Source: Psammoneis japonica (Eukaryota). From it: a stretch of 64,000 nucleotides of DNA. The notes beneath the pieces were generated by a model. The model saw nothing but the letters and a program-made list of their open reading frames with translations, did not search any database and had not been told where the DNA came from. The position numbers and the translations under genes were made by a program. Shown here in pieces: positions 1 to 64,000 of the stretch. The number at the start of each line of letters is the position of its first letter. The first letter of the stretch is position 1. Location of the stretch: contig QPGO01000007.1 of the NCBI GenBank assembly GCA_008632985.1, positions 62,001-126,000 of the forward strand. Reading direction: 5' to 3'.

Positions 1-334
1 GCGCTGAGGCACTGCCAGCATCTGTCTGCACCCCGCAAGGCTGACCACAAAAAAGCGCGGGAAGCACACATCACAATTGCGTCATCGGTGGGTGCATTTT
101 CATCCCCGGGCACGCTGCCGCCACCCGCCCGTGCATCACGGAGATGCAGTCCGGCGCATGCTGTGGGCCCCATGACAGTGCTGCAGGGCCCTGCTGTGGG
201 TCCACCTGTGGCAGGTGGGGAGGAGGGGTTCACTTTTGCTCGCGATCGACTCGCGAGGCGTTGCATCGACAATGAGATTGAGGAACATTCACGGCAACAT
301 CATCTTGGCGACAACATGCTTTCTGCTGTTGATT

Positions 335-1231
335 TTAGTTGTCAAAATGATCCACATCAAATGGTGAGTGACCCATCATGAGGGCCAACTGTGTGATGTT
401 GGCCACGGCATGAAACACATGGCAATGTGTTTCCTTCGCGTGGCGGCATCTTTTGTTGAGCATTCCGAAACGCTTGAACCATCCATTGACAGCCTCATGC
501 CTTGCCCTTGCTGTTGTTTTCGTGGCCTCGTCTGCATTTCTTAGGCCGGATGGAGTCGAGCTGCACTGGCTCCCGTTGCTGCGGCCACCGTCGGCCAGAC
601 ACATCTCGCCGTCTTCAAGCTCTTCAATGATCCATTCATGAGCAATGTTCAGATCCGGCAACCCAGCTGGGTGCGGCCCATTGACCCAAACAATCCACCC
701 TGTCTGAATGCATGTTCCAATTTCATGCCGCAGCCCAGCACCGTGGAATTTGTGGGAGAACCACATTGGATCGAATGGTGATGGCTCGTAGATTCTGAAA
801 TCAGTGCCGTCGAGTGTCACCAAACATCTGCTGCCGTTGTCATCAATGAAGCGGTCTTCCCAGTGAATCTAAGAACAAGGTGTCAGTCCATTTGTTTCAC
901 ACACATGAGCAATGTCTGGAATGGTGCGCGCCAAATTCAACTGTCCAACAAGTTGAATTCTGACCCAAACCCATTTTCTCAGCGTGTCTTCATGGATTTT
1001 ATTACAGATGCCAGCAACGACTGTCTCAGATTCATGCAATTTGAGAAAGCAAAGGGTGTGGAGCAGGTGAATGGGCAAAAAACCTTGTGGCATTTTCCCG
1101 TCGTCAATGAGAAGCCCCCACAACTCAGATGCCACTTCTTCTGGGGTGCAGAAGCATGCTGCAGGTGACCCTTTTGGCTTCTGAATGATCGTCTGTGCCA
1201 AGCACTCTGTGGCCTCTTTGGGCAGTCTCAT
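335..1231 (-). pseudogene. PIF/Harbinger DDE transposase (DDE_Tnp_4-like), 2 exons (1231-932, 868-335), degraded by TpA mutation
   Basis: Motifs LDGTDFRI.EP..F...WFSHKF.G.GLR(H)EIG, WIVWVNGP, LADGG, RARHE.VNG.FKRF. The 63-nt intron 931-869 has a CTGAC branch site, a TTAG acceptor and a GC donor, and joins LNL|IHWEDR in frame. Confidence 0.85.
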
Positions 1232-2163
1232 GATTGGCAATTGGCAGTGTGCCACAGTGTGTCACTTTAGCGTTTGTGCCAGTCTCTACCACTGGCAGCT
1301 GCTCTCTGCTCTGCAGCAGCTGGCTGCTCTAGAGAGTGGCACAGCAGTTGTTTGACATTTGACAATTGTGTTTTGTCGTCTTCACGCAGTTGGGGTTCTC
1401 ATTAGAAGAGGCCTTTGGTGAGATTCCGTCGTGTTTGAAGAAAATACGAAAAAAATGCGATTCGGGTGTGGTTTCCGAATGGTGACTTTGGGACGTTCGC
1501 AATGGGCAACTTTGGGCGTCGTTTTGTCAACCGGAACACGGTAGAATGACCATTCCAACGCGTGCTCTTAGCTCAACTAACACAGCAGTTTACATGCAAC
1601 ATGTGACACAGAATTTTAAAACCACAATCCATGGTTGGTGGTGCATTAAAAAAGCATTCTCATTCTACAAATCGAAATGAAATCGCCTTTTCACAGACGA
1701 AAAGCGCACGGAAATGTGCCAATGAAAAGCCAAAATGAACATCAGGAGCTAGTTTGCCATCAGTGCCATCGCAAACACACACCAAAGCTTGGGATTCAGC
1801 CACTCATTCTTCAGTTGAGATGGTCCAAAGTCATCGTTCTGGAGCTGAAAATCGTTTTGGGTGTGATTTGGGAACAATTTTTGTGTGGTCTTGGAATGTT
1901 TTTCGTGTGGTCTTGAGGGAATCTTCGTTGTCAAGAGGCCCTTTCTCAATGTTGGCGGTTGGTGTTTTCTCAAATCTCATTTTGGCGGTTGGAATTTATT
2001 CAAATTTGAAAAGAGTGTCACGCGGATGGTGGTGAGGTAAGTTTGTCGTGACCCATTCAAAAATGGGGTTCTCATTGCTGCCCGTCAACGCGAACGCTGA
2101 TCTTGACGACTCTCGACTGTGCACCATCAATCCTCTCACAAAAAAGAGAAAACCAAAGAAGCC

Positions 2164-3348
2164 ATGCCCAAACTCAACCAACGAACCAAATCGGTTCTTG
2201 ACACTGAGGCTGCCGGCCCCCTTCGAGCAGTGTGGCGCAAGGGGTCCGCCGACTGCAAACTCTTGAAGGAGATGCTGATGGATGGCAGGGCAAGCGCTGG
2301 AGCGACGCCAAAAGAGATCCAGCAGATGCGCGCAGAGTTCATGCGCTGTCCACTGGACAAGTTCCGCACTGGCTTGCACAGGCTCAAAGACGAAACCGGG
2401 TTCAATCTTCGTCGAACGATGAACGACAGCAATGAGAACCCTGACGGTGAGTTTTGATTTTCACTGCATTCGCACATGCACGTGAAATAAATGTGAGTGA
2501 CGTCACTGTGTTGCCGATGCGTGCATTTTCATTTGACCACACCGCGCGGTGTTCTTTTTTTTCATCTGGCCACAGACACCGACGACGGCGACGAAGAGCT
2601 GTTCTCGGGTGGCCTTGACAGCACTCGTCGGACGGCATCAGCTCCAGCTCCTGCAAACAACAACGATGCAGCTGCTGTCATGAATGGAGCTGGTGTTGCT
2701 TCTGTGATGGAGGCACGTGGTGGTGGGCAAGGAGGTTCTTGGAAAAGCTTCAAGCCCATGGTTTTGCAAGCTGCTTGCAAGGACTCTGTCACCAAGACCA
2801 ATCATGTCGTGTTGGTTGTTGTGGCTCCATCTGGTGTTTGCACCACGGACCTTTCTGGCATCCAGCTGTCTGTTGTGAGCAATGGGTGGATGCTCAGTTG
2901 CGTTTTCCAGTGGCCACAGCACTCCATGGACATGGACGCTCTTCACGCAGTTCTCCTTGATGAAGCCACTGCCCAAGGGGGAAACCACGGTGGCGATGAT
3001 GAACTCCGTGACATCTACAAGCGCCTTGAAGCTCTTTCAGATGAGCTGTCTTCAATGAGGCAGTCTGACTCTGAGGTCCTGTCTTCCACAGCCCTCGTGC
3101 CCTTGCCAATCCAGGTCTCTAGGAAAATCAACAAGGTTCATTTGTTGGGTGGTCGCGATGGGTCCAGGATCATTTGTGTGGACCTCAAGTCGGAAGATTC
3201 GACATGCTGCGCTGTGGAGAATCCAAAAGTCAAGTTGATTGATGCCACAGGCGATGGTGTTGGACTCATTGGCTGCAATTGGGAGCTGGACGCCAGCGGA
3301 CAGGATGCACATGCATTTGACACAATGCACAGATTAGGACATTTGTGA
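2164..3348 (+). pseudogene. Probable Harbinger second ORF (accessory/DNA-binding protein), 2 exons with intron 2447-2575
   Basis: Divergent from the transposase and equally TpA-depleted. A GTGAGT...CACAG intron joins ...ENPD|DTDDGDEE in frame. Two-ORF organisation is typical of PIF/Harbinger elements. Confidence 0.55.
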
Positions 3349-3499
3349 TTGTCAGCAACTGATTGGCACAACAAAACATTCTTTCAACAACAGTCTCAGC
3401 ACAGCTGCCACTGTGGCAGCAGCAGGGCCTGCTCTAGCCAGCAGAGTAGACTGCAGTTTGACTCGGCGATGAACTCGGCAGTGCGAGCACAGCAGTGCT

Positions 3500-4289
3500 C
3501 ACGTCTTTGGCTTTTTAAACAGAAGATTAAGGGAGCCCATGTAGAGCGGAAGGGAACAGCAGAGGGAGGCACAGAGGTGGCTGTAGAGACGGCAGAGAAG
3601 AAGGGTCGAAGGACGCAAGACGAAGGGCGTTTTGAGGAAGGTGTGGGTGAGGAGGGAGCAGGGAGAGAGGAAGTGAATCAGAGGATGTGCGTAGAAAGGT
3701 GAAGAACGACGTTGCAGCCAAGAGTTTGGGTGGCCCACTGGGATGGGGTGGCTGTGCGGCAGGTGCTCCCAAAGCGATCGGCAGACAGGCGATGCCATGC
3801 GAAATCAGCAGAGGGAAGGATTGCAGACGGAGACGACAAAGCACAGAGGAAGGCGGAGCAGGAGGCATCGGAGTGACGAAAGTCAGAGGAAGAGGACCAG
3901 GGTGGCTTGGGCTGAGAGCAGACGGAGGAGGATGTAGAGCCAAAGAGCAAGCGGTGAGCAAAGTGGCCGAGACCACCAAGGTGATCTACAGTGAAGGGGA
4001 GCAGGAAGATGCCATTGTTGTCAAGCGAAGAAACAACAAGGGATCCATCGGCAGAGGAAGTGGAGGGGCCAAGAAACTTCAATCTCGCGCTCGAGTGGTG
4101 TGCCTCAGTTGAGGCAGGAGAAGAGGGGGCAGGCAGACCTGGAGGAGGGCGAGAGGAAGCTTGAGGGACGGCAACGTCCACTGCAATGTAGTGATGGTGG
4201 GAGGGAGCGGAAAGGGAGGCGGGAGGGGGAATTAAAATGCCGACATCGGCGGGACGGAGGAGCGGGCGGGTGGGGAGCAGGTTGGTGGG
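3500..4289 (-). mobile_element. CRE-like non-LTR retrotransposon, 3' fragment (restriction-like endonuclease domain and 3' UTR)
   Basis: Reads LRPADVGIL...IAVDVAV...LLPFTVDHLGGLG (RLE-type RPAD and DV motifs). Joins the 11395-11741 fragment across the GTGGG TSD (VHLEP|TNLLP). Confidence 0.75.
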
Positions 4290-4565
4290 TGATGGAAATT
4301 GAAGGCAAATGGCAAGAATTCAAACAACAACTCCTTGCTGCTGTCTAAATGGCAGATGAGTCTCCGCTCAGAGACCGTTGCAGGAGCCGAAAGACGTGCA
4401 AGTCGGTACAATCGGGCTACTGTTGTCATTCTTGTGAGCCTTGTGGCTCGAAAGCAAACTACATCGCGCGCGAACGCGCGGAACTAAAGCACACAAAACT
4501 GTGCGCGGTAAACTAAACAGCGCGCGACACTTCGCGCGCATCCAAATCCTGTTCAAATCCTGTCA
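4290..4565 (-). repeat. 3' LTR of copia copy 1
   Basis: 276-bp direct repeat present four times in the window. Confidence 0.95.
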
Positions 4566-7500
4566 CTCCCCAGTTTGCTTGAGGAGCCACAGAAACAGAT
4601 TCGACTTTGGATGGAATGAAGTTCCAGAACATGAGGGGGCGGAGAAGGTCCCAGATTTGGGAGTGACCCCAATGCTTGCTGAGAATGTCAGCAGGGTTGC
4701 GGGAGCCTTCGATGAAGTGGAACTCAAGGCAACCAGAGGCAATTGCCTCACGCACACGGTGGAACGACAGTGCGGTGTGTCGCTTGTGTAACTTGGAGTG
4801 CGGGATGGTGGCACTGTCTACAACCGACTTGTTGTCACCGAACATGCAACTAATGTTGCGGATCGGGACGCCAAGGTGGCGCAGGGTGATGCGCAGGTCG
4901 ATAATCTGCTCAACACAATTCCTTGCGGCAACAAATTCAGATCCGCAGGTTGCAGTCTCCACGGTGGCTTGTTTCTTGGAGAACCAATCAGCCGGGAATT
5001 TGTTGAGGAAGTGGAGCATTCCCATGACAGAGCGTCCGGTGAGCATGCAATGGCACAAGTTTGCATCGACGCAGTGGGTGGCAGTGACGAACTTGCCAAG
5101 GGGCGGTGGAGCGTCCTTCGGGATCATCTCTTCTGCTTCACCACACACGGAGTGCATCCATTCACAGGCCGGAGCAGGGAGATCCGAACAGTCGGGCTCT
5201 TCCGTGCGAACGCGGAGAGCACCGTGTCGCATCTTGGAGAGGCACCCACAGATGCGTTTGGCACGATCCAAGTGGCCTTGACGGGGCGCAGCTCGGAAGC
5301 TAGAGAGTGACATGACAGCCGTGGCAATGTCAATTCAACCGAGGGACACTGCCCATTGGAGTGAACCAACAAGAGACTGGAACTTGTGAATGCCATCGGG
5401 TCCCAGCAGTTCGGAAGTGTCCAGTTCGGGGTGGTCACCCTTCTCCAGAGGTGACAGGGCGTTGGTGGCAGGTTTCTCCCCAAACAGTCGGGCGCAGCTG
5501 TCGACCATGCGCTCGATGTACTTGCGCGGAGACAGGCACAAGGTTCCGTCGGGGTCGCGGGAAAAGTCGCAACCCAGATGGAACTCAATGGGTCCCGTGC
5601 CCTTGAGCTTGAACTTGTGCTTTTCCGTGAGAGTGTCGACGAAAGATTGAGGGTCCTTCATGGCAATGGCGAGGTCATCCACATAAACGGCAATGTGTTC
5701 ACAGTGGTCGCCATTCCTGCGCATCCAAATGTCGGGCTCGGCGCGGCAGGGGAAGAAGCCTTCAGCTCGCAGGCAGTCGGCGAAGCGCTCGTGCCAGCGG
5801 AGACCGGAGCTGCGCAGTCCATACAGTGCCTTGTGGATGACAAGGATGTGTCCTTCGAGTTTGCCAAATTCGGGTCCAGCTACAATGTAAAGCTTCTCCT
5901 TGGTGGTGGCCTCAAGGCAGGCATTGCCAATGTCGGTGGCCCATGTCTCCAGCTCGTTGAGTTCGGCCAGGAAAATCATCAGCCGAAGGCCACGGAGGGA
6001 GACTGCTCCGGAGCAGACACTGTCGACAGGTGCGTCCGTGAGGTGCCCGTCGGCTACGAGTCGTGCCTTGTGGCGACCGTCGTGTTTCACGTCGTGCGCC
6101 AGGTGCACTCGGATCTTCTTGTGTCCCGCAGGAGGAGTGGAAGACTTGAAGGGCCCGCAGTCATGGAAGACTTCGTATTCGTCGAGTTGGTCCATCTCGA
6201 GATTAGTTGCGTCTCCCCACTTGCGGTTGCCGTTGCGTTCGTCTAGTGACATGGCGTGTTTGTAGTTCCGGGGAACTTCGTATCCGTACTTGCAGCGAGG
6301 TGCAGTGCGGAAGGAGCGAAGCTTGGCTTGGTTGGCCATGCGAAATAGCTTCTTTTGGCGCCTCGCGATAGTGCGGAACCGCTTCCAGCCATCCGTGTCG
6401 AGGAGTCCGTTCTCTCGTGCACAGATGGCACAGGTGACGGGGTCGTCCTTGGCGATGATGGCAAGAGGCTCGGACGTGATCTCCCCACTTTCCCATTCAA
6501 GCATGATGTTGTAGCTTGAGCCTTTCCAGGTTGGGTCGTGAGGCTTCAGAGGTCCTTCGTGTGACACGATGCGTCGAAATTTCCAGACAGTGGTGTCTTC
6601 GTCGTCTTGCTCAATGTGATTCATGATGTCATTGTGGGCAAGGACTTCCTCGCATTCGTCATTGTTGACAGAGCAGACGAACTTAGTGAGCTCGGGATTG
6701 CCGTTCACTTTCCATTCATGGTCTTCGACGGCCTTGACGATGCGAGCTCTGTGGCGTTGTCCGTCCTCTTGTGGCTGCATGAGGAAGGTACGTCCAATGA
6801 TGTCTTGCGGATCGAAAACTGGCATCTTGGGTGTCCTGATCTCCCCATCAGGAGAATCGACGGGGTTGTCGTCATGGCGAGATTTGATGATGGGTTCAGG
6901 TGGCTCCCCATCAGGAGGATCAAGACGCAGGTTTCGAATGGCAGGATCGGGGTTAGCGGAGCGAACGTTGGACCGGCAGAGGATCTTTTGAGTCTCGTCA
7001 GATAGGATCTTGAAGGTCATCTGGTGGCCGACGTGCTCAGCAATGCCAACGAAGCGTCCACGCAACTCACGGGATTCGGACGGCCAATCGGAGTCATCGA
7101 GGTGGAAGCACACTGGTTCCCACCAGTGAAAGCGAAGCAATGGGCTGATGTCCGGGGTGGATCCAGTGAGAGTCTCGAGGGGCGTGCACCAGTGGAGACG
7201 TGGGGACGCTGTGTGGTTGAGCATGAAGCACACGCACATGAGCGCCAGCAGCCATGTGTGGGCGGGCGAACCAAAACGGTCCATGACAGTGTTCGCCATG
7301 CGCTTCACGGTCTGGTGTCGACGCTCGGCAAAGTTTTGGTGTTGCTGGTGAGGCTCACTTTGCCAGCTGGAGATGAAGAGGGCGCGTAGGATCCCGAGCA
7401 CTTTGTTGCTGATCTCAACTTGAGCACGGTCGCTAATGAGTTTGGATGGGGCACCACGTTCACGGATCTGATCCTCGAGTGTGTTGACAAACTCTTTGTC

Positions 7501-10176
7501 CGTCTCAGTGCCGTAGACGTCAGTGACGGTAGACTCGGTGCCAACAAACAGTTGGGCGCTGGTGCAACCAGAGTCGACGGCCGGGGTGTCGGCACAAACG
7601 GTGTCAGTGGCGACAGGCTCGTTGCGGCGGTGCACATTAAGGGCGGGGTTGGGTGATTTGCAGGCCTTGCGAAGGTGTGTGCCGGCGGGCATGCGGGCGC
7701 ACTGCGTGGTGCAGTCAAAAGTACGACGGACCGCATCGGCAGGTAGGAAGCCAAAGCAAGGCCGAAGAGACTCGAAGGGGGGGTCCTTGGGCTGTACAGT
7801 GCGCTCCGGAGGTGGAACGTCATCGCCCTTGGGGTCAATCGCATGCAGATGACACTCGTAGAACACGTCGTCGTTCGGAATGAGGTGATCATCGAGGGCG
7901 GACGCGTGATTGGCAGACAAGGAAGTGGACAAGATGGTCTCGTTGACAATGACACAGTGACGGCAGTTGCCGCATTCGTCAAATGGGTTGGCAGTGGGAT
8001 CGTCCTGCAGGTCAGAGATCGCGTCGCACCACTGGTCGTCGTCAGTGACAGAGTGATCGAGGACGGAAGGGTCCCATGTGTCATCACCGGTGAGGATGAC
8101 ATGGGGCAGGGTGTCCCATTCGACGTCAGTGCAAGGGCGCATGGCAACACAAGGCAGGCCAGCCTTGATGTCAATGGGGATGACACAGCCATCAGGAGTG
8201 GCAACACGTTGCAAGCCGTTGGGCACCTTGACAGAGCGATCGTTGACATCCTGTTTGTGCCATTCGAGCTGGCCGCAGGAATGGATGGTCTTGCCCTTGC
8301 CCGTGCATGCGTGCTGATGGAGGATGGCGATGACGGGACCATGCTGGGTCTCAATGACGGCACCAGCGGTGACAATGGGGATGTCCACCAATTGATGATC
8401 GTCAATGCCCTGAACGTCGACTTGGCGAGAGGTGCGTGCAATGACGCGAACGTCGTCGCCAGCAATGCCGCCGTTGGCCCCACGGTCGACTAGAGCGCCA
8501 GTGCGTGTGGAGCGATGAGCAGAGGCAGAGCAAATGACATTGTGGTTGTCAACGCGGCGGTGAGTGCGGCCGTTAAGTTCTGTGTCATCTGCAGAAGCTG
8601 GCGGGGTAGAGGAAGCGGCGGATGGCCCCGGTCGACTGGCATTGGGGGCTTGGTTAGGAGACAACAGACGTTGCAGATCACCGGGTGGCAGTGGCTTGCG
8701 CTTGGTGAGGTGCGCCTGGATGGGATTGTCCGAAGTGGCGTCCACATGTGGAGCGGAGTCACCACAGTCAGCGGGAGTCGTGTTGGACAAGTTGACATCA
8801 CCGTCACTCCCAAGGTGTTGGTCGTGAAGGTTGGCCGTAACAGACTCATGGCAGTTGCTGGCTCGCGGGTTGCGGGGAGGCGGACGAGAATGCTCAAGGA
8901 TGATCGCCTTGGAGGAATCGGGCAACGAATCCCAGAGCCGTTGGTGGTCGGGAGGGAGACGTCTCCATTGGACACCGGTGAGGCTGGGACCGCGGGTGTG
9001 GGCAGCATTGGCTTGAAGGACGTCAACGTCGCTGTCAATGTCGTAGAACACATCGTCGGACGGGTCCTGGACGTCGTGTGCGCATGTGGCGCGTCGGGGA
9101 GCTCGAGGTGTCGTCTTGGGTTGAAACGTGCTGTCGCACTGAGCTGCCGCGGAGAGGAGCAAGCCACAGCATTGATCGCATGTGAGGCTCTTGCCACTCT
9201 GCGTACGATGCTGATCAGCTTGGTTCTTGACAGCACGGAGTTCCTCGACAGGGTGCACGGCATTCTCGAGCATGACGCGCTTCTGTCCTTCAGAGAAGTG
9301 GTCGCTGGCGGGGATGAGTGCCTCACACTTGCGCAACTGATCTTGCCAATGAAGGATGAACCCGTGGGTCGGACCTTTCCAAGTGCCATCACCAAGACGT
9401 GCGGTGGTGAGGTGCGTGAGCAGGGTGGAGGACTCGACAGATGCGCGGGTGGAGGCAAGCGCGTGCTCAGACAAGGAGCGGCAGACGGTCTGTGCGTCAG
9501 AAGACCCCACATTTTCGTGAATGAGAGCCTTGCCCTTGTCGGTGAGAAGGATGCGTTCGAAGACGGCGAACATGTGCTTTTGCTGTTCAGCAAAGAGCAG
9601 TTTGTCTTCGGGGCTGGTCGGTTTGTACGACGAGTCTAGAATGCACTCGACGTCTTGGGCACGGGCTTGTGCCACAAGTGAGGTGTGCCAAGTGTGCCAC
9701 TGCTTGTCGGATTTGAGAGCCGTGAAAGCGGTGGGATCACGCTTGATGCCTCGCTTGAAGTCTCGCACCGGGTCGCGTGCCTTGGTCGGGTTGGTGACAT
9801 GTGGAGGTGCAAGGGGTGAGCTGCCGATGGACACAGAGGACATGCAGTCCGGGCTGAGGCGGCAGGCAAGGAACTCGTCATGCGTGAACAAAGAGGAGTC
9901 GTTGGCAACGTCAAGACCTTTGTGTGCTTTGACAATGTACAGACTGGCCAGTGCTGCTAACATGTTCTTACAACCACGAGGCAAAGGGATTGCATTGGTG
10001 CCGTTGTCGCACTCAAGCGAGTCGATTTGGGACGGCATGAACGTGAACAGTTCCTGATGCGAGTCCGTGCCGTCTTGGGCCAAAGCCAAACGAAGAGGAC
10101 TCCCAGCACCTTGGGCAAGCACGGTTCCAACAACGTGCTCGAAACCATCGATTTGTTGCTGACGAGTGAGAACCAT
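4513..10176 (-). pseudogene. Copia gag-pol polyprotein, copy 1; in-frame TGA at 5335-5337 (CGA in copy 2) and many Tyr->Cys/His changes
   Basis: LVDRGANGG protease, integrase core (SDRAQ...SEPHQQHQNFAE), RT (KARLVADG, DIGNA, LYGLRSSG, YVDD), RNase H (DNKSV, NPADILSK). Confidence 0.93.
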
Positions 10177-11118
10177 GGTGGACAAAAGTGGTGTCAGGAC
10201 AATCAATTCTGGTTGGAAAGCGAAGGTGGACTCGAAACTTGGGTGACAATAGACTTGACTTGAAATGGACTTGACTTGAAATCTTGAACTGATCTTAAAA
10301 TCAGAAGTCGCCGGGCTTTGTTGCCCCGTTTGTTGTCAAGTGCTAAACTTCCCATCCGGTCCGTAGAGTTGTGCCGGCACGTCCGAACCCGCAGCTGGCG
10401 GCGCTTTGGGTTGCTTGCGAGCGGAGCAGCGGGTTGCAAACCCCTGCAGGCAAGCTGACCAGAGGTGGACAAGACCCCCGAACCGTTCTCATTTTATGTC
10501 GGTTGGATTTCCCGATCAGGCTGGCCAGTTGACGCAGGCGTTGGGCGCTGTGGACGAACGAACAAACGCGGGAAAGCACCCTCGCCCCAACGCAGGCTGT
10601 GATCATGGCTGCTTGCTCTCACAGTCATCCTCGTGGACCCAGCAGAACTGTGGAGCACCAGTGGACCGGGGTAGATCAGGTACAATGGACTCGGTGTGCT
10701 TGTAGAGTGGCAGCAAAACCGCAGTCCGAAGAGTGGGTACAGGTTCTTGGCCGTGAAGATGTGCACATATATGTGTGTGTCTTCAGCGACGAAGATCCTT
10801 GAATATGCAGGGTTCTTGACCGTTAACCGATGAACAGGTATATCAAGGGATGAGGATCAAGGATAGACTTGGATATGACCGTTGAATGTATGTCTTCAGC
10901 GATCAAAGGCAGTATAATCAATCCAGATATCCAGCGGTAAGGAGACTTGACGGTGACGTTAACTTCCTGCCGATGCCCTGGTATTGAATGCGCGTAGACT
11001 TGCCGATGTATGTAGAACATATACGGAGGTCCACGTAGAATTGAAATAGCGTCGTTGGTAAATCAACGACGACGATGGCGGTTGCTCAATGGGTTGACAA
11101 TGAGCAAGACTGTTAATC

Positions 11119-11394
11119 TGATAGAAATTGAAGGCAAATGGCAAGAATTCAAACAACAACTCCTTACTGCTGTCTAAACAGCAGATGAGTCTCCGCTCAG
11201 AGACCGTTGCAGGAGCCGAAAGACGTGCAAGTCGGTGCAATCGGGCTGCTGTTGTTGTTCTTGTGAGCCTTGTGGCTCGAAAGCAAACTACATCGCGCGC
11301 GAACGCGTGGAACTAAAGCACACAAAACTGTGCGCGGTAAACTAAACAGCGCGCGACACTTCGCGCGCATCCAAATCCTGTTCAAATCCTGTCA
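11119..11394 (-). repeat. 5' LTR of copia copy 1
   Basis: 276-bp direct repeat, TG...CA ends. Confidence 0.95.
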
Positions 11395-11741
11395 GTGGGT
11401 TCGAGATGAACGTCATCAGGGGATCGACAGAACTCTGCAAGAGGACCCAAAGTTTGGGCTAGGATGAAAACAGTGTCACGGAGACCATTGGAGAGCTTGG
11501 ACTTGTGAGCACGGTGGCAAGAAAAGGCATGATCACCACAGGCATCCAGGATGGCATGGCCACAGGGACAGGGAGTGTTGACAAGGGACGGAGGAAGGAT
11601 GGGGAGACGAAGCTTGTGAAGGGCGGCAATGACGCAGGCGTCCGAAGAAAGGCGGGAGCTTGGGAAGCGATGGGAGAAGGAATGAAGAGGGAGGCTTGCA
11701 AGCGGAGACAGCAATGAAGGGAGCGAAGATTGCACGTCGCA
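11395..11741 (-). mobile_element. CRE-like non-LTR retrotransposon, middle fragment (CCHC zinc knuckle)
   Basis: HKLRLPIL...CPCG..ILDACGDHAFSC. Reading frame is continuous with both neighbouring fragments once the copia copies are removed. Confidence 0.75.
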
Positions 11742-12017
11742 TGATGGAAATTGAAGGCAAATGGCAAGAATTCAAACAACAACTCCTCACTGCTGTCTAA
11801 ACAGCAGATGAGTCTCCGCTCAGAGACCGTTGCAGGAGCCGAAAGACGTGCAAGTCGGCACAATCGGGCTGCTGTCATTGTTCTTGTGAGCCTTGTGGCT
11901 CGAAAGCAAACTGCATCGCGCGCGAACGCGCGGAACCAAAGCACACAAAACTGTGCGCGGCAAACTAAACAGCGCGCGATGCTTCGCGCACATCCAAATC
12001 CTGTTCAAATCCTGTCA
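11742..12017 (-). repeat. 3' LTR of copia copy 2
   Basis: 276-bp direct repeat; the most TpA-eroded of the four. Confidence 0.95.
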
Positions 12018-15000
12018 CTCCCCAGTTTGCTTGAGGAGCCACAGAAACAGATTCGACTTTGGATGGAATGAAGTTCCAGAACATGAGGGGGCGGAGAAGG
12101 TCCCAGATTTGGGAGCAACCCCAATGCTTGCTGAGAATGTCAGCAGGGTTGCGGGAGCCTTCGATGAAGTGGAACTCAAGGCAACCAGAGGCAATTGCCT
12201 CACGCACACGGTGGAACGACAGTGCGGTGTGTCGCTTGTGCAACTTGGAGTGCGGGATGGTGGCACTGTCTACAACCGACTTGTTGTCACCGAACATGTG
12301 ACTGACGTTGCGGATCGGGACGCCAAGGTGGCGCAGGGTGATGCGCAGGTCGACAATCTGCTCAACACAATTCCTTGCGGCAACAAATTCAGATCCGCAG
12401 GTTGCAGTCTCCATGGTGGCTTGTTTCTTGGAGAACCAATCAGCCGGGAATTTGTTGAGGAAGTGGAGCATTCCCATGACAGAGCGTCCGGTGAGCATGC
12501 AATGGTGCAAGTTTGCATCGACGTAGTGGGTGGCAGTGACGAACTTGCCAAGGGGCGGTGGAGCGTCCTTCGGGATCATCTCTTCTGCTTCACCATGCAC
12601 GGAGTGCATCCATTCATGGGCTGGAGCAGGGAGATCCGAATGGTCGGGCTCTTCCGTGCGAACGCGGAGAGCACCGTGTCACATCTTGGAGAGGCACCCA
12701 CAGATGCGTTTGGCACGATCCAAGTGGCCTTGACGGGGCGCAGCTCGGAAGCCAGAGAGTGACATGACAGCCGTGGTGATGTCAATTCGACCAGGGACAC
12801 TGCCCATTGGAGTGAACCAACAAGAGACTGGAACTTGTGAATGCCATCGGGTCCCAGCAGTTCGGAAGTGTCCAGTTCGGGGTGGTCACCCTTCTCCAGA
12901 GGTGACAGGGCGTTGGTGGCAGGTTTCTCCCCAAACAGTCGGGCGCAGCTGTCGACCATGCGCTCGATGTACTTGCGCGGAGACAGGCACAAGGTTCCGT
13001 CGGGGTCCGGGAAAAGTCGCAACCCAGATGGAACTCAATGGGTCCCGTGCCCTTGAGCTTGAACTTGTGCTTTTCCATGAGAGTGTCGACGAAAGATTGA
13101 GGGTCCTTCATGGCAATGGCGAGGTCATCCACATAAACGGCAATGCATTCACAGTGGTCGCCGTTCCTGCGCATCCAAATGTCGGGCTCGGCGCGGCAGG
13201 GGAAGAAGCCTTCAGCTCACAGGCAGTCGGCGAAGCGCTCGTGCCAGCGGAGACCGGAGCTGTGCAGTCCACACAGTGCCTTGTGGATGACAAGGATGTG
13301 TCCTTCGAGTTTGCCAAATTCGGGTCCAGCTACAATGTAAAGCTTCTCCTTGGTGGTGGCCTCAAGGCAGGCATTGCCAATGTCGGTGGCCCATGTCTCC
13401 AGCTCGTTGAGTTCGGCCAGGAAAATCATCAGCCGAAGGCCACGGAGGGAGACTGCTCCGGAGTAGACACTGTCGACAGGTGCGTCCGTGAGGTGCCCGT
13501 CGGCTACGAGTCGTGCCTTGTGGCGACCGTCGTGTTTCACGTCGCACACCAGGTGCACTCGGATCTTCTTGTGTCCCGCAGGAGGAGTGGAAGACTTGAA
13601 GGGCCCGCAGTCATGGAAGACTTCGTATTCGTCGAGTTGGTCCATCTCGAGATTAGTTGCGTCTCCCCACTTGCGGTTGCCGTTGCGTTCGTCTAGTGAC
13701 ATGGCGTGTTTGTAGTTCCGGGGAACTTCGCATCCGCACTTGCAGCGAGGTGCAGTGCGGAAGGAGCGAAGCTTGGCTTGGTTGGCCATGCGAAATAGCT
13801 TCTTTTGGCGCCTCGCGACAGTGCGGAACCGCTTCCAGCCATCCGTGTCGAGGAGTCCGTTCTCTCGTGCATAGATGGCACAGGTGATGGGGTCGTCCTT
13901 GGCGATGATGGCAAGAGGCTCGGACGTGATCTCCCCACTTTCCCATTCAAGCATGATGTTGTAGCTTGAGCCTTTCCAGGTTGGGTCGTGAGGCTTCAGA
14001 GGTCCTTCGTGTGACACGATGCGTCGAAATTTCCAGACAGTGGTGTCTTCGTCGTCTTGCTCAATGTGATTCATGATGTCATTGCAGGCAAGGACTTCCT
14101 CGTATTCGTCATTGTTGACAGAGCAGACGAACTTAGTGAGCTCGGGATTGCCGTTCACTTTCCATTCATGGTCTTCGACGGCCTTGACGATGCGAGCTCT
14201 GTGGCGTTGTCCGTCCTCTTGTGGCTGCATGAGGAAGGTGCGTCCAATGATGTCTTGCGGATCGAAAACTGGCATCTTGGGTGTCCTGATCTCCCCATCA
14301 GGAGAATCGACGGGGTTGTCGTCATGGCGAGATTTGATGATGGGTTCAGGTGGCTCCCCATCAGGAGGATCAAGACGCAGGTTTCGAACGGCAGGATCGG
14401 GGTTAGCGGAGCGAACGTTGGACCGGCAGAGGATCTTTTGAGTCTCGTCAGATGGGATCTTGAAGGTCATCTGGTGGCCGACGTGCTCAGCAATGCCAAC
14501 GAAGCGTCCACGCAACTCACGGGATTCGGACGGCCAATCGGAGTCATCGAGGTGGAAGCACACTGGTTCCCACCAGTGAAAGCGAAGCAATGGGCTGATG
14601 TCCGGGGTGGATCCAGTGAGAGTCTCGAGGGGCGTGCGCCAGTGGAGACGTGGGGACGCTGTGTGGTTGAGCATGAAGCACACGCACATGAGCGCCAGCA
14701 GCCATGTGTGGGCGGGCGAACCAAAACGGTCCATGACAGTGTTCGCCATGCGCTTCACGGTCTGGTGTCGACGCTCGGCAAAGTTTTGGTGTTGCTGGTG
14801 AGGCTCACTTTGCCAGCTGGAGATGAAGAGGGCGCGAGGATCCCGAGCACTTTGTTGCTGATCTCAACTTGAGCACGGTCGCTAATGAGTTTGGATGGGG
14901 CACCACGTTCACGGATCTGATCCTCGAGTGTGTTGACAAACTCTTTGTCCGTCTCAGTGCCGCAGACGTCAGTGACGGTAGACTCGGTGCCAACAAACAG

Positions 15001-17625
15001 TTGGGCGCTGGTGCAACCAGAGTCGACGGCCGGGGTGTCGGCATGAACGGTGTCAGTGGCGATGGGCTCGTTGCGGCGGTGCACATTAAGGGCGGGGTTG
15101 GGTGATTTGTGGGCCTTGCGAAGGTGTGCACCGGCGGGCATGCGGGCGCACTGCGTGGTGCAGTCAAAAGTGCGACGGACCGCATCGGCAGGCAGGAAGC
15201 CGAAGCAAGGCCGAAGAGACTCGAAGGGGGGGTCCTTGGGCTGTACAGTGCGCTCCGGAGGTGGAACGTCATCGCCCTGGGGGCCAATCGCATGCAGATG
15301 ACACTCGTAGAACACGTCGTCATTCGGAATGAGGTGATCATCGAGGGCGGACGCGTGATCAGCAGACAAGGAAGCGGACAAGATGGTCTCGTTGACAACG
15401 ACACGGTGACGGCAGTTGCCGCATTCGTCAAACAGGTTGGCAGTGGGATCGTCCTGCAGGTCAGAGATCGCGTCGTGCCACTGGTCGTCGTCAGTGACAG
15501 AGTGATCGAGGACGGAAGGGTCCCATGTGTCATCACCGGTGAGGATGACATGGGGCAGGGTGTCCCATTCGACGTCAGTGCAAGGGCGCATGGCAACATG
15601 AGGCAGGCCAGCCTTGATGTCAATGGGGATGACACAGCCATCAGGAGTGGCAATGCGTTGCAAGCCGTTGGGCACCTTGACAGAGCGATCGTTGACATCC
15701 TGTTTGTGCCATTCGAGCTGGCCGCAGGAGTGGATGGTCTTGCCCTTGCCCGTGCACGTGTGCTGATGGAGGATGGCGATGACGGGACCACGCTGGGTCT
15801 CAATGATGGCACCAGCGGTGACAATGGGGATGTCCACCAATTGATGATTGTCAATGCCCTGAACGTCGACTTGGCAAGAGGTGCGTGCAATGACGCGAAC
15901 ATCGTCGCCAGCAATGCCGCCGTTGGCCCCACGGTCGACTAGAGCGCCAGTGCGTGTGGAGCGATGAGCAGAGGCAGAGCAAATGACATTGTGGTTGTTG
16001 ACGCGGCGGCAAGTGCGGCCGTTAAGTTCCATGTCATCTGCAGAAGCTGGCAGGGTAGAGGAAGCGGCGGATGGCCCCGGTCGACTGGCATTGGGGGCTT
16101 GGCCAGGAGACAACAGACGTTGCAGATCACCGGGTGGCAGTGGCTTGCGCTTGGTGAGGTGCGCCAGGATGGGATTGTCCGAAGTGGCGTCCACATGTGG
16201 AGCAGAGTCACCACAGTCAGCGGGAGTCGTGTTGGACAAGTTGACATCACCGTCACTCCCAAGGTGTTGGTCGTGAAGGTTGGCCGCAACAGACTCATGC
16301 CAGTTGCTGGCTCGCGGGTTGCGGGGAGGCGGACGAGAATGCTCAAGGATGATCGCCTTGGAGGAATCGGGCAACGAATCCCAGAGCCGTTGGTGGTCGG
16401 GAGGGAGACGTCTCCATTGGACACCGGTGAGGCTGGGACCGCGGGTGCAGGCAGCATTGGCTTGAAGGACGTCAACGTCGCTGTCAATGTCGTAGAACAC
16501 ATCGTCGGACAGGTCCTGGACGTCGTGTGCGCATGTGGCGCGTCGGGGAGCTCGAGGTGTCGTCTTGGGTTGAAACGTGCTGTCGCACTGAGCTGCCGCG
16601 GAGAGGAGCAAGCCACAGCATTGATCGCATGTGAGGCTCTTGCCACTCTGCGTGCGATGCTGATCAGCTTGGTTCTTGACAGCACGGAGTTCCTCGACAG
16701 GGTGCACGGCATTCTTGAGCATGACGCGCTTCTGTCCTTCAGAGAAGTGGTCGCTGGCGGGGATGAGTGCCTCGCACTTGCGCAACTGATCTTGCCAATG
16801 AAGGATGAACCCGTGGGTCGGACCTTTCCAAGTGCCATCACCAAGACGTGCGGTGGTGAGGTGCGTGAGCAGGGTGGAGGACTCGACAGATGCGCGGGTG
16901 GAGGCAAGCGCGCACTCAGACAAGGAGCGGCAGACGGTCTGTGCGTCAGAAGACCCCACATTTTCACGAATGAGAGCCTTGCCCTTGTCGGTGAGAAGGA
17001 TGCGTTCGAAGACGGCGAACATGTGCTTTTGCTGTTCAGCAAAGAGCAGTTTGTCTTCGGGGCTGGTCGGTTTGTACGACGAGTCTAGAATGCACTCGAC
17101 GTCTTGGGCACGGGCTTGTGCCACAAGTGAGGTGTGCCAAGTGTGCTGCTGCTTGTCAGATTTGAGAGCCGTGAAAGCGGTGGGATCACGCTTGATGCCT
17201 CGCTTGAAGTCTCGCACCGGGTCGCGTGCCTTGGTCGGGTTGGTGACATGTGGAGGTGCAAGGGGTGAGCTGCCGATGGACACAGAGGACATGTGGTCCG
17301 GGCTGAGGCGGCAGGCAAGGAACTCGTCATGCGTGAACAAAGAGGAGTCGTTGGCAACGTCAAGACCTTTGTGTGCTTTGACAATGTACAGACCAGCTGG
17401 TGCTGCCAACATGTTCTTACAACCACGAGGCAAAGGGATTGCATCAGTGCCGTTGTCGTGCTCAAGCGAGTCGATTTGGGACGGTGTGAACGTGAACAGT
17501 TCCTGACACGAGTCCATGCCGTCTTGGGCCAAAGCCAAACGAAGAGGACTCCCAGCACCTTGGGCAAGCACGGTTCCAACAACGTGCTCGAAACCATTGA
17601 TTTGTTGCTGACGAGTGAGAACCAT
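11965..17625 (-). pseudogene. Copia gag-pol polyprotein, copy 2; 1-bp deletions (~14836, ~13007, ~12792), nonsense codons and Tyr->Cys/His changes
   Basis: Same domains as copy 1, split over ORFs 14755-17655, 13217-14758, 12782-13174, 12576-13022 and 11965-12609. Confidence 0.9.
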
Positions 17626-18567
17626 GGCAGACAAAAGTGGTGTCAGGACAATCAATTCTGGTTGGAAAGCGAAGGTAGACTCGAAACTTGGGTGACAACA
17701 GACTTGACTTGAAATGGACTTGACTTGAAATCTTGAACTGTCTTGAAATCAGAAGTCGCCGGGCTTTGTCACCCCGTTCGTTGTTGAGTGCTAAACTTCC
17801 TGTCCGGTCCGTAGAGTTGTGCCGGCACGTCCGAACCCGCAGCTGGCGGCGCTTTGGGTTGCTCACGAGCGGAGCAGCGGGTTGTAAACCCCTGCAGGTA
17901 AGCTGACCCAGAGGTGGACAAGACCCCCGAGCCGTTCTCATTTTATGTCGGTTGGATTTCCCGATCAGGCTGGCCAGTTGACGCAGGCGTTGGGCGCTGT
18001 GGACGAACGAACAAACGCGGGAAAGCACCCTCGCCCCAACGCAGGCTGCAATCACGGCTGCTTGCTCTCACAGTCATCCTCGTGGACCTGGCAGAACTGT
18101 GGAGCACCAGCAGACCGGGGTAGATCAGGTGCAATGGACTCGGTGTGCTTGCAGAGTGGCAGCAAAACCGCAGTCCGAAGAGTGGGTGCAGGTTCTTGGC
18201 CGTGAAGATGTGCGCATGTGTGCACATGTCTTCAGCGACGAAGATCCTTGAATGTGCAGGGTTCTTGACCGTTGGCCGATGAACGGGTGTGTCAAGGGAT
18301 GAGGATCAAGGACAGACTTGGATGTGACCGTTGAATGCATGTCTTCAGCGATCAAAGGTGGTGTGATCAATCCAGATGTCCAGCGGTAAGGAGACTTGAC
18401 GGTGACGTTAACTTCCTGCCGATGCCCTGGCCATTGAATGCGCGTAGACTTGCCGATGTATGTAGAACATATACGGAGGTCCACGTAGAATTGAAACAGC
18501 GTCGTTGGTAAATCAACGACGACGATGGCGGTTGCTCAATGGGTTGACAATGAGCAAGACTGTAATC

Positions 18568-18843
18568 TGACAGAAATTGAAGGCAAATGGCAAGAATTCA
18601 AACAATAACTCCTTACTGCTGTCTAAATAGCAGATGAGTCTCCGCTCAGAGACCGTTACAGGAGCCGAAAGACGTGTAAGTCGGTATAATCGGGCTACTG
18701 TTATTATTCTTGTGAGCCTTGTGGCTCGAAAGCAAACTACATCGCGCGCGAACGCGCGGAACTAAAGCACACAAAACTGTGCGCGGTAAACTAAACAGCG
18801 CGCGATACTTCGCGCGCATCCAAATCCTGTTCAAATCCTGTCA
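18568..18843 (-). repeat. 5' LTR of copia copy 2
   Basis: 276-bp direct repeat; retains 16 of the 17 TpA sites seen across the four LTRs. Confidence 0.95.
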
Positions 18844-19065
18844 TCGTAAGATGAGTTGGCAAGGATGGAGGTTGCTGCTTGCTGCTGATGTTCATGGCAG
18901 AGGCGACGAGTCAGGCCAGGAAGAGTGGCCGATTTAACCAGGGCAGCCAAGGAAGAAGAGGAAAGGGTAGAGGCGGAAGCCAGAACGGGAGCATAACGGC
19001 GGAAGAGCGTATAGAGTCGTAGGGAAGAGCGAGGGTTGGACCAGGAAGATGGGGAGAGCCGAAAT
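18844..19065 (-). mobile_element. CRE-like non-LTR retrotransposon, 5'-most (truncated) fragment
   Basis: ...AATSILANSSY|DVQSSLPSLLSP reads through the TCGTA TSD into the middle fragment. No RT domain is present. The 5' boundary is approximate. Confidence 0.65.
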
Positions 19066-19526
19066 TTCGCTGTTGCACGTACGACGTACGTGCGGCATGC
19101 TGGCAGTCGTCGTAATCGTCTGCTCTCATTCTCTGGTAGGTACAGTACAGTACGGCCGCCCGGTACATACAGTGGGTTTCTGTAGGGCCCTACTCTCTCC
19201 ACTACTACGGTAGCTAGCCAGCTATCTGCGGCGCGGGCTGGTGCCTTTTGTATGGAAAAAACGCGTGGAACCATGCGGAGACGTTTTTTCCTGCAACTCC
19301 CTGTGGATTGAGCTGTCTTATCCCGGTTCAGGTCTCATCAGAAAGAGTGCACTATCAAACATTATGTGTACCGTAGATCTCTATGTATGGAAACACGATA
19401 TCTACAGTAAGAAAATTCGCAAAATTATAAAGGACCGATCGATAGCCCGCTGAGCCAAGAATTCTAGAGGGCATCAATACAAGTCTCACTGATACAAACT
19501 CGATCTTGTCTCTAGCACCATAGTCC

Positions 19527-20051
19527 TTACTCCTCATAATAAGTCAGCTCCCAACCACCAACAGCTTTTGAACTACCTTTCAAATTCCTCCTATCTGCAT
19601 CATCAATATCCCAAGAATAATCGCCTCCCCCAATGTTTTGGCGTAGCTTCACAATGATGTTGTTGCCAATGCGATGTGGACTCCCCTGAACAATCAGGGC
19701 GTAATCCGGAAAGGCTTCGGGGCGAATATCGTCTGCAATCGTGTAGGTTTGAAGAGCTTTTTTCAAAGAACTGTTTTTGCAATCCAAGACCCGCATCTGA
19801 GTTCCCTCCTCCAGAACCGAGCCATACCCCACCATGAGGCACTTGTTTCGGTTGGAATTCAAACGAATCCTGCCATCGCTATCCAGATACCATTTGATGT
19901 CAGACTCGTTGCAACCAACGTATTTTGCCCTATTGCCACGAGCACCAATGCAGCCCCGAGGACTGTAATACGCAATGGTGACAATGTCACCCGCGTTGAC
20001 TACTGCGCAAGCAGAAAAGAGGGCGACCGCAACAGAAAGTGTTATCTTCAT
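19527..20051 (-). CDS. Secreted ricin-B (beta-trefoil) lectin-like protein
   Basis: Signal peptide MKITLSVAVALFSACAVVNA, then the pattern C...KW..DSDGRIRL..N.NKCLMV......G....VLDC. Confidence 0.65.
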   Translation of the reverse strand: MKITLSVAVALFSACAVVNAGDIVTIAYYSPRGCIGARGNRAKYVGCNESDIKWYLDSDGRIRLNSNRNKCLMVGYGSVLEEGTQMRVLDCKNSSLKKALQTYTIADDIRPEAFPDYALIVQGSPHRIGNNIIVKLRQNIGGGDYSWDIDDADRRNLKGSSKAVGGWELTYYEE

Positions 20052-20949
20052 CGTCTTGGTTCCGTGCTGTGTGTGTTGTACAAGGTTGTTTTGTTTACAT
20101 GTTGATTTTTTGTGTGCCGTTTCGGGCGAAAAGGGGCACCGTTGTAAACAAGACACGGCTTCGCACTTTTCGAATGAGTTCGCATTTCCTTAAATCAGCC
20201 TTTCTGCATGCGTTATGTATTGAAAAGCAATCGTGTTGTCCGATACACTCGAGACACACCGATGGACGCTCCAGAATATTATGATCCCGCGATGCTCAGT
20301 CGTGAGGAACATTCTTTGGGAATAAACCTGATGCCGGCATCACTCCGAGGTGAACGCGACGTGACACCACACCCCGGCTTCGGGTTGGATGAACGACGAA
20401 CATCTTCGCGTGGGGCTTCAGGGCGGGGTGCAATCCATCACGAACGAGAACCACGATCTACCACAGATTGCCATGACACAGGTTTGTTCTAAGCTTGTGG
20501 TGTCTGCCATTTGAACAATACCGTGATTTGCAAGGTGCGTATGGCAGTGTATGTTTCGGAAGCAATTGTCTGAAACGCCGACATTGTGCCGAGTGCCGAT
20601 GAATGAACTCTGGTTGCAGCAGCGTTGTGCGTGGCGGGCGTCGCGTGTTCCCTGGAGGTTTCCGTTTGGCAGTCTAATGGCAGGTTGATGAGTTGATGAG
20701 CTCTCTACTCAAGAGCAGGGCTGTGCCGTGCGACTGCTCTCTAGAGAGCAAAGAGCAACCACTCTCTAGCTAGGGCACTGCACCTTGAACCTTGGGCTGC
20801 GGGAGGGAACAATGCTGCACAATGCACAGAACACTGTGACGCTCGTCATTTTGATCGTTGCTTGCACTTGCTGCGTCTACAAGAGGTTCTAAGCATCTCA
20901 GGGAAATGACGGGACACACGCCATGTATCTACTTCGATGTTCAAGTATC

Positions 20950-22575
20950 TTAAAAACTAGCCTTTAGACTACCTGCATCAACCTTGCGCTTTCCAGTTGG
21001 CCTTTCTGTGTCCCCTTCACTGTCCGTAGATCTGGACGGGGTAAAGGGTACATCGGGCGGTTTTAACGATCGCGCCGACGAACGCTTGTAGCTTCTGAGA
21101 CCTTCTCTACTGAGTTGAGCGTGAGGCCACAAATCTGGTCGACTTACAGATTGCCTACGCACCATGAAACTCCGCCCACTTGATGTGGATTCAGAACTCC
21201 CGTGATCAGCTCGATTGTAAAACAACATGTACGCAGTCGAATTCCGTGCCACCGTCTTTTCCGAGACTACCAAACTTACAGAGGAATCATTGAATTCGTA
21301 CCAGTTCTCATCAAATCGATTGAGCGCATGCGCTGTGTAATGACCACCCCCCAGTCCTCCCATGTGATTGGAAACAGCATACAAATCGTAGACAGAGTTG
21401 GCGGCAGCTTTGCTTCTGACCGAATCCGACAAGTCCCAGTCCACGACGGGATAGTGCATCTCCGCCGAGTTTTTGGACCCAACCTTACCGTACTCATCGT
21501 ACTTGAAACGCTTCAAATGGCAAATGAGAATTGGAGGAAGAATCCACAAATCCGTCTTTTTCGTAGCGTCCACGTGCTTTTTACACTTTTCACAGTACCA
21601 CTGATCGTCCCCCGTCAGCGTATCCCGAGACAAGTACAAATCCAAACAATCCTGCAATGTTCGACACGAGTCCGTCACGGGAAGCGACAGGTACATGAAT
21701 GTTTCAAACCGAATATTTTGATGTTTGCATGTAAGACATTGACACGTGTTTCGAAATTGTCCCTGGAACAAATCCACCACTATTGATTTGTTGCGAAGCA
21801 AGTAATTCTTCCACGCTTCAATCGCATCCGCTTCGTCGTTTGTGCCGTCGCAGTCGTGATCCTCAATGTAGGGTCGATTTTTGACGCGATTCAAGTCCTC
21901 GTGTATCCCATCCAACAAGAAACCCAAGAGCTCTTGAGCGTCGTGTTGACGATTCCCTCGAAACTGTGGAGCAAAACGAGATATTTTTGATTTAAAAGTT
22001 GATGGAGATATCGTCTGACTCTTTCCAAGCCACATGTTCTTTATAAGGTGTGCATATTCTGTAACAAGTTGTCCCCCCGTACCCAAGAAATTGTCCTTGT
22101 TGATTTCTTTTCTATAGTCATAGCTTTCAGAAAGCAAAAGATAAACGTTCCGAGCGTCAGGTATTATACGTGAGTTTCTCATTTCCTCTGCCATAGCTGA
22201 ACAACTCCAAAAAGTTTTAAATTTTTGCATAAGCACTCACCCCAAGAAGTAATCTGTCAGTGGAATTGTATTGCTCAAGCACTGGAGACTGCTATTCATA
22301 AAGCACGTGTTTCCGAGATTCCTCAATCCCACCACTCCCAACGGCTTGCTACTGTGCTTTTTGTTGCCTTTTGCTTTTTCAAAGTTTTGAATCGTAGCGT
22401 GATGAACATCGTCATAGGTCGATGTCCGCATACCGGCTGTTCCAACACGAATCAAGGACGCCTTTTGATCGCTTGGAACGTCCTTCAGACTGGGTCGTCG
22501 TCGTTCTTCTGCCTCCTCGCCGTCCATTAGATCACGTCGTCGTCTTGCTCCCAGCTTGCAATTAAAAGAACCCAT
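20950..22575 (-). CDS. Ubiquitin-specific protease (peptidase C19, USP2/USP8-like), 2 exons, intron 22124-22240
   Basis: [18 protein letters not shown]ys box, [21 protein letters not shown]...GGHYTA His box. A GT-AG intron joins FLG|YDY. Confidence 0.95.
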
Positions 22576-22920
22576 TCACTAACTAAGTGTCTGTAATCTA
22601 CAAAGCTTCAACTATAGACGCGAGTAGAGTGGAGAATAATGGGAAAGATGTAATGGAAACAGGCGCGAAAGATGATTCAACGATGCGGCGGTCGTCAGAG
22701 GGGGGTCATCATCGTGACAGAGAAAACTGGTCCCCGCAACACGCACGAACCATTATCTCCGGGTGTCTTTCATATCTGGGTCATTAAATACGTGGAATTC
22801 AGTATTCAAAGTGTCTTTTCTACGTCTTATACGTAGGACAATACGGGATTTGATTTCTACTGGTGATGAGAAGACAACGCGGCTCTTCGTGGTGCCCATA
22901 ATTTTTTCTCAGGGTTGACA

Positions 22921-25041
22921 ATGACGATAAACGGCAGCGGCAGAAGCATGAGAAAGAAGCGCGGAGGCAGAAACTGGACAAAGATTTTTCTCTTTTTACT
23001 CTTCTTCGAGGTGTCTTGCTTCTTTGTGTTTCTAGTCTACTTTGTCCGTCACGATGAATACAAAAGGACGCATAATCTGGAACATGCTGTTTCTCAAGAT
23101 ACCAATAACAAACTGCGAGCGCTGGAAAAGCTTACTAAACGACAGCTCATCAATAATGGTTCAACCGTCGTTATAACTAACAGGAGAGTGAAACACAAGA
23201 GAGTCAATAATATGGGTGAAACGAGGGTTACACCAAAGCCCACAGCAAAAGAGCTTGTGCCTGAAGTACAAAACAAAGATTCGCAGGGAAATCTAGGTCT
23301 TGATGTTGCTCTTGACTTGAGGCCTGATGCAGACCTGGCCGTCAATGTACACTTGAAGGAGCTCAGTCAAAGTATAACTGGTAAAAAGACGGCTCGATCA
23401 TGTCGCTGGTATCGCCGCAGCAGCACCAAGGACTCATCATCGACTCTGGTGGAACTAGACTATTGTAGCACCGATCCATCCCTGAAAGGATTGGTGTTCT
23501 ACAACCCCATTGATCAAGAAAGACTCTTGTGTGGAAAAACTCTTAAGCCTCTCAATAAGGTACAGCTTGAGACGAAATGCAAAGAGCACTCTCGTCTCTT
23601 TTCTGCAGACCCAACCGTGTCGGGAGAGGGAATGCCCCCCATTCAGATCAATTGGGGAAAACCCAAGACTGTTCCCTACAATTGCTCTGTACCCTGTGAA
23701 GTTCAAGATTCGTATGGTGGTATTCGGAATACGCGTTTTATCAAGGGAACGCCGTGGAAATTTATCTTTTCCATGGAAGGCTCGCATTACTACCCGGAGC
23801 TTGAAATTCAACGCGAGGCTTACAAGGAGGACCAGTATTTTGCAACAACCTCGTTTCAAAGTGAAGTGCCGCTGCCCTACTTTTCGTGGGATGAATATCA
23901 GATACAGCATCCAGCCATTGATTTTGACAAGGCCATCAAGGGAGCTTCGTTCATTGCACGGAATTGTAATTCCAAAAACGACCGAGAGGGACTTGTCACA
24001 GAGTTGCAAAAGCACTTTAGGGTGGATTCCCTGTCGTCGTGTTTGCACAATGCCGAGCCCCCGAATGGGCTTGATCTTTCCGACAAGGTAAAGCTACAGC
24101 AGCAATACTTATTCCATTTGGCGTTTGAGAACGGCGCTGTTGATGATTATATTACGGAAAAGCTGTGGGGTTCGTATTATTCAGGAACGCTGCCGATCTA
24201 CTTTGGAGCACCCAATGTTAAGGAGCACGCTCCTCCCAATTCCATCATTGTTGTTCAAGACTTTAACACCACAAAGGATTTGGCAGACTATCTCAAAAAG
24301 GTCGCTTCCAACAAAACCTTGTACGAATCGTACCACGCATGGCGCAACAAGGATCTGCCAGAGTCCTTTCATCGAAAGCTTGATTTCACGCACATTCATT
24401 CCAACTGTCGTATGTGCCGATGGGCGTTTGCAAAAAAGTATGGATTTGAGTGGAATCATGCAAAGCAAGACGTTGCCGACACGGCCATTCCAAGAAATGC
24501 AACGCTCAAGGATGGACTCGTCAGTGGCACCTTTCGTGAAGGCTGGATCGACACTAGTGGTGGAAACCGAGCTCAACTAAATATTCTTCCCGAAGTTACC
24601 GAGCCCATTTCACCAGAAGGGAGTGTTGCAAGTATTGGCTCCACCGGGTTGGTCCGAACGGTGTATAATCATGACGGAGTGACCGACCTTGTCATTTCTC
24701 AGACTATTCCGGACAAGGATATCGCTCATGTTCGACTTGAGTTGGACACTGGAATGAAGAATGCTAAATTATCGGGAGAAGGTCAAAGCTTTCGTTTTCA
24801 AGACAATCTCTCACGTTTCACTTTGGTGACTGGTTGGAACTCCACTGTTACGACCTCACAGCCAGGGATTCTGCAGGTGTCGTTTGGAGAATCGTTACCT
24901 GAATTTAGCAACATGAGATTACGCGTCATCGTTGAGAGTCTCGACAAGTTCCATGACGATGGTGAGAATCAAGAGTATTACTTTGGAACGCTCATGAAAG
25001 AAGACTTTCTGAAACCGATTGAGAAGTTTTACATTTCATAA
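22921..25041 (+). CDS. Alpha-1,3-fucosyltransferase-like (GT10) type II membrane protein
   Basis: N-terminal TM segment; YLFHLAFEN...DYITEK...GTLPIY.G motif. Confidence 0.9.
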   Translation: MTINGSGRSMRKKRGGRNWTKIFLFLLFFEVSCFFVFLVYFVRHDEYKRTHNLEHAVSQDTNNKLRALEKLTKRQLINNGSTVVITNRRVKHKRVNNMGETRVTPKPTAKELVPEVQNKDSQGNLGLDVALDLRPDADLAVNVHLKELSQSITGKKTARSCRWYRRSSTKDSSSTLVELDYCSTDPSLKGLVFYNPIDQERLLCGKTLKPLNKVQLETKCKEHSRLFSADPTVSGEGMPPIQINWGKPKTVPYNCSVPCEVQDSYGGIRNTRFIKGTPWKFIFSMEGSHYYPELEIQREAYKEDQYFATTSFQSEVPLPYFSWDEYQIQHPAIDFDKAIKGASFIARNCNSKNDREGLVTELQKHFRVDSLSSCLHNAEPPNGLDLSDKVKLQQQYLFHLAFENGAVDDYITEKLWGSYYSGTLPIYFGAPNVKEHAPPNSIIVVQDFNTTKDLADYLKKVASNKTLYESYHAWRNKDLPESFHRKLDFTHIHSNCRMCRWAFAKKYGFEWNHAKQDVADTAIPRNATLKDGLVSGTFREGWIDTSGGNRAQLNILPEVTEPISPEGSVASIGSTGLVRTVYNHDGVTDLVISQTIPDKDIAHVRLELDTGMKNAKLSGEGQSFRFQDNLSRFTLVTGWNSTVTTSQPGILQVSFGESLPEFSNMRLRVIVESLDKFHDDGENQEYYFGTLMKEDFLKPIEKFYIS

Positions 25042-25097
25042 GAATGATTCTACTCTAGAGCAAGTGCTATTTGGTTCGGACCACAAGACGATTTGGA

Positions 25098-26369
25098 TCA
25101 GCTCCAGAACCGTTCGTACTGGAATGCGCCCGCGACATTGCTAAAGGCCTTTGGATCCACAGCCATTCTCAAAGGTGGGTCGTCCACACCGCCTGAGAGT
25201 CTGATCCTCGAGAAACTCTTTTGGTTGTAAAAGACCGGTTCATGCAACCACTTGTGAACATCGCCGTTCATGTACAGGATAGGGATAGTGTTCTTCAGGT
25301 TGTCTCGAATAAAGACCTTGAGTGGGTTGAAGAATTTTGAATGAATGACGCCGGGGTTAGCGTGGGCAAAGACGACAACTCCATGAACCGCTTTTTGTCC
25401 ACCTGTCGTGTGCTCCTGGATTCGACCAATCGTCCAGTTAACCGAGAAGTTCAACCGTTCGTCCCACTCGGTCTTATTATGAACTGGGCCACCTACTATA
25501 TTCAGTCCGATGAAAAGGGTGGACTTTGACACGAAATAGAAGCTATCCGTACGATCGTGTGGTCGTACAACGTTGAGACTGTGATTCCACTTCTGGTCAA
25601 AGTTACCAAACATTTGCCTCCAATCATTGAGAGCTGAATTCGGATCTTTGCAGTCATTGAATTCATTGTCTCCCACCACAAGGAATACAGGAACGTGCGA
25701 TTTTTGCAAAATATCTGAAACCAGCTGAAGACGAGAAACGGTGCAAGACCTTCCACCGTGTTTCACATCTCCCAAATGAATTAGGAATTCAGCGTCAAGT
25801 GGAATTGACGACACTTGTTTCCTTAGTCCCACAGCCTCCTTGTAGTTGTAAGGGGCATCAGCAACCACATAAAAGATTGTTCTCGACAAGGATGAAGCTA
25901 TCAATGGCGAATGCGGCAGACGTTCTGAAGGCGCGAGCGAAGAAGGCAATATTGGATTTGATGAAGGCTCCTTCGAGGGAGAAGGCGTTGAAGACTTCGT
26001 AGGCTGTGATGAAGGTTGGAAGGATGGTGCTGTCGAAGGCTTCGTAGATGGAAATTCAGACAGATCCGATGGTTGTGCTGACGGCAATACTGAAGCTGTC
26101 GGCGTATTAGAAGGGCGTGAGGAGGTTATATCTTGCTGCTTCGACGGCGCAATCGTTGGAGGAAAGCTTGGCAGGGTTGACAGAATACCTAGCTCCTCAT
26201 TTCCTCCATTTTTCTTGCTGACTAAACGTTCGTTTTCCCGACCTTTGCTGACAAGCACGCCCACAAGCGAGAGAAGAGCTACGAGGGCGACCACAACGAC
26301 GGAAATCGTAACAAGCTTCTGCCTTCGTGAAAGCTTTTTACGAGTCAAACATAATTCCGAGCAGCTCAT
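25098..26369 (-). CDS. Type II membrane calcineurin-like metallophosphoesterase with a Pro/Ser-rich stalk
   Basis: TM segment, PSxxPS repeats, ADAPY / HLGD / GDNE / AH / GDVH motifs. Confidence 0.75.
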   Translation of the reverse strand: MSCSELCLTRKKLSRRQKLVTISVVVVALVALLSLVGVLVSKGRENERLVSKKNGGNEELGILSTLPSFPPTIAPSKQQDITSSRPSNTPTASVLPSAQPSDLSEFPSTKPSTAPSFQPSSQPTKSSTPSPSKEPSSNPILPSSLAPSERLPHSPLIASSLSRTIFYVVADAPYNYKEAVGLRKQVSSIPLDAEFLIHLGDVKHGGRSCTVSRLQLVSDILQKSHVPVFLVVGDNEFNDCKDPNSALNDWRQMFGNFDQKWNHSLNVVRPHDRTDSFYFVSKSTLFIGLNIVGGPVHNKTEWDERLNFSVNWTIGRIQEHTTGGQKAVHGVVVFAHANPGVIHSKFFNPLKVFIRDNLKNTIPILYMNGDVHKWLHEPVFYNQKSFSRIRLSGGVDDPPLRMAVDPKAFSNVAGAFQYERFWS

Positions 26370-26758
26370 TGTTTCTTGACTTGATGCTCAACATTGTGGT
26401 GTTCTTCACAAAGAGTCCACAGAGAGGAGTATAAGTTGGGGGTTATGGGATCGAAAAAGTGAGGAGGACTATTGAATCTTCACTCGTGCAAGACTGCAAT
26501 GCGTGTCTCAAATTTTGCTCAAACTTTGAAAACGCAGATAATCTTCCTGCGTGACTGAATAATACGATATCTACATCACATCCATCATCCCATTTCACTC
26601 GGAAAGACTACCCTATTAGAGATCCTAAAAGGACTAAACCCTGCAATATTTACAATACTTTCTCGGAGTTGTACAATTCGTGCATTGTCTTGTGATACTT
26701 GGTGTCACTGTTATCTATCTGTTTATAATTTTAGTACCATGAATATTTTTCTTGGCCG

Positions 26759-28966
26759 TCACACCAACACTGACGTAATAGCATACGCAGTGTACAGCAG
26801 AATAGCTGCGTAACCAAACTCCTTTTTCAGGCGACCACCCCAGCATAGGCCAAGAACGATGACCATAACACAGTTCACTAATGAGAATATGAATCCGGTC
26901 TCGAGCGACGCAGGAAGCTCTACTGGGATATCACTCATCCCAGTCATGCCCTGGAGTGCACTGAACCCAAGCCCTAGACCAATGAGGAAATTAAATACTG
27001 GTCCAGCAAAGCAGGCTGTGACGGCCATATTGGCAAGTCCTTTTCTTGCGACGGCCACATTGGCGGACAGATCCCCAATCGAATTTCCGACAGCAAGGAC
27101 GCTCAGACCCATGACTGGGCCAGGTATACGAAAGACTATTCCAAGCACACTCAACACATCCACCAGCTTATCCGCAATCATGTCGATCCAAGTCGCAGCG
27201 ACGACAAACCCGTAAATCGCCAACGGGGTCTGGGAAAGGACAACGAACGCGACGGCAAAGCAGCGTGAGAAGACAATGTAGGAATCTTACAAGTTGGTGG
27301 TCAGTTTGTATCACAAAGACTCACCGAGGCCCAGAGCGACATTGGACCTTTCCCGCTTGGCGCGAATCGGAGTGTAATTACCCCAATCAAAATAGGTACG
27401 AAAACAATGAAAAACGCAGCGACAGGTCCCCATAAAGTGAAGAGATCGATGTCGTTCTCAACCGCAAAGTAATATCTAAGCCAGAACGGAGAGAGAGCAG
27501 TCGAAAAAGCTACCAAAGACCGAGAGTAGTATTCATCAGTAGGGATGGGAACGGTAAACTGGAAGGTAATTATTCGGAATCACAATTTGTCAGTGATGTT
27601 GAAAAAGAATAGAACATCCCCACATGCAACTTACCTGCCGCAAGATAGTAATGGGCAGCTCTAAAGTCAAGAGTATCTTGACCACAATATTGCGTTCTTC
27701 ATTGTAGAATATGTCTCTCCACTCTTCTACAAAATGGTCTTTTATCTCATCCTTTGTTTCGACCAATACAGTCTTCCAGTCACCTGAATATTCAATAACA
27801 ATCTCTTCATCGAGACTTGGAACCTTCGGCAATGTTTTCGTCACATAGCGAGCTACAGAAGAGTCGTGACTATGAGCTCTATGGTACGGGACATTTCGAA
27901 CACCGCCATGCTGCAGATGCACCACAACAAGCTGCTCGTTCCCCTCTTCGTCACGCAAAGACCAGCCTGAGCCATTTGTTGGTTCGCCTCCATCGTAGTT
28001 GCTTACAGCCTCAATGACATGTTCCATCCTACTTTCACTGTTAGCTCGAGTCGGTCGATTTTTATTGATCAACAGCGAAGTTTCAATGGCAACTTCAGGT
28101 TCCTCTCCTTGTTTTTGTTGCATTCTCTCTTCTTCCAGCTGTCTCGGCACTACAACGCGTCTATGATATAAATCCGACGCAAGAACAATCATAACGTATC
28201 CAAAATACATCCACAGAAACAGAGCAATCTCGCTGTTGCCGATAACACCGCCCACGCTGAACTTGTAGTACACAACCGCGATTGTGATGAAAAACACAAC
28301 CACATCCCTCATGAGCGCTGCCGGACATGACAGACCACCGGCTACAACCGCCACAACACCGGTAATTACTGTTCCAATAAACATTCCTGATCCCGTTAAC
28401 TCGCCAAGAGCCATTAAATATCCGACCTTTCGATCATTTCGTATCGCATTCACAGTCGACGCAATGTCGGGCGCCCCGTTTCCCAAGGCAAGCAACGTCA
28501 CTCCTGCAAACCGCGAAGGCAACCCGAGTTCCAAACTAATCAGCTCCAACGCCGGACAAAAGAAGTCTTCTGCGGTCGATGCTACCATTCGAAAGAGGAC
28601 AATAAGAACCAAAATCAAAAGCGGGCACAGCATAATCGTCAACTGGAGCGTTGAGTACTTTTGCGAACAATAAATTACGGGTGTTAAGATTCCCTCGCCT
28701 TCGTTGCATGTTGAAGCGTATCGACATTGCTTGGCACGATCGTGATGATCAGCATACGTGTACAGATGATCACAGCTGTATGCGTAATAGTCATGGCCTG
28801 CCTCAGAGCTGTTGTGGTGGCGAAGATCGCGCTTCTCAATGTCCCCGTCCGCTAAAGATACTTCCGATACAGATGATTCAGAGGAGTCAACGTTCACAGC
28901 TCGAGAGTCACATGACAAACAAGACAGTATAAACACAGTAACTAGTGCGGTAAAAGAGACTTTCAT
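26759..28966 (-). CDS. Cation/Ca2+ exchanger (CCX/NCLX family), 3 exons (28966-27635, 27558-27325, 27229-26759)
   Basis: Alpha-1 repeat AGVTLLALGNGAPD and alpha-2 repeat GLSVLAVGNSIGD...ACFAGPVFN; in-frame GT-AG introns. Confidence 0.93.
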
Positions 28967-30224
28967 GGTGTGAATGGACTATGAAACGTCTTTGACAGTC
29001 GGCTTCCCTTGGCCATTGGTCTCTCGTTTCGCGTTCGTTTTGTGTCTTCAAGTTTTGCCGATTGATTTTGGCGAACACGATGACGTCTGTTCGTAGGATC
29101 CTCGTAGAATAGACACAGATATTATCGTACATTTATGGATAAGTATAAAAAAGTAGTGGGTGCGTGGCGTGGAGCGCGCACTCGGAGTGTCACCTCATCT
29201 GTCTGTCGGTCATTCCTCCGAAAAGGTGGTAGGTACCATAGGAGTACGTTTTATTTTGGGACCACCTGCCTCGCTCTGGTCCGCTCTAGTAGCTAGTTAG
29301 TGGCGCCGTACTCAGCCTCAAGATTGCTTGTTCTTCTCCAGCCAAAACGTTTTTCTGATTGAAGACTCGATGACCCTCCTCATCGATGGCTTCAAAAACG
29401 GTCGAGTCAATCCGCTCACAGTGTTCGCGGATTTGCTGATTGAATGATGTTGGCTTTTGTCAGTTTTTGATTGAGCCTCTCTTTAAAGAGGGCACCCCAG
29501 AAAAGCAAACCAGTGGAAACTAGTGATAAAATGCGCCACCCTGGCCATGACGAGTTCTCCTGGACAAAGGAAAGTAACGAAGCAACCATGGTCCACAAGA
29601 CATGCTTGTCAAGTCCCACGTGAGCCGCGAGAAAGCAGCAGAATTTCCAACTGCAATGGCCGCAAAAAATAAGCCCCGATCCTTTAAATCATGACTAATT
29701 ACAATCATACCAACAATCAGAACCATTGAACACAACGCCAGCCCGGTGCTCTGTCCTGTGATTCCCTTTCGCCTCAGTGTCATCCCAAAAGCACTCAATT
29801 GAACAACTGCGAGTGCAGCAAGCTGAACACTCATATGGTTGGATAATAAAAGACAATTTGTATTGGCATGAAACTGTGTCGAAGACATGAGATAAAGCAG
29901 TTGCGGTGGTCCTTTCAGATCTCGTATTGTCCGGCTTGATTCACCTCTTCTTTTAAAGTGCGCTGTCACAGTGTCAGCGGCAAGCATTGTTGCAAGGACC
30001 ACAGTATATGCTGGCAAAGGTGACCATAACAAGAAAGAAATAGATTTTGCTTTATTGCCTTGAGGCACAATGGGGTGGCGTTTTCGAAGCCACGCCAAGA
30101 GCAGAAGCAGGTGGCATCTCCCACAAAAGACAAGCGCGTGAAATCGATGCTCATTCCATGTTCGACTTCCGTCGGGGTGCCTTTTCTTTGGAAGCTGAAA
30201 GAACAATCCGGTGAGTTGTAGTAG

Positions 30225-30515
30225 TGCCGAATGTCACGGTCATCTATATTCATTCGTGTGTTCATTCGTGGGTGTCAACCTGGTGTCAAAAGTGTCAAAA
30301 GGATGTCAACGATGACACTTTCTAGAAACCTCTTCTCCTTTCTCGATGCATCTCGATGCCTCTCGAAAGATTGTTTCTTTACATTTCTACGCGGTTTCTT
30401 AGCATTAATTCTACGAGATTTCGGAGTAGCCGAATCTCTTTCATTTCTTCTCACAATGTTGGCAACAGTCAACTTTACAACGCTACTTTATACTATTACT
30501 TGGCGCCACTTGGCA
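30225..30515 (+). repeat. Gypsy 5' LTR
   Basis: Direct repeat of 34834-35124 with 8 substitutions. Confidence 0.95.
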
Positions 30516-30588
30516 TAGTAAATTTACTCCCAAACACTTGTTCATCTCTCTTGAGACACATCTACCGATCATGTTGTCCTGACCAGAC

Positions 30589-33500
30589 ATGTCAGCAGAA
30601 AACTGCCCATTCGAACTTAAGCGTCCTGACCGCTCTGAGGAAGAGCGGCGCAAAGACCAATTCGTGTCTTTTGAAAGCCCCATTGATCCTGACGATCCAG
30701 ATGGGCTTAAAATTACGATCGAGGTGCGTAAGTTAGCTTCAACTGAACCGGAAGATGTTCTTACCTTCTGGTCAAACTTCGATGAACTTATCAACGATCT
30801 CGGTACGGCTGAAGGACAGCCACGTTTCCGGCTCGTGACCAGACTTATGACCGGAACACCAAAAGACGACTGGGAAATCGTCGTAGACGATTACGAAAAC
30901 CGCGACCAAGTTACATTCGACACTTGTCGTGAAGAATTTCTACTCCAATACATGGATAGAGAAATTGCCCTTGACACTAAGGAATGGCTTCAAAGCCTTA
31001 AGAAACCCAGGAACCAAACTGTCAAGTCATTTGTTAATGACATCCGTCGCTTTAATAAGTTGATTAATGTCATGCCTACGCCAACCGAACATGACGCCGA
31101 AAGAGTTCCGTCATTCACGGAAGCGGAATTATCCGTAATCCTTCGAAAATGTGGACCAAGATCATGGGCCGAAACTCAGACTAAAGCCCGTCTTCGCAAC
31201 TTAAACTTGAACGACCAAGCTCAACACTACGAGACTCTCCGACGTGTGGAACGACGTGGTGGCAAAGGGTCTACCGACAACAACAGACGCAACAACAATG
31301 GGAATCAACGCAACAACGGTCGACACACGCGTCACGGCCAGAATAACGACCAAAATCGCGATGCCAGGAACAGGAATCAAAACAATCGTGAACAAACATG
31401 TCCAATCCATGGCGTTGTACATCCGAACGGTCAAGAGTGCAATGTCATCCGTCGTGAACGTGAAAATTATGAGCGGAACCGCGCAAATCGGAATGCGCCG
31501 AATCAACAAAATAACTCTCGAAACGAGCCGACACACCGCTATCCTACACGGAGCCGCACACGGAACGTCGAAAACAACAATGTGGACTCCAAAGCTAGTC
31601 GCTCCGCTTCTAACGATGTCGATAGCGTCGCGTCAGATGATGTCAACGATATTTTTGAAGACGTCACGTCTCTTCTAGACGATTCCATCGAATCCGAAGT
31701 AGAAGACAATCTTACCACGGAAGCGCGTGTCCAGATGATTGACACTCATTCTGGAATGCACAAGTTCCGTGTTGCTCTACTCGACACCGGCGCAAATCGC
31801 AATTTTGTGAAGCGCTCAGCCCTTCGCGGGATTCCTCACAAAATCCGTAAATGTAACGTTCCCGTTAAAGGCCGTTACAGTGCCGTTAATCTACACGAGA
31901 TTGCGACGCTGACATTGAAGTTCCCAGACTTCGCATCGTCCAAGAAGGTTTCCGTCGATGCTTGTGTGGAAGACAAAGCCGCAGGAAAACACGATGTTGT
32001 CATCGGAAGAAAAACCGCCACAGAAATGGGACTCGTTTTTGATTTTCGACATCAAACAATCACGTGGGGCGATGTTGCCCTATCCATGCGATCCAAGGGC
32101 TCTTTCGACCAAGTCGAAGTTAATGCAATTCATCCCGGCGATGCTGAATTACCCAAGTTCTTCCAGAATGCCGTCAACCGTCAGGTTCGAGGTATGACGA
32201 GCAATGCGTACGACAAGCACAATTATCGCGACATGGTTCTACGCTGCAAACACCTTGATGACGATCAACAGCACCAACTCATCGAACTCTTCGGACGATA
32301 CCCGCAATTATTCGATGGCACACTTGGAGCTGTACCCGGTAAACCTGTCCATTTGACCCTGAAACCAGGATCGCGTCCATGCTGTGCGAAAGCTTACACC
32401 ATTCCGCAAGCGTTATATCCCATGGCTCGCAAAGAAGTGGATGAATTGGAAAAAATCGATGTTATTACGCGCAAACTTCACTCTCCTTGGGGCGCACCCT
32501 GTCTTTTCCGATCAAAGAAAAGCGGTGGTATCCGTTTCTTATCCGATTTACGGAAACTCAACGAGTGTCTCGAACGGCATCCATGTCCACCACCTATTAT
32601 CGACGACGTCGTATGGAAAATGAACGGCTTTACCTGTGCGACATGTTTGGACCTCAACCGAGGCTACTGTCACTTCGTGCTTGACGACGAGTCAAAAAAA
32701 CTCTGCGGTGTCATCCTGCCGTGGGGCAAGTATTGCCACAACCGCCTACCGCAAGGAATCAAACCGGCAAGCGATATTTTTCAAGCTTGCATGACAGATG
32801 TTTTTCATGATGTGGAAGACATCATGGTCTACATCGACAATGTCATCCTCTTTACCAAGAACAACTTCAACCATCACTGTCAACGACTCGAACTCGTCTT
32901 GCAACGGCTCCTCGCGAACAATCTTCACGCACATGTCGAAGAATCCTATCTCGCCGCCAAGACCGTCGACTACTTAGGCTGTGCCATGACTGCAAAAGGC
33001 ATTCAGCCTCAGAAAAAGAAAATCCTACCCTTGCTTCGCTTCGCTCGCCCTCAAAACCGTCGACAATTACGTGGTTTCATCGGGTTCGTGAATTATTACA
33101 AGAAATTGTGGCACCGACGCAGCCACACTCTTACGCCCTTAACTGCGCTGTCATCAGACAAAGTCAAATTCAAGTGGACTGACGTCCACACGGAAGCTTT
33201 CAATCAGATGAAAAAAATTGTGGCGCGCGAAATCCTCCTCCGATTCCCCGACTTCTCTCAACCTTTCAACATCTATCCGGATGCGAGTGATTGTCAACTT
33301 GGTGCAGTAATTACTCAAGATTTTGACGATGGCGAATGGCCAATTGCATTCCACAGCCGAAAATTGTCTCAAGCGCAACGAAACTACACGACAATGAAAA
33401 AAGAGCTGCTGTCGCTCGTGGAAACGACCGAAAATTTCAAAAGCATCCTTTTTGGTCATCGATGCTACCTATTTGCCGATCACAAAAATCTTACATTTGA

Positions 33501-34812
33501 CAAATTCAAGTCAGAACGCGTCAAACGCTGGTGTTTGCTTCTCGAGGAATGCGATTGCTCTTTCGAGTGCCCACCAGGCCACAAGAATGTCGTGGCTGAT
33601 TTTTTGAGTCGCTGTCCCATTGTCCAAGTCGATCAAAGCGATTACGAGGAAATGACTTCGTTGGAAATCGATCCTTCAATATTCCCCGTTACTTTCGACA
33701 TCATCGCCGACCATCAGAAAAAAGATTCTGCTCTTCAGCAACGACTCGACAAGTCCGAATCCCACTCAGCCGAACTGTTCAACGGAAAACAGATTATCCT
33801 TTACAAGAACAAGATTGTCCTCCCTCCAACGCTTTTTCCTGCAGTTCTACGGTGGTGCCATGAAACTCTCTGCCATCCTGGTGCTGATCGCACCTGCCAA
33901 ACTTTGGCTTCACATTTTTACATTCGCGACACACAGATGAAAGTCCGTACTTTTGTCCGTAAGTGCCGCACGTGTTCCAAATCCAAGTGCACTACGGCAA
34001 ACTATGGCGAATTACCTCTTCCAGATACTACTTATAAACCTTGGCAGGCAACTCAAGTCGATCTTTTCGGTCCCTGGACGTATGCCGACAAAAATGGTGT
34101 CGATCGCAAAATCAGAGCCGTTTCAATTATTGATGTCGCAACCCGTTGGGTCGAACTCGCGAACTATAAGTTCAAAACGTCCGAAGACATTTCACTTATC
34201 GTCGATCGCGAGTGGTTTTGTCGCTATCCGCGACCAGAAATTGTCATTTATGACAACGGTTCCGAATTCACTTCCGAGTTTACAGATCTCCTCTACAGTT
34301 ATGGTGTTAAACCGAAACCTACAACAATCAAGAATCCTCAAGCCAACGCGTTCGTTGAACGTATTCATCAAGTGATAGCCGATTCTCTCCGTGCGATGGA
34401 TCTCCCTTCTCACGATCATGATGAAGACACAATTCATGGAATTTTGCAATCCGTTGCATGGGCCTTGCGCAGTACCTACCATACTGCCCTTATGTCGTCT
34501 CCCGGACAAATTGTCTTCGGTCGAGACATGGTCATTTCTGCTACTTATCTTGCGAACTGGAAAATGATTAATACCCGTCGCAAGCGCGATGTCCTACGCA
34601 ATAATCTCCGCGAAAACGCAAAACGTCTTACTTACGACTACAACATCGGCGATCAAGTCTTCGTTATGACCAAAGACATCCAACGCAAACTCAACACCAA
34701 AGATGGTCCTTTCCGTATCGTACGTGTCCATACCAATGGAACCGTTACCATCCAGCGCTCGCCTCACGTCACTGAACGTATCAATATCCGCCGTCTTCAC
34801 CCTGTCTTCTAA
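30589..34812 (+). CDS. Gypsy gag-pol polyprotein (open, but with Tyr->Cys/His changes in RT and RNase H)
   Basis: LLDTGA protease, RT (DLRKLN, RLPQG, YIDN), RNase H (DASD, DHKNL, ADFLSR), integrase HHCC plus DNGSEF...ER and a GPF module. Confidence 0.93.
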   Translation: MSAENCPFELKRPDRSEEERRKDQFVSFESPIDPDDPDGLKITIEVRKLASTEPEDVLTFWSNFDELINDLGTAEGQPRFRLVTRLMTGTPKDDWEIVVDDYENRDQVTFDTCREEFLLQYMDREIALDTKEWLQSLKKPRNQTVKSFVNDIRRFNKLINVMPTPTEHDAERVPSFTEAELSVILRKCGPRSWAETQTKARLRNLNLNDQAQHYETLRRVERRGGKGSTDNNRRNNNGNQRNNGRHTRHGQNNDQNRDARNRNQNNREQTCPIHGVVHPNGQECNVIRRERENYERNRANRNAPNQQNNSRNEPTHRYPTRSRTRNVENNNVDSKASRSASNDVDSVASDDVNDIFEDVTSLLDDSIESEVEDNLTTEARVQMIDTHSGMHKFRVALLDTGANRNFVKRSALRGIPHKIRKCNVPVKGRYSAVNLHEIATLTLKFPDFASSKKVSVDACVEDKAAGKHDVVIGRKTATEMGLVFDFRHQTITWGDVALSMRSKGSFDQVEVNAIHPGDAELPKFFQNAVNRQVRGMTSNAYDKHNYRDMVLRCKHLDDDQQHQLIELFGRYPQLFDGTLGAVPGKPVHLTLKPGSRPCCAKAYTIPQALYPMARKEVDELEKIDVITRKLHSPWGAPCLFRSKKSGGIRFLSDLRKLNECLERHPCPPPIIDDVVWKMNGFTCATCLDLNRGYCHFVLDDESKKLCGVILPWGKYCHNRLPQGIKPASDIFQACMTDVFHDVEDIMVYIDNVILFTKNNFNHHCQRLELVLQRLLANNLHAHVEESYLAAKTVDYLGCAMTAKGIQPQKKKILPLLRFARPQNRRQLRGFIGFVNYYKKLWHRRSHTLTPLTALSSDKVKFKWTDVHTEAFNQMKKIVAREILLRFPDFSQPFNIYPDASDCQLGAVITQDFDDGEWPIAFHSRKLSQAQRNYTTMKKELLSLVETTENFKSILFGHRCYLFADHKNLTFDKFKSERVKRWCLLLEECDCSFECPPGHKNVVADFLSRCPIVQVDQSDYEEMTSLEIDPSIFPVTFDIIADHQKKDSALQQRLDKSESHSAELFNGKQIILYKNKIVLPPTLFPAVLRWCHETLCHPGADRTCQTLASHFYIRDTQMKVRTFVRKCRTCSKSKCTTANYGELPLPDTTYKPWQATQVDLFGPWTYADKNGVDRKIRAVSIIDVATRWVELANYKFKTSEDISLIVDREWFCRYPRPEIVIYDNGSEFTSEFTDLLYSYGVKPKPTTIKNPQANAFVERIHQVIADSLRAMDLPSHDHDEDTIHGILQSVAWALRSTYHTALMSSPGQIVFGRDMVISATYLANWKMINTRRKRDVLRNNLRENAKRLTYDYNIGDQVFVMTKDIQRKLNTKDGPFRIVRVHTNGTVTIQRSPHVTERINIRRLHPVF

Positions 34813-34833
34813 CGTCTCAATTGGGGAAGCGAG

Positions 34834-35124
34834 TGCCGAATATCACGGTCATCTATATTCATTCGTATATTCATTCGTGGGTGTCAACCTGGTGTCAAAA
34901 GTGTCAAAAGGATGTCAACGATGACACTTTCTAGAAACCTCTTCTCCTTTCTCGATACATCTCGATGCCTCTCGAAAGATTGTTTCTTTATATTTCTACG
35001 CGGTTTCTTAGTATTAATTCTACGAGATTTCGGAGTAGCCGAATCTCTTTCATTTCTTCTCACAATATTAGCAACAGTCAACTTTACAACGCTACTTTAT
35101 ACTATTACTTGGCGCCACTTGGCA
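34834..35124 (+). repeat. Gypsy 3' LTR
   Basis: Direct repeat of 30225-30515. Confidence 0.95.
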
Positions 35125-35686
35125 AGTAGTATATGCGGGGCAAACAGAGCAACACTCTTTGCCGATTCATCAAAGCACATATCCTTAGATGCATCGACAC
35201 CAAAGAACTCGTAGTACCGGTACAAAAAGTGACACAACACAAACGCTCCGAGCAGCGCATGGACTCTGTGAAACCACCATTCTTTGTTGGACGGTAATTT
35301 ACTGGACGAGGTTATCAAAGCTCGGGGCATTCTGCATCCAGGACGAAAACAACACCATGGCGATCAATCGCAGGAAAAGTTCAATAAAAGATCGGCGGAG
35401 CGAGGTGCTGAAAGTTTGATCTTCACGAACCAATGTTTTATAGTTTATCTTTATGGTGTTGCATCTTATTGTAAGGTTATTACTCTGAATATTACAAAAT
35501 ATTCGCATACTCTAGAGAGAGGAACTTTCATACAATAAATTCCAATCGCGCGTCTCGCCCCAAATCAAAAATGGTGAAGTCAACGGCGTACCGGTACTTC
35601 GACTCCTCTAAAGGCTCTCTTCGTACATGAGATAATCCCGAGAACAACGCGCCATACATAAGCAAGGGGAAAAACTTGGGGAGAAA

Positions 35687-36178
35687 ATGAAAAGTGAAAG
35701 AATCGTTGTTCCAACTCGTGAGGTAAATGGCGGCTTTGATTCGAAGTTCGAAACCGATCCATACAATGTAAAACTCTATGGGATGTTGACTGCAGACGAG
35801 TACACTGATTGCATCACAAGAGTCAACGATACCATCCGACCTGCTCGTTCGAATCAGCTTGATACTGCCCTTCTCATCACAGGGCCACTCCTTGTGCCTC
35901 TGGGGGTATGGGGGGTGAGACACGCGATACAAGTTAAAAAGAGAAAGAAGCTTCTGAAACAAGCAATCCAAGAATTTAATTCACAGCACCCTGGACTGCT
36001 AATGCGTTGGAATCGTAGGCCAGTTTCCCGCCTAACGATTGAAAGGAGATCAGGGGAGAATATAAGCATGTCTACTCCGTCGGTGGAGCCAAATGGATCG
36101 GAAATTATTGTTTACGCCCAGCCAATAAATAACGGTGCCAGCCATACCACGACCACAGAATCACACCCACTTTTGTAA
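35687..36178 (+). CDS. Small conserved protein, Erf4/golgin-A7-like
   Basis: L.G.LT.DEY...I.RVN, a hydrophobic hairpin, then L...I.EFN; resembles the Erf4 fold. Confidence 0.55.
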   Translation: MKSERIVVPTREVNGGFDSKFETDPYNVKLYGMLTADEYTDCITRVNDTIRPARSNQLDTALLITGPLLVPLGVWGVRHAIQVKKRKKLLKQAIQEFNSQHPGLLMRWNRRPVSRLTIERRSGENISMSTPSVEPNGSEIIVYAQPINNGASHTTTTESHPLL

Positions 36179-36274
36179 CATAACCTTGCGAAGCCGACAG
36201 CCATTAGCAGTAGAATTAGACACCACGCCCTAAATATCAGTCAGTATGTTTAGAAAGCGCTTAAAATTTGAGCC

Positions 36275-37736
36275 TCAAACCATCCTCGGTTTGTGGATGG
36301 AATCCCCCCCCCCCCCCCCCCTGCAGCTGTTTCTTCCCAAATCACAACGTATCCGGGATCCCAAGAGCACTCGTATCAACATTCGAAGGTCCTCTTCTGC
36401 ATAGCACAGTGTGTTCTCGCGTCCTGATCTGATGGAACGTTCTGACGGCACATTTTCCCCAATATGAATAAAACCATCTGTAACCTTGCTATCTGATTCC
36501 GTTCTCTGCAAGGGTTGTTTTAGCGCTTTCATGATTAGGCAAAGGCGAGAATATCAGACAAGAGAGATAGACGAACTGACTGGCGGAACGCCGGTGCGTG
36601 CACGGAAAAATCGACATTGCATCCCGCCTCCCTCCGCCAATTCAGCTCCCCATTTGCTTTCCCCAATCCGCCAAAATGTTTTTGGCGTTATCCATCTGTA
36701 GCCTGTGAGCTTGTATCAACAGCATTATCGTCTGTTTCTGGAATGAGCTCAAGATTTTCCGGACTTATCGCCAGGGGCAGATCTGCGTCGTTGTCGCGAA
36801 AAATCCCAGCCACGAGATACCAGCCACCTGAAACAGATCCCTGAATACTTCCAATCAAACCCTTGTATGGACCATTAGTCACAACAACCGACCTCCCATC
36901 AAAAGCCGAGTTTTTCCGTCGAGCTTGCGGAGTAACATCTGAGCTTATACGTGTGTTGGCCGAGCTACGGCCTTCCCTGAAACTAAGATAAAGGCAACAA
37001 CAAAGTGAGGCGCGCTTGTTCTTGGCAAATAAAGAAAAAGGCCAATGACGTACCTCGTGCGCATCTTTGACGCTGCATGAGAGGATGGAGCCGACGGAAT
37101 AATTGGTTCATATTCGGCATGATTTTTAAGGACATCTGCAAGGTCGCCAACTGCAACTGCTTGATCGCCACACATGATCTTTCCAGTTCTTCGATTAAAA
37201 ATGTCGACTTTGGAATCTTTAGGCAAATGTGAAACACAAGATGAAATCTCACGATCTCCGTTCAAAAGTATAGGAGGAAGTGTATGTGTAAATCTGTGTT
37301 GGTCTTGTCTGTAGTTTACGCCGGGTGGGTTTTTCGTAGTTCCTCTCTGTTTAGCTAGGCGTTCTGACACTAGTGTGGCCTCCGGAGAATCATTAGCCTG
37401 TGAGTCATCGACCTGTGATCCACTGTCGATATGAGCCTTTGGAGAGTTCCGAGACGAGCTCGGAGATCGTTTCCGTTTACTTGATTTTCTCGATCCCTTA
37501 TTTGCAATGCTTTCGCCGTCATTCATCTTCTTGTTCACATATGCACGAAGCTCTGTGCTGCCCTCTTCTCCTATTTCCTTGCTATCACTGCTAGCACATA
37601 GCCTCTGATATCCATCGGTACCATTCATGATTTCTACAGTATTCTTCCTCGCCACGGCCGAAAGCTCAGAAAGAAACCAGAAATATTCCAACGTTATTGC
37701 GGCTTTCCCATGCACGTACAGTAGCACGTAGCGCAC
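36275..37736 (-). CDS. Multi-exon hypothetical protein with a BRK-like domain and a KOW-like motif (boundaries uncertain)
   Basis: IFNRRTGKIMCGDQA....DLADVLKNHAEYEP (BRK-like); VVVTNGPYKGLIGSI (KOW-like). Confidence 0.55.
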
Positions 37737-38422
37737 CCTAACCCTGTTGGTTTTGCTCTGAAGTATACACTCAACTGATTTATAGAATAAGTTCTACTCT
37801 AGTGCAATACGACGTCTCGAGTGACTCTACCTTGGAAATGGTGCAATGACGAGGAATATTCAGAGCTCCAAGACGACGTTGGCCATTGTCTTTTTTTTTT
37901 TTGTGTCTTTGCACGCGTCATTCCAGGTGATTGTTTTCAGGGTAAAAACGAGAAAAATAGGAAACTGTCAAAATACCCATTGCATTTTTCAAAAATTTAA
38001 CTTTTTAGCCGACCATCGTGAAAACGCAAATCATCGCGATTATTGCTGGCAAAGCAACTGACTTCGCTGTCGGTGCTGGCAAGAAGAAGCTTCTCTGTTT
38101 TCCTTTCAAATGTATGTACTTATGAGATTCACAGCACTAGAGGTTGATTTGAGATTTGAGAAAGTGTAACTGACAACCAAACTGACAACAGTCTTCGACA
38201 TCGTGAAGTACAGTATGCTAAAATGCTAACCACAGAAAGACAGCTTGGATCTTAGTACGATTAAGATTTAACGATAGAACCAATGCATCTCACTGTGAGA
38301 AAATAGAAGGCGTAACATAAACAGAAATTGTTGATCAGGATTACATCATCTAACGCCAAACTCATGAGCCCAATAGAACATGAATTGTCCTGAGCTGTCC
38401 ACCTTAAAAATCCAGCTGCCCC

Positions 38423-38809
38423 TCAAGGCTCTTGTTCCAATTCTGTCTCATTTTCTAGCTCTGGTATCCGTGTACCAATCCCAACATCCTGAAGGGATGA
38501 ATCAAAAGTTACAATCGCCTTCTTGAAATCCTTATACTTGTAGTAGGCAATCCTCCTCCGACCCAGCACTCGTTTACGTTTCCCCAAATAATTCATTGTG
38601 TTAACCTTCTTGACTGGCAGCTGGTAGATTTTAGTCAAGTATTCCTTGATTTCGTGCTTGGTCATTCGAGGCAACACCCGAAACACGGCACTTGCCGGCC
38701 GCGTCTCTGTTGCATTCCGTGCGCCCACCAACGTCATGGGCATTGTCGGCATCCACATTCGGAAACCATGCTTGGCTCTATTGAAACACAAACCAAACGT
38801 ACGATGCAT
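38423..38809 (-). CDS. MRPL23: Mitochondrial ribosomal protein uL23
   Basis: FRV.PRMTK.EIKEYL..IY.L.V.KVNT.N..GK.KR...DFKKAIVT. Confidence 0.9.
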   Translation of the reverse strand: MHRTFGLCFNRAKHGFRMWMPTMPMTLVGARNATETRPASAVFRVLPRMTKHEIKEYLTKIYQLPVKKVNTMNYLGKRKRVLGRRRIAYYKYKDFKKAIVTFDSSLQDVGIGTRIPELENETELEQEP

Positions 38810-39332
38810 TTTTTCAGTTTACAAACTAATCAATCCTGGGGACCACTGGACCACTTTGCACAAAGGTCTTAGTTGTACGGTATGCCAAGCAACCTTTGTC
38901 GTTGTGGAGTTGTGTGATGCCATGGTGCGTGTTGTGCTGCGCTCCGCCGACGGTCGGCGGACGTACTGTACGCCTGTGGCGAGCGAGCGCGCGACGCACG
39001 CACACCCTGTTGAACTACGACTACATACGATTAATACCACTTGCTTATGTCAAAAAGACACTTTATCCATAATTAATGAATGAATGTAATCATTAATCTC
39101 AACGGAGATTTTTGAAATTTGGATATACATGAACATAGACTCACAAATGTCGCTCGTGAGTCCAATTTTCGTGTTTTTGTTGGTGTCCTTCCGCAAAAGA
39201 CTGTGACTCACAACGCGACAACGCAACACCTTCAACAGCGACCAAGCATCCCACCTTCCGTCGCAGTCCCGAGAGCCAAATACGTCGCTGATAAGTTTGT
39301 GGATTACCCTTATACCTGACATATACTGCAGA

Positions 39333-39935
39333 ATGATAAAGTGGGTCATGCATAGTTGCATAGTATTGGTGCTTTTTGTCTTTTTCTCCGCGCCTCTGGT
39401 GGATGCGGCGGATTCTGGTTTGCGAGGGCGATCTTTTCTTGCGAAAAAGGCGCTGCTGCTCCCTCTAGACGAAATTGGTGGGTCAGCGAGCAAAATAAAT
39501 TCCCTGATGAAAGGTCAGGATGCATCTGTTATTAGGGAACAGAGTGAGGGGCATGAGAACGTCTTCAGAACGAGAATTCTCAATCAAGCGCATTCACGAG
39601 TAGCCCGCCCGCAAAGACAGTTGGAAGGCAGCAGTCCGGACCTGTCGTGGCTGTGGGCTCTCTTGGGCTCTTTAGGGTTCCTGGCTATCATGTGGCTGTT
39701 GTTGAGACAGTTGCGAAAATACAACGAGCGAAAGAGTGAGGAAGCTTCTCCGCCACCAACAGAGGAAGAAGCGGAAGAAGAAAACTCCCAAGCAGAAGAA
39801 AACCCGCATCAAGAAGTGGAAGTAAAGTCACAACAAGATGCGGAAGAAAAGTTTCAAAACGACCAGGAAAACGACAGTGGGGGAGATAAGAAGGATGAAA
39901 CGGGGACAAATGGTGTGAACGAGTCTGAAACGTGA
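39333..39935 (+). CDS. Hypothetical type I membrane protein with an acidic cytoplasmic tail
   Basis: Signal peptide, single TM (LSWLWALLGSLGFLAIMWLLL), E/Q-rich C-terminus. Confidence 0.6.
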   Translation: MIKWVMHSCIVLVLFVFFSAPLVDAADSGLRGRSFLAKKALLLPLDEIGGSASKINSLMKGQDASVIREQSEGHENVFRTRILNQAHSRVARPQRQLEGSSPDLSWLWALLGSLGFLAIMWLLLRQLRKYNERKSEEASPPPTEEEAEEENSQAEENPHQEVEVKSQQDAEEKFQNDQENDSGGDKKDETGTNGVNESET

Positions 39936-40569
39936 GATTCTTGACTCCGGCATGTGCTACCGGTAGTCAAAAATCCGAGGCGATCACAATGTGTGGAGAA
40001 GATGCCGGCCGCTAGATTGTGTTCCATGTATGAAGGAGTGACGCTGTACAGTCTCACGGAAATGATCTTGCTTGTCCATGTTCACCTCCATTTTAAAAAG
40101 CGTGCGTCTGCGAATCCCACCTGCACGGATGAGAGTTGAGGTAGGGAAGAAACTCGCATGAACTGACCAGTCGAGCATCCAGGAAATTAACGGTGCATCT
40201 TTTGAACGTGAGACGTCCTCCACGAAATCTCGACATTATGAACCGAAAACTTATTCATCTTTCATAACGAAAAGCACATGTTTTACTGACGCTGTTTTTA
40301 AAAGTTAGATTGATCCGACCCTTGTTTTAGCCTTGACAATTCTTGGCACCTTTACATGTAGATGCGATAAGAAAGCTGCTTATCCATTTATTCTAAGCGG
40401 TACCATCCAGTAGACTAGTCGTAGACAATAGTCATGTCTGAGACACACGAGAAAGAGGTAGGGACTCCGCAACCTACATACCGGTAGTTAGAATTTGTAC
40501 TTTACAGAGAGAAAGTGCGCAAAGACCTACAGTATCATCTTTAGTCTGATGAATGTGCTGAAAGCCCAT

Positions 40570-40745
40570 ATTTTACTTAGCTAGCGAGAGAGCTGCTCTC
40601 TACTCTAGCTAGAGAGCTCTCTAATAGGGCCCTTTAATACCGGTAGAGTAAAGAAAAAATACCGGTAGAGTAGAGAGTAGCTACTCTCTACTCTAGCTAG
40701 AGAGTAGTCTCTAGAGTAGAGAGTGAGAGTAGGTAGCCCTAACAG
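40570..40745. repeat. CTAG/TAGAG/CTCTA/TACCGGTA low-complexity motif cluster (also ~19135-19225, 48440-48590, 51400-51505, 53760-53880, 57625-57700)
   Basis: Dense recurrence of the same short TpA-rich palindromic words in intergenic DNA. Confidence 0.75.
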
Positions 40746-40932
40746 ACTCCTACCTCTTAGTGCGGTCCGTGCTGAAAAAGGGTTATCTCGAGAGTTGGTG
40801 TGCTTCCCGTATGCTTGTACCCAGTTTCCTACGTGTTGGGGGGTGCTATGCGAGCACTCACTCTTTCGGCGATGTCCCGTCTCCCGTCACTTTTTCTGTG
40901 TACGCACAGTGTCTGAAACAAAAGGTCGCACC

Positions 40933-43281
40933 ATGACAACGATCCGTCGTCCTACGGGCGATCCGCGTCGACGCAACAGTAGGGGACGATCTTCTCTTTG
41001 TAATTGTCGCAATATTTGTCTACTCCTAATCATAGCTCAAGTTCTGTCTGTGCTACTATCAACGTTGCGGGCGCCACCCTCCAATAACCATGATGATGAG
41101 AAGCAACACAAACCGCTACAGCAGCAACACGGCATTGACTTTGTCTTGAGCGAGTTTCAAATGGGAAAAGACATGCTCATTTCTGAAACGGAAAAACGAC
41201 TTGGAATCATGGGCCCAAAGGCAAAAGATGATGATGATGATGAGGGGGACGATGACGATAAGTATGGCGAAAGAAGCGGAGACGGAAACAGCGGAGACAT
41301 TTATCGGAACAAAGGCAACCCCAGTCGACCCGGGGATACCAACAGTGGAGATGATGGGAAAGTCGGTATGGGCAACGAGGATTCGGAAAATAAGGGTTTT
41401 CAGGATTCCAATAAGGAAGCGATAATTGAGGACCGAGGGGGGATAACCGGAGGAGGTTATGTTGTGGACTACCTGTACCACCGATTGAACCCTTCATTTC
41501 GAAAGGATGATGTTGCTTCCAAGGTTGATCAGTTCAAGAAGACGGCCGAAGAGCTTGCGCATGAGACGGGGCTCGAGGCATGCTCGTATTTTTCTTCGGA
41601 GAAGGTAGGCTCGGAGAACGTGATGCTGACCATGACGCATGCAAGCTGTTTGGCCAGCGGTCCGTTGATTGCATACAACTCGCAACCATTCCCACGCATT
41701 TGGTGTGGCAGAACAATTGCCCCCGAGTCTGTGGAACGATTCGATGAACCCTGCAAGGAGTCTGTCAAGCTTTTCAATGTAGATGAAGCACCGGCATCGT
41801 CGGCAGAACAAATGCCTCCCATTGTGATCAAAAGCAGTAGCGGATCTCAAGTCCCATTGGAAGATATCCCGTGTGACATACCGTGTAAGCAACAAATAGA
41901 TATGAAGGGGTCGGCACGGGTCATTGAAGATACACCTTGGAAATTAGCGGCTACAATGGATGATCCTGCAGTGAACGCAAATGCCAGAATGGAGCGTAGC
42001 GATTATCGAAAGAATAAATTCTATTCGACGACGTCATTCAGTTCAGCCATCCCGCAGACGTTCTTTAGCTTTGACAACTACGACCTAAAGTCCTCATCTG
42101 CTGTTGACTATGACACGGCTGAAAGCGCTGCATCATACCTTATCAATGACGACTGCAGGGCCATGGGCACGAAACGACAGAAATGGTTAGACGGGGTCAA
42201 GCAACACTTTACTGTGGCGTCGTATGGTAGATGTGATCACAATACCGATACGACGTTGAATCTCAATGACCGATCGGATAGGATACAGCTTTTGAAGAAG
42301 TACCGCATCAACCTTGCGTTTGAGTCCAGCGCGGAGAAAGATCGCATTACAGATATCGTCTGGGACGCATTGCAAGCAGGTACTGTGCCCGTTGTGGTGG
42401 GGGCTCAAAACATAGTGGAGCACCTTCCAAAGAATTCATTCATCCTGAATACATTTCAGAACTTTGAAGACCTTGGCAAGTATGTGAAGTCGGTTGCTGA
42501 GAATAAAACTCTATGGGAATCCTATCACGCCTGGAGAAACAATCCAGAAGAGCTTGCCTCGTTCAATGCTCGTTATGAGTTTTCTCGTACGAGCGCTACC
42601 TGTCGGACATGCCGGTGGGCTTATGCCAAAAAGTACGGGTTGGGCTGGAATCACACGCGACAAGTCGTGCAGGGGAACGCCATTCCGCGTACCCCATGTC
42701 GCGACCAGGATGCCGCAAAAGGTCCCTTTCGAGAATCGTGGATTTCGCGAGAAAGGAAGGTGGAGTTGAAGGAGAAGGTGGATGCGTGTGAGAAAGCACA
42801 GATTCCCGTTGTTGTTGGGGGGTACACGGTCCATCGCCAGATTCATAGCCACGACGGTGTTGTTGACATGTCCATCAAAGTCAGCAATGTGGATTCGGGT
42901 TCAGGCGATCTTATTCTACGTCTCGATACTGACGTAAAGAATCTAGAGGGCGGTAGTTTTCCCAACCCGCACAGTCAAATCACCACCGTACATGGCCCGT
43001 TGGCAACGTCTATAACGATTCAAGATGAAAGAACTCGCATGACGATACTGGCCAGTTGGAACACTATTATTTCTAGTCCACAAGAGGGAATAGTCAAGAT
43101 CACCGTGCACAAGGACGGAGCTGAGTCAATGAGAGGGGACGAAACAAGACGAATTCGAGTGATCACCGAGGATACCGACACTGTGAACGATAAAGTGACA
43201 GAATTTTTCCCATCATCTTTCCTGGAGATGATGGCGAGAGATTTTGTGGATCCTCTTACGCTCTTCAGCACAGGGAGATAA
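40933..43281 (+). CDS. GT10 fucosyltransferase-like paralog with a divergent donor-binding motif
   Basis: TM segment; YRINLAFES...DRITD...GTVPVV.G; collinear with 22921-25041, including the C-terminal extension. Confidence 0.85.
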   Translation: MTTIRRPTGDPRRRNSRGRSSLCNCRNICLLLIIAQVLSVLLSTLRAPPSNNHDDEKQHKPLQQQHGIDFVLSEFQMGKDMLISETEKRLGIMGPKAKDDDDDEGDDDDKYGERSGDGNSGDIYRNKGNPSRPGDTNSGDDGKVGMGNEDSENKGFQDSNKEAIIEDRGGITGGGYVVDYLYHRLNPSFRKDDVASKVDQFKKTAEELAHETGLEACSYFSSEKVGSENVMLTMTHASCLASGPLIAYNSQPFPRIWCGRTIAPESVERFDEPCKESVKLFNVDEAPASSAEQMPPIVIKSSSGSQVPLEDIPCDIPCKQQIDMKGSARVIEDTPWKLAATMDDPAVNANARMERSDYRKNKFYSTTSFSSAIPQTFFSFDNYDLKSSSAVDYDTAESAASYLINDDCRAMGTKRQKWLDGVKQHFTVASYGRCDHNTDTTLNLNDRSDRIQLLKKYRINLAFESSAEKDRITDIVWDALQAGTVPVVVGAQNIVEHLPKNSFILNTFQNFEDLGKYVKSVAENKTLWESYHAWRNNPEELASFNARYEFSRTSATCRTCRWAYAKKYGLGWNHTRQVVQGNAIPRTPCRDQDAAKGPFRESWISRERKVELKEKVDACEKAQIPVVVGGYTVHRQIHSHDGVVDMSIKVSNVDSGSGDLILRLDTDVKNLEGGSFPNPHSQITTVHGPLATSITIQDERTRMTILASWNTIISSPQEGIVKITVHKDGAESMRGDETRRIRVITEDTDTVNDKVTEFFPSSFLEMMARDFVDPLTLFSTGR

Positions 43282-43461
43282 GTTAGTTGCAGACTCACTT
43301 GAGATCAACATAAGCTTTCTTCGTTTTCTCCATTGCGCGTTCGTGCTGAATAATACACTGTAATATGTAAGGGGGGTGACGCGACCGGTATTCCAGTTGT
43401 GCTGCTCTTTTATTTGACTTATAACGTTTCGAATAGAACCATGTAGCTCAACGCAGCAACT

Positions 43462-46400
43462 TTAAGAAGAGTGTCCGACGTAGTCATACTTGGGAAATAC
43501 AAAAGAATCCATTTCACCGTTTCCTTCTTCCCCAACGCCTTTTCTTCTTCGACTTTTGCGCCATTTCATTGAGCACTGCGCCCATATTCCCACGGAGACT
43601 GCTCTTTGAAGGTGAGAACGATGCTCCCATGTCCGAATTGGTTTTAGGTGCTAGGACAGGAGAGCCAAAGGTCTTTGCGCACTCCTTTCGTTTTAACTGT
43701 GATTTATTCCATCATCAAAAGGGGGCAGGGGTCAGCGCAAACTTTCATTGTCGAAAGGAAAGAACAAGCCAGTGTCGCCGCGTAACTCACCTTCTCCTTC
43801 TCGGTCGAAATAGCTTCTTCAAAGCTCGTCGAAAAAGTAGCCAAGATCTGAAACACTTCATGGGATCGCAGCTCGTCCTCTTTATCTTCTTCTCCAAAAT
43901 ACCTTAGTAGTGATGTATGCTTCTGCTTGCATGACTCCACAATCCCAACAATATCCACTATCTCAAGACAGGCCGCGAGGGTGAAGCGACCAACCGATGT
44001 TGACTCAAGGATTTGCGTCTCTTCCTGAAGGCCGAGCCCAAGGGACTTATCGCTCAGCGTGTCGTCATCATCAGGGACTTCCTGTCCGTGACTGAGTGCG
44101 ATCCTCCGTAGATTTTCCAATTCATTCTCGAGCCTCCCTAGTTCAGCAACTGAAAAATCCCAATGTATCTTCTCCGCTTTGAAGACAGATGGCAACTCAT
44201 CCTTCAGACGATTCGTGATGACATCGTTCTTCAACAGAAGTCTAGCAACATACTGCAAAAAGGTTGTCTTCTTGTCAAAAGCCTTGGCCTGATGCAGCAT
44301 CAGAAGGGAATCCAAAGTGATTGCAGAAGCGTTCTTCTTTGTGCTGATGCCTGCAGCATTGAGGCGGTTCCCGACATCAAGGATTGCTCCGAGTACTTTT
44401 CGAAGTTCCACCGAGGACATGATTTCGTCGCAAGCCCGTTGAACCAAGTGAGAATCTAAGAGTAACCGATACAGTCGCCAAACGGGAGTATGAGCGATGA
44501 TGATGTAATCAGTACTGACAAAAATACCTTAACAACTCACCTTTTCGCAACTCTCCGGCCGCGCTTGAAAACTTCTGCATAAAAAGCAACGCGTCGAGCT
44601 TTCGCTTTGCATGAGGCACGTTCATCATGGTCACCATGAACTTCTCGCATTCGCAAATCCCCATCATCGACGGCTTCTGAGATAGAAACCTTTTCAGCAG
44701 TTTTGTTTCCTCGGCTGTCGGAAGGAGTTGAGCAATTCCTCGAATCTGTTCTGGTGTGAAAGCAGTGACATCGCTACCGTGGAAGAGGGAGGCGAAAAGG
44801 GCGAACATAAGATTCAAAATCAGACAAACGACAGAGAGGGAACCAGTGGTTACTTACAACGCGTTCACTGCCTCGGCAATTTCACTATACGCGAGTTTGA
44901 TCGTCGCGAGGATGATTCCGCCGTTATTGGCACGCTTCGGATCAATAACTTTCACCGATACCTCGTCCTCTTGTGATACCCGAGGCGGGGACTTGACGGG
45001 AGAGCCCAGCTCTGCCTGGAATAGCTCCTTGAATTCAACTTCATCGCAGATAAGCTTAGGATTAGATTCCAGTAGAGCCCAGACTGAGCCCGTCTTCACG
45101 TTGTTATGGGCTTTCCAATGCAGTCGTATGCGGCGATGAGTGTCTTTTGGGGTCGACGCGACCACAACGTTGCCCTTCTTATTCTCTGTAGAAGGAGCGG
45201 GAGAGTTGTGGTCTCCATCCAAGATCGAGGGATCAAATCCATCCCTCATCATAGCGTGCTGCACCGCTCCCATAGGAACGCCTCGTTTCAACATAGTGAA
45301 GAACTTTGCATACTTTGGGTCGTCTTTCAGAGGCACCGTTTGAGTTTCTTGAGCTCCTCCAATTGTCTGTACTGGATCAGGTTGCATGCCATCCTTCGAT
45401 GGAGATCGCGTGTCGTCGGAACCAAGAGAAGAAGCCAGATTTGTACTGCATTCGTTTTCGGTATCAGCTTCAGCGACAAGCTCGGATGGAGGGGGAGCAA
45501 ACGCATCTGGGGTAAAACTTGGCTTCTGACGACTTGCCAGCATCTTGGCCAGGTTCGCTCGAGCCTGTTCCTTTCGGGGAGGTGGATTTTCTTCCGAATG
45601 TTGCGCACGTTGCTGCAACATGTCCGAGAGATTCTTCCGGGCAAAGTCCATATTCGATCGAGCTGGAACATGATCCGTTTGCGGTGGAATACCTTGCTCG
45701 CGGCTTGAACTCGTTGTCTGAAGGTCAGCTTTCGATCGCTCCTGATAAGCCGTTGGTTGAGAGCTGTCAGTTTTGCTTGGGCCTTCTCCCTCAGACCTAG
45801 CGAAGGCACGAGTAGACTCCTGGCCATCCGTTTCAAAGTCGTGGACACCGGATCGCGTAGAAGGTTCGAATCCTTCTTCGGACTGACACTGAGACAGAGG
45901 CTCCTGACCACCCTCCTCCACCTGGTTATCTTCGTGAGATGCGGAAGAGTTCTGCGCTTGCACTTCTCTATTTTGATTTCCATTCTCTTGTGACGCGCAC
46001 TTGTACTTTCCAATTGGGTTGAACGAGTCCGGCATGACAACTACCGACCGCCTTGGCTTTTGCGGAGGCGGTGAAACCCCTGAATGAGCTCGAAAGGGCC
46101 CCCCTCGGTTTGTTGTAACTTTCTTCAACCTGGCACGAACCGTCAAAAGCTCATCTCCATCATGAGCGACCTGCTCCTTTGGAACAAAAGACTGCACAAC
46201 TGTCTTCTTCTTACTGGCCGTCGAGCCATCAGAAAGTCCTCGAAAACGTGTGTCAAGTTTGCAGGGGACGGCTTTGGGTTTCAAGGGTGACGAAATACTC
46301 GCATCCATGTTGTCCTCTGAACTCATTGGCTTAGCTGCCTCTCTATCGAGGCAACCGTAACTCATTACATCGGAGGCGTCCGATATCGAATCAATGTCAA

Positions 46401-47139
46401 ACATCGGAAATCCAGGCATGGCGTCCCTTTCCGCGGGCTTGAAACTCCTTGGCGACCCCGTTGGACTGATATTAGCAGCACATGAAGAGGGGAGTACCTT
46501 AAGCAGGGATGGGTGAGGAGAGTGTACAAAGTCTGTGCTCTCCTGGTCGCTGTCGGAAGTTGTGCTGCAGAAGGTCGAAGTGCTGGTCAAACTGCTGTTA
46601 TCGCTGAGTGCGCCTTCCGATGCCACCCCTGGAGACAAAAGTAGCTTCTTTTCCAGACGAAGTTGATTCGCTTTAGCTTGAAAGAATTGTTTGACGCCCA
46701 CAGCATCGCTATCTATCCCAAGCTTGTTGCTGGACTGGTCGGTGTGGAATTCTGATGCTGCGTCTGGCGTTAGCTCTCCAGTTGACGAAGTTGAAGACAA
46801 CTTGATCCTGTTCGAATCCGGGCTTCCATGTGGCTTGAACGTCTCCATGGACTCCCAGTTTCCGTCTTCAACGTCATCACTGAAATCAAAAGGATCGAAG
46901 GCATCTTGAAAAGAAGCCGTCGGTGTCTCCACATTCACTGCACGTGGCGACTCCTCGCTTTGACCGCTGGGTTCGTTGAATCGGTTCTTCTTGAGAACGT
47001 CTTGACCCCACGGAATCTTCGATGGACTCAAGCCTTTCGGAGGTACCCACTTTTTGGCTTTCTTCGGGCTCGGATGGGTGCTGGTTACCACCGGCGTACA
47101 CGATTCGGCATTGTACAAGCGCATTATCAGAGGGCCCAA
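43462..47139 (-). CDS. Formin (FH2-domain) protein, at least 4 exons; start uncertain
   Basis: RLHW, VIDPKRANNGGIILA, LLPT.EE, E.FM, ILDVGN.LN...LDSL..L...K....KTTFLQY; GT-AG introns. Confidence 0.85.
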
Positions 47140-47651
47140 AGCGGATCGTTGGCGACTGATCTGGATCGAGAGTGGGAGCAGATTTCAACAATAATCTCAC
47201 AATGAGAAAATTATGAGGTCATTCTTTGTCTTCGTTTTCGCTCTAGATTCCTGGCTTGTGCAGTAGATACCATATCCGCCTCGCTACGTGGAAACATGAT
47301 TAATCCATTCTTTCGGTAGGCGGGGTAATATTTTATTTGGTTCTGAATCCCGTGTTGCGCGAAAACTGTTTACGCTCCGAAATATTTTTTTGACGGAAAC
47401 CAACCGGACACGCACTTTGGTATCACTCTGAAAGGGTTAGCCTCCACGGCTCGAGATTAAGACACATACCAACTGGTGAAAGATATTACCTTATGTACTC
47501 ATTGTCGAGGTCACCTGGCAGGCAAAACACGCGGCATGCATTGCACCATCCACGGTGAAGCGCAAAATTTGAATTTTCGTCAACACATTTTCTTTGAATC
47601 AACCAACACGCTGAAATTTTATATCGTATGAAAAATACATCACAAGCATCT

Positions 47652-48107
47652 CTATCGTAGGCTATCACTTTTTTCGGCCTCTTCGGATAACTTCTTCACG
47701 TTTTCGAGCCCTCCCTCGGTTCCCTCCACGATAGCCTTCTTGTTCAAAAAGCTAGCGAGTGCACCTCCGAGCCCCCTCATTCCAAATGTATAAGTGACAT
47801 TTGTTTTCCCTTTTTCCTCTTCGGAAGGTTGGAGTTCAAACGTGCCCTTGTACCCGACAAAACCACCGTAGATCCCTCCACTAAAAGTGAACTTCTCGGG
47901 TTCAGTCACCTCGGAAATCGTCGTCTTTATCTTAAGTGCGTTATCCTTCATTACAAAGACAAGGGACGATCCATCTTCCATACCGCCCTGCACATCTTCA
48001 ATCGCTGCCACGTCTGGGTCCCACTTTTCCCACTCCATGCTTGAGAAGTTCGTCTTCCAAATCGTTTCGGGGCTGGCCGCCACGAGAGCCTTGCGAACAA
48101 CAATCAT
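47652..48107 (-). CDS. SRPBCC / polyketide cyclase-dehydrase family protein
   Basis: ASPETIW......W.KWDP, beta-rich core and C-terminal helix GLENVKKLSE. Confidence 0.75.
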   Translation of the reverse strand: MIVVRKALVAASPETIWKTNFSSMEWEKWDPDVAAIEDVQGGMEDGSSLVFVMKDNALKIKTTISEVTEPEKFTFSGGIYGGFVGYKGTFELQPSEEEKGKTNVTYTFGMRGLGGALASFLNKKAIVEGTEGGLENVKKLSEEAEKSDSLR

Positions 48108-48596
48108 CTTTCTCGATAAAGCCTATGGCAGTATGATAGAGAATTTGAATCCTTCCTTTTCTTGTCTGTCTTCAAAGCGGTTCAGCGAAAAGCCATCCAC
48201 TACCGGTATCGTTGTTGTTCACATACACGGCCACCGTCTTTTTGCCTCTCGTTCTCAAGCTTTTCTCGGTTCTTCGCATCAGATTTCGCAGGCTCTCTCT
48301 CGGTAGTTCGCGCGCGCGCGCACTCCCAACTGGGAGGTCTGTAAGTGGTACGGTAGTTCGGCATCATCAGGCAGTTATCGCGCGCGCGCTCTGCGGCTGC
48401 TAGTAGAGGTCCGTCGGTCGTCAGTCGCTTCGTCTGCATCTCTCTCTCTACTAGTTCCTACGGTACGGTACTCTTTCAAGCTACTACTACCGGTAGCTAG
48501 CTAGAGTAGAGTAGACCTACTCTAGAGAGTAGAGAGTAGAGAGCTCTACCGGTACTCTAGTAGAGAGAGGCTACTAAGAGAAGCAGCGCTAGGAAG

Positions 48597-51077
48597 TTAG
48601 TTCTCTTCTCGACCATGGTGAATCCATAGTTCTGTCTCCATGTGAACAGGATCTACCACCAGCACTTGCATTGCTAAGAACTCGTCACCATCAGCGGTCG
48701 TAGATCTACTTTCACTTGATGAGATCTGAACAAGCTTCATAACCTGAACTGGGACCACGGTGCATGCCGGAACTCTTCTTTTTGTACGAAGGTTACCCCA
48801 CCGAGAAGACAGTACCGAATAAAGTGCACATCGTAATGTGGTCCCATCGTCCTGAGCCTTAACGTGGTGGGCATCTCCATTTGCCTTCAAAGACGACGAT
48901 ACGTAAAACAAACGAATGTGCAGGACGTGTTTCACGGCCAAACCCGACGACGAGGTCAAAACGAACTTTTCAAATACATCAAGCATTTGGTGCAAAATGT
49001 CTTCCGGATCGATCCATACCCTGTCACTGAGTGCCTCAGAAGTGTCGGGGTTAAGTGATTTTGCTGTAACGACCGACATTGCTGCACATCCGTATCCAAT
49101 TGAACGAGAAGCAACGTTGATTTCTATCTCATCACACGAAGATGATTTCGGTAGGCTAAAGTCGTAACCCGTGTCCCACTCTTCATGGTATTCCTCTTGT
49201 ACTGGTTCAGGTTTTGTCACGTTATAGGTGGTTTGCATGTCAAGACACGACGCAGCTTTTTGCGTGGCGCAGATAACCTCCAATTCAACCAAGGCGCCAA
49301 CAGGCATTTCTGGGATGCATACAAATAGAAGTGGCACTGAACTCTCACACGTCTCGAAATGTCCCGTTACTTCTCGCCAAGTTTCTTCATCCTCATAACC
49401 GCCAAAGTCCTCAGCTGAAGTCCCAGTTGAATCGATGAGTCCAGGACTCACACCCCCATTCTGTGCAAACTGCTTTTGAGAAATGGATTCGACTGTGTCC
49501 CATGCATTGCCCTGTGCGTATGCAGAGTCGCTAACATAAACTAGACCAGAAACCATATTTTTCAGCGACCCAGAGTCCGTGGCATCCAACACACTCGCGA
49601 CGTTTGTCCAGCATTGTTCAAGTTGCCGTGTCCACGGCGTGTGAAGCTTCATGGTGGAGGGAATCAATCCAATTTGGCCAGCGAGAAAACATAGACCCGA
49701 CCGCAGAGTATTGGCTTGACTGTAGGGACCGACACAAACGGGCGCCCAGTAAGATATTGACTGCACATGAAGAACCTCCCGAAGGCTTGACGTCGTGGTG
49801 CTTCTCGCAACATTGGCGTACGCATCCTCATCCCTTACAGACGACTGTCTCATGTAACTCCCACTGCCACACTGTACCATACAATCCATCAGGACACGTC
49901 GCCCTCCTGGCAGTACGCGCTTACCCACAGCCACACAAGAACGAGATGGAGGTAGAAGCGTCCCAAAGAATTTGCTGTAGTGGGCATTGATGTTGGTAAA
50001 GTGTGATATTTCAGACAAATACAGGTGAACAAATACAACATCCTGCGCTGTTGCTCCTTGCTGCGCCAAAGCAGTTTCCAGAGTATCAAAAACCGCTAGC
50101 GCTTCTTCCACAGCCAAGTCAGCCTCCGATGCTCCACTGTGTGCAGCGGCTGCAATTGGACACATAATCTCAGAAAGATGAAACAGACCACCACTAGACC
50201 GTTGAACACGAGGAAGCGAAGCATGTATTCGTTGGCTAGAGTTCATAAGAAGTGCCGCGGCCGGTTGCGCTTCGTCCGTTTCGTGTTCAAGTGCCTCATT
50301 CTGTATCCTCAATATCTCTTCTACTGTTTCCTTTTCTTCCGCATGGCAACTCTTTATTATCAGTACCCCCACTCCATCTTCAGTCTCGACAATCTCGACA
50401 TCGTCCAGGACGAGCCGCTTTCTGTACAAGGGACAGTCCAATACGATTGTTTCAAACTCTCCTCCTTCTCCACACATGTGAAACTGATACTTTTCATGTA
50501 GCTTCTGAAACAAACCAGAATAGTACAATTGTCCCAGAGTCTTGTTGAGGTGTCTTGAAGGCATTAGTCCCGGTGGACACGCGGTCTTTACCAATACAGC
50601 CTCGATTTCATCCTCCAGCATGCGTGCCAGCAATTCCTGTTGAGTAGCCATTCTCCATAGATAGGAAAGGGATGTCAATCCCAATCGACTGCATACATTT
50701 TCAATACGCACACGTTGATAAGTCGAGAGAATCGCCCCAGAGCAAACGGCCGTCACTTGCGGGAACTGATGAACAGCCGACTCTACAGCTTTGTAAAGAT
50801 CCTCCACCTCATCGGCTTGAGAAGTTTCTTCATAAACCAGAGACGTATTGACACTTTTCCCTACACGACGATACAGGATGAGCGGAACTCCCAAACACTC
50901 TTCCACCAAGACTGGAAGGACCTCCGACGCTGCGGTTTGATACATGTAGGATTCTTCCTCCTCGCATTCCGGAGCTCCCAAGTGAACGCAGGCAACGAGT
51001 TCGTGCCCATTTCTTTGGCACTCCAAGATGGAATAAATTGAATCCTTTCCGCCCGAAACGAGAGCAACGAATTTCAT
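48597..51077 (-). CDS. DPH6: Diphthine--ammonia ligase with C-terminal RidA/YjgF domains
   Basis: MKFVALVSGGKDS, GAILS.YQR.R.E.VC.RLGL, CGEGGEFET.VLDCP, LHVQSISYWAP...GPYSQA. Confidence 0.95.
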   Translation of the reverse strand: MKFVALVSGGKDSIYSILECQRNGHELVACVHLGAPECEEEESYMYQTAASEVLPVLVEECLGVPLILYRRVGKSVNTSLVYEETSQADEVEDLYKAVESAVHQFPQVTAVCSGAILSTYQRVRIENVCSRLGLTSLSYLWRMATQQELLARMLEDEIEAVLVKTACPPGLMPSRHLNKTLGQLYYSGLFQKLHEKYQFHMCGEGGEFETIVLDCPLYRKRLVLDDVEIVETEDGVGVLIIKSCHAEEKETVEEILRIQNEALEHETDEAQPAAALLMNSSQRIHASLPRVQRSSGGLFHLSEIMCPIAAAAHSGASEADLAVEEALAVFDTLETALAQQGATAQDVVFVHLYLSEISHFTNINAHYSKFFGTLLPPSRSCVAVGKRVLPGGRRVLMDCMVQCGSGSYMRQSSVRDEDAYANVARSTTTSSLREVLHVQSISYWAPVCVGPYSQANTLRSGLCFLAGQIGLIPSTMKLHTPWTRQLEQCWTNVASVLDATDSGSLKNMVSGLVYVSDSAYAQGNAWDTVESISQKQFAQNGGVSPGLIDSTGTSAEDFGGYEDEETWREVTGHFETCESSVPLLFVCIPEMPVGALVELEVICATQKAASCLDMQTTYNVTKPEPVQEEYHEEWDTGYDFSLPKSSSCDEIEINVASRSIGYGCAAMSVVTAKSLNPDTSEALSDRVWIDPEDILHQMLDVFEKFVLTSSSGLAVKHVLHIRLFYVSSSLKANGDAHHVKAQDDGTTLRCALYSVLSSRWGNLRTKRRVPACTVVPVQVMKLVQISSSESRSTTADGDEFLAMQVLVVDPVHMETELWIHHGREEN

Positions 51078-51788
51078 GACGTTATTTTTTAGATCCTTTG
51101 TTGGAAACAATCAATACAGTATTATCAATGTCCTTGCTACAGTACAGTAATGACAGCGAGTTGCAAGTTGCCGGATTTTGCATCATGTATCGCTCCGCTC
51201 ATTATTCACCGCACCGAACGCACGTCTGGCTCTATCACCATCACCAGCCCGATCGATTGGAGCACGGGCCCGGTGCGGTAGGTGACACCGAAGTGAAAGA
51301 GGTAGGACAACCTGTACCGGTACAAACAAAGACGCAAGTTCCAGTTCTTCGATTCATTCTATATTATGGTAGTCTAGTAGATAGTCGTAACAGAATGCCA
51401 GTACTAACTATGGCTAGCTCTAGAGCTAAAGCTCTACTCGAGCTAGAGTAGAAGCTGCTAGCTCTCTACTCCCTAGCTAGAGAGAGAGCTACGATACGAG
51501 TAGAGCCCCGGAACTTGCCGCACTCCAAGCGCATGTGAAGTCACGAAGCTGAAGATGAACTTCCAGCCAATCAATACGATTGAAATTCTTCAAAAAAATG
51601 TTTCTAATATGTTAAATCCAACACTTTCATGCAACATGGATCTTCGACAGTGTATACCGCATTTCAACATTGACAACAAACGAGAACGTCTCGCTACTCA
51701 AACCGCCAAACTCGTTAAATGAAGCACTTTCATAATACATCGAGCTTCGACAAGAAACGCATCATTTTTACTCAAACCATAATACTTT

Positions 51789-53317
51789 TCAACGATTGTA
51801 GTGTCTGACGGTACCCTTGGCGGTACTAGCACTCGTTGCAGTCGGAGCCTTTGTGCTACTGGCACCCTTGGCGGTACTAGCACTCGTTGCAGTTGGAGCC
51901 TTGGTGCTGCTGGCACTCGTGGCAGTTGGAGCCTTGGTGCTACTGGCACCCTTGGCGGTACTGGCACTCGTTGCAGTTGGAGCCTTGGTGCTACTGGCAC
52001 TCGTGGCAGTTGGAGCCTTGGTGCTACTGGCACCCTTGGCGGTACTAGCACTCGTTGCAGTTGGAGCCTTGGTGCTACTGGCACTCGTGGCAGTTGGAGC
52101 CTTGGTGCTACTGGCACCCTTGGCGGTACTAGCACTCGTTGCAGTTGGAGCCTTGGTGCTACTGGCACTCGCGGCGGTTGGAGCCTTGGTGCTACTGGCA
52201 CCCTTGGCGGTACTAGCACTCGTTGCAGTTGGAGCCTTGGTGCTACTAGCACTCGTGGCGGTTGGAGCCTTGGTGCTACTGGCACCCTTGGCGGTACTAG
52301 CACTCGTTGCAGTTGGAGCCTTGGTGCTGCTGGCACTCGTGGCGGTTGGGGCCTTGGTACTACTGGCACCCTTGGCGGTACTAGCACTCGTTGCAGTTGG
52401 AGCCTTGGTGCTGCTGGCACTGGTACCCTTGGCCATTGGGGGCAAGACGGTAGTCTTTTTGATAGTGTCGTAAGCGTAGGCACCCTTGGCGGTACTGGCA
52501 CTCGTGGCAGTTGGAGCCTTGGTGCTACTGGCACCCTTGGCGGTACTAGCACTCGTTGCAGTTGGAGCCTTTGTGCTGCTGGCACCCTTGGCGGTACTAG
52601 CACTCGTTGCAGTGGGAGCCTTGGTGCTGCTGGCACTCGTTGCTGTTGGAGCCTTTGTGCTACTGGCACCCTTGGCGGTACTAGCACTCGTTGCAGTTGG
52701 AGCCTTGGTGCTGCTCGCACTCGTTGCGGTTGGAGCCTTGGTGCTACTGGCACCCTTGGCGGTACTGGCACTCGTTGCAGTTGGAGCCTTGGTGCTACTG
52801 GCACTCGTGGCAGTTGGAGCCTTGGTGCTACTGGCACCCTTGGCGGTACTAGCACTCGTTGCAGTTGGAGCCTTGGTGCTACTGGCACTCGTGGTCGTTG
52901 GAGCCCTTGTAAGTCTCGACTTGCTGCTTGACTTACCTTCGGACTAAGGAGAAGAAAAACAAGACGAAAAAGAAGGATGTGTCAGTCGCAACTGAGGAAG
53001 AAGACAAATTCGCATCACAGTGCCCGAGAGAGAAGAAAAAATTTACACCGAGCCAGAAATATCTACTAACAAGGAGAAGAATACAACAGAAGCGCTGCAA
53101 TGCCTCGTTCAATGAAAAGGGAAATCAATAAAAGGATTTGCAAAATGAACCCGACAGAAACGAAACCAAGAGAATGAAGCAACGACACCACGCCCAAGAA
53201 CGACAACGGTTCTGACCATAGATCAATACAACAATCACAATCACTCACGTAAGCATTTGTCACGGAGACAGGAGCCAGAAGGGCAAGGGCAGCGATAGTT
53301 ACGACGGAGAACTTCAT
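51789..53317 (-). CDS. Secreted Ser/Thr/Ala/Lys/Pro-rich tandem-repeat (mucin- or cell-wall-like) protein; exons 53317-53249 and 52943-51789
   Basis: Signal peptide MKFSVVTIAALALLAPVSVTNA. The GTGAGT...TTAG intron joins in frame to ASSTKAPTATS/ASTAKG repeats. Confidence 0.8.
51815..52910. repeat. Coding minisatellite of 33-nt and 18-nt modules forming 51- and 84-nt higher-order units
   Basis: Recurrent GTTGGAGCCTTGGTGCTACTGGCAC and CCTTGGCGGTACTAGCAC. Confidence 0.95.
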
Positions 53318-54964
53318 CTTTTCTCTTTCGATTTCAGCTTCGACGCAAAATGGAAATTGTGAGAAGAATGAATTGTGTCGACGAAATCGGAAAGTCCGAT
53401 TGGTGAGTTGGTTCAAATTCAAAAAAGCGTTTTTGAGTCGTATTATTAAAATATGCATATCAGTATTCATTCAATTGTTGTCACACTGCTTCTCATATGA
53501 AATTCATTCTTGAATAATAATAAAATATAAGAGTAATTCTCCTGCACTTATACTATAGATTAAGCTGTAAAAATCAGTATATATTTATTACTTTCTATAT
53601 TATCGATTTACAGTTGAGTCGTTTTGCCATAAACAAATTTTGTGGCGTTTCTTGTATGTCGGCAGTTGAGCGGGAAAATTTGTGACAGCAAAGAAACCGG
53701 TCTTGTACTGTAATCGGTGGCTCCCCATTAAATAAATCTATCCATGGGCCACATCAGGTTCTATCCTAGAGCCTAGGTACATAAACTTGCCTCTAGAGTA
53801 GCTAGAGAAAGGGCCTACCCTATCTACGACGTACGGTACAACCTGCAAAAAGAGCGCACTACTAGCTAAACTACGTACGTCAATGGCTCGGGTGGCGAGT
53901 GAGCCAGAACGCGCCTCTGACAGCAAACACGCATCACATAGGGCCCTACTGGGTTGGCGGCACCTTACACCGGCGTATCTGTTGATGGAGGATGAGAGCA
54001 TGTTCTCCTTGTCATTTGGATTTCAGATTCGGTGGGTGCAGGCCTTCTGACCAATGGAAAATTGCAATCACGGTGACGTGAACGTTTACTGAAGGTGGTC
54101 TGGACGGAGCAGTCATCCAGATGCTTGAGCAAAGGTTCCAAGCTGCCTCAATCAGTTATCGATTTAGCTGGAGGGGACCAAGTTTCCAGTTTGCTGTTTT
54201 GACCGACGCCGGGAACATTTGTGCTTTTGCCGCCGTCTGCCGGCCAAATACCGGGCAGAGAGACGCGGAATGCCGATGTCTCTGGAATCAAACCGATTTC
54301 TTAGCAATGCCGCTGGACTTCCAAATAGAATAGCTACTGCACGTTTGCTCTTGGCAGTCAGGAAAGTTACATTGTACCGGAGAGACCCCGAATAGGCGCA
54401 GAAGCATCGGGCGTATACCAGCAAGAAGGCGGCTGCTTTCATACCCTGGCAGAACTTCACAAGGAACAGCCTTTTCTCTCGGTGTGGTGATGATGTACAA
54501 AAGGATGGGTTGTACGCACGTAGTCGTAGAGAGAAATGACAGGTTCGATTTGGAACAAAAAAATGATGTTGGGATGGCACGGGTGCTCCTTGAGTGACGC
54601 CAAGTAACCCGCATGAAGAAGAAAATGGCTCGATGGCTCGATTCTATCGCCAAAGCAGGTTTCAATTCCAAGCCGCACACGCTGGAAAGGCCTTCAAAGT
54701 TTAAGCTGGGTACGCCCATCCTGCAGTACTTGTGTTGGTAAACTTCTCGTTTTTCGCCAGAACGATAGTGGTCGGATGAACCTATGATTTTGGCGTTTTG
54801 TACCGTACAGCACAAGGCCAAGATCCAGTGGCGCAAGACCTGTAGTAGCAAGGGCCTAAACCTTTTTCAGGAAGACTCTTACTGCGTGCCTGTGTTCGTT
54901 CCAACCCTGCGTCTACTCTGCACCTGGACCTTATTCAACAATTCTATTCCCCGTACTCGTTCGT

Positions 54965-56332
54965 TCAGGCTTCGTTTTCCACGTTCTGGTCATCTTGGAG
55001 AGATACCTCCAAACTCGAAAAGGCGCACAACGTCCTCTTGTCTCCAACATTTAATTCCAACAGACATTCTCCCATATCCAGCTCCATCCAATGCGTCTCG
55101 GTATGCCCATTCACGACGCGCATCACCTTGGTAAATCTACTGTTTGGATCCTTTGCCTCTTGTTCCTCTCTAAGCGGACCGAGACGCTCCTTTTGGGCTC
55201 TGCGAAAGGCTCGCTTACGCTTCTTGTCAGCCTTTTCCGACAATTCGTCGTCCGCAGTAGGACTCGATTTGGTATCGCTCTTTACGAGACAGTAATGATG
55301 GTGTCCCACATCCTTGAGTGCTCCCACAATTGTATTCTTGGGCGCATCCTTCTCGTCTTCTTGATGCAACAATGTCTTTTCAATCTCTTCAAGCCTCTCT
55401 TCTGAGAAGGCCGCTTCTACATCCTTTTCCCATTCCCATTCTTGGTGCTCGCTTTGCAACGCCGCCTCCCCTGGAATCTCTTCTCGTGTTGTGGCTCTTG
55501 TATCCTCTACTCGTGGTCTCTTGTTTGCGGCAATCGGACGTTCTTCTTGCGTTCTATCCTTGGTTTTCTTGCGTTCCAGGTATCGTTTCAGCGCGGTTGG
55601 CATGGTCGTGACAGTCTCGTCCTCTTGACCGGGAATGACAACTTGGTATTCGACAGGACGCCGTGCTTCACGGGGACGGCCCTTGAGTGTTTCGGAATGC
55701 AATCGCTTGTGATTGAGAATTGCTTGGTCCTGAATGAGCTTATACTCATAGGGCCACAGTGTTTCGCCTCTGCTTGCCATGAAATCAAGCGTATCAATGT
55801 TGTCTTGCACGTTGTCGCCACTGTTTCCTAAACGCTGCAATTTCGTAAGTGCAAGTGACGCTTTTGGTATTCTATCTTCCATTGCTTGGTTTTCGGGTTG
55901 CTCTGCCTGTGCTGCTGCTGCAGCGCTGTCTTGTACATTTGCATCTGCGTTCCAGAATTGTCCGGCAGCCACCACGTCGTCTACCCACTGCGCAACTTGT
56001 GCTTGTCCCCGTTCTTTGAGTTTGCGACTCCACGTTCTTCCAACCACTTTACAAGCACGATTGCATGCAGCCAAGTCGTCGTGTGTTACATCCAGCGTCA
56101 ATGTCGTGTCGCTGTCGTTATTGTCGTTTGATGATGGCTGCTGTCGTGCAATCCAGCGTCGCTTCCACGTCTGCAGACACACCTCCACCAAGACACTCTT
56201 TATCCACCTAGTCACCATACACTGTGCTGCCTTGTTGGCTTGTTGCAACCATTGTGGTGTGGCTTGTAGAGCATTGTGCTGAACCATTATCGGTGGGGCG
56301 GCTGCCGAAGAGGAGTCGTCGTCAGTCGTCAT
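54965..56332 (-). CDS. Hypothetical protein (charged, possibly nuclear)
   Basis: 455-aa ATG-initiated ORF with protein-like composition; no family recognised. Confidence 0.7.
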   Translation of the reverse strand: MTTDDDSSSAAAPPIMVQHNALQATPQWLQQANKAAQCMVTRWIKSVLVEVCLQTWKRRWIARQQPSSNDNNDSDTTLTLDVTHDDLAACNRACKVVGRTWSRKLKERGQAQVAQWVDDVVAAGQFWNADANVQDSAAAAAQAEQPENQAMEDRIPKASLALTKLQRLGNSGDNVQDNIDTLDFMASRGETLWPYEYKLIQDQAILNHKRLHSETLKGRPREARRPVEYQVVIPGQEDETVTTMPTALKRYLERKKTKDRTQEERPIAANKRPRVEDTRATTREEIPGEAALQSEHQEWEWEKDVEAAFSEERLEEIEKTLLHQEDEKDAPKNTIVGALKDVGHHHYCLVKSDTKSSPTADDELSEKADKKRKRAFRRAQKERLGPLREEQEAKDPNSRFTKVMRVVNGHTETHWMELDMGECLLELNVGDKRTLCAFSSLEVSLQDDQNVENEA

Positions 56333-56629
56333 GGTCAGTCATCATGTTTCACGTTTTGTGGGTTGTGCTTTTTCTCCCCTATTTGTGTCGCTCGGCTCGA
56401 GGTCGCGAGGTCTGCAAGATCCAAACAAAATCTTCTGAATCTTTTGATTGATCCACGATCCACGCGAGAGACAAATCTTTCATTCCTTTCCGAATGCAAA
56501 AATCACCGATCGCAAGATGCGAACACTTTCGTTTCGTCGTTAACATCTTTGAAATGCTTTGGGGTGTATGAAAACAGCCACACACTTATTGATCAGGCGT
56601 CATCTTATCAGCTACAATCTTGGTAGAAC

Positions 56630-57130
56630 ATGTGGAGCTTCAATCCGGTCGTCTACATTCAGCATGCTTGGAACGGGACCAAAACCAAATGGGGCAAAGC
56701 GAGTCTCATTCTATTCTACACATTCATTTGGTTGAGCATTCTCTCAAGCATATGGTCTTTGTTTGATCCAGAGTCTCAGGGATCGGGCTGCATCTTTGCG
56801 GATGCAGAGTCTAATGAGAAAGAGTCTCTACGACTTCTATTCAGAAGCGCCAGTCTCTTTGTCATTGGATTCCTTCTCTATGCAGACAAAGGGGGTTTGC
56901 ATTCCTGGAACGTTGCCATGGTCACCTTCTTCTTTCTGTCGTTCTTTTGGTTGTGGAGCAGTTATGCAGCCTCTTCTTCCACCACCGCTGCTTGTGGAGC
57001 CGTTTGGAGTAATGCGTCAATGTGCATCATGATTGCGTGGCTCGTGGGTGCTTTGGTGACGATTCTTTTGGAGGAAAAGCTTGGTGGTGAAAACGGAACA
57101 GAAGAAGAGCGTCAGAGTCTCAACGTCTAG
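56630..57130 (+). CDS. Hypothetical 4-TM membrane protein
   Basis: 166-aa ORF with four hydrophobic segments. Confidence 0.7.
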   Translation: MWSFNPVVYIQHAWNGTKTKWGKASLILFYTFIWLSILSSIWSLFDPESQGSGCIFADAESNEKESLRLLFRSASLFVIGFLLYADKGGLHSWNVAMVTFFFLSFFWLWSSYAASSSTTAACGAVWSNASMCIMIAWLVGALVTILLEEKLGGENGTEEERQSLNV

Positions 57131-58099
57131 TTATGGTAGGTGAACTTCGAAAGCAGAAACGATGCTATTAGAGTCAACGAGTCGTTAAGTAAACGCTTTG
57201 ACTATGGATCGCTCTGACACTGATCCACTGCTGTACTGCAGTCCACTCTCAAGATACCCAGCAACATGCGTTCTACCTAGTTGCTATTTACTCTAAGAAC
57301 GTCAGCATTTGAAGCATTTGAACTAGAAACGAAGGAAAAAATGCTGTGATGAACGCACATGAGCAAAATTATCACGCTGGTTGAGAAGTTCAGTGCTCAA
57401 TCTTTTTGCTCGAGGAAACTAGACAGACTGACCCAGTGGACGACACCTCAACATTCCACATCCATTTCAAAGCATTTTTCCAGAGCCTTTAGTATGTACG
57501 GGTTTCGATGCGTCGCAATGGAGCGGATTATACATACCTTAGCATATAAATTACAACTTGCCGGATTGGGCTAAGCATTTGCTTAGGGCACGCTTACATT
57601 TAACAACTTTTCCATCGTTGGATGCAGAGCTACTAGCTTGAAGCTCTCTAGTAGAGAGGGCCTACTGTGCTCTAGCTAGAGAGGTAGGGCTAGTAGGGGA
57701 GAAGCAGATCTTCTCGCAATTTGTATCTTTAGAGTCTCTTTTGTTTTCATTACGTATCTTCTAGCCTCTGTGCTATTTGCAACCTCAAAAGAAAGAGGAT
57801 CCTCACTTCGTTCTCTAAACGGATATCGTTTTCTGACTGATACTTTCGGATGAATTCAACGGACTTATTGGCTTTTTCCGTGCTTCAGAAGTAGGTAGCA
57901 AAGCGGTGCTGCCTCCCTCTTCCAATAGCTCTTTCTTTTTTTTGCTATTTTGTGGTGGCATGGCTTCTGAGCTACAATATAAGAAGTGTATAATGTGGTG
58001 TGCCTGTACTAGACAGTCGCACTATAAAAAACAAGGGCTGGCCTCATTATCCTACGGTTGCAGTCACGCCCCCGGCCGTGACATTGTTGTGTAACAGCG

Positions 58100-61000
58100 A
58101 AAGCCCGTAGCGCTAGCTGTAACTGGTCATGGGTGACAAAGCAGAAAATCTGCACAAGTTGCTTGGCCCAATTCTTCTGCAAACAGGCAAAGACATTTTC
58201 CTTTCCCATCGTCATTCTCGATGCAGCCTTGGGAGGTGGATCATCCATCTGCTTCGTCTCACAAAGAGGCTGACGTCGCACCAATTTCCTGTCGTTACTG
58301 TCCACATATGGGTTTGAGATTTGATTGATTTCGTGGACTTATCATCGATGAAGCAAGAAAATTCAGGCTCAAGCGCACCAAAGACAGTTGACACTTCCAG
58401 CGTGAGTTTCAACCAAACGAACTCAATTTCCTTCTTGTCCGAAGCATCACATTCCGAAACTTCTTCGACAAGTTGTCAATGGAAGCCACTGGGCTGGCAT
58501 GATTGCATGGGTCGTTGCCGCAGTTCTCCACCCCCAACAACCAAGCAACAACGGTGCCAAAGCACATCATCTGTGAAACCTGTGCACACAACTGCCAAGG
58601 CAAAATGATTGCCATCAAACCTCAACTCCGATGCAAACCATGTGTGGTGCACATGATGAGCATGTGTGTGTCAAAGAACATGACTTGCACAAAGGAGTGA
58701 AAAGCAACATTGTCAGAAAGTCACAGCTGCTTTCATTTGTTTGTGCGACAACATTTAACACACCAGACTTTAATGGAGGTCTGTTGAAAGCTGTTGCTTT
58801 TAACACAAAAACATTCAACATTTTTGGCTTTCAATGGAAAACTGAAGTTGCATCTTTCAACAGATGCTTGCATCCTCTCTGTGGTCAGCTGTGCATTGAC
58901 ACACGGGACAATGGCATCACAATTTCATCATCATGCCCAGCAATGTGCATGATTTCTTGTGTGAAAAAGCAAGGTTGGTGATCATTGTTTAGAGCTCGGT
59001 GACGATGCCCCACTTTCCACAACTTGCCAGAGCTTGACCTTGGTCTTGGCAAGAACTTTCAATGCTCGCCACATCAAAAACTTTGCTTGCCTCTCTGGGG
59101 TGCTTTGACATGATGTTGACAACAACCAGTGGCCCTGCTTTGATTGAGAGGTGGGTTTTTTGCAATGCCCAGTCATTGTCAACAAAGCACAGCAGTGTTG
59201 CGCGCACGCTGCTTTTGTCATTTTCACTCTTTAACATTGTTCATCTTTCCACAAGAATCTGTTGAAAATCTCATCTTTCAACAGAAATCTGTTGAAAGTT
59301 GCAGCTGTCAAAATGTGCTGGCTTTTCACAGGAGGTTGGCTTTCAATGTCTGTGAAACAGCCATTGAAGCATGGCCATGCACTGCACACATTAACCTGCT
59401 TGCTTGAGACCCAGAAAAAGAAGGTCAATGAGGTGTTGCATGTGATGCACAAGTGTGCAAAAAGAGCATTGTTGACAAAACTTGGGCTGCAATGTCTTTT
59501 CAAATTTGGCGCACAAGCAACCACGTGCACAATGATTGTCTCCTGTCTCCAGCACTGCTTCAATGGGTGGCCCTGTTTGCAATGACTCCCAAATTTTTCC
59601 AGCACAACAGATCCAAAGAAGAGCTCCAGAGCCTCAATGTGCAGTTGTGGCAGGCAACCTCAGGAAGAAAAAATGATGCTGTCAGTGCCAATGAGTCATT
59701 GAGCAAACAACTGGACTGCGGATTGCTTTGATGCTTGTCTGCTGCTGCACTGCAGCCCATTCTTGCCAGCTCAATGCCCAGCAATGTGCGTTCTGCCCAG
59801 CTGCCATTTGCTTCAAGAGCTTCAGCATTTGAATTTGAAGCACTTGAGTTGTTGGAGATGAAGAAGCACTTGCGTTGGAGATGAAGGAAAACATTTTGTG
59901 ATGAGTGCACTGTGCCAGTTGAGAAGCTTGAGTGCTCAACATTGTTGCTCCAGGAAGGCAGACAGGCTGGCCCATTGGACAACACCTTGACACCCCACAC
60001 TCATTTCAAAGCACTTTTTCATGTCCAATTGTCTGAGTGATGCGCAGCACATTTTTCACAAGACTCCCCCCCTGCCATGCTCTGCAGCAGATGCGCAGGT
60101 CCACCATCTCCATGTCAAGCACTGGTGGTCATTTGCTTTTCTTGTGTTCAGCCTGGGACTCTTTGTTCACTTTTGAGCTCCAGAAAGCTGATCCTGCATG
60201 TTCTTTGAACACTTGAATTGCTTTTGCTTGACTTTGGCAAACAGAGCTCTGGCACATTTCAACAGAAGCACAGCAAGTTGTGTGCATCACACTCCATGTG
60301 CACCCCATGAAAAAAGTCAATCTGACACACAGCATCAGCAGGCTGCAGCAGTGCTCCTTGCACAGTTTTTTGGGACCCTTTTTTCAGCTGGCAACTGCCC
60401 TGGCTGCAAAGCTCAAAAATTGCATGATTGAGTGCTTTGCTGCCTTTGCAACAAAGGTGGGCTGGATTGTAGAAAATGACAATTTGCATGGCAAGGTGCT
60501 GCATCAAAGGCCACAGGCAAAAGGGCATCTTTCATGATGTGTTCCAGGGAAGGGGGCTCAAAATGCCCAATCCACTGAGTCCACCAGCAGGAGGTCCAGG
60601 TTGACATTGTTCCACTGAAGGTGATCTGATGTTCCAAAATGCTGCAAGTGGTTGGAAGACCCCCTGTCACCCAAATTTTCCATTTGTTTGTTCCAAGCAT
60701 GAAATGCCACACCAGTTTCTTTGGCAGCAGGGCTGCCACTCTTGATGGTGGTGAGATGTGAGATTCTCATTGACCAGGGCAAAGATGCTGGTTGTTGTTT
60801 TGTGCACACTTTGCCCCAGTTGTCCTGCAAGGAGAAAACTCATCTGCGCAAGAATGAGCAGCAGCAAGGTTTCTCATGGACCTGCTGTGATGGTGCTGAG
60901 TGATGATGCAACATGTGTTGCTCATCTTTTGTCTTTTGCTTGCATGGCCAGCTGCCATGTGCCCATCATCATTCAGCTCTTTTGGCTGGTCCTTTGAGTT

Positions 61001-64000
61001 GGAAATGACCCTTCTTGAGCACCCTGGCTGGGGCCACCACTGGACAGCGCAAGGGAGAACTTGGTGGTTGATGTGAAGAGTCTTGTTCCTGGCCAGCACA
61101 TGAAGTGCAAAAGACCCAGCAATGCCAGCAAGAAGCAAGAAGCAAGAAGGCAAGACAAAAATCCACTGGCACTCCTGTCATTGCCCAACAATGCCTGCTG
61201 TCACAGCACAGGATCAAGCAATGGCAAAAGTGCTGATGTCAAGTTGCCAGAATTTTCATTCTTTAGAAGAGTCAGAAGGCAGCAGTGCCACAGAATCCTC
61301 AGAGAGTGAGCACCACACATGTGACAGGCCACTTTCACAGCTCAGAAACTTGGATTAAAACTCAAATCTGTGCCAGCATCTGCACTGATGAACAGAATCT
61401 TGATTTCACTTCTGCTCCAGCAATGACCAAGTCACACCAGGAGGACAAATTGGTCAGAGCATTTGCTCCATCAGCCCCAAGTAAAACAAACTGTGTTCAT
61501 GGTGAACAGGGTGTGCACTGCTCTTGCATTTTCTGCACAAGGGTTGCTTCTGGCACCCCCATGTCAGCAACAAAGAGCATCATGGTTTGACCATGTCATG
61601 GCAATGCAGTGCAAATGTCATGAAATTTTTGTGTGTCTGTTGTTTCGCTTGATTTGGCAACACATGTGATGGTGTCATCACACACCATGGACACAACCAC
61701 CACATCCCATGTGGCGGCAAAGGGGTGGGAAAAGATGCACGATCAAATGACAAACAGGTCACACTTCTGCAGAAAACACAGCCAACTGCTGCACAATTGC
61801 CCTTGTCAGCTTTGGCTGGTGCAGCACTCCTTTTGCTCCTTTGTCTGAGAATTCAGAAATGACTCTTGAGCTCCAGCATGTGATGAGAACTTGCATGGAT
61901 TGATGCTGCATTGCGCAAACTCAACATTCTGTGCCACCACCACATCCACCACTGTCATTTCTCATTGCTGATGTTGGGTGCCATTCAAAACTGAAAATCA
62001 GCAACTCCTCTTCACCACTTGTCTTCTTGTTTGTTGTTGTTGCTCCCTTTTTTGTGTGGGGGCAGAATGAAGCCCACTTCTTGACAGCGGTGTTCTGAGA
62101 AAGAAAAATTCCTCAGCAGCTGGCAAGCAAGATGACATGTGTGCAGAACAGCTGTTGTGAGCAAGGCTCAAATCAGTGACTGCAAAAAAAGCAATTTGTG
62201 GATGTGAGGCAGCTGCATTTGTTGTTGATGCTCTCACATCATGGCTGCAGTTTGTGAGCACTTGTTGCAAAGTTGTTGATGCTCAGCTGTGCCTCAACAA
62301 CACATTTGGCAGGTGGTTTGTGTGCTCATGAAGACAGACAGTGCACTCAGCAAAGGGCCTCAGTTGTTGGTGAGACACACATCATCTCATCAGCCAACCT
62401 CTTGAAAGAGTGCATGGAGCTTCAATCTGGTCATTTGCATTTAATGTCATGTGCTCGGAGTGGGGCCAAAGCCAAACTTGGCAAAGCATTGAGTGTCTCA
62501 CTCCACTCTGCACACTTGCTTCATTTGACACTCTCTCAAGCATGTGATCTTGGATTGACCCAGAGGCTCAGTGGGCTGGGCTGCATCTTTGTGCATGCAG
62601 GACCCAAGAATGAGAAAGACAAAGCACCCATCTTTTTGTTGTTGGGCCCCCAATGTTGCCATGGGTGCTTTCTTCTTTTGGTTGCAGAGCTTCTGTGCAA
62701 TCTTTTCTTCCACCACCTCTGCTTTTGTGGAAATGTTTGGGGCAGCAGCGGCACACCAGTGCAGGTCATGACCATGCAGTGGCTCAAGGGTGGCACTCAG
62801 TGAGGTGTGGCTTTTTGAAGGAAAAGCTTGGTGGTGAAAAAAGAGCCCAAAAGAAAGAGTGCCAGAGTCTCAGTGCTCAGTTTGCAGGTGAGCCCAGAAA
62901 ACAGAAATGCCACCACTGGTGCCAACAAGTCATTGGGTCAGTGCCTCAACTGGGGGTTGCTCTCCAACAATGTGCTGTCCCAGTGGCCCACTTCTGCTTG
63001 CACCAAGCAAGCTGCTTTTCCCACCTGACAGCTGCTGCTTGCTCTCCAAAAGCACCAGCCCTTCTTGGGTTGGAGACAGATGAGGGGTTGAAGGGAAAAA
63101 TGCTGTGGTGTGCATCCATGTGGCACCGTCCACTTGTCACCACTCACAGAGTTGTTGGGCCAAAGCAAATCCAGTGGCTGCCATTTTTGGATTTGCTGCC
63201 AGTGTTCCAACACCAGCTGTCCACAAGCATTGTCAGTGCTTGAGAAGTCAAATGCTCAAATCATGTGCAACTCTGGGAAGTGGGACAGACTGAGAGACCC
63301 AGTGGCGGGCAATGGCACAATGCCCTCAACATTCTGTGCCTGTTTCAAAGCACTTTTCCATGTCCAATTGACCAAACAAGGCAAAGTGCATTTGTTGCAA
63401 GACTTCTCACCTGTGCTCCACAGCAGCTTCACAGGTCATCCAGCAGAGCCACCAGCTCCATCATTGAGCACCTGAAAGAGCCAAATGACAAGTGCTTGCA
63501 TTGCTTGTTGCTTGTGCATCATGTGCCTTTGAGTCAAGGGTGTTCTGTCCCACACCTGGCACAGTTTGCTCTGCCTGGAAGAGACCAGCCATGACAGAGA
63601 CACACTGCACATGACCTGCACTGAGCAGAAATTTCTCTGCACAATGTCAGTCAGTGCATTTGACAAAAAGGAGAAACAGGTCACAGTGGGTGTGTCAGCA
63701 AAGATGAGATCACAAAGGAGCTGGGTAATCACCAGAGGCATCTGCAAAAGTCTGTGAGTGGCAGCAATGCCAACTCAGCATGTGGGTGAAACTCAAAGGC
63801 CTGGTTCAAAGCCATGATGTGGCCCTGCATGACCTCTCCAAACTCAGTCAAAGAAAAAGAAGAAGACAGCCTGCTGGCATTTGTTCAGTGTTTCCTTGGG
63901 TGTGGATCTCATGGACACTTCCATTGGGAAAAGGGAGAAACAAATCAACCATGAAAAGACAGAACTCACCAACATGCTTTTGGTTTGATTCAGTGCACAA
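58100..64000. other. Heavily degraded, probably repeat-derived tract, nearly devoid of TpA and strongly CpG-depleted; family not identifiable
   Basis: About a dozen TA and roughly 25-30 CG dinucleotides (by eye) in 58.6-64 kb; large TG/CA excess; only short Cys/His-rich, Tyr-poor ORFs. Confidence 0.75.

Follow-up and report, generated by a model that had tools for sequence, protein, structure and literature searches.

TpA-restricted A:T>G:C mutation of transposon and repeat DNA in the diatom Psammoneis japonica

Here, we describe a 64-kb window (the whole stretch of DNA that was analysed) from the pennate diatom Psammoneis japonica, in which transposons and other repeats have been mutated at TpA, giving TpG or CpA. 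We consider it very probable that this phenomenon, an A:T>G:C change restricted to TpA and made in transposon and repeat DNA after integration, is real.

Elements of the window and divergence of their LTRs

Two copia elements, A and B, lie in tandem on the minus strand, each about 7.1 kb long and each with its own target-site duplication (Table 1). As expected for Ty1/copia, they have LTR ends of the form TG..CA, 5-bp target-site duplications and an RVT_2 reverse transcriptase. The integrase was placed before the reverse transcriptase by eye, from the translation, and gave no Pfam integrase match. Since both elements are on the minus strand, LTR2 and LTR4 are their 5′ LTRs. Protein homologs of the copias are 57–70% identical. 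A six-frame read-through scan found no Pfam domain in 1–4289 and no Pfam family in 57501–64000. The left flank is repeated in sequencing run X1, with a summed depth of 6251 over 3501–4034; this run and three others, X2–X4, are represented by Logan contigs of one study, whose platform is not on record. The repeat at 58601–64000 is weakly similar to 56600–57482.

Table 1. Elements and tracts in the 64-kb window.
Feature	Coordinates	Strand	Remarks
Left flank	1–4289		Older TpA-depleted sequence, partly CpG-depleted too; no family assigned
Copia element A	4290–11394	-	LTR pair, target-site duplication, RVT_2 domain
LTR1 (3′ LTR of copia A)	4290–4565	-	276 bp
LTR2 (5′ LTR of copia A)	11119–11394	-	276 bp
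Copia A read-through ORF	5335–10335	-	Carries RVT_2 domain
Copia A target-site duplication	4285–4289 and 11395–11399		GTGGG
Spacer between copia A and B	11395–11741		347 bp; TpA-poor, continuous with left flank
Copia element B	11742–18843	-	LTR pair, target-site duplication
LTR3 (3′ LTR of copia B)	11742–12017	-	276 bp, 2 TpA left
LTR4 (5′ LTR of copia B)	18568–18843	-	276 bp, 16 TpA left
Copia B target-site duplication	11737–11741 and 18844–18848		TCGCA and TCGTA, respectively
Right edge of depleted domain	18300–18600		Within copia B; jump in TpA observed/expected
Gypsy (Ty3-type) element	30223–35134	+	Mutated in part
Gypsy LTRs	30223–30523 and 34832–35134	+	
Gypsy ORF	30583–34812	+	
Gypsy target-site duplication	Both flanks		AGTAG
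End-state repeat DNA	58601–64000		Nearly all TpA and CpG lost

The original prediction started from the four 276-bp copia LTRs, beginning at 4290, 11119, 11742 and 18568, and our recount of their TpA gave the same numbers (7, 7, 2 and 16 for LTR1 to LTR4). Alignment likewise confirms 17 variable sites, 15 of which are TA/TG/CA and two CpG/TpG or CpG/CpA; at seven sites some LTRs have TG and others CA, and differences of any other kind are absent from the four-LTR alignment. CpG counts are 22, 21, 21 and 22. Nine bases differ between LTR1 and LTR2 and 17 between LTR3 and LTR4, every one of them at the 17 variable sites. TpA sites account for about 34 of the 276 LTR bases but for 15 of the 17 variable sites, a clustering that is not due to chance. 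Counted as sites, the two LTRs of an element differ at 7 in copia A, 16 in copia B and 8 in the gypsy, and all eight gypsy differences have TG or CA in the 5′ LTR and TA in the 3′ LTR. Over the LTR pairs of the elements there are 32 events at about 106 TpA site-copies and 2 at about 118 CpG site-copies, both denominators being our own tally, and none at other bases; within these pairs, CpG decay is about 20 times slower than TpA change.

Both LTRs of a retrotransposon are copied from one template, and are expected to be identical at insertion. All three elements are flanked by 5-bp target-site duplications, and one duplicate of copia B has itself been mutated (TCGCA versus TCGTA, a TA>CA change). 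Because the LTRs of single elements differ, a target-site duplicate carries the change, and the two strands are affected equally (see below), the A:T>G:C change was made in DNA post-integration, as had been predicted.

Direction, symmetry and sequence context of the change

Parsimony on the LTRs gives 34 events if only A:T>G:C is allowed, 40 if only G:C>A:T is allowed, and 28 if both are; alone, it separates the two directions only moderately. Comparison with protein homologs is more informative. Tyr makes up 0.90% of the copia A protein, as against 3.87% of 120 pooled homologs and 3.03% of the lowest single homolog, and Cys makes up 3.06% versus 0.95% in the homologs. Across 415 conserved columns, 12 of the 35 changes replace Tyr by Cys or His, and the opposite replacement does not occur. 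Relative to the closest intact homolog, copia A has retained 12 of 71 Tyr residues (31 are now Cys and 12 His) and copia B 13 of 71 (29 Cys, 15 His), a loss of Tyr codons that is near saturation at about 83%; among 79 relatives from metagenomes, the next-lowest retention is 0.50. Each copia copy thus shows 43–44 changes of Tyr to Cys or His and no change of Cys or His to Tyr. Since Tyr has been lost to Cys and His and never gained, the direction is A:T>G:C, in agreement with the original prediction. In the gypsy element, 35 conserved Tyr columns hold Tyr 23 times, Cys 6 times, His 3 times, Arg once and Phe twice, which makes nine Y>C/H changes. As a host control, DPH6 retains 16 of 18 conserved Tyr with no Y>C/H, and the Tyr content of neighbouring host genes is ordinary, as had been claimed (UCH, 4.4%; GT10 genes, 2.5–3.6%; DPH6, 3.2%).

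Over their full length, copias A and B differ at 204 positions; 201 of these differences are transitions, and 196 interchange TA, TG, CA and CG. Pairs of TA with CG are absent from this comparison. About 155 TpA events are visible, versus no more than 4 AA>AG changes. The predicted strand symmetry is borne out by TG:CA ratios of 30:35 in copia A and 44:46 in copia B. A runs test for processive action on a single strand detected no strand-coordinated tracts in either copia (32 runs versus 33.3 expected in A, 45 versus 46.0 in B). Both copias are mutated at 40 shared Tyr codons, with the same outcome in 26 and a different one in 14, chance agreement being 57%; the product formed in A is independent of that formed in B. 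Being hit or not is strongly correlated between the two copies (odds ratio 40), and sequence context accounts for only part of this correlation. The A of T-A-Y is mutated at 0.29–0.35 versus 0.17–0.19 for T-A-R (p = 0.002), and RTAY sites at 0.57 versus 0.34 for YTAR (p = 0.02), making R-T-A-Y the favoured wider context.

Beside the TpA change, CpG>TpG/CpA is a minor component in the same domains. Copias A and B have 41 sites of CG versus TG or CA, and in copia B some Arg codons have become His or stop codons. Among the best 40 of 428 variant places, there are 10 at which the window reads CA or TG while most other copies read CG. The 5.4-kb repeat at 58601–64000, whose sequence was also read through directly, has only 12 TpA (observed/expected, o/e, 0.03) and 27 CpG (o/e 0.09), with a TG+CA o/e of 1.89; TG and CA are the only pyrimidine-purine steps left there.

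Depleted domains, targeting and other copies

TpA o/e is 0.27 in copia A and 0.20 in copia B, versus 0.54 in 19000–64000. It is 0.15 in the left flank, where CpG o/e is 0.67, and stays at 0.07–0.27 across 11301–12200, spanning the spacer between the copias; at the right edge it climbs from 0.07 (18001–18300) to 0.88 (18601–18900). TG+CA o/e reaches 1.36–1.40 in the copias, GC content has risen to 0.56–0.59, and open frames are long and occur in many frames. In this one 64-kb window, the mutation keeps to transposons and repeats, lies in sharp-edged domains and spares the adjacent genes. The TpA contrast and the Tyr content of the host genes thus uphold the original prediction on this point.

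The same prediction called the process repeat-targeted; in the sense that the term has for fungal RIP, the data do not support this. LTR4 has lost 1 of 17 TpA and LTR3 15 of 17; similarly, the gypsy 3′ LTR has lost none and the 5′ LTR eight. The spared LTRs are each as repeated as their partners, with genome-wide copy number taken as summed contig depth. That one end LTR is spared in each of two elements suggests that targeting is positional rather than by copy number, and position or chromatin domain looks a better fit than homology. The unequal loads (15 versus 1, 8 versus 0) are also faintly suggestive of bursts.

TA, TG and CA states occur among copies, in both directions, in contigs of all four runs. 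In X1, other copies have TA where the window has TG or CA, or the reverse, at 16 of the best 40 of 428 places. For 79 related copia loci from metagenomes, the median TpA o/e is 0.73, and none of the 79 is comparably depleted; the lowest, at 0.35 (L046), has a frameshifted naive translation, and there is no second clear case among them. These loci give no obvious sign that the process is common among diatoms.

Candidate mechanisms and related systems

Very probably, then, palindromic TpA in integrated transposon and repeat DNA undergoes a very fast A:T>G:C transition at the DNA level. TA becomes TG or CA according to which strand's A (or T) is changed, with strands hit equally and sites independently. 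TG and CA are not substrates any more, and the process ends there; in the copia comparison, TA is never seen to reach CG. Together with the slower CpG>TpG/CpA decay, the TpA change pushes repeats toward a TG/CA-only state, and it ruins the coding capacity of transposons (Tyr>Cys/His) without making stop codons. Chemically, adenine in 5′-T-A-3′ may be converted enzymatically to hypoxanthine and read as G at the next replication, by a candidate deaminase brought to silenced chromatin. The tRNA A34 deaminases (TadA/ADAT2) target A after U33, and descent from such an activity, or likeness to it, would account for the strict 5′ T. The deaminase step, taken by itself, is tentative, with somewhat less than even chances of being right; the explanation as a whole, phenomenon and adenine deamination together, is one toward which we lean slightly. 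Defence function and enzyme identity, both part of the original prediction, are conjecture.

It is also possible, though rather unlikely, that the altered base is thymine. A TET/JBP-type dioxygenase may produce 5-hydroxymethyl- or 5-formyluracil at TpA in silenced DNA, with mispairing to G causing T>C, in which case the mutation would be a side effect of an epigenetic mark, much as CpG decay results from 5mC. In the palindromic TpA, T>C on one strand cannot be told from A>G on the other, and the same domains show CpG decay. In dinoflagellates, 5hmU occurs preferentially at TpA and TpC, and 5-formyluracil causes T>C mutations. However, a rate some 20 times that of CpG decay within LTR pairs is high for a passive by-product, a search of literature listings and abstracts turned up no such base in diatoms, and the bursts described for Bigelowiella natans lines (see below) suggest induced activity. 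A change in the opposite direction, RIP-like or 5mC-driven C>T (CG>TG/CA>TA), has almost no chance of being the explanation. The minor CpG component described above is real, and four LTR sites with TA in LTR4 alone are cheaper as G:C>A:T in LTR4. Yet this direction would require seven LTR sites to have once been CpG, with CG surviving in no copy; moreover, TpA is depleted rather than enriched, GC is raised, and long open frames remain. For the main signal, the absence of any Cys or His to Tyr change refutes it. Selection against TpA was also considered and rejected, on the grounds that LTR pairs diverge after insertion.

One concern, already raised with the original prediction, is that modified TpA in transposons was miscalled as TG or CA by a long-read basecaller, or altered in polishing. 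Neither the assembly nor runs X1–X4 have a platform on record, and only 59% of sampled 31-mers of 10001–20000 are present in X1. An artefact common to contigs and assembly is conceivable, but we regard an artefact as very unlikely. At 48 sites the two copias have opposite outcomes (TG versus CA), with flanks identical over 5 bases each side at 37 of them and over 10 at 30, and the same context should give the same error. If the DNA were TA, changes from window to X1 contigs would be one-way, G>A and C>T; they run both ways (91 A>G and 82 T>C versus 101 G>A and 75 C>T). Contigs of 430–485 bases from X2–X4 differ from the window by only 3–4 letters, domain edges are sharp, LTR4 is untouched although it has the same sequence as the other LTRs, and the B. 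natans signature was, according to the preprint cited below, obtained with Illumina data. There is likewise little to be said for editing before integration, of retrotransposon RNA (ADAR- or ADAT-type A-to-I) or cDNA, with new copies inheriting the edits, to which we give a slight chance. Six LTR sites are mutated alike in both copia A LTRs, and some changes may precede insertion; RNA adenosine deaminases usually prefer A after U, as stated in the Discussion of bioRxiv 10.64898/2026.01.13.699255. Against this stand the differences within all three LTR pairs, the equal effect on the two strands, the involvement of flanking DNA and a target-site duplicate, and the independence of outcomes in copias A and B. 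Slimmer still are the prospects of error-prone repair synthesis in heterochromatin (with a polymerase eta-type WA motif) or GC-biased gene conversion among copies. Both produce A:T>G:C, and repair is drawn to repeats and methylated DNA. The preference for T over A at -1 is extreme, however, and that of polymerase eta for TA over AA is only modest; gene conversion is blind to dinucleotide context and does not allow two copies to diverge to TG and CA, respectively.

The process resembles fungal RIP, as in Neurospora, in being a dinucleotide-specific transition hypermutation that ruins the coding sequence of transposons and can create sharp compositional domains. In other respects it is the opposite. 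RIP makes TpA from CpA, whereas the diatom process removes TpA, makes no stop codons, raises GC rather than lowering it, leaves no strand-coordinated tracts, and seems not simply to follow repetitiveness, LTR4 being spared. RIP needs a sexual cycle and a RID-type cytosine methyltransferase homolog. Methyl-CpG decay, found in the same domains, also acts at a palindromic pyrimidine-purine step and yields TG and CA, but the base it changes is C, not A or T, and it is the slower of the two. ADAR and APOBEC editing of animal retroelements likewise gives deaminase-type transitions with a neighbour-base preference; it takes place on RNA or cDNA before integration, is strand-specific and leaves both LTRs alike, whereas the diatom change is post-integration and strand-symmetric.

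The closest parallel overturns the earlier claim that no such system had been described. Mettrop et al. (bioRxiv 10.64898/2026.01.13.699255) report that viral DNA integrated in the genome of B. natans, a rhizarian chlorarachniophyte (the diatom being a stramenopile), undergoes A:T>G:C hypermutation at TpA only. The signature arose de novo in mutation-accumulation lines, in bursts and in some lines only, and reverse transcriptase and DDE domains are over-represented among the low-TpA coding sequences of B. natans. As far as the available parts of the preprint go, the two systems share strand-symmetric change of TpA to TpG or CpA only, confinement to foreign or selfish DNA at rates orders of magnitude above background, and TpA depletion with a gain of CpA and TpG; patchy activity among B. 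natans lines matches the patchy LTRs of the diatom. They differ in that the targets are high-copy LTR retrotransposons and unclassified repeats here and single-copy giant-virus and virophage inserts there, and in that our evidence is a record of past events, read from LTR pairs, target-site duplications and protein polarisation, and theirs is real-time mutation accumulation. Unlike that described for B. natans, TpA loss in the diatom is near saturation and has an end state free of TpA and CpG. The R-T-A-Y preference and the spared end LTRs are features of the diatom that do not appear in the preprint's abstract, Results or Discussion, and its text, as available, nowhere mentions diatom, stramenopile, LTR or retrotransposon. 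Our literature searches turned up no account of TpA hypermutation for any diatom; a term search of the accessible text of Maumus 2009 (PMC2806351) and Krasovec 2019 (PMC6604790) returned none.

A TpA-specific mutator of selfish DNA thus had, to judge from the available text, one prior report, from 2026, in a rhizarian alga and without mechanism. The diatom footprint adds a second major SAR lineage and widens the targets from viral inserts to ordinary transposons. The evidence is also cleaner, in that LTR pairs and target-site duplications prove post-integration action and protein polarisation fixes the direction. A comparison of genes common to both hosts has become feasible and narrows the search for the enzyme. 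In practical terms, the process distorts LTR-divergence dating, leaves long false ORFs in dead elements and alters local GC. A natural TpA-specific DNA adenine editor would be of interest to base-editing research and, should the enzyme prove to be a natural deaminase of adenine in double-strand DNA, it would be a first for eukaryotes. Finally, diatoms and chlorarachniophytes may share an active, chromatin-targeted genome defence, in which an enzyme edits adenine (or thymine) at double-stranded TpA of silenced foreign DNA; this is a possibility we hold with some reserve. Such a defence would amount to fungal RIP in mirror image, self-limiting and erasing Tyr codons without creating stops, and with CpG decay it would leave transposons in a TG/CA-only ground state.

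Independent copia insertions and the direction of change

The two Ty1/copia elements, A and B, lie in tandem with a spacer of 347 bp. Each has its own 5-bp target-site duplication, indicating that they are two independent insertions and ruling out a segmental duplication as the origin of the pair. The polyprotein frame of A (5335-10335, minus strand, 1666 codons) contains an RVT_2 domain (E=5.6e-26). It ends, at 5335, about 250 residues short of its homologs, which go on into the RNase H region, and the coding part of B is split in two, the frames having 997 and 548 codons. The family (4290-18843) has a very high copy number in X1, one of the four sequencing runs that cover the region: summed word depth is about 28,000-118,000 over the elements, whereas the X1 contigs listed have individual depths of about 35-100. 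One X1 contig (depth 203, shorter side 26 letters) fuses 11736 to 18844, the two sides of B with no element between them; B may be a polymorphic insertion, or else its flank may be repetitive.

Alignment of A and B gives 7107 columns with 204 differences, 201 of them transitions and 196 of them switches among TA, TG, CA and CG. TA is present in both elements at 49 sites and is paired with TG or CA at 59; TG is paired with CA at 48 sites, CG with TG or CA at 41, and TA with CG at none. Outside pyrimidine-purine steps, just 8 differences are seen in about 7100 columns, which implies that the rate at TpA is orders of magnitude above that at other bases. The observed/expected ratio (o/e) of TpA is 0.27 in A and 0.20 in B, versus 0.54 in 19000-64000, and GC content is 0.56-0.59 in the copia elements versus 0.45-0.50 in 20001-64000. 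The 276-bp LTRs (LTR1 and LTR2 of A, LTR3 and LTR4 of B) contain 7, 7, 2 and 16 TpA, respectively. They vary at 17 sites, 15 with TA, TG or CA and 2 at CpG; at 7 of these sites TG and CA are both present, in different LTRs. All base differences within pairs (9 between LTR1 and LTR2, 17 between LTR3 and LTR4) fall at these 17 sites.

Comparison of copies alone cannot separate TA>TG/CA from the path CG>TG/CA>TA. When parsimony is applied to the four LTRs, the former requires 34 events and the opposite 40 (28 if both directions are allowed), so that the former is preferred only moderately. The proteins settle the matter. The polyprotein of A has 0.90% Tyr, 3.06% Cys and 4.68% His, versus 3.87%, 0.95% and 3.48% in 120 pooled homologs, with no single homolog below 3.03% Tyr. 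Of 415 columns that are conserved across 45 homologs, 35 carry a different residue; Tyr>Cys/His accounts for 12 of them and Cys/His>Tyr for none. Compared with the closest intact homolog, Tyr is retained at 12 of 71 positions in A (31 Cys, 12 His, 5 Phe) and at 13 of 71 in B (29 Cys, 15 His, 5 Phe), and no Cys or His has become Tyr in either element. Among 79 related copia loci from metagenomes, the next lowest Tyr retention is one half, and the 16 of these loci that were tabulated show 0-2 Tyr>Cys and 0-3 Tyr>His changes. The single-copy host gene DPH6, used as a control, keeps 16 of 18 conserved Tyr, the remaining 2 being Phe. Loss of Tyr to Cys or His without the reverse implies that TAY codons became TGY or CAY and that TpA is ancestral; polarised on protein sequences in this way, the direction of change is A:T>G:C. 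Changes at CpG run in the usual direction, B having His or stop where Arg is conserved. Of the 40 best-supported among 428 variant places in X1, 10 have CA or TG in the window and mostly CG in the other copies.

Timing and pattern of the hits

The LTRs of one element are copied from a single template and are identical at the start. Today the two LTRs are mismatched at 7 sites in element A, at 16 in element B and at 8 in the gypsy element, and one of the two copies of the target-site duplication of B carries a TA>CA change. Thus, the changes arose at the level of chromosomal DNA, once the elements had integrated. Taking the three pairs together, we count 32 events in about 106 TpA site-copies (the number of TpA at insertion being an inferred one), 2 in about 118 CpG site-copies and 0 at any other base in the remaining LTR positions. 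This puts the TpA rate at about 20 times the CpG rate within the same DNA.

Outcomes are strand-symmetric, with TG:CA ratios of 30:35 in A and 44:46 in B. Runs tests detect no clustering of like outcomes (32 runs versus 33.3 expected in A, 45 versus 46.0 in B), whereas processive single-strand deaminases leave strand-coordinated tracts. Forty Tyr codons are mutated in both elements, with the same outcome at 26 and different outcomes at 14 (p=0.2, given a chance agreement of 57% from the Cys:His ratio). Outcomes in A and B are, in other words, mutually independent. A and B strongly resemble each other in which sites are hit: Tyr is kept in both elements at 9 sites, in only one at 3+3 and lost in both at 40 (odds ratio 40), implying that some TpA are refractory. 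Sequence context accounts for part of this. The hit rate is 0.29-0.35 where the A is followed by a pyrimidine and 0.17-0.19 otherwise (p=0.002), and loss is 0.57 at R-T-A-Y versus 0.34 at Y-T-A-R (p=0.02); the base preceding the T has no effect on hit rate. Changes at AA rather than TA are very rare (at most 4 of the AA>AG type). TA->CG is absent from the copia comparison; TG and CA are therefore dead ends, as expected if a 5' T is required. Within the window, a double change TA>CG is a candidate at one place only, codon 1339 of the gypsy ORF (34597-34599), where a conserved Tyr is CGC (Arg). In both copias, the AT-rich leader adjoining the 5' LTR (10701-11300, 18150-18560) is much less depleted of TpA than the coding part. 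Across columns 6500-7000 of the alignment, TpA is kept in both copies at 12 sites and in one at 22, with 1 discordant.

These data bear out most of the original prediction. Its LTR counts (7, 7, 2 and 16 TpA; 17 sites, comprising 15 TpA and 2 CpG; 7 with both outcomes) are exact on recount, and it was right in proposing A->G change at TpA, acting after integration, on either strand and with independent outcomes in each copy.

Other affected DNA and domain edges

Features of the window (TSD, target-site duplication)
Feature	Coordinates	Strand	Remarks
Left flank	1-4289		TpA o/e 0.15, CpG o/e 0.67
Ty1/copia element A, full-length	4290-11394	minus (polyprotein frame)	LTRs at 4290, 11119; TSD GTGGG both sides
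Ty1/copia element B, full-length	11742-18843	minus	LTRs at 11742, 18568; TSD TCGCA one side, TCGTA other
UCH hydrolase	20950-22236	minus	
GT10 fucosyltransferase, first	22870-25041	plus	
Na/Ca exchanger	27590-28978	minus	
Gypsy element	30223-35134		TSD AGTAG; 8 LTR differences, all TG/CA in 5' LTR vs TA in 3' LTR
BRK-domain ORF	36945-37793	minus	
GT10 fucosyltransferase, second	40720-43281	plus	
Formin, in two frames	43704-47184	minus	
Diphthine-ammonia ligase (DPH6)	48597-51110	minus	
TG/CA-rich region (5.4 kb)	58601-64000		12 TpA (o/e 0.03), 27 CpG (o/e 0.09), TG+CA o/e 1.89

The gypsy protein shows 9 Tyr>Cys/His changes among 35 conserved Tyr columns. TpA loss is also seen in the left flank and in the TG/CA-rich region, whose left boundary is sharp (near 58350-58600); Pfam searches of six-frame translations recognise no protein domain in either. 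By eye, a translated stretch at about 1-1500 (minus strand, frame 2) resembles the DDE core of a Harbinger/PIF-like transposase, though the Pfam scan there is empty. The gypsy element, the left flank and the TG/CA-rich region look like successive stages of one and the same decay, in which fast loss of TpA is followed by slower loss of CpG.

The host genes of 19000-58500 have ordinary TpA content, in line with the original prediction. The named relatives of DPH6, at 44-52% identity, are from Nitzschia (two), Cylindrotheca (two), Seminavis and Mayamaea, which places the host among the raphid pennate diatoms, and the remaining flanking open frames are ordinary eukaryotic genes. A tandem array at 51810-52910 (units of about 84 bp, 83-96% identity) is open in four frames; it has no match in Pfam, and its TpA o/e is close to 0.9.

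Within B, TpA o/e climbs from 0.07 to 0.88 over about 600 bp, giving a domain edge near 18300-18600; LTR4 has lost 1 of 17 TpA and LTR3 has lost 15. The 3' LTR of the gypsy element is untouched, and in both elements the spared LTR is the right-hand one. Since the spared LTRs are repeated as much as their partners, a RIP-like choice of targets through homology or copy number fits poorly, and the "repeat-targeted" reading first proposed is not supported in that sense. Targeting by position or chromatin domain fits better.

Mechanism and relation to a known system

The process is a post-integration, DNA-level A:T>G:C transition restricted to TpA, strand-symmetric, acting site by site, self-limiting and bounded in domains. 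An enzyme recruited to silenced chromatin may act on the inserted DNA, and the chemistry we prefer would be deamination of adenine at 5'-TA to hypoxanthine; tRNA A34 deaminases target A after U33. The main rival is a modified thymine at TpA that mispairs with G, which would leave an identical sequence signature. Other explanations fail on particular points: RIP-like C>T change on direction, editing before integration on the differences within LTR pairs, GC-biased gene conversion on dinucleotide context and TG-versus-CA divergence, and polymerase eta-type repair errors on the specificity for T at the -1 position.

It is also conceivable that the changes are sequencing or polishing artefacts at TpA, given that the four runs covering the region all come from one study and are represented as contigs, with no platform on record. 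We consider this very improbable. Opposite outcomes occur in identical context, with 37 of the 48 TG-versus-CA sites sharing 5 identical bases on each side, and LTR4 is untouched despite a sequence context shared with the other LTRs. X1 contigs differ from the window about equally both ways (173 A>G/T>C against 176 G>A/C>T), and at 16 of the 40 best-supported places in this run other copies have TA where the window has TG or CA, or vice versa. In the small runs, contigs 430-485 bases long are only 3-4 letters off the window.

The closest match to the diatom signature is TpA hypermutation in Bigelowiella natans, as described in a preprint (bioRxiv 10.64898/2026.01.13.699255). In mutation-accumulation lines of this alga, 231 of 302 new mutations lay inside two integrated viral regions, and A>G or T>C changes made up 230 of these 231, every one of them at a TpA step. 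Mutation, confined to some of the lines, ran at about 6e-7 per site per generation, or about 1000 times background, and reverse transcriptase and DDE domains were enriched among low-TpA coding sequences. The authors of the preprint likewise guess at adenine deamination. The words diatom, stramenopile, LTR and retrotransposon are absent from its text, and the literature we searched, including term searches of two diatom papers, yielded no report of TpA hypermutation in diatoms. None of the 79 metagenome copia loci is comparably depleted (minimum o/e 0.35), so either the process is not obviously general in diatoms or metagenome contigs favor young copies. The lowest locus, whose TpA o/e is 0.35 along its full length and falls to 0.20 in a single 1-kb window, is a low-coverage, frameshifted contig.

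Hence, the observation and core interpretation of the original prediction stand and its claim of complete novelty does not: the same kind of system was published in 2026 from another alga. The diatom case belongs to this already described kind, which it extends to a further lineage and to targets of a new sort, and it adds evidence of post-integration action, saturation, context preference and positional boundaries.

Follow-up and report, generated by a model that had tools for sequence, protein, structure and literature searches.

Hypermutation confined to TpA steps is known from the chlorarachniophyte (rhizarian) Bigelowiella natans, where two integrated viral regions in mutation-accumulation lines acquired 231 mutations, 230 being A to G or T to C, with all such AT to GC mutations lying on TpA (Mettrop et al. 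2026, bioRxiv 10.64898/2026.01.13.699255). According to that preprint, the mutations arose de novo, in some lines only, with a per-generation rate about 1000 times background, and adenine deamination was proposed as a hypothesis for the signature. In a literature search this was the sole experimental precedent, and no report of TpA hypermutation in a diatom was found. The integrated giant-virus and virophage DNA described there shares several traits with the DNA analysed here: change of TpA to TpG or CpA on both strands, in foreign or mobile DNA only; tracts depleted in TpA and enriched in CpA and TpG; and an excess of reverse transcriptase and DDE endonuclease domains among TpA-poor coding sequences.

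In the present case a diatom (stramenopile) is the host, and instead of integrated viral DNA the process has struck LTR retrotransposons, the remnant of a DNA transposon and repeats of no assigned class. TpA depletion is deeper (obs/exp 0.00-0.27, as against 0.45 given in the preprint for the B. natans viral region), and mutation, which the preprint places far above the background rate, is known here from sequence comparison rather than from real-time measurement. A 3' pyrimidine rule, a tract structure, a replacement of Tyr by Cys or His and a co-occurring CpG decay are all seen here; the main text of the preprint uses none of the words trinucleotide, context, flanking and diatom.

Fungal RIP, which depends on duplicated sequence, a RID-type methyltransferase and a premeiotic stage, converts C to T at CpA or another CpN (CpA to TpA in Neurospora), so that AT and TpA increase and TAA and TAG stops arise. 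It shares with the present case a restriction to repeat or transposon DNA, a single transition class in a dinucleotide context, action after integration, the sparing of host genes and the confounding of annotation and dating. Its chemistry and effect are nevertheless the opposite: A:T to G:C changes here lower TpA, raise GC and make no stops, and RIP was rejected for this DNA, in which TpA is depleted and the GC content of mutated copies is 0.56-0.57 as against 0.48 in relatives. ADAR, acting on repeat dsRNA, and APOBEC3, acting on retroelement cDNA, likewise leave clusters of deaminase-type transitions in mobile elements and favour certain 5' neighbours, but APOBEC makes C to T, and both systems act before or during reverse transcription, whereas the changes here postdate integration and reach non-retroelement DNA. 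To our knowledge, the only enzyme type shown to deaminate A in DNA is TadA/ADAT2 (including TadA-derived base editors). Its natural target, A34, follows U33 and so forms a T-A step. The DNA contexts measured for amphioxus BjADAT2, 5'-GAA for A and 5'-TCG for C (PMC10354150), differ from the TAY context found here, and a 5' T is not enriched at the CpG events of this DNA (7 of 41; baseline 26%). RID-related DNMT4 genes, described in a further source as of unknown function, are present in some diatoms (PMC9998398).

The window, a 64,000-nucleotide stretch of diatom DNA, contains two retrotransposon copies in tandem, both on the minus strand, together with other mutated DNA:

1-4289, no strand: TA-depleted repeat DNA (TA obs/exp 0.00-0.36 per 500 bp)
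338-868, minus strand: DDE_Tnp_4 transposase remnant, inside the preceding region
4290-11394, minus strand: Ty1/copia LTR retrotransposon, copy 1 (TA obs/exp 0.27, GC 0.56), supported by self-BLAST, an RVT_2 match and composition
4290-4565, minus strand: 3' LTR of copy 1 (276 bp, TG...CA ends; 10 of 15 variable ancestral TA sites derived)
4513-10176, minus strand: polyprotein frame of copy 1 (ATG at 10176, terminal TAG at 4513-4515, 1887 codons, Tyr 0.77%)
5335-5337, minus strand: sole in-frame stop of copy 1, TGA (Arg in homologs at this column; CGA to TGA)
11119-11394, minus strand: 5' LTR of copy 1 (10 of 15 sites derived, including a run of 8 copy-1-only events)
11395-11741, no strand: 347-bp spacer of non-copia sequence between the copies, with a single TA
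11737-11741, no strand: left target-site duplication of copy 2, TCGCA (right partner TCGTA at 18844-18848)
11742-18843, minus strand: copia copy 2 (TA obs/exp 0.20; 97.0% identity to copy 1 over 7107 columns)
11742-12017, minus strand: 3' LTR of copy 2 (15 of 15 sites derived; 2 TA remain)
18568-18843, minus strand: 5' LTR of copy 2 (1 of 15 derived; 16 TA remain; almost unmutated)
30223-35128, plus strand: Ty3/gypsy element at an early stage, with an unbroken 1409-aa ORF at 30583-34812
56600-57482, no strand: less-mutated paralog of parts of the following tract, supplying the direction of change there
58300-64000, no strand: end-state tract of no recognised family, with both TpA and CpG erased

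Copy 1 has an RVT_2 match (E 5.6e-26), 276-bp LTRs ending in TG...CA and a 5-bp target-site duplication (GTGGG on both sides of copy 1, at 4285-4289 and 11395-11399), three features expected of a Ty1/copia LTR retrotransposon. No Pfam integrase domain was matched in it, the integrase region being recognised via homologs only.

We consider it highly probable that transposon and repeat DNA of this diatom has undergone DNA-level, post-insertion hypermutation of TpA to TpG or CpA (A:T to G:C transitions), with host genes spared. The two copia copies differ by 204 substitutions, 201 of them transitions, and 198 fall within the 3592 positions that belong to pyrimidine-purine (YR) steps, i.e. TA, CG, TG or CA, as against 6 within the other 3515 positions. 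The change described in B. natans is recognised here in 26 TA/TG, 33 TA/CA and 48 TG-versus-CA steps between the copies, at 15 LTR sites and at 8 of 8 substitutions in the gypsy LTR pair. The B. natans description of "almost exclusively A:T to G:C" holds for the TA class; CG versus TG/CA accounts for 41 of the 204 differences (CG/CA 22, CG/TG 19), hence the spectrum is not purely A:T to G:C.

Direction was obtained from the LTRs, which, like a target-site duplication, are identical at integration. All 24 variable columns among the four copia LTRs lie in YR steps, and none elsewhere; at 15 of these sites one or two LTRs have TA and the rest TG or CA, the least-changed LTR (5' LTR of copy 2) retaining TA at 14. 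Within elements, the LTR pairs differ at 9 of 276 sites in copy 1, at 17 of 276 in copy 2 (the original prediction had put this at about 16) and at 8 sites in the gypsy element, where TA always stands in the 3' LTR and TG or CA in the 5' LTR. These pairs and one target-site duplication differ solely by TA versus TG/CA, plus a few CG versus TG/CA, and the TCGCA/TCGTA pair of copy 2 implies a TA to CA change in flanking DNA after insertion. Such differences within one element thus point to a change at the DNA level, after insertion, from TA to TG/CA, a direction that we regard as supported. Because all variable columns lie in YR steps, LTR divergence follows the mutational process rather than time, and LTR-based ages would be inflated, as had been anticipated.

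The CG-class changes most likely belong to a second, slower process, a CpG to TpG/CpA decay that would run in parallel and whose direction is suggested by the least-mutated LTR and the Arg columns alone. It may correspond to deamination of 5-methylcytosine, which its pattern matches, with no 5' context bias. The in-frame TGA of copy 1 would stem from this separate decay, since homologs have Arg at that column.

When events are oriented as A to G, the 3' neighbour is a pyrimidine in 48 of 58 (binomial test against 0.5, p = 4.5e-7); YTAY goes to TG in a ratio of 6:0 and RTAR to CA in a ratio of 21:3 (Fisher p = 1.4e-4), and 7 of the 8 gypsy LTR events obey the same rule. The preference is absent in the saturated 58-64 kb tract (3' pyrimidine in 15 of 29). 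Neighbouring single-copy events share the mutated copy in 47 of 58 pairs, a value reached by 0 of 5000 permutations, and both strands are mutated inside a single tract, tract length being about a few hundred bases. The process acts after integration, tract by tract and on both strands, with a preference for the A of 5'-T-A-Y-3' on either strand. The tract clustering is compatible with episodic action.

As a matter of pure inference by analogy, the underlying reaction might be one in which adenine in DNA is deaminated to inosine by a polynucleotide deaminase of the TadA/ADAT2 type, a candidate enzyme that would be directed to silenced repeat chromatin. An origin on the thymine side, in which a TET/JBP-type enzyme modifies T in 5'-RTA (e.g. 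to 5-hydroxymethyluracil) and mispairing or misrepair leads to T to C, seems to us unlikely. Dinoflagellate 5-hydroxymethyluracil favours TpA, and mutation of both strands in each tract is as expected of a mark on a palindromic step. Every event can equally be written as RTA to RCA, which is TAY to TGY on the other strand, so that the two chemistries appear identical in sequence; the window evidence gives the thymine side no preference over adenine deamination, and the latter is what the sole paper on the signature proposes (10.64898/2026.01.13.699255).

Mutation at TpA is confined to mobile and repeat DNA, and neighbouring host genes are spared. TA steps per kb number 42.3 in the 19-58 kb region and 8.9, 6.9 and 2.2 in mutated zones. 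Of 43 gaps of 180 bp or more that lack TA, 41 lie in these zones. From 58501 onward TA obs/exp is 0.00-0.10 and CG obs/exp 0.00-0.29 per 500 bp, with TA-free runs of up to 1284 bp. Relative to the less-mutated paralog, this tract shows 16 TA to CA, 15 TA to TG, 15 CG to TG and 8 CG to CA changes, with 3 in reverse. Summed contig depth over the repeat DNA at 1-4289 is 770-4900, compared with 97 in a unique flank bin. The mutated DNA is repetitive, as are RIP targets. As the DDE_Tnp_4 remnant, the spacer and unclassified repeats are also TA-depleted, the process is not linked to retrotransposition.

These last observations bear on A-to-I hyperediting of retrotransposon transcripts at the RNA level (ADAR- or ADAT-like), fixed by reverse transcription. 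A to G and T to C changes with a 5' U preference do resemble ADAR action on repeat dsRNA, as the Discussion of the B. natans preprint notes (10.64898/2026.01.13.699255), and the best-studied victims in the window are retrotransposons. Yet spacer, transposase remnant and unclassified repeats were mutated too, the mutated tracts are not the same in the two integrated copies, and LTRs and target-site duplication, identical at integration, differ by these changes only, making this account very improbable; ADAR-type editing before integration is contradicted outright by the LTR differences (9, 17 and 8 sites) and the TA/CA difference in the copy 2 duplication. We give just as little credence to an assembly artefact, in which modified TpA and CpG in silenced repeats would be miscalled as TG/CA by long-read base-calling. 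In its favour, the effect extends to TA and CG alike, the two self-complementary YR steps, and is limited to repeat DNA, where modification is expected, and the sequencing platform of the runs is not on record. However, TA erasure is complete over 5.5 kb, outcomes depend on the trinucleotide and, site for site, are not always the same from copy to copy, and the Tyr to Cys/His changes are consistent with genuine codon change. In run X1, 4987 of 16813 contig pieces on positions 1-20000 match the window at 99% or better, and family-copy variant places comprise 591 transitions against 113 transversions; the runs containing the stretch come from one sample, probably the assembled one, and are not independent support.

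The consequences at the protein level had been predicted from motifs, and these were all found, in copy 1 as DIGNACLEA (5934-5908), HLAHDVKH (6105-6082), SVCSG (6021-6007), HCVDANL (5076-5056) and TATCGSEF (4956-4933), with LYGL unchanged, and in copy 2 as HLVCDVKH, LCGL, DIGNACLEA and TATCGSEF, with SVYSG and HYVDANL unchanged. The supposed VYDVK ancestor is less secure: this column is mostly Phe in 24 aligned homologs, and an ancestral Tyr rests there on the His/Cys discordance between copies. Compared with 74 full-length homologs, the Tyr share of copy 1 is 0.77% (homolog mean 3.82%, minimum 3.03), with Cys at 3.25% (0.91%, maximum 1.28) and His at 4.74% (3.48%, maximum 4.24). Tyr occupies 37 columns in 80% or more of the 74 homologs; there copy 1 carries Y 8, C 19, H 7, F 2 and W 1, with identical totals in copy 2, whereas 636 of the 684 remaining conserved columns are retained. 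The proposed replacement of conserved Tyr by Cys or His is confirmed. The paired states of the copies are C/C 13, H/H 4, C-versus-H 6, Tyr in one copy 6 and Y/Y 5. Of 23 Tyr sites altered in both copies, 17 show concordant changes, which may reflect parallel hits or descent from a source that was mutated beforehand. The choice between Cys and His shows no significant dependence on the base preceding the Tyr codon (p = 0.37). In related metagenome loci (n = 80), Cys is absent at these Tyr sites in the 15 lowest-Tyr loci and in the top three; each window copy has 18 C and 6 H of 34 in the same comparison. The gypsy element, with its ORF still intact, has lost 9 of 29 conserved Tyr, to Cys (6) or His (3).

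That no mutational process operated, the family being TA-poor by ancestry or selection or the organism decoding or editing TGY and CAY back to Tyr, is hardly credible: TpA is indeed under-represented across the window (host DNA obs/exp 0.4-0.9), but the 80 relatives keep Tyr, and their TA obs/exp has a median of 0.74 and a minimum of 0.35, compared with 0.27 and 0.20 in the window copies. LTRs and target-site duplication fix the direction, and where the copies have changed, homologs carry Tyr, not Cys or His. A host gene elsewhere in the window retains 14 of 15 conserved Tyr as TAY, so that a variant code is not in play, and no single recoding rule turns TGY in one copy and CAY in the other into Tyr at one and the same column, as the six C-versus-H cases would demand of RNA editing.

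Under the hypermutation reading, Tyr goes mainly to Cys (TGY), or to His (CAY) via the opposite strand, because all Tyr codons (TAY) are the target motif. In the standard code, TA to TG/CA turns TAY into TGY or CAY, NTA into NTG or NCA, and NNT|ANN into NNT|GNN or NNC|ANN, producing no stop, and TAA and TAG become TGA, CAA, TGG or CAG. This logic, set out in the original prediction, is borne out by the counts: TAA plus TAG per kb of strand is 18.6 in 19-58 kb and 6.2, 5.0, 6.1 and 1.9 in mutated zones, a fall of about three- to ten-fold, with no drop in TGA (18.4 versus 18.7-26.9). On this reading, elements are killed by missense with their frames open, since the products are never stops and TAA and TAG are themselves erased. 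Dead transposons here still resemble intact genes. We tentatively raise the possibility, plausible but still doubtful, that a programmable "reverse RIP" genome defence is common to diatoms and chlorarachniophytes, namely a DNA adenine deaminase recognising 5'-TAY on either strand, directed tract by tract at transposon and viral chromatin and killing by missense only. If so, such a defence would erase Tyr codons and strip two of the three stop codons, and genomes of the SAR lineage would hold long, open, Cys/His-rich ghost ORFs and falsely old LTR pairs. The predicted long, intact-looking ORFs hold for copy 1, with its one internal TGA, but not for copy 2, whose CDS has lost a single base at four places compared with copy 1. 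The predicted excess of spurious ORFs is real yet moderate: ORFs of 80 aa or longer number 5.4-6.0 per kb, as against 3.56 per kb in the remaining window.

Repeat DNA in the window has been altered after insertion by a DNA-level, tract-wise transition process which acts on both strands and is directed at TpA(Y); within the window this process is limited to repeat DNA. The mobile elements concerned are the following.

4290–11394, minus strand: LTR retrotransposon copy 1, one of two copies of one Ty1/copia element
11742–18843, minus strand: LTR retrotransposon copy 2, the other copy of this element
10176 (ATG) to 4513–4515 (TAG), minus strand: reading frame of copy 1, with a single internal TGA at 5335–5337
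30223–35128, plus strand: Ty3/gypsy element with LTRs of 298 bp and an uninterrupted ORF of 1409 aa
338–868, minus strand: DDE_Tnp_4 (PIF/Harbinger-type) transposase remnant (E 2.9e-7), within TA-depleted repeat DNA

The two copia copies, with LTRs of 276 bp ending in TG...CA, are 97.0% identical across 7107 columns and are separated by a 347 bp spacer containing one TA. Transitions account for 201 of their 204 substituted sites, and 198 substitutions fall inside pyrimidine-purine (YR) steps, i.e. TA, CG, TG and CA (3592 positions), versus 6 in the 3515 positions outside them. Steps differ between copies as TA/TG (26), TA/CA (33), TG vs CA (48), CG/CA (22) and CG/TG (19). Rates estimated from the step counts are at least 0.38 events (TA to TG or CA) per ancestral TA per copy and about 0.04 per CpG, while the remaining positions show an estimated 0.0017 differences per site between the two copies.

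The original prediction was that such changes turn conserved transposon tyrosines into cysteine or histidine without creating stop codons. The motifs that it cited are all found in place, and alignment to homologs bears out the loss. The protein of the copia long frame, which carries an RVT_2 (Ty1/copia) reverse transcriptase domain (E 5.6e-26), has 1728 homologs, the best of them 60–70% identical and about 1850–1930 aa long. At 37 columns with Tyr in at least 80% of 74 full-length homologs, copy 1 has Tyr in 8, Cys in 19, His in 7, Phe in 2 and Trp in 1, and copy 2 gives the same totals; 636 of 684 other conserved columns of this alignment are retained in copy 1. The paired residues of the two copies are Cys in both (13), His in both (4), Cys versus His (6), a single Tyr left (6) or Tyr in both (5). 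Overall, the copy 1 protein contains 0.77% Tyr, 3.25% Cys and 4.74% His, as compared to homolog means of 3.82%, 0.91% and 3.48%, and lies outside the homolog range for all three. The control is the intronless host gene for diphthine-ammonia ligase (48597–51110), in which 14 of the 15 conserved Tyr persist, as do 336 of 348 conserved columns. A variant genetic code, which would have accounted for the missing tyrosines, is thereby excluded. The host is a diatom: the named relatives of this ligase belong to raphid pennate diatoms (44–53% identity), and its best matches, which carry no taxon name, reach 67%.

The direction and timing of the changes are evident from the LTRs. The two LTRs of an element are copied from a single template and are identical when integrated, so that differences between them must have arisen in chromosomal DNA. 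Of the 276 columns of the four copia LTRs, 24 vary; at 15 sites some LTRs have TA where others show TG or CA, with derived states numbering 10, 10, 15 and 1 in the individual LTRs, the 5′ LTR of copy 2 being nearly untouched and its own 3′ LTR saturated. Three further observations agree with a chromosomal origin. The two halves of the target-site duplication flanking copy 2 do not match, being TCGCA and TCGTA (that of copy 1, GTGGG, is a perfect 5 bp repeat); all 8 gypsy LTR substitutions oppose TA in the 3′ LTR to TG or CA in the 5′ LTR; and a less mutated paralog at 56.6–57.5 kb polarises the saturated 58–64 kb tract, with 16 TA to CA, 15 TA to TG, 15 CG to TG and 8 CG to CA changes and 3 in the reverse direction. 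The predicted direction, TA to TG or CA, is thus supported by LTR pairs, target-site duplication and paralog polarity alike.

Across the window, TpA observed/expected ratios per 2 kb are 0.10–0.25 over most of 1–18000 and 0.02–0.13 over 58001–64000, and 0.4–0.9 elsewhere. Three TA-depleted zones contain 8.9, 6.9 and 2.2 TA per kb, versus 42.3 in the host DNA of 19–58 kb, and of the 43 stretches of 180 bp or more that lack TA (longest 1284 bp), 41 lie inside zones. The spacer, the DDE_Tnp_4 remnant and unclassified repeats are all TA-depleted, so that the process is not tied to reverse transcription, and the remnant shows that DNA transposons are affected too. The gypsy element, whose stop-free 1409-aa frame encodes RVT_1, RNase H and integrase domains, has only begun to undergo the same mutation, with changes concentrated in its 5′ LTR and at 33.3–33.9 kb: of 29 Tyr conserved in the 12 closest homologs, 9 are now Cys (6) or His (3), five of them at 33352–33856.

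With events oriented as A to G, a pyrimidine follows the mutated A in 48 of 58 (binomial test against 0.5, p = 4.5e-7), as compared to 41% of the TA sites that survive, each counted in both orientations. The outcome depends on the flanking bases (YTAY vs RTAR, Fisher p = 1.4e-4), and YTAR makes up 38, 27 and 75% of surviving TA in the zones versus 17% in host DNA.

Outcome at TA sites of the two copia copies by flanking bases (Y, pyrimidine; R, purine)
Context: changed to TG; changed to CA; TA kept in both copies
YTAY: 6; 0; 7
RTAR: 3; 21; 17
RTAY: 14; 7; 8
YTAR: 3; 4; 17

Since all Tyr codons are TAY, their sense-strand A is always a preferred target, and the TAY rule accounts for the excess of Cys over His (19:7). 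Events are also clustered by copy: neighbouring events share a copy in 47 of 58 cases, a value reached in none of 5000 permutations, as exemplified by a copy 2 run at about 10680–10930 (copy 1 coordinates) and by eight successive events seen in copy 1 alone, within its 5′ LTR. Both TG and CA outcomes occur within tracts, with no significant strand coordination (like adjacent pairs 8/16 and 23/41, p = 0.64 and 0.22). Some results go against a simple picture. The TAY preference is absent from the saturated 58–64 kb tract (15/29); the base preceding a Tyr codon predicts His versus Cys in the expected direction without reaching significance (p = 0.37); and changes at CpG lack a 5′-T bias (7/41). 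Given this last result, the CpG changes look like a separate, slower process, most simply 5-methylcytosine deamination; according to the text available, diatom transposons are CpG-methylated and some diatoms possess RID-related DNMT4 genes (PMC9998398). Drift from CA/TG to CG as a source of the high CpG was dropped, since of 77 columns with conserved His, Gln, Trp or Cys, 0 have changed to Arg.

As to mechanism, a TadA/ADAT2-type enzyme guided to silenced chromatin may deaminate adenine in the DNA to inosine. This idea is taken from Bigelowiella natans, in which, as described in the accessible text of a preprint on mutation accumulation (bioRxiv 10.64898/2026.01.13.699255), an integrated giant virus and a virophage gained 231 mutations, of which 230 were A to G or T to C, all of these on TpA and in some lines only, with reverse transcriptase and DDE endonuclease domains enriched in TpA-poor CDS. 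The likeness, as far as that text goes, lies in TpA transitions in mobile or foreign DNA, there viral insertions and here transposons and repeats. DNA adenine deamination has been shown for amphioxus ADAT2, although the contexts stated in the part of the article available, GAA and TCG (PMC10354150), differ from the TAY rule. A single ADAT2-like enzyme acting on both A (in TA) and C (in TCG) was dropped in view of the unbiased CpG events.

Thymine-side chemistry, in which a modified T at RTA drives the TpA change, fits equally well, the sequence data being matched as closely as by adenine deamination. A base-calling artefact at modified bases is unlikely: in run X1, 4987 contig pieces are at least 99% alike, with variant places comprising 591 transitions versus 113 transversions. 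The runs comprise four entries, all contigs of one sample and one study, which may be the source of the assembly, so that they do not count as independent support; their summed contig depth does not equal copy number. The LTR, target-site and DNA-transposon data contradict an editing of RNA ahead of reverse transcription. Against ancestral composition or selection speak the polarity of the changes and the composition of relatives: 80 related metagenome loci have a median TA observed/expected of 0.74 (0.35–1.02), versus 0.27 and 0.20 for copies 1 and 2, and Cys at conserved Tyr columns is absent from the 15 of these loci with fewest Tyr and the 3 with most. No hypermutated relative occurs among these loci or the 120 homologs listed (128 proteins including cluster members; lowest Tyr of a full-length one, 3.03%), both sets being biased toward intact copies.

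It follows directly from the genetic code that TA to TG/CA changes yield no stop codon and erase TAA and TAG. Indeed, TAA plus TAG fall from 18.6 per kb of strand to 6.2, 5.0, 6.1 and 1.9 in mutated zones, with TGA unchanged at 18–27, and the density of ORFs of 80 aa or longer increases from 3.56 to 5.4–6.0 per kb, in line with the predicted ORF excess. The expectation of intact-looking frames holds for copy 1, open save for one TGA that stands at an Arg column of the homologs and hence represents a CpG change, but not for copy 2, whose CDS carries four 1-base deletions. Gene finders will mistake such dead transposons, and any frames that overlap them, for genes. LTR-based ages were rightly suspected of being misleading: LTR pairs differ at 9 (copy 1), 17 (copy 2) and 8 (gypsy) sites, all of this class, and since 24 of 24 variable copia LTR columns are YR-step changes, LTR dating is invalid for the window's elements.

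TpA hypermutation is of a kind very recently described. Literature searches found its signature in the 2026 B. natans preprint only, and no report of it in diatoms. What the window adds is a trinucleotide rule, tract structure, Tyr to Cys/His replacement in frames that stay open, and the failure of LTR-based ages. If true, this would place a targeted A:T to G:C mutator, which is very unusual, in diatoms as a second major lineage after a chlorarachniophyte, and would argue that the defence is widespread and no mere curiosity. The 5′-TAY rule, the targeting of both strands and the saturation of tracts a few hundred bases long are mechanistic constraints testable at the bench, and other genomes can be screened cheaply for the process by way of Tyr-poor, Cys/His-rich proteins.

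Other features of the window may be mentioned. Its host genes are intron-poor or intronless, with TpA at normal levels; two family-10 fucosyltransferase paralogs (22870–25041 and 40720–43281, both plus strand) are each a long single ORF. A tandem array at 51680–53000, with nested periods of 18, 33 and 84 bp and 32 copies reported, has multiple open frames on both strands, and its 427-aa frame has no Pfam match. The approx. 5.7 kb of 58300–64000 are complex, non-simple sequence with TpA and CpG nearly gone (12 TA in 58500–64000, 30 CG in 58501–64000, TG and CA about 1.9 times expectation); none of 12 ORFs of the 58–64 kb tract passed the Pfam cut-off (PIN_TASOR, 18.1 bits versus 27). The 5′ UTR and 5′ LTR ends of the copia copies (10500–11400, 18000–18843) are mutated less than the remainder, in a pattern unlike between copies, and tract edges lie here inside the elements and not at their ends. 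Contigs of run X1 bridge 11736/18844, 4285/11403 and 3437–3512/19065–19071, so that forms lacking copy 2, copy 1 or the entire 15.6-kb nest are present in the same data; either the copia copies sit nested within a repeat of greater age, or their insertions are polymorphic.

Follow-up and report, generated by a model that had tools for sequence, protein, structure and literature searches.

Probable post-integration TpA hypermutation in mobile-element-bearing domains of a pennate diatom genome

Background

The closest described counterpart of the pattern reported here comes from the chlorarachniophyte Bigelowiella natans, a rhizarian, in whose mutation-accumulation lines the de novo mutations of two integrated viral regions fell only at TpA, which was changed to TpG or CpA (bioRxiv 10.64898/2026.01.13.699255). 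In that preprint the NCLDV region was shown to be single-copy, with hypermutation independent of copy number (Mettrop et al., bioRxiv 10.64898/2026.01.13.699255), TpA-poor coding sequences were enriched in RT and DDE domains, and ADAT2 was named as the candidate enzyme (bioRxiv 10.64898/2026.01.13.699255). Its main text mentions no preference for a pyrimidine at the +1 position, no LTR pairs, no flanks and no diatoms (bioRxiv 10.64898/2026.01.13.699255). A literature search for prior reports of TpA-only hypermutation, in diatoms or elsewhere, returned only this preprint.

Among other systems, RIP of ascomycete fungi resembles the diatom case in being a context-specific transition hypermutation that disables mobile elements, leaks into adjoining unique DNA and yields the same TA versus TG/CA pairs in alignments. 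Its direction, however, is CA/TG>TA, whereas that in the diatom is TA>TG/CA, so that the diatom products are richer in GC and poor in TpA instead of AT-rich; unlike RIP, the diatom process also makes no stop codons. APOBEC3 and ADAR of animals share with the diatom a deaminase-type, context-biased hypermutation directed against retroelements, and ADAR shares in addition the U or T before the edited A. Both APOBEC3 (C>U in minus-strand cDNA) and ADAR (A>I in dsRNA) nevertheless act before integration and on one strand, leaving both LTRs changed, in contrast to the diatom changes, which are post-integration, occur on both strands and extend into flanking chromosomal DNA.

The window analysed here is a 64-kb stretch of DNA from the pennate diatom Psammoneis japonica, a stramenopile. 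The evidence is comparative, coming from LTR pairs, paralogues, protein outgroups and alleles, as against the de novo mutations recorded in B. natans, and in the diatom it is LTR retrotransposons, the remnant of a DNA transposon and unnamed repeats that are hit, as against giant-virus and virophage inserts in B. natans. The two organisms are alike in the near-exclusive A>G/T>C change at TpA only and on both strands, in its regional distribution over foreign or mobile DNA next to host DNA that evolves normally, and in a long-term depletion of TpA with gain of CA+TG, in which RT and DDE transposase sequences have become TpA-poor (bioRxiv 10.64898/2026.01.13.699255).

Results

A young gypsy insertion and its LTR pair

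The Ty3/gypsy element at 30225-35124 (plus strand) has 291-bp LTRs with TG...CA termini (5' LTR, 30225..30515; 3' LTR, 34834..35124), which enclose an open polyprotein ORF of 1407 aa (30589..34812, plus strand) containing RT, RNase H and integrase by Pfam. It is bounded by a 5-bp target-site duplication, AGTAG, with perfectly matching copies on the left (30220..30224) and right (35125..35129) of the same strand. The family is multi-copy, the depth being ~1300-2800 within the element against ~60 in the flanks. In two public runs, X1 and X2, contigs pass straight from 30219 to 35125, leaving out 4905 nt, and contain a single copy of AGTAG; the insertion is polymorphic, an allele without it being present in these runs. 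A third run, X3, gave no match, which has no bearing on absence.

Alignment of the two LTRs gives exactly eight differences and zero indels over the 291 bp: G in the 5' copy against A in the 3' copy at 30233/34842, 30258/34867, 30260/34869, 30348/34957, 30458/35067 and 30461/35070, and C against T at 30382/34991 and 30403/35012 (5'/3' coordinates). At all eight sites the 3' LTR has TA and the 5' LTR has TG (six) or CA (two). The 3' LTR, the putatively unconverted copy, has 23 TpA (rho 0.87), eight of which are thus altered in the 5' LTR, the putatively converted one, with 15 TpA (rho 0.63). Both LTRs keep 15 CpG, and the CpG rho of the element is 1.37. With a TA<->TG/CA change reachable by transition at 26.5% of the LTR positions, finding it in 8 of 8 differences has P = 2.4e-5 given transitions only and ~9e-7 with a two-thirds transition share, while the chance of all eight falling on one side is 0.008. 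The two LTRs of such an element are built by reverse transcription from the same template information. The eight differences are beyond chance and arose after integration.

Several claims of the preliminary description are upheld by these results, namely that the differences lie in TpA context with CpG untouched, that both strands were affected after integration, with RNA editing and reverse-transcriptase error excluded because LTRs sharing one template nevertheless differ, and that the insertion is young, as indicated by zero non-TpA differences between the LTRs together with the empty-site allele. The LTR divergence of 2.7% contains zero ordinary substitutions.

The LTR pair alone does not give the direction of change, because the alignment looks identical whether the 5' LTR lost TpA or the 3' LTR gained it; as a RIP-like CpA>TpA process would be the mirror image of the pairwise pattern, outgroups were used to polarise it. 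A scan of metagenome contigs with the gypsy polyprotein for an outgroup LTR matched 29 pattern stretches, with 0 confirmed. In run X2, an LTR contig that continues into the element's leader letters, and hence is the 5' LTR of some copy, has 3.6 times the unique depth and shows nine differences to the window's 3' LTR. It has two A>G places in all, one of which (34887) is not diagnostic, and therefore G at no more than one of the five assessable diagnostic A sites; this is a counting argument, the 40 listed of the 356 public-run variant places including none of the eight sites. The G-form of the 5' LTR also agrees with short words that recur within it (TGTCA, five times; CTCGATGC, twice), which would fit an ancestral G at two of the eight sites. 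Of the two LTRs, the 5' copy is most likely the derived one. The earlier wording of "TpA loss" holds for every sequence polarised by outgroups, all of which lose TpA, and is less firm for the eight LTR sites, which are polarised only indirectly.

An alignment of the polyprotein ORF with 50 relatives yielded 18 columns of conserved tyrosine. Six of these codons (nt 31990, 32668, 32737, 32980, 33352 and 33856, plus strand) are now CAC, TGT or TGC, as against a maximum loss of one of the 18 in any of the relatives (binomial P ~9e-8), and in the reverse direction one of 12 conserved His/Cys has become Tyr. Further along the ORF, the four final codons for conserved Tyr (34003-34639) are unchanged. 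The Tyr losses may predate this insertion, and may be private to this copy or family-wide. The statement that the changes are all in the 5' LTR, while true of the eight LTR differences, is too narrow for the element, given the six Tyr codons lost from its ORF.

Comparable changes occur in the unique DNA to the left of the element, which has a depth of 60, equal to that of the right flank. Between 29731 and 30160 it has seven allelic differences to the public-run contigs, all seven of them TA<->TG/CA. The window allele has TG/CA at 29731, 29758, 30149 and 30160, and TA at 30005, 30007 and 30028, where TG/CA is on the other allele; with TA in the window at three of the seven sites, some of the flank changes must have occurred off the insertion-bearing haplotype. 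TpA rho is 0.43 in the left flank (29600-30224) against 0.76 in the right, which over 35125-35700 has 0 differences in either public-run contig.

Two copia insertions with the same spectrum

The presence of the same spectrum in an unrelated element, as first described, is confirmed by a copia pair in the window. E1 (RVT_2; 4290..11394, minus strand) is flanked by a separate target duplication, GTGGG, and shows heavy conversion, with an internal TpA rho of 0.25; it contains an ORF of 1623 aa (5335-10206, minus strand) that is still open. E2 (11742..18843, minus strand) is an independent insertion, whose target duplication, TCGCA/TCGTA, itself shows a TA/CA difference. The two are separated by a 347-bp spacer (11395..11741) with no match elsewhere in the window and a single TpA (rho 0.07). 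In E2, the 3' LTR (11742-12017, minus strand) has two TpA, whereas the 5' LTR (18568-18843, minus strand) has been spared, with 16 TpA and rho 0.86, against 2-7 TpA in the other three copia LTR copies. At 14 sites the 5' copy of this LTR pair has TA where the 3' copy has TG/CA, with 0 reversed. Copia GC is 56% against a background of 47%, and copia TpA rho is 0.20-0.27; a TpA-poor, GC-rich composition of this kind is the opposite of what a C>T process gives.

E1 and E2 differ at 204 positions, of which 201 are transitions and 196 lie within Y-R dinucleotides. The differing Y-R pairs are TG/CA (48), TA/CA (33), TA/TG (26), CG/CA (22) and CG/TG (19), with a TA origin in 107 of the 148.

The proteins provide the polarity. 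When the copia ORF was aligned with 45 relatives, there were 34 columns of conserved Tyr at which E1 has a residue, and in these E1 has Cys (17), His (5), Phe (3) or Tyr (9), so that 22 of the 34 are now Cys or His, encoded by TGY or CAC. Reverse changes to Tyr were seen at none of the 23 conserved His and none of the 4 conserved Cys. Per relative, the mean is 0.36 for Y>H and 0.02 for Y>C, and the highest count in any one of them is 3 of 43. Comparison of the four copia LTRs points the same way: at six sites TA is kept in both independent insertions with TG/CA in other copies, and at five sites all three states are present. At four further sites, with CA/TG in three copies and TA in one, parsimony alone is ambiguous, since parallel hits are to be expected under hypermutation, and we relied for this reason on the sites with TA in both insertions, the three-state sites and the protein outgroups.

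TpA-depleted domains and a third repeat family

Mapping of TpA rho in 1-kb windows along the 64 kb brought out two extended depleted domains. One is contiguous from 1 to 18400, with 1-kb values of 0.04-0.45, rising to 0.55 at 18-19 kb; its sharp right edge, near 18.4 kb, lies inside E2, and it includes, besides the copia elements, a DDE_Tnp_4 transposase remnant (335-868, minus strand). The other, at 58001..64000, is an old and fully converted repeat domain, with TpA rho 0.02-0.23, CpG rho 0.03-0.56 and CA+TG rho 1.67-1.94. Both thresholds used in the Bigelowiella study are passed by six consecutive 1-kb windows at 58-64 kb, and by four of the 18 at 1-18 kb, where 16 pass the one for TpA. Host genes at 19-56 kb have TpA rho ~0.5-0.9, against 0.02-0.45 over the transposon domains. 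TAA plus TAG number 6.3 per kb in E1 and 2.8 at 58-64 kb, against 18.3 in host DNA, and no stop codons have been created in the dead 1623-aa ORF of E1.

A less converted paralogue (56600..57482, plus strand) of the repeats at 59.6-62.9 kb gives a third family in which direction can be read. All 27 of its aligned TpA sites are now TG (12) or CA (15) in the other copies, with 0 retained, and there is one reverse case of TA gain against the 27 losses. Wherever outgroup polarisation was possible in the window, it is TA that is being lost.

The distribution of the changes does not bear out the earlier suggestion that it is the repeat, and not a chromosomal location, that the process follows. The zones of conversion cross the borders of elements, domain edges and element ends do not coincide exactly, and unique DNA is converted both in the left flank of the gypsy element (7 of 7 differences TA<->TG/CA, against 0 in the right flank) and in the 347-bp spacer (rho 0.07), the window having no large single-copy target. 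Conversely, one of the four copia LTR copies, the 5' LTR of E2 (rho 0.86), is spared, because the converted domain stops near 18.4 kb. As a member of a repeat can escape where unique DNA does not, nothing here points to the homology sensing of RIP, and targeting appears, from these sequence comparisons, to be regional rather than homology-based.

Sequence context and strand

The changed A is preferentially followed by a pyrimidine. In copia, C or T follows it in 48 of 58 events, against 64 of 156 surviving positions (p = 1.7e-7), and at sites with TAY on one strand only, 27 of 31 products are on that strand (p = 3e-5). At the gypsy locus TAY is found at seven of the eight LTR sites and six of the seven flank sites, although the comparison at this locus alone is marginal (13/15 vs 21/38, p = 0.055), and in the old third family it is not significant (11 vs 4, p = 0.12), eight non-TAY sites having been converted as well. 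The conversion of such sites and the weakness of the bias indicate that TAY is a rate preference and not a rule. Copia A>G changes number 33 on the sense and 26 on the antisense strand; there is no evidence of transcription-linked or strand-coordinated action, which was considered and rejected. The order of TG and CA products along the gypsy locus, examined by eye, shows no clear runs.

Discussion

Proposed mechanism and alternatives

The pattern is real, and we read the diatom case as a further instance of the TpA hypermutation just described. We consider it probable that the gypsy LTR differences are an early trace of a post-integration, DNA-level hypermutation of TpA in mobile-element-bearing domains, and that it is regionally guided. 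TpA would become TpG or CpA through A>G on either strand, preferentially at 5'-TAY, after integration, on the DNA of those chromosomal domains of the diatom that bear mobile elements. At the gypsy locus, the converted zone would take in the left flank and the 5' LTR together with the greater part of the ORF, and would spare the last ~1.2 kb with the 3' LTR and the right flank; all eight differences would then be in one LTR because the zone ends before the other. Such patchiness, one LTR being hit and its partner spared, would be compatible with changes that arise de novo at a very high rate in some lineages only, as in the B. natans type. The end state would be represented by 1-18.4 kb and 58-64 kb, with TpA almost gone and CA+TG in excess, and reading frames would be left open because the process never creates stop codons. 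The data directly show the spectrum and its polarity in three further sets of sequences, the preference for TAY, the symmetry between strands, the domain-like extent and the polymorphism of the insertion; from them we infer the derived state of the 5' LTR and an enzyme as the agent. The most likely candidate, by analogy with the proposal for B. natans, would be a DNA-acting adenine deaminase of the ADAT2/TadA type, and its guide would be silent chromatin or a similar regional mark rather than repeat homology. TadA/ADAT2 naturally act on A34, which follows the invariant U33; the bacterial enzyme reads U-A-C, and adenine base editors derive from TadA. A T-A-Y preference on DNA might be the product of an active site of this type.

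The mirror image of this scheme is a RIP-like cytosine deamination, with an ancestral 5' LTR and a 3' LTR that gained eight TpA by C>T at CpA. The gypsy LTR alignment is exactly what CpA RIP would give, the copia pattern is mirror-symmetric and would fit CG>TG/CA>TA, the G-form matches words repeated within the LTR, and diatoms are said to carry RID-related DNMT4 genes. Against it are the outgroup tests, in which TA is lost (copia Tyr, 22/34 lost vs 0/27 gained; gypsy ORF, 6/18 vs 1/12; third family, 27 vs 1), along with the three-state copia LTR sites, repeats that are TpA-poor and GC-rich instead of TpA-rich and AT-rich, the zero stop codons made in the dead 1623-aa ORF, and the independent X2 LTR contig with the A state at at least four of five assessable sites. 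For the window as a whole it is largely refuted, and for the gypsy LTR pair we regard it as quite improbable. Somewhat less improbable, yet still unlikely, is an ectopic gene conversion in which the 5' LTR was copied from a more converted member of the gypsy family. That family is multi-copy (depth ~1300-2800 vs ~60 in the flanks), its other copies are richer in G/C (A>G + T>C at 197 places vs G>A + C>T at 131), and a single tract would place all eight changes in one LTR. The intact target duplication, however, implies that there was no crossover, a donor at another locus cannot explain the left flank, where the window haplotype has four such changes and rho is 0.43, and the one-LTR asymmetry of E2 is part of a contiguous domain edge.

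Two further explanations would remove the phenomenon from the chromosome altogether. One is a sequencing or assembly artefact, in which bases modified at the palindromic TA (and CG) steps of silenced DNA would have been mis-called; it draws on the fact that both affected steps are palindromic, like methylation sites, and that the window's sequencing chemistry is not given. It would, however, need near-100% mis-calling across 6 kb at TpA rho 0.02-0.23 and CpG rho 0.03-0.56, and independent public-run contigs differ from the window in these same classes and both ways, some places having TA in the window against TG/CA in the contig; in the B. natans work, moreover, mutations were called from Illumina data of mutation-accumulation lines (bioRxiv 10.64898/2026.01.13.699255). 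We hold such an artefact to be very improbable. ADAR-like RNA editing or reverse-transcriptase error before integration has in its favour that ADAR prefers a U/T at -1 for its A>G change, according to the preprint (bioRxiv 10.64898/2026.01.13.699255), but its changes would be present in both LTRs, which instead differ; both strands are changed (6 TG and 2 CA in the gypsy LTR, 33 vs 26 in copia) and unique flank DNA is affected too, leaving it with a negligible probability.

Wider implications

If the TpA hypermutation proposed here is correct, a defence described only in 2026, from one alga and on viral inserts, also operates in diatoms on retrotransposons, and diatoms, a major and experimentally tractable group, would offer another host for tracing the enzyme. 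Its presence in both algae would argue for an old or repeatedly evolved system. As a more tentative possibility, which we consider less likely than not, a genome defence common to SAR or wider might be envisaged, in which a TAY-preferring DNA adenine deaminase, directed by chromatin-domain marks rather than by sequence homology, disables viral inserts as well as retro- and DNA transposons; along with CpG decay, it would turn all Y-R steps into TG/CA, and, being unable to create stop codons, would leave open ghost ORFs.

The 5'-TAY context would supply a sharper motif, checkable in the published mutation-accumulation data, with their 231 B. natans hypermutations, and against candidate deaminases. 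In genomes with such a process, LTR divergence would be useless as a clock, open reading frames in converted DNA would be no evidence of live genes, and gene finders would call the open ghost frames as genes. Polymorphic young insertions, such as that of the gypsy element, would be a natural experiment on the speed and spread of conversion.

CpG decay alongside TpA loss

Unlike the B. natans type, the diatom has one domain in which CpG has been erased as well. In the third repeat family, 17 of the 19 CpG of the paralogue are now TG/CA in the other copies, and the CpG>TpG/CpA decay at 58-64 kb is, on sequence grounds, a separate process running alongside TpA loss. Such decay does not account for the gypsy LTR differences, since 15 CpG are kept in both LTRs and the element has a CpG rho of 1.37. 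The copia pair also bears its trace: CpG is involved in the 41 differing Y-R sites that lack a TA origin, and these look like a second process, CpG decay, mixed in with the first.

A one-sided difference between the LTRs of a gypsy element

The insertion at 30225-35124 is bounded by two LTRs of 291 bp (30225-30515 and 34834-35124, delineated by direct-repeat search and alignment), both with TG...CA ends, and carries the identical 5-bp duplication AGTAG on both sides. The single open frame between the LTRs (30589-34812, 1407 aa) contains RT, RNase H, integrase zinc-binding and integrase core domains, which identify the element as Ty3/gypsy. Alignment of the LTRs shows exactly 8 differing positions and zero indels; at all 8 the 3' LTR has TA, while the 5' LTR has TG at 6 and CA at 2, and each LTR has 15 CpGs, none of them lost. 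This bears out, as written, the preliminary description of eight TpA-loss-type differences with CpGs untouched. Exchanges between TA and TG or CA are reachable by a transition at 26.5% of LTR positions, giving P = 2.4e-5 for 8/8, and the one-sidedness of all 8 has P = 0.008. The pattern is thus real and not a product of chance. It is best read as hypermutation of diatom DNA that is directed at TpA, acts after integration and is here at an early stage, and we infer an enzymatic mechanism behind the conversion.

Direction of change

The pairwise alignment fits equally a loss of TpA in one LTR or a gain in the other; fungal RIP leaves the second of these signatures, TpA gain through C>T at CpA. 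A larger pair of repeats in the window, two Ty1/copia (RVT_2) elements, is mirror-symmetric as well: a C>T route from CG through TG/CA to TA is the image of an A>G route from TA through TG/CA to CG. As two sequences leave the direction ambiguous, outgroups were sought among protein relatives, repeat copies and public runs.

The copia elements, E1 (4290-11394, minus strand; duplication GTGGG/GTGGG) and E2 (11742-18843, minus strand; duplication TCGCA/TCGTA, itself CA vs TA), are independent insertions, each with its own target duplication, and are 97% identical. They differ at 204 aligned positions, of which 201 are transitions and 196 lie inside pyrimidine-purine dinucleotides (TG/CA 48, TA/CA 33, TA/TG 26, CG/CA 22 and CG/TG 19 sites). 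Their TpA observed/expected ratios (rho) are 0.27 and 0.20, against 0.58-0.61 in the host background, with a CpG ratio of 0.93 and a GC content of 56% against 47%. This composition, TpA-poor and GC-rich, is the opposite of what C>T changes would produce. Among the four copia LTRs, TA is kept in both insertions at 6 sites where other copies have TG or CA, and all three states occur at 5 sites; parsimony leaves 4 sites ambiguous, and a further 2 are CpG>TpG/CpA singletons.

For the protein test, E1 was read through with X at stops and aligned to the first 45 relatives of 1780-1960 aa (46-61% identity) from 120 listed. Of 624 columns with at least 80% conservation, E1 deviates at 65. In the 34 conserved-Tyr columns where an E1 residue is present, Tyr is kept at 9 and replaced by Cys at 17, by His at 5 and by Phe at 3, the Cys and His codons being TGC, TGT or CAC; no gain of Tyr was found at 23 conserved His or 4 conserved Cys columns. 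When each relative was compared with the rest, the means were 0.36 for Y>H and 0.02 for Y>C, with a maximum of 3/43. These protein outgroups fix the copia direction as TA>TG/CA.

The gypsy frame, aligned to the first 50 relatives from a list of 120, gave a similar result: 6/18 conserved tyrosines are now His or Cys (codons at nt 31990, 32668, 32737, 32980, 33352 and 33856), as losses private to the copy or family-wide, against 1/12 for conserved His/Cys to Tyr. None of the 50 relatives exceeds 1/18 (binomial P about 9e-8), and a looser column rule gives 7/20. No loss affects the final four conserved Tyr codons (34003-34639). Since the losses fall within RT, RNase H and integrase motifs that are strongly conserved, the open frame of the window copy is probably non-functional. 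At the conserved Tyr codon at 34225, the window copy has TAT and all four covering contigs of one public run (X1) have CAT, indicating that further copies of the family have also been hit at conserved Tyr codons.

Evidence from public runs

Three coded runs from one sample cover parts of the stretch, and their contigs were aligned to the window. Depth rises from about 60 in the flanks to about 1300-2800 within the gypsy element, and the family is therefore multi-copy. Contigs from X1 (11.4 kb) and from a second run, X2, join 30219 to 35125 exactly; an empty-site allele thus exists, which supports the young insertion proposed in the preliminary description, as one that is young or polymorphic. 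Relative to the window copy, 328/351 variant places across the family are transitions, with A>G plus T>C at 197 and G>A plus C>T at 131.

Base-by-base states are listed for 40 of 356 variant places, and the 8 LTR sites are absent from that list. It includes 7 places from the unique left flank (29731-30160), every one an exchange between TA and TG/CA: the window allele is TG/CA at 4 and TA at the other 3. In the right flank, no differences were seen in the 576 and 337 bases compared with run contigs. At these 7 left-flank sites the X1 and X2 empty-site contigs also disagree with each other; two or more haplotypes may be present in the sample in addition to that of the window, or the contigs could be mosaics of alleles.

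Another X2 contig, reading from an LTR into the element leader at 3.6 times unique depth, aligns to the window 3' LTR with 9 differences. X2 has just 2 A>G places in total, one of them non-diagnostic, so that, by this indirect counting of places, an independent 5' LTR has A at at least four of the five assessable diagnostic A sites. Taking this contig together with the protein outgroups, we infer that the 5' LTR of the window element is probably the derived copy.

A preference for 5'-TAY

With each copia event oriented to put the change on A, the +1 base is C or T in 48/58 events against 64/156 surviving A-in-TpA (p = 1.7e-7); no signal was found at -2 or +2. Where 5'-TAY is present on one strand alone, the product lies on that strand at 27/31 sites (p = 3.4e-5). 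Tyr codons being TAY, this preference sends Tyr mostly to Cys. TAY is found at 7/8 gypsy LTR and 6/7 left-flank sites against 21/38 unchanged ones, a marginal difference (pooled p = 0.055). In a third, saturated family, the rule is weak (11 vs 4, p = 0.12) and 8 non-TAY sites are converted too, which points to a rate preference and no absolute rule.

Converted zones as chromosomal domains

Low TpA rho extends from position 1 across a DDE_Tnp_4 transposase remnant in the first kilobase (0.07), E1, the 347-bp spacer (1 TpA, 0.07) and E2, with a sharp rise near 18.4 kb. The converted domain stops there and spares the E2 5' LTR, which has 16 TpA (0.86) against 2-7 in the other three copia LTR copies. 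With the edge inside E2, its LTR pair is one-sided (14 sites vs 0), like the gypsy pair. At the gypsy locus, rho is 0.47 in the left flank, 0.63 in the 5' LTR, 0.44-0.55 in the frame, 0.87 in the 3' LTR and 0.71 in the right flank. The converted zones thus behave as chromosomal domains, unlike copies of a repeat; the earlier suggestion that the process follows the repeat and not the location is contradicted by the spacer, the spared E2 LTR and the order of values at the gypsy locus.

GC skew on the plus strand is strongly positive over the converted copia domain (+0.11 to +0.20 at 2001-18000) and about 0 in host DNA; it may have been present in the elements from the start or may stem from a strand bias of conversion. 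A long tandem array at 51680-53000 (sub-periods of 33/18 nt within a super-period of 84 nt, 60-98% similarity between copies, GC 58%) has a TpA rho of about 1.1 and is hence unconverted; it lies within overlapping long frames (51698-52888, minus; 51801-52931, plus), for which no Pfam match was found.

Loss of CpG alongside TpA

In the third family, all 27 aligned TpA of the copy at 56.6-57.5 kb are TG (12) or CA (15) in the paralogues at 59.6-62.9 kb, with 1 case of the reverse direction, and 17/19 of its CpGs are TG/CA in the other copies. Across 58-64 kb, TpA rho is 0.02-0.23, CpG rho 0.03-0.56 and CA+TG rho 1.67-1.94; TG or CA stands at nearly every pyrimidine-purine step of 58001-64000, and from 59 kb on CpG (rho 0.03-0.18) is erased alongside TpA. 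CpG is retained in the copia pair (about 0.9) and high in the gypsy element (1.37). Given this contrast, TpA and CpG loss seem to be two processes with different timing or targeting.

Relationship to hypermutation in Bigelowiella natans

A search of the full-text literature yielded one direct match, a 2026 preprint on B. natans, and no diatom or other report. It describes two integrated viral regions that between them acquired 231 de novo mutations, nearly all A>G/T>C, with every AT>GC mutation on TpA and hypermutation in some lines only; one target region is single-copy and transcriptionally silent, RT and DDE domains are enriched in TpA-poor coding sequences, and an ADAT2-like deaminase is the proposed agent (bioRxiv 10.64898/2026.01.13.699255). 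A +1 preference, LTRs, flanks and diatoms go unmentioned in the main text of the preprint, whose supplements may hold context data. The diatom hypermutation belongs to the kind described there; new are the host lineage, the target classes, the 5'-TAY preference, the evidence that targeting is domain-like and not homology-like, and the co-occurring CpG erasure.

Open frames and host genes

Conversion of TA to TG or CA never makes stop codons and removes TAA and TAG, whose combined density is 18.3 per kb in host DNA, 6.3 in E1 and 2.8 at 58-64 kb. This explains how the 1623-aa frame of the dead E1 copy (5335-10206, minus) stays open though most conserved tyrosines are gone. The E2 frame (13217-17655, minus) is broken just once, where two long frames abut at about 14755-14758. 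Gene finders would call both of these dead copia frames as genes.

The host DPH6 gene (48597-51110) has raphid pennate diatoms as all its nearest named relatives (Nitzschia, Cylindrotheca, Seminavis and Mayamaea, 44-52% identity; best match overall 67%), and no self-match was found. Other host genes in the window encode a UCH protease, a Na/Ca exchanger, a BRK-domain protein and a formin-like protein. Two intron-free GT10 fucosyltransferase paralogues of 708 and 852 aa (22915-25041 and 40723-43281, both plus strand) lie either side of the gypsy insertion region.

Follow-up and report, generated by a model that had tools for sequence, protein, structure and literature searches.

A TpA- and CpG-purged tract in the diatom Psammoneis japonica carries decayed copies of its flanking genes beside spared originals

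Hypermutation specific to TpA has been described in the alga Bigelowiella natans, where A:T->G:C changes affect integrated NCLDV and virophage DNA and where mutation-accumulation lines displayed the same spectrum by direct measurement, with a de novo rate about 1000-fold over background in a subset of lines; an ADAT-type deaminase is proposed there, but not shown (Mettrop et al., bioRxiv 10.64898/2026.01.13.699255). RIP in ascomycetes also acts through transitions at particular dinucleotides, destroying repeats and duplicated genes in sharp domains, but its changes are C:G->T:A, converting CpA/TpG into TpA, and it strikes both copies, with homology and a sexual cycle being needed (PMC3017866). 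In diatoms, CG methylation reportedly occurs only in TE islands (PMC9998398), and a mutation study of Phaeodactylum reports, in the sections available, a GC->AT bias with mutable CG, CC and TG and no TpA excess (PMC9998398, PMC6604790). Our search of largely open-access literature found no description of the process in diatoms. Deaminase-type transitions in mobile DNA are also produced by ADAR, which edits retroelement RNA from A to I, and by APOBEC, which acts on retroelement DNA; both leave one-strand, mostly clustered changes linked to reverse transcription. A preference of ADAR for a 5' U is stated in the Bigelowiella report (10.64898/2026.01.13.699255).

The locus presented here lies in a window of 64,000 nucleotides (the whole stretch analysed, C9:62001-126000, C9 being the contig label in the organism's own genome, G000). 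As delimited by TA change points and profiles, a TA-purged tract (no strand assigned) starts at 58121, occupies the window to its end at 64000 and continues ~5.3 kb further to C9:131313, ~11.2 kb in all. A preliminary description had estimated about 12 TA and 25-30 CG from ~58.6 kb to the window end, where hundreds of each would be expected, and had noted the dominance of TG and CA. This is confirmed here by exact counts in 58600-64000 (5401 bases) of 12 TA (observed/expected, o/e, 0.03) and 27 CG (o/e 0.09), against means of 373 TA (minimum 336) and 307 CG (minimum 264) in 200 base shuffles, and by TG (634, o/e 1.88) and CA (642, o/e 1.91) as dominant dinucleotides. The tract core displays o/e values of 0.03 (TA) and 0.07 (CG), and gene DNA nearby (C9 82-118 kb) values of 0.61 and 1.01, with sharp change points in the profile. 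As in Bigelowiella, and as in the diatom TE islands with DNMT5-dependent CG methylation (PMC9998398, PMC6604790), the purge is confined to bounded regions in otherwise normal DNA (change points, o/e, profiles). However, the targets in Bigelowiella are read as foreign DNA, with a Rho of 0.45 in the NCLDV region, whereas the tract is saturated at 0.03, and the available text of that report mentions neither diatoms nor CpG, which is lost here as well (10.64898/2026.01.13.699255). The two losses have different edges: CG changes at 58553 and C9:131167, leaving on the left a rim (58121..58553, no strand assigned, from TA vs CG change points) in which TA is lost and CG kept, and on the right a TA-poor zone that exceeds the CG-poor one by 146 bp. 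Of the seven edges with both dinucleotides depleted, six (not all) have TA loss extending past CG loss, and among 174 windows of 1 kb there was no CG loss without TA loss, while 30 had lost TA with CG still above an o/e of 0.6. TA is lost before CG.

The near absence of Tyr from the ORFs, also remarked on in the preliminary description, amounts to 0, 0, 0, 2, 1 and 0 Tyr in the six frames of 58600-64000 (~1800 codons each) and is a mere consequence of TA loss; since each frame also carries 39-58 stops, these ORFs are not genes. The possibilities of a contaminant, of faulty assembly or of functional DNA under selection for few TA and CG have nothing in their favour beyond the odd composition, and we give them practically no weight: the tract holds colinear copies of its own flanks, which refutes the contaminant alternative raised earlier, the copies are gapped with all frames rich in stops, and 83 of the 174 sampled kb of the contig are equally TA-poor. 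Moreover, short-read contigs (run X1) cover the tract at a depth of ~60-70, similar to that of the flanks, and one of them, corresponding to 52865-59098, bridges the left boundary; this argues against a chimeric join, although X1 may be the source sample and is then not independent.

Alignments showed that ~31% of the tract derives, as decayed copies, from the two host genes on its flanks, while 34% is a linker present twice and ~4% dispersed repeat, the remaining 31% matching none of these. The left source is an intact, unpurged gene (56627..57130, + strand; identified by homologs and TA/CG o/e) for a conserved protein of 167 aa that belongs to no Pfam family and has nine homologs at 40-56% identity, one of them named, from the diatom Mayamaea pseudoterrestris. 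It retains the invariant Y31 and Y85, and gene and flank together have o/e values of 0.44 (TA) and 0.80 (CG). Its non-coding 3' flank (57131..57482, + strand), the source of three tract copies, has likewise retained TA, at 8-14 per 200 bp over 57001-57600. The right flank of the tract is an RME-8 (DNAJC13-type) gene whose source ORF matches PF19432 (RME-8_N, E 4.7e-43). From left to right, the tract carries ~2.3 units of a 30-bp hairpin minisatellite (59227..59313, no strand assigned) that occurs on many other contigs; a purged copy of the 3' end and 3' flank of the 167-aa gene (59504..60021, + strand, 68% identity to 57092-57482, its start placed by tile alignment), with none of 16 TA kept; a purged copy of the RME-8 5' end (61134..61552, + strand, matching C9:131657-131770 and 132120-132412), with 0 of 8 TA and 0 of 16 CG kept; a purged, gapped copy of the entire 167-aa gene (62382..63110, + strand, 62% identity to 56600-57351), with 0 of 11 TA and 0 of 14 CG kept in well-aligned columns; and a further purged copy of the 3' flank and linker start (63240..63442, + strand, 65% identity to 59919-60106). 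Several of these pieces belong to a repeated unit (59918..62485, + strand) composed of flank piece, linker, RME-8 5' piece, linker and start of the source-gene copy, with a second copy downstream at C9:128034-131139 (70-73% identity across 1360 + 1360 columns).

These results do not support, for the identifiable part, the TE or virus origin first proposed: about one third of the tract is of host-gene origin, only ~4% is recognisable as dispersed repeat, and 12 tract frames with stops read through contained no Pfam domain. Seven tract ORFs matched no Pfam family either, Rfam had no match in 56000-64000, and blastx of the tract against 129 proteins gave none. With 58100-62300 and C9:126001-128100 as DNA queries, a search of the own genome detected only the local copies, the minisatellite and a solo LTR, as lower bounds, and a transition-tolerant search of 174 kb of the same contig with 21 source-less tiles of 350 bp yielded no source above background. 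No intact source was identified for ~65% of the tract, so that its history is partly conjectural, and the 31% matching nothing could be old mobile DNA. Nevertheless, the view that the ancestral sequence is obscured was overstated, since sources lie 2-6 kb away at 72-83% identity in well-aligned columns.

In those columns, none of 61 source TA was kept in the copies, 28 having become TG and 28 CA, while one of 78 source CG was kept, with 38 now TG and 33 CA; a different aligner and filter gave 0 of 60 TA kept and 56 of 60 converted to TG/CA. The proposal that the tract was saturated by TpA->TG/CA plus CpG->TG/CA changes, both feeding the same dinucleotides, is thereby borne out directly against the sources, with methylation as the putative driver of the CpG part. 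The TA changes are those of Bigelowiella, TpA->TpG and TpA->CpA with hardly any other (56 of 61 here; 10.64898/2026.01.13.699255), and the CG changes fit decay of methylated islands on both strands, a process that cannot remove TpA. In contrast with Bigelowiella, the identified targets include duplicates of genes of the host itself, next to originals that are spared: the sources retain a TA o/e of 0.44-0.57 and conserved Tyr next to copies that keep no TA, although source survival could in part reflect selection. Unlike ADAR and APOBEC products, the changes run equally in both directions within one copy, and duplicates that were not retrotransposed are hit as well.

We considered a RIP-like system that senses duplicate homology and has another base target. 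The tract is indeed built of duplicates, diatom DNMT4 enzymes are related to fungal RID (PMC9998398), the type of methyltransferase on which RIP depends, and 27 C5-methylase loci match PF00145 in this genome. However, RIP would strike both copies, and here the adjacent sources, including the non-coding flank, retain TA. A nearby paralog pair of the 167-aa gene family (contig C174, 83% identical over ~500 bp) and a 1-kb ORF of tandem repeats (51813-52888) are also unpurged, and a single LTR within a pair can lose 8 or 14 TA with its partner losing none, all of which makes the system very improbable. The mainly CpA->TpA signature of fungal RIP is lacking (CAA->TAA in 0 of 851 cases in the copia copies described below). 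In two near-identical contig pairs compared for ongoing change (C174/C10 and C27/C334), differences were swamped by indel noise and composition.

The comparison of sources and copies also disclosed recurrence. TG<->CA swaps were found at 29 of 279 sites, against 25 double transitions in 1110 at ten other dinucleotides (Fisher p 2e-8), that is, 4-5 times background, and 46 such swaps separate the two repeated units (three aligned blocks); yet only five of the 279 TG/CA source sites are now TA or CG. At ~75% identity, the observed fractions (swap 0.15, single 0.02) resemble those simulated for recurrent purging (0.13 and 0.04) and not those of a one-off purge (0.02 and 0.28). Newly arisen TA and CG have therefore been removed repeatedly, a further difference from Bigelowiella, and the "end state" of the preliminary description has to be revised accordingly: TG and CA interconvert through short-lived TA and CG in a running cycle, not a frozen condition.

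Earlier stages of the purge are found in retrotransposons of the window, where copia, gypsy and DDE elements have lost TA, in line with the enrichment of DDE transposase and reverse-transcriptase domains in TpA-poor sequences of Bigelowiella (10.64898/2026.01.13.699255). Two tandem copia LTR elements (4290..18843, - strand, RVT_2 match) represent an earlier stage of the same process, with TA mostly lost (o/e 0.06-0.55, <0.3 in most 1-kb bins), CG mostly kept (0.73-1.06) and LTR pairs that differ chiefly by TA losses. The earliest stage is a gypsy element (30223..35134, + strand; RVT_1, rve and RNase H matches) in which TA->TG/CA accounts for 8 of the 10 differences between the LTRs, the remaining two lying at the alignment end, and CG stands at 15 and 15. 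Such differences between the two LTRs of one element are also unlike ADAR or APOBEC action. Among copia copies (the best 30 of 40 scored out of 385 candidates, of shared ancestry, so that cells are not independent events), TA was lost in 2017 of ~3350 cells, against 400 of ~10,400 at CG columns, and TA, TG and CA co-occurred in 83 of 117 TA-class columns. TA loss per copy ranged from 12% to 81% and correlated with CG loss (Spearman 0.59, p 6e-4), and the reverse changes CAG->TAG (0 of 682) and TGG->TAG (0 of 731) were likewise absent. Rare events showed no strand-coordinated clusters (39 of 73 in the same direction within 100 bp, null 0.52), unlike those of a processive single-strand deaminase; the small same-direction excess over all 2017 losses (0.55 vs 0.524, p 0.007) could be explained by shared ancestry. 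RNA editing fixed by reverse transcription was rejected on this lack of coordination among rare events and on the equal 28 TG and 28 CA in gene duplicates.

This spectrum bears on three other chemistries. An error-prone, Pol eta-like patch repair set off by T:G mismatches from 5mC decay would mutate nearby A:T, as in somatic hypermutation, and would couple the TA and CG losses. Pol eta acts on WA, which covers TA and AA, and also produces transversions; A->G in the old tract is mildly raised after A (52/242 vs 31/251 after G; more weakly, 32/251 vs 23/246, in another analysis). The copia copies nevertheless largely refute this mechanism, to which we assign only a marginal probability: AAA->AGA (0/520) and AAG->AGG (0/1460) are absent, TA underwent 268 transitions and 7 transversions, and TA loss is earlier than, and far above, CG loss. 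N6-methylation of the TpA adenine in silent DNA, followed by deamination or misreading in parallel to 5mC decay, would explain why both losses go together. In eukaryotes, however, known 6mA is located at ApT within active chromatin, and the tract has only a mild ApT deficit (o/e 0.78); we regard this path as rather improbable. Somewhat less so, though still unlikely, is oxidation of the T of TpA (5hmU or 5-formyl-U) in silent DNA with the same targeting, where mispairing with G would give TA->CA from one strand and TG from the other. TE silencing in dinoflagellates is linked with 5hmU, which has been reported to take the place of T preferentially in TA and TC (PMC11572971), and the palindromic TpA hides which base is struck, A->G and T->C being inseparable from sequence for that reason; on the other hand, no rise is seen in the TC context (A>G after G at 0.5%, GAA->GGA at 0/1039 in copia).

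We believe that chromatin-guided TpA hypermutation, probably by adenine deamination, together with methyl-CpG decay is reasonably, if by no means securely, the best explanation for these results. A tandem duplication spanning the junction of the 167-aa gene and the RME-8 start may have been repeated and rearranged, gaining a solo LTR and a minisatellite piece, with the outermost copies remaining working genes and the inner ones turning into a putatively silent, methylated island. There, a fast, TpA-specific A:T->G:C mutator with an about twofold preference for TAY over TAR would hit each strand independently, most likely by enzymatic adenine-to-inosine deamination in DNA, a candidate being an enzyme of the TadA/ADAT type brought to silent chromatin. 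Cytosine methylation by a DNMT5-type enzyme would lead, more slowly, to CpG->TpG/CpA decay, and an ordinary transition that creates TA or CG at TG/CA would be followed by conversion back, with TG and CA about equally likely. As to candidates, adjacent same-strand ORFs on contig C76 match PF00145 and PF00176, a predicted C5-methylase plus SNF2 (DNMT5 layout), and the deaminase genes comprise one TadA-like, one ADAT2-like and two A_deamin. The ADAT2-like gene (contig C26) has the three features looked for in a Bigelowiella-type candidate: HxE (as HAE), PCxxC (as PCIMC) and, one exon further on, an Asn equivalent to D108 (within FFGCRNDRFGG). Eukaryotic ADAT2 normally carries this Asn, which is hence not diagnostic. 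In the TadA-like protein, Asp rather than Asn matches E. coli TadA D108, and ordinary tRNA editing accounts for the deaminases found. The MT-A70 and Tet_JBP profiles had no matches in the own genome, where the control profile also matched nowhere.

More tentatively, some diatoms and chlorarachniophytes may share a natural DNA adenine deaminase guided by silent chromatin and not by foreignness or homology pairing, which would scrub TpA from any silenced domain, including the cell's own redundant gene copies and slightly past the methylated core, and would, with 5mC decay, lock the TG/CA cycle. If so, a mutator in print from a single alga would also be active, up to saturation, in diatoms, as a genome-defence system of polarity opposite to RIP common to two SAR lineages. 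By destroying host gene duplicates, it would shape duplicate survival as well as transposon death. Deaminase biology would gain from a natural genomic-DNA editor of adenine at TpA, which would parallel the engineered adenine base editors. The side-by-side sources and copies make testable whether targeting follows silent-chromatin position or homology or foreign origin. In practice, TA and CG o/e taken together flag dead islands and order them by age, TA going first and CG later. In such genomes, long, Tyr-free, Cys/His-rich ORFs should not be taken for genes, and GC content and mutation spectra are distorted. At the protein level, the 19 conserved Tyr columns of the window's copia copy read Y8 C6 H3 W1 F1, while W (7/7), F (12/12) and C (4/4) are kept in the same alignment. 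Tyr loss was absent from 120 copia homolog proteins (each keeping 12 or more of the 19, with a median Tyr content of 3.8%), and the same TpA/CpG scar was found in 3 of 49 metagenomic copia loci.

The preliminary description had pointed out that TA and CG were scarce at the end of the window, and exact counts bore this out: positions 58600-64000 hold exactly 12 TA and 27 CG, against about 373 and 307 in base shuffles of the same segment, while TG and CA stand at 1.9 times expectation. The feature is real and striking. TA drops at 58121 and CG at 58553, and the right edge lies beyond the window, where CG recovers at C9:131167 and TA at C9:131313 (C9 being the contig that contains the window); since the drop is inside the window and the return of TA and CG outside, the TA-poor tract measures about 11.2 kb. 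Contigs from short-read run X1, which may be the source sample, gave the same depth over the tract as over its flanks, and one of them crosses the left boundary. At 59510, where one of the remaining CG lies, these contigs have T, and they carry one additional T after 58768; we read both as allele or polishing differences. Across C9:32-206 kb, the TA observed/expected ratio (o/e) was below 0.25 in 83 of 174 1-kb windows and that of CG in 28 of those 83, and similar TA-poor blocks were found on further contigs of the 91 Mb assembly. Another purged block (C9 from about 56.2 kb onward) ends in a DDE_Tnp_4 transposase relic devoid of Tyr (window 335-868).

Self-comparison showed that the tract carries copies of both its flanks, all on the + strand. 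The left source is an intact 167-aa gene (56627-57130), and pieces of this gene and its 3' flank recur at 59504-60021, 62382-63110 and from 63240 onward, with two more beyond the window. The right flank gene is RME-8, as identified by a PF19432 match, and copies of its upstream region and 5' end lie, also on the + strand, at 61134-61552, C9:127617-128033 and C9:129080-130122. One flanking gene has a homolog assigned to the diatom Mayamaea pseudoterrestris, and we accordingly take the host to be a diatom. The tract further contains two occurrences of a 2.6-3.1 kb unit (59918-62485 and C9:128034-131139), a 30-bp hairpin minisatellite (59227-59313) and a 320-bp element (C9:127300-127616) for which the genome holds about 100 candidate relatives; its TGTTG...CAACA ends fit the terminal motif of LTRs, and we take it to be a solo LTR. 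By length, 31% of the tract is host-gene copy, 34% duplicated linker for which no source was found, 4% dispersed repeat and 31% without assignment; Pfam and Rfam searches of the tract returned zero families. The proposed TE or virus origin is therefore unsupported for the identifiable part, host-gene copy amounting to 31% against 4% of dispersed repeat. The simplest history that we infer is a tandem duplication spanning the junction of the 167-aa gene and RME-8, which would have seeded the tract and left both outermost genes intact. A 350-bp tandem duplication with 95% identical copies (C9:128884-129585) arose inside the already purged tract.

We compared the sources with their copies over 1842 well-aligned columns of 72-83% identity. 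None of 61 source TA was kept (28 became TG, 28 CA and 5 other), and only 1 of 78 source CG survived (38 TG, 33 CA); with a second aligner and filter TA retention was 0/60, and 0/36 for copies within the window, where 1/45 CG was kept. The earlier reading of TpA and CpG as converted into TG and CA thus holds, with methylation as a presumed step. The sources were spared and retained the conserved Tyr; RIP-type pairing failed this direct test, the sources keeping a TA o/e of 0.44-0.57 and the copies none of the 61 TA. Unpurged paralogs for comparison were one pair on C174 and one on C28. Contigs C174 (112-132 kb) and C10 (830-850 kb), near-identical and probably allelic, agree at 97% across their genic part and at 78-92% within the purged block. 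The tract had also been described as an end state, a view not upheld by an excess of TG/CA swaps and a scarcity of TA and CG intermediates, which indicate that it is not frozen. Swaps occupied 29/279 sites, and at ten further dinucleotides double transitions occupied 25/1110 (p 2e-8 for the difference, the sites being not fully independent because copies may share some history); present-day TA or CG was found at only 5/279 TG/CA sites; as a transition at TG or CA yields TA or CG, these must have been removed again. In simulations with four replicates per setting and rates that we picked, recurrent removal gave swap and single values of 0.13 and 0.04 and a single burst 0.02 and 0.28; the observed 0.15 and 0.02 match the former and not the latter.

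The younger elements of the window, two copia (4290-18843) and one gypsy (30223-35134) LTR retrotransposons, show earlier stages. The gypsy LTR pair displayed 8 TA-site and no CG-site differences, and one copia LTR pair 14 single TA-site differences, one TG/CA swap and one CG. Among the best 30 of 40 scored copia copies (from 385 candidates), loss affected TA-class cells at about 60% and CG-column cells at about 4%, and TA, TG and CA coexisted in 83 of 117 TA-class columns. CG loss without TA loss occurred in 0/174 1-kb windows of C9:32-206 kb, and of 7 edges having both depleted, 6 showed a TA zone reaching past that of CG, a count that omits two edges adjoining copia copies that retain CG. 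The younger stages place TA loss first and CG loss later. Homologs confirm a polarity from TA to TG/CA: of 19 columns at which they conserve Tyr, 9 read Cys or His in the copy of the window. In the best 30 copies, hit rates were 0.39 for TAC and 0.37 for TAT, roughly double the 0.20 for TAA and 0.16 for TAG; the C-over-G lean after TA recurs in the tract in the same direction. Codon tests on these copies gave 0/2264 cells in the RIP direction, and 1/2264 and 0/1980 for A->G after C or A. A Pol eta signature failed directly (AAA->AGA 0/520, AAG->AGG 0/1460 in copia copies), as did RNA editing, given 28 TG plus 28 CA in gene duplicates and rare events among which no strand coordination was found.

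We favour a TpA-specific adenine deaminase that would act on DNA in putatively silent chromatin, with a slower 5mC decay that would remove CpG alongside; thymine oxidation at TpA or 6mA may be the alternative chemistry. Candidate deaminase genes occur in the assembly, among them a TadA-like one on C38 and an ADAT2-like one on C26, none set apart as special. Two encode A_deamin (ADAT1/ADAR-type) proteins (L168 on C40, L169 on C79); tRNA editing is expected to need a single one, and therefore the second is a candidate. At C79:88500 (L080), a CDA-fold deaminase domain shares one open frame with a stretch that by eye resembles a 2-oxoglutarate/Fe(II) oxygenase. A DNMT5-type gene is present (C76), and the 27 PF00145 matches include several intact single-domain C5 methylases, DNMT2-like and DNMT5-type genes. 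A multi-copy C5 DNA methyltransferase-like family (L146-L148; C301, C297), with TA o/e of 0.07-0.10, CG near 0.7 and stops in some, is either mobile-element-borne or made of purged host duplicates. In diatoms, CG methylation forms TE islands bearing H3K9 and H3K27 marks, according to PMC9998398.

TpA hypermutation has been measured in Bigelowiella natans (bioRxiv 10.64898/2026.01.13.699255); the process seen here operates in a like manner and agrees with the spectrum found there, but differs in its diatom host, saturation, CpG loss and the striking of host-gene duplicates. Nor is it RIP as outlined in PMC3017866. Our literature search found no diatom report of a TpA process, and TpA goes unmentioned in the available portion of PMC12344493. 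Among 49 metagenomic copia loci, three (L124, L128, L115) showed TA loss, with o/e values of 0.13-0.31, and had 56-83% of their conserved Tyr columns occupied by Cys/His, against at most 6% in the other 46, where short-read assembly may have collapsed copies and masked TA loss. L124 and L128 are 94% identical and therefore counted as one family; TA-type changes lead the differences between them, numbering 26, followed by 20 TG/CA swaps, 8 CG-type changes and 19 others. Top matches in the assembly for two of the three reached only 64-71% identity over long alignments (40 scored each), and these loci therefore probably belong to organisms other than Psammoneis japonica. The 46 unaffected loci, together with a Phaeodactylum mutation study (PMC6604790), suggest that the process is not universal. 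Adjoining the tract on its right side, C9:131250-131590 (341 bases only) has a CG o/e of 0.37, TG/CA of 1.52 and a normal TA of 0.57, as if formerly purged and then released. A Ser/Thr/Ala-rich tandem-repeat ORF (window 51813-52888) retains TA, with TA-free relatives elsewhere in read contigs.
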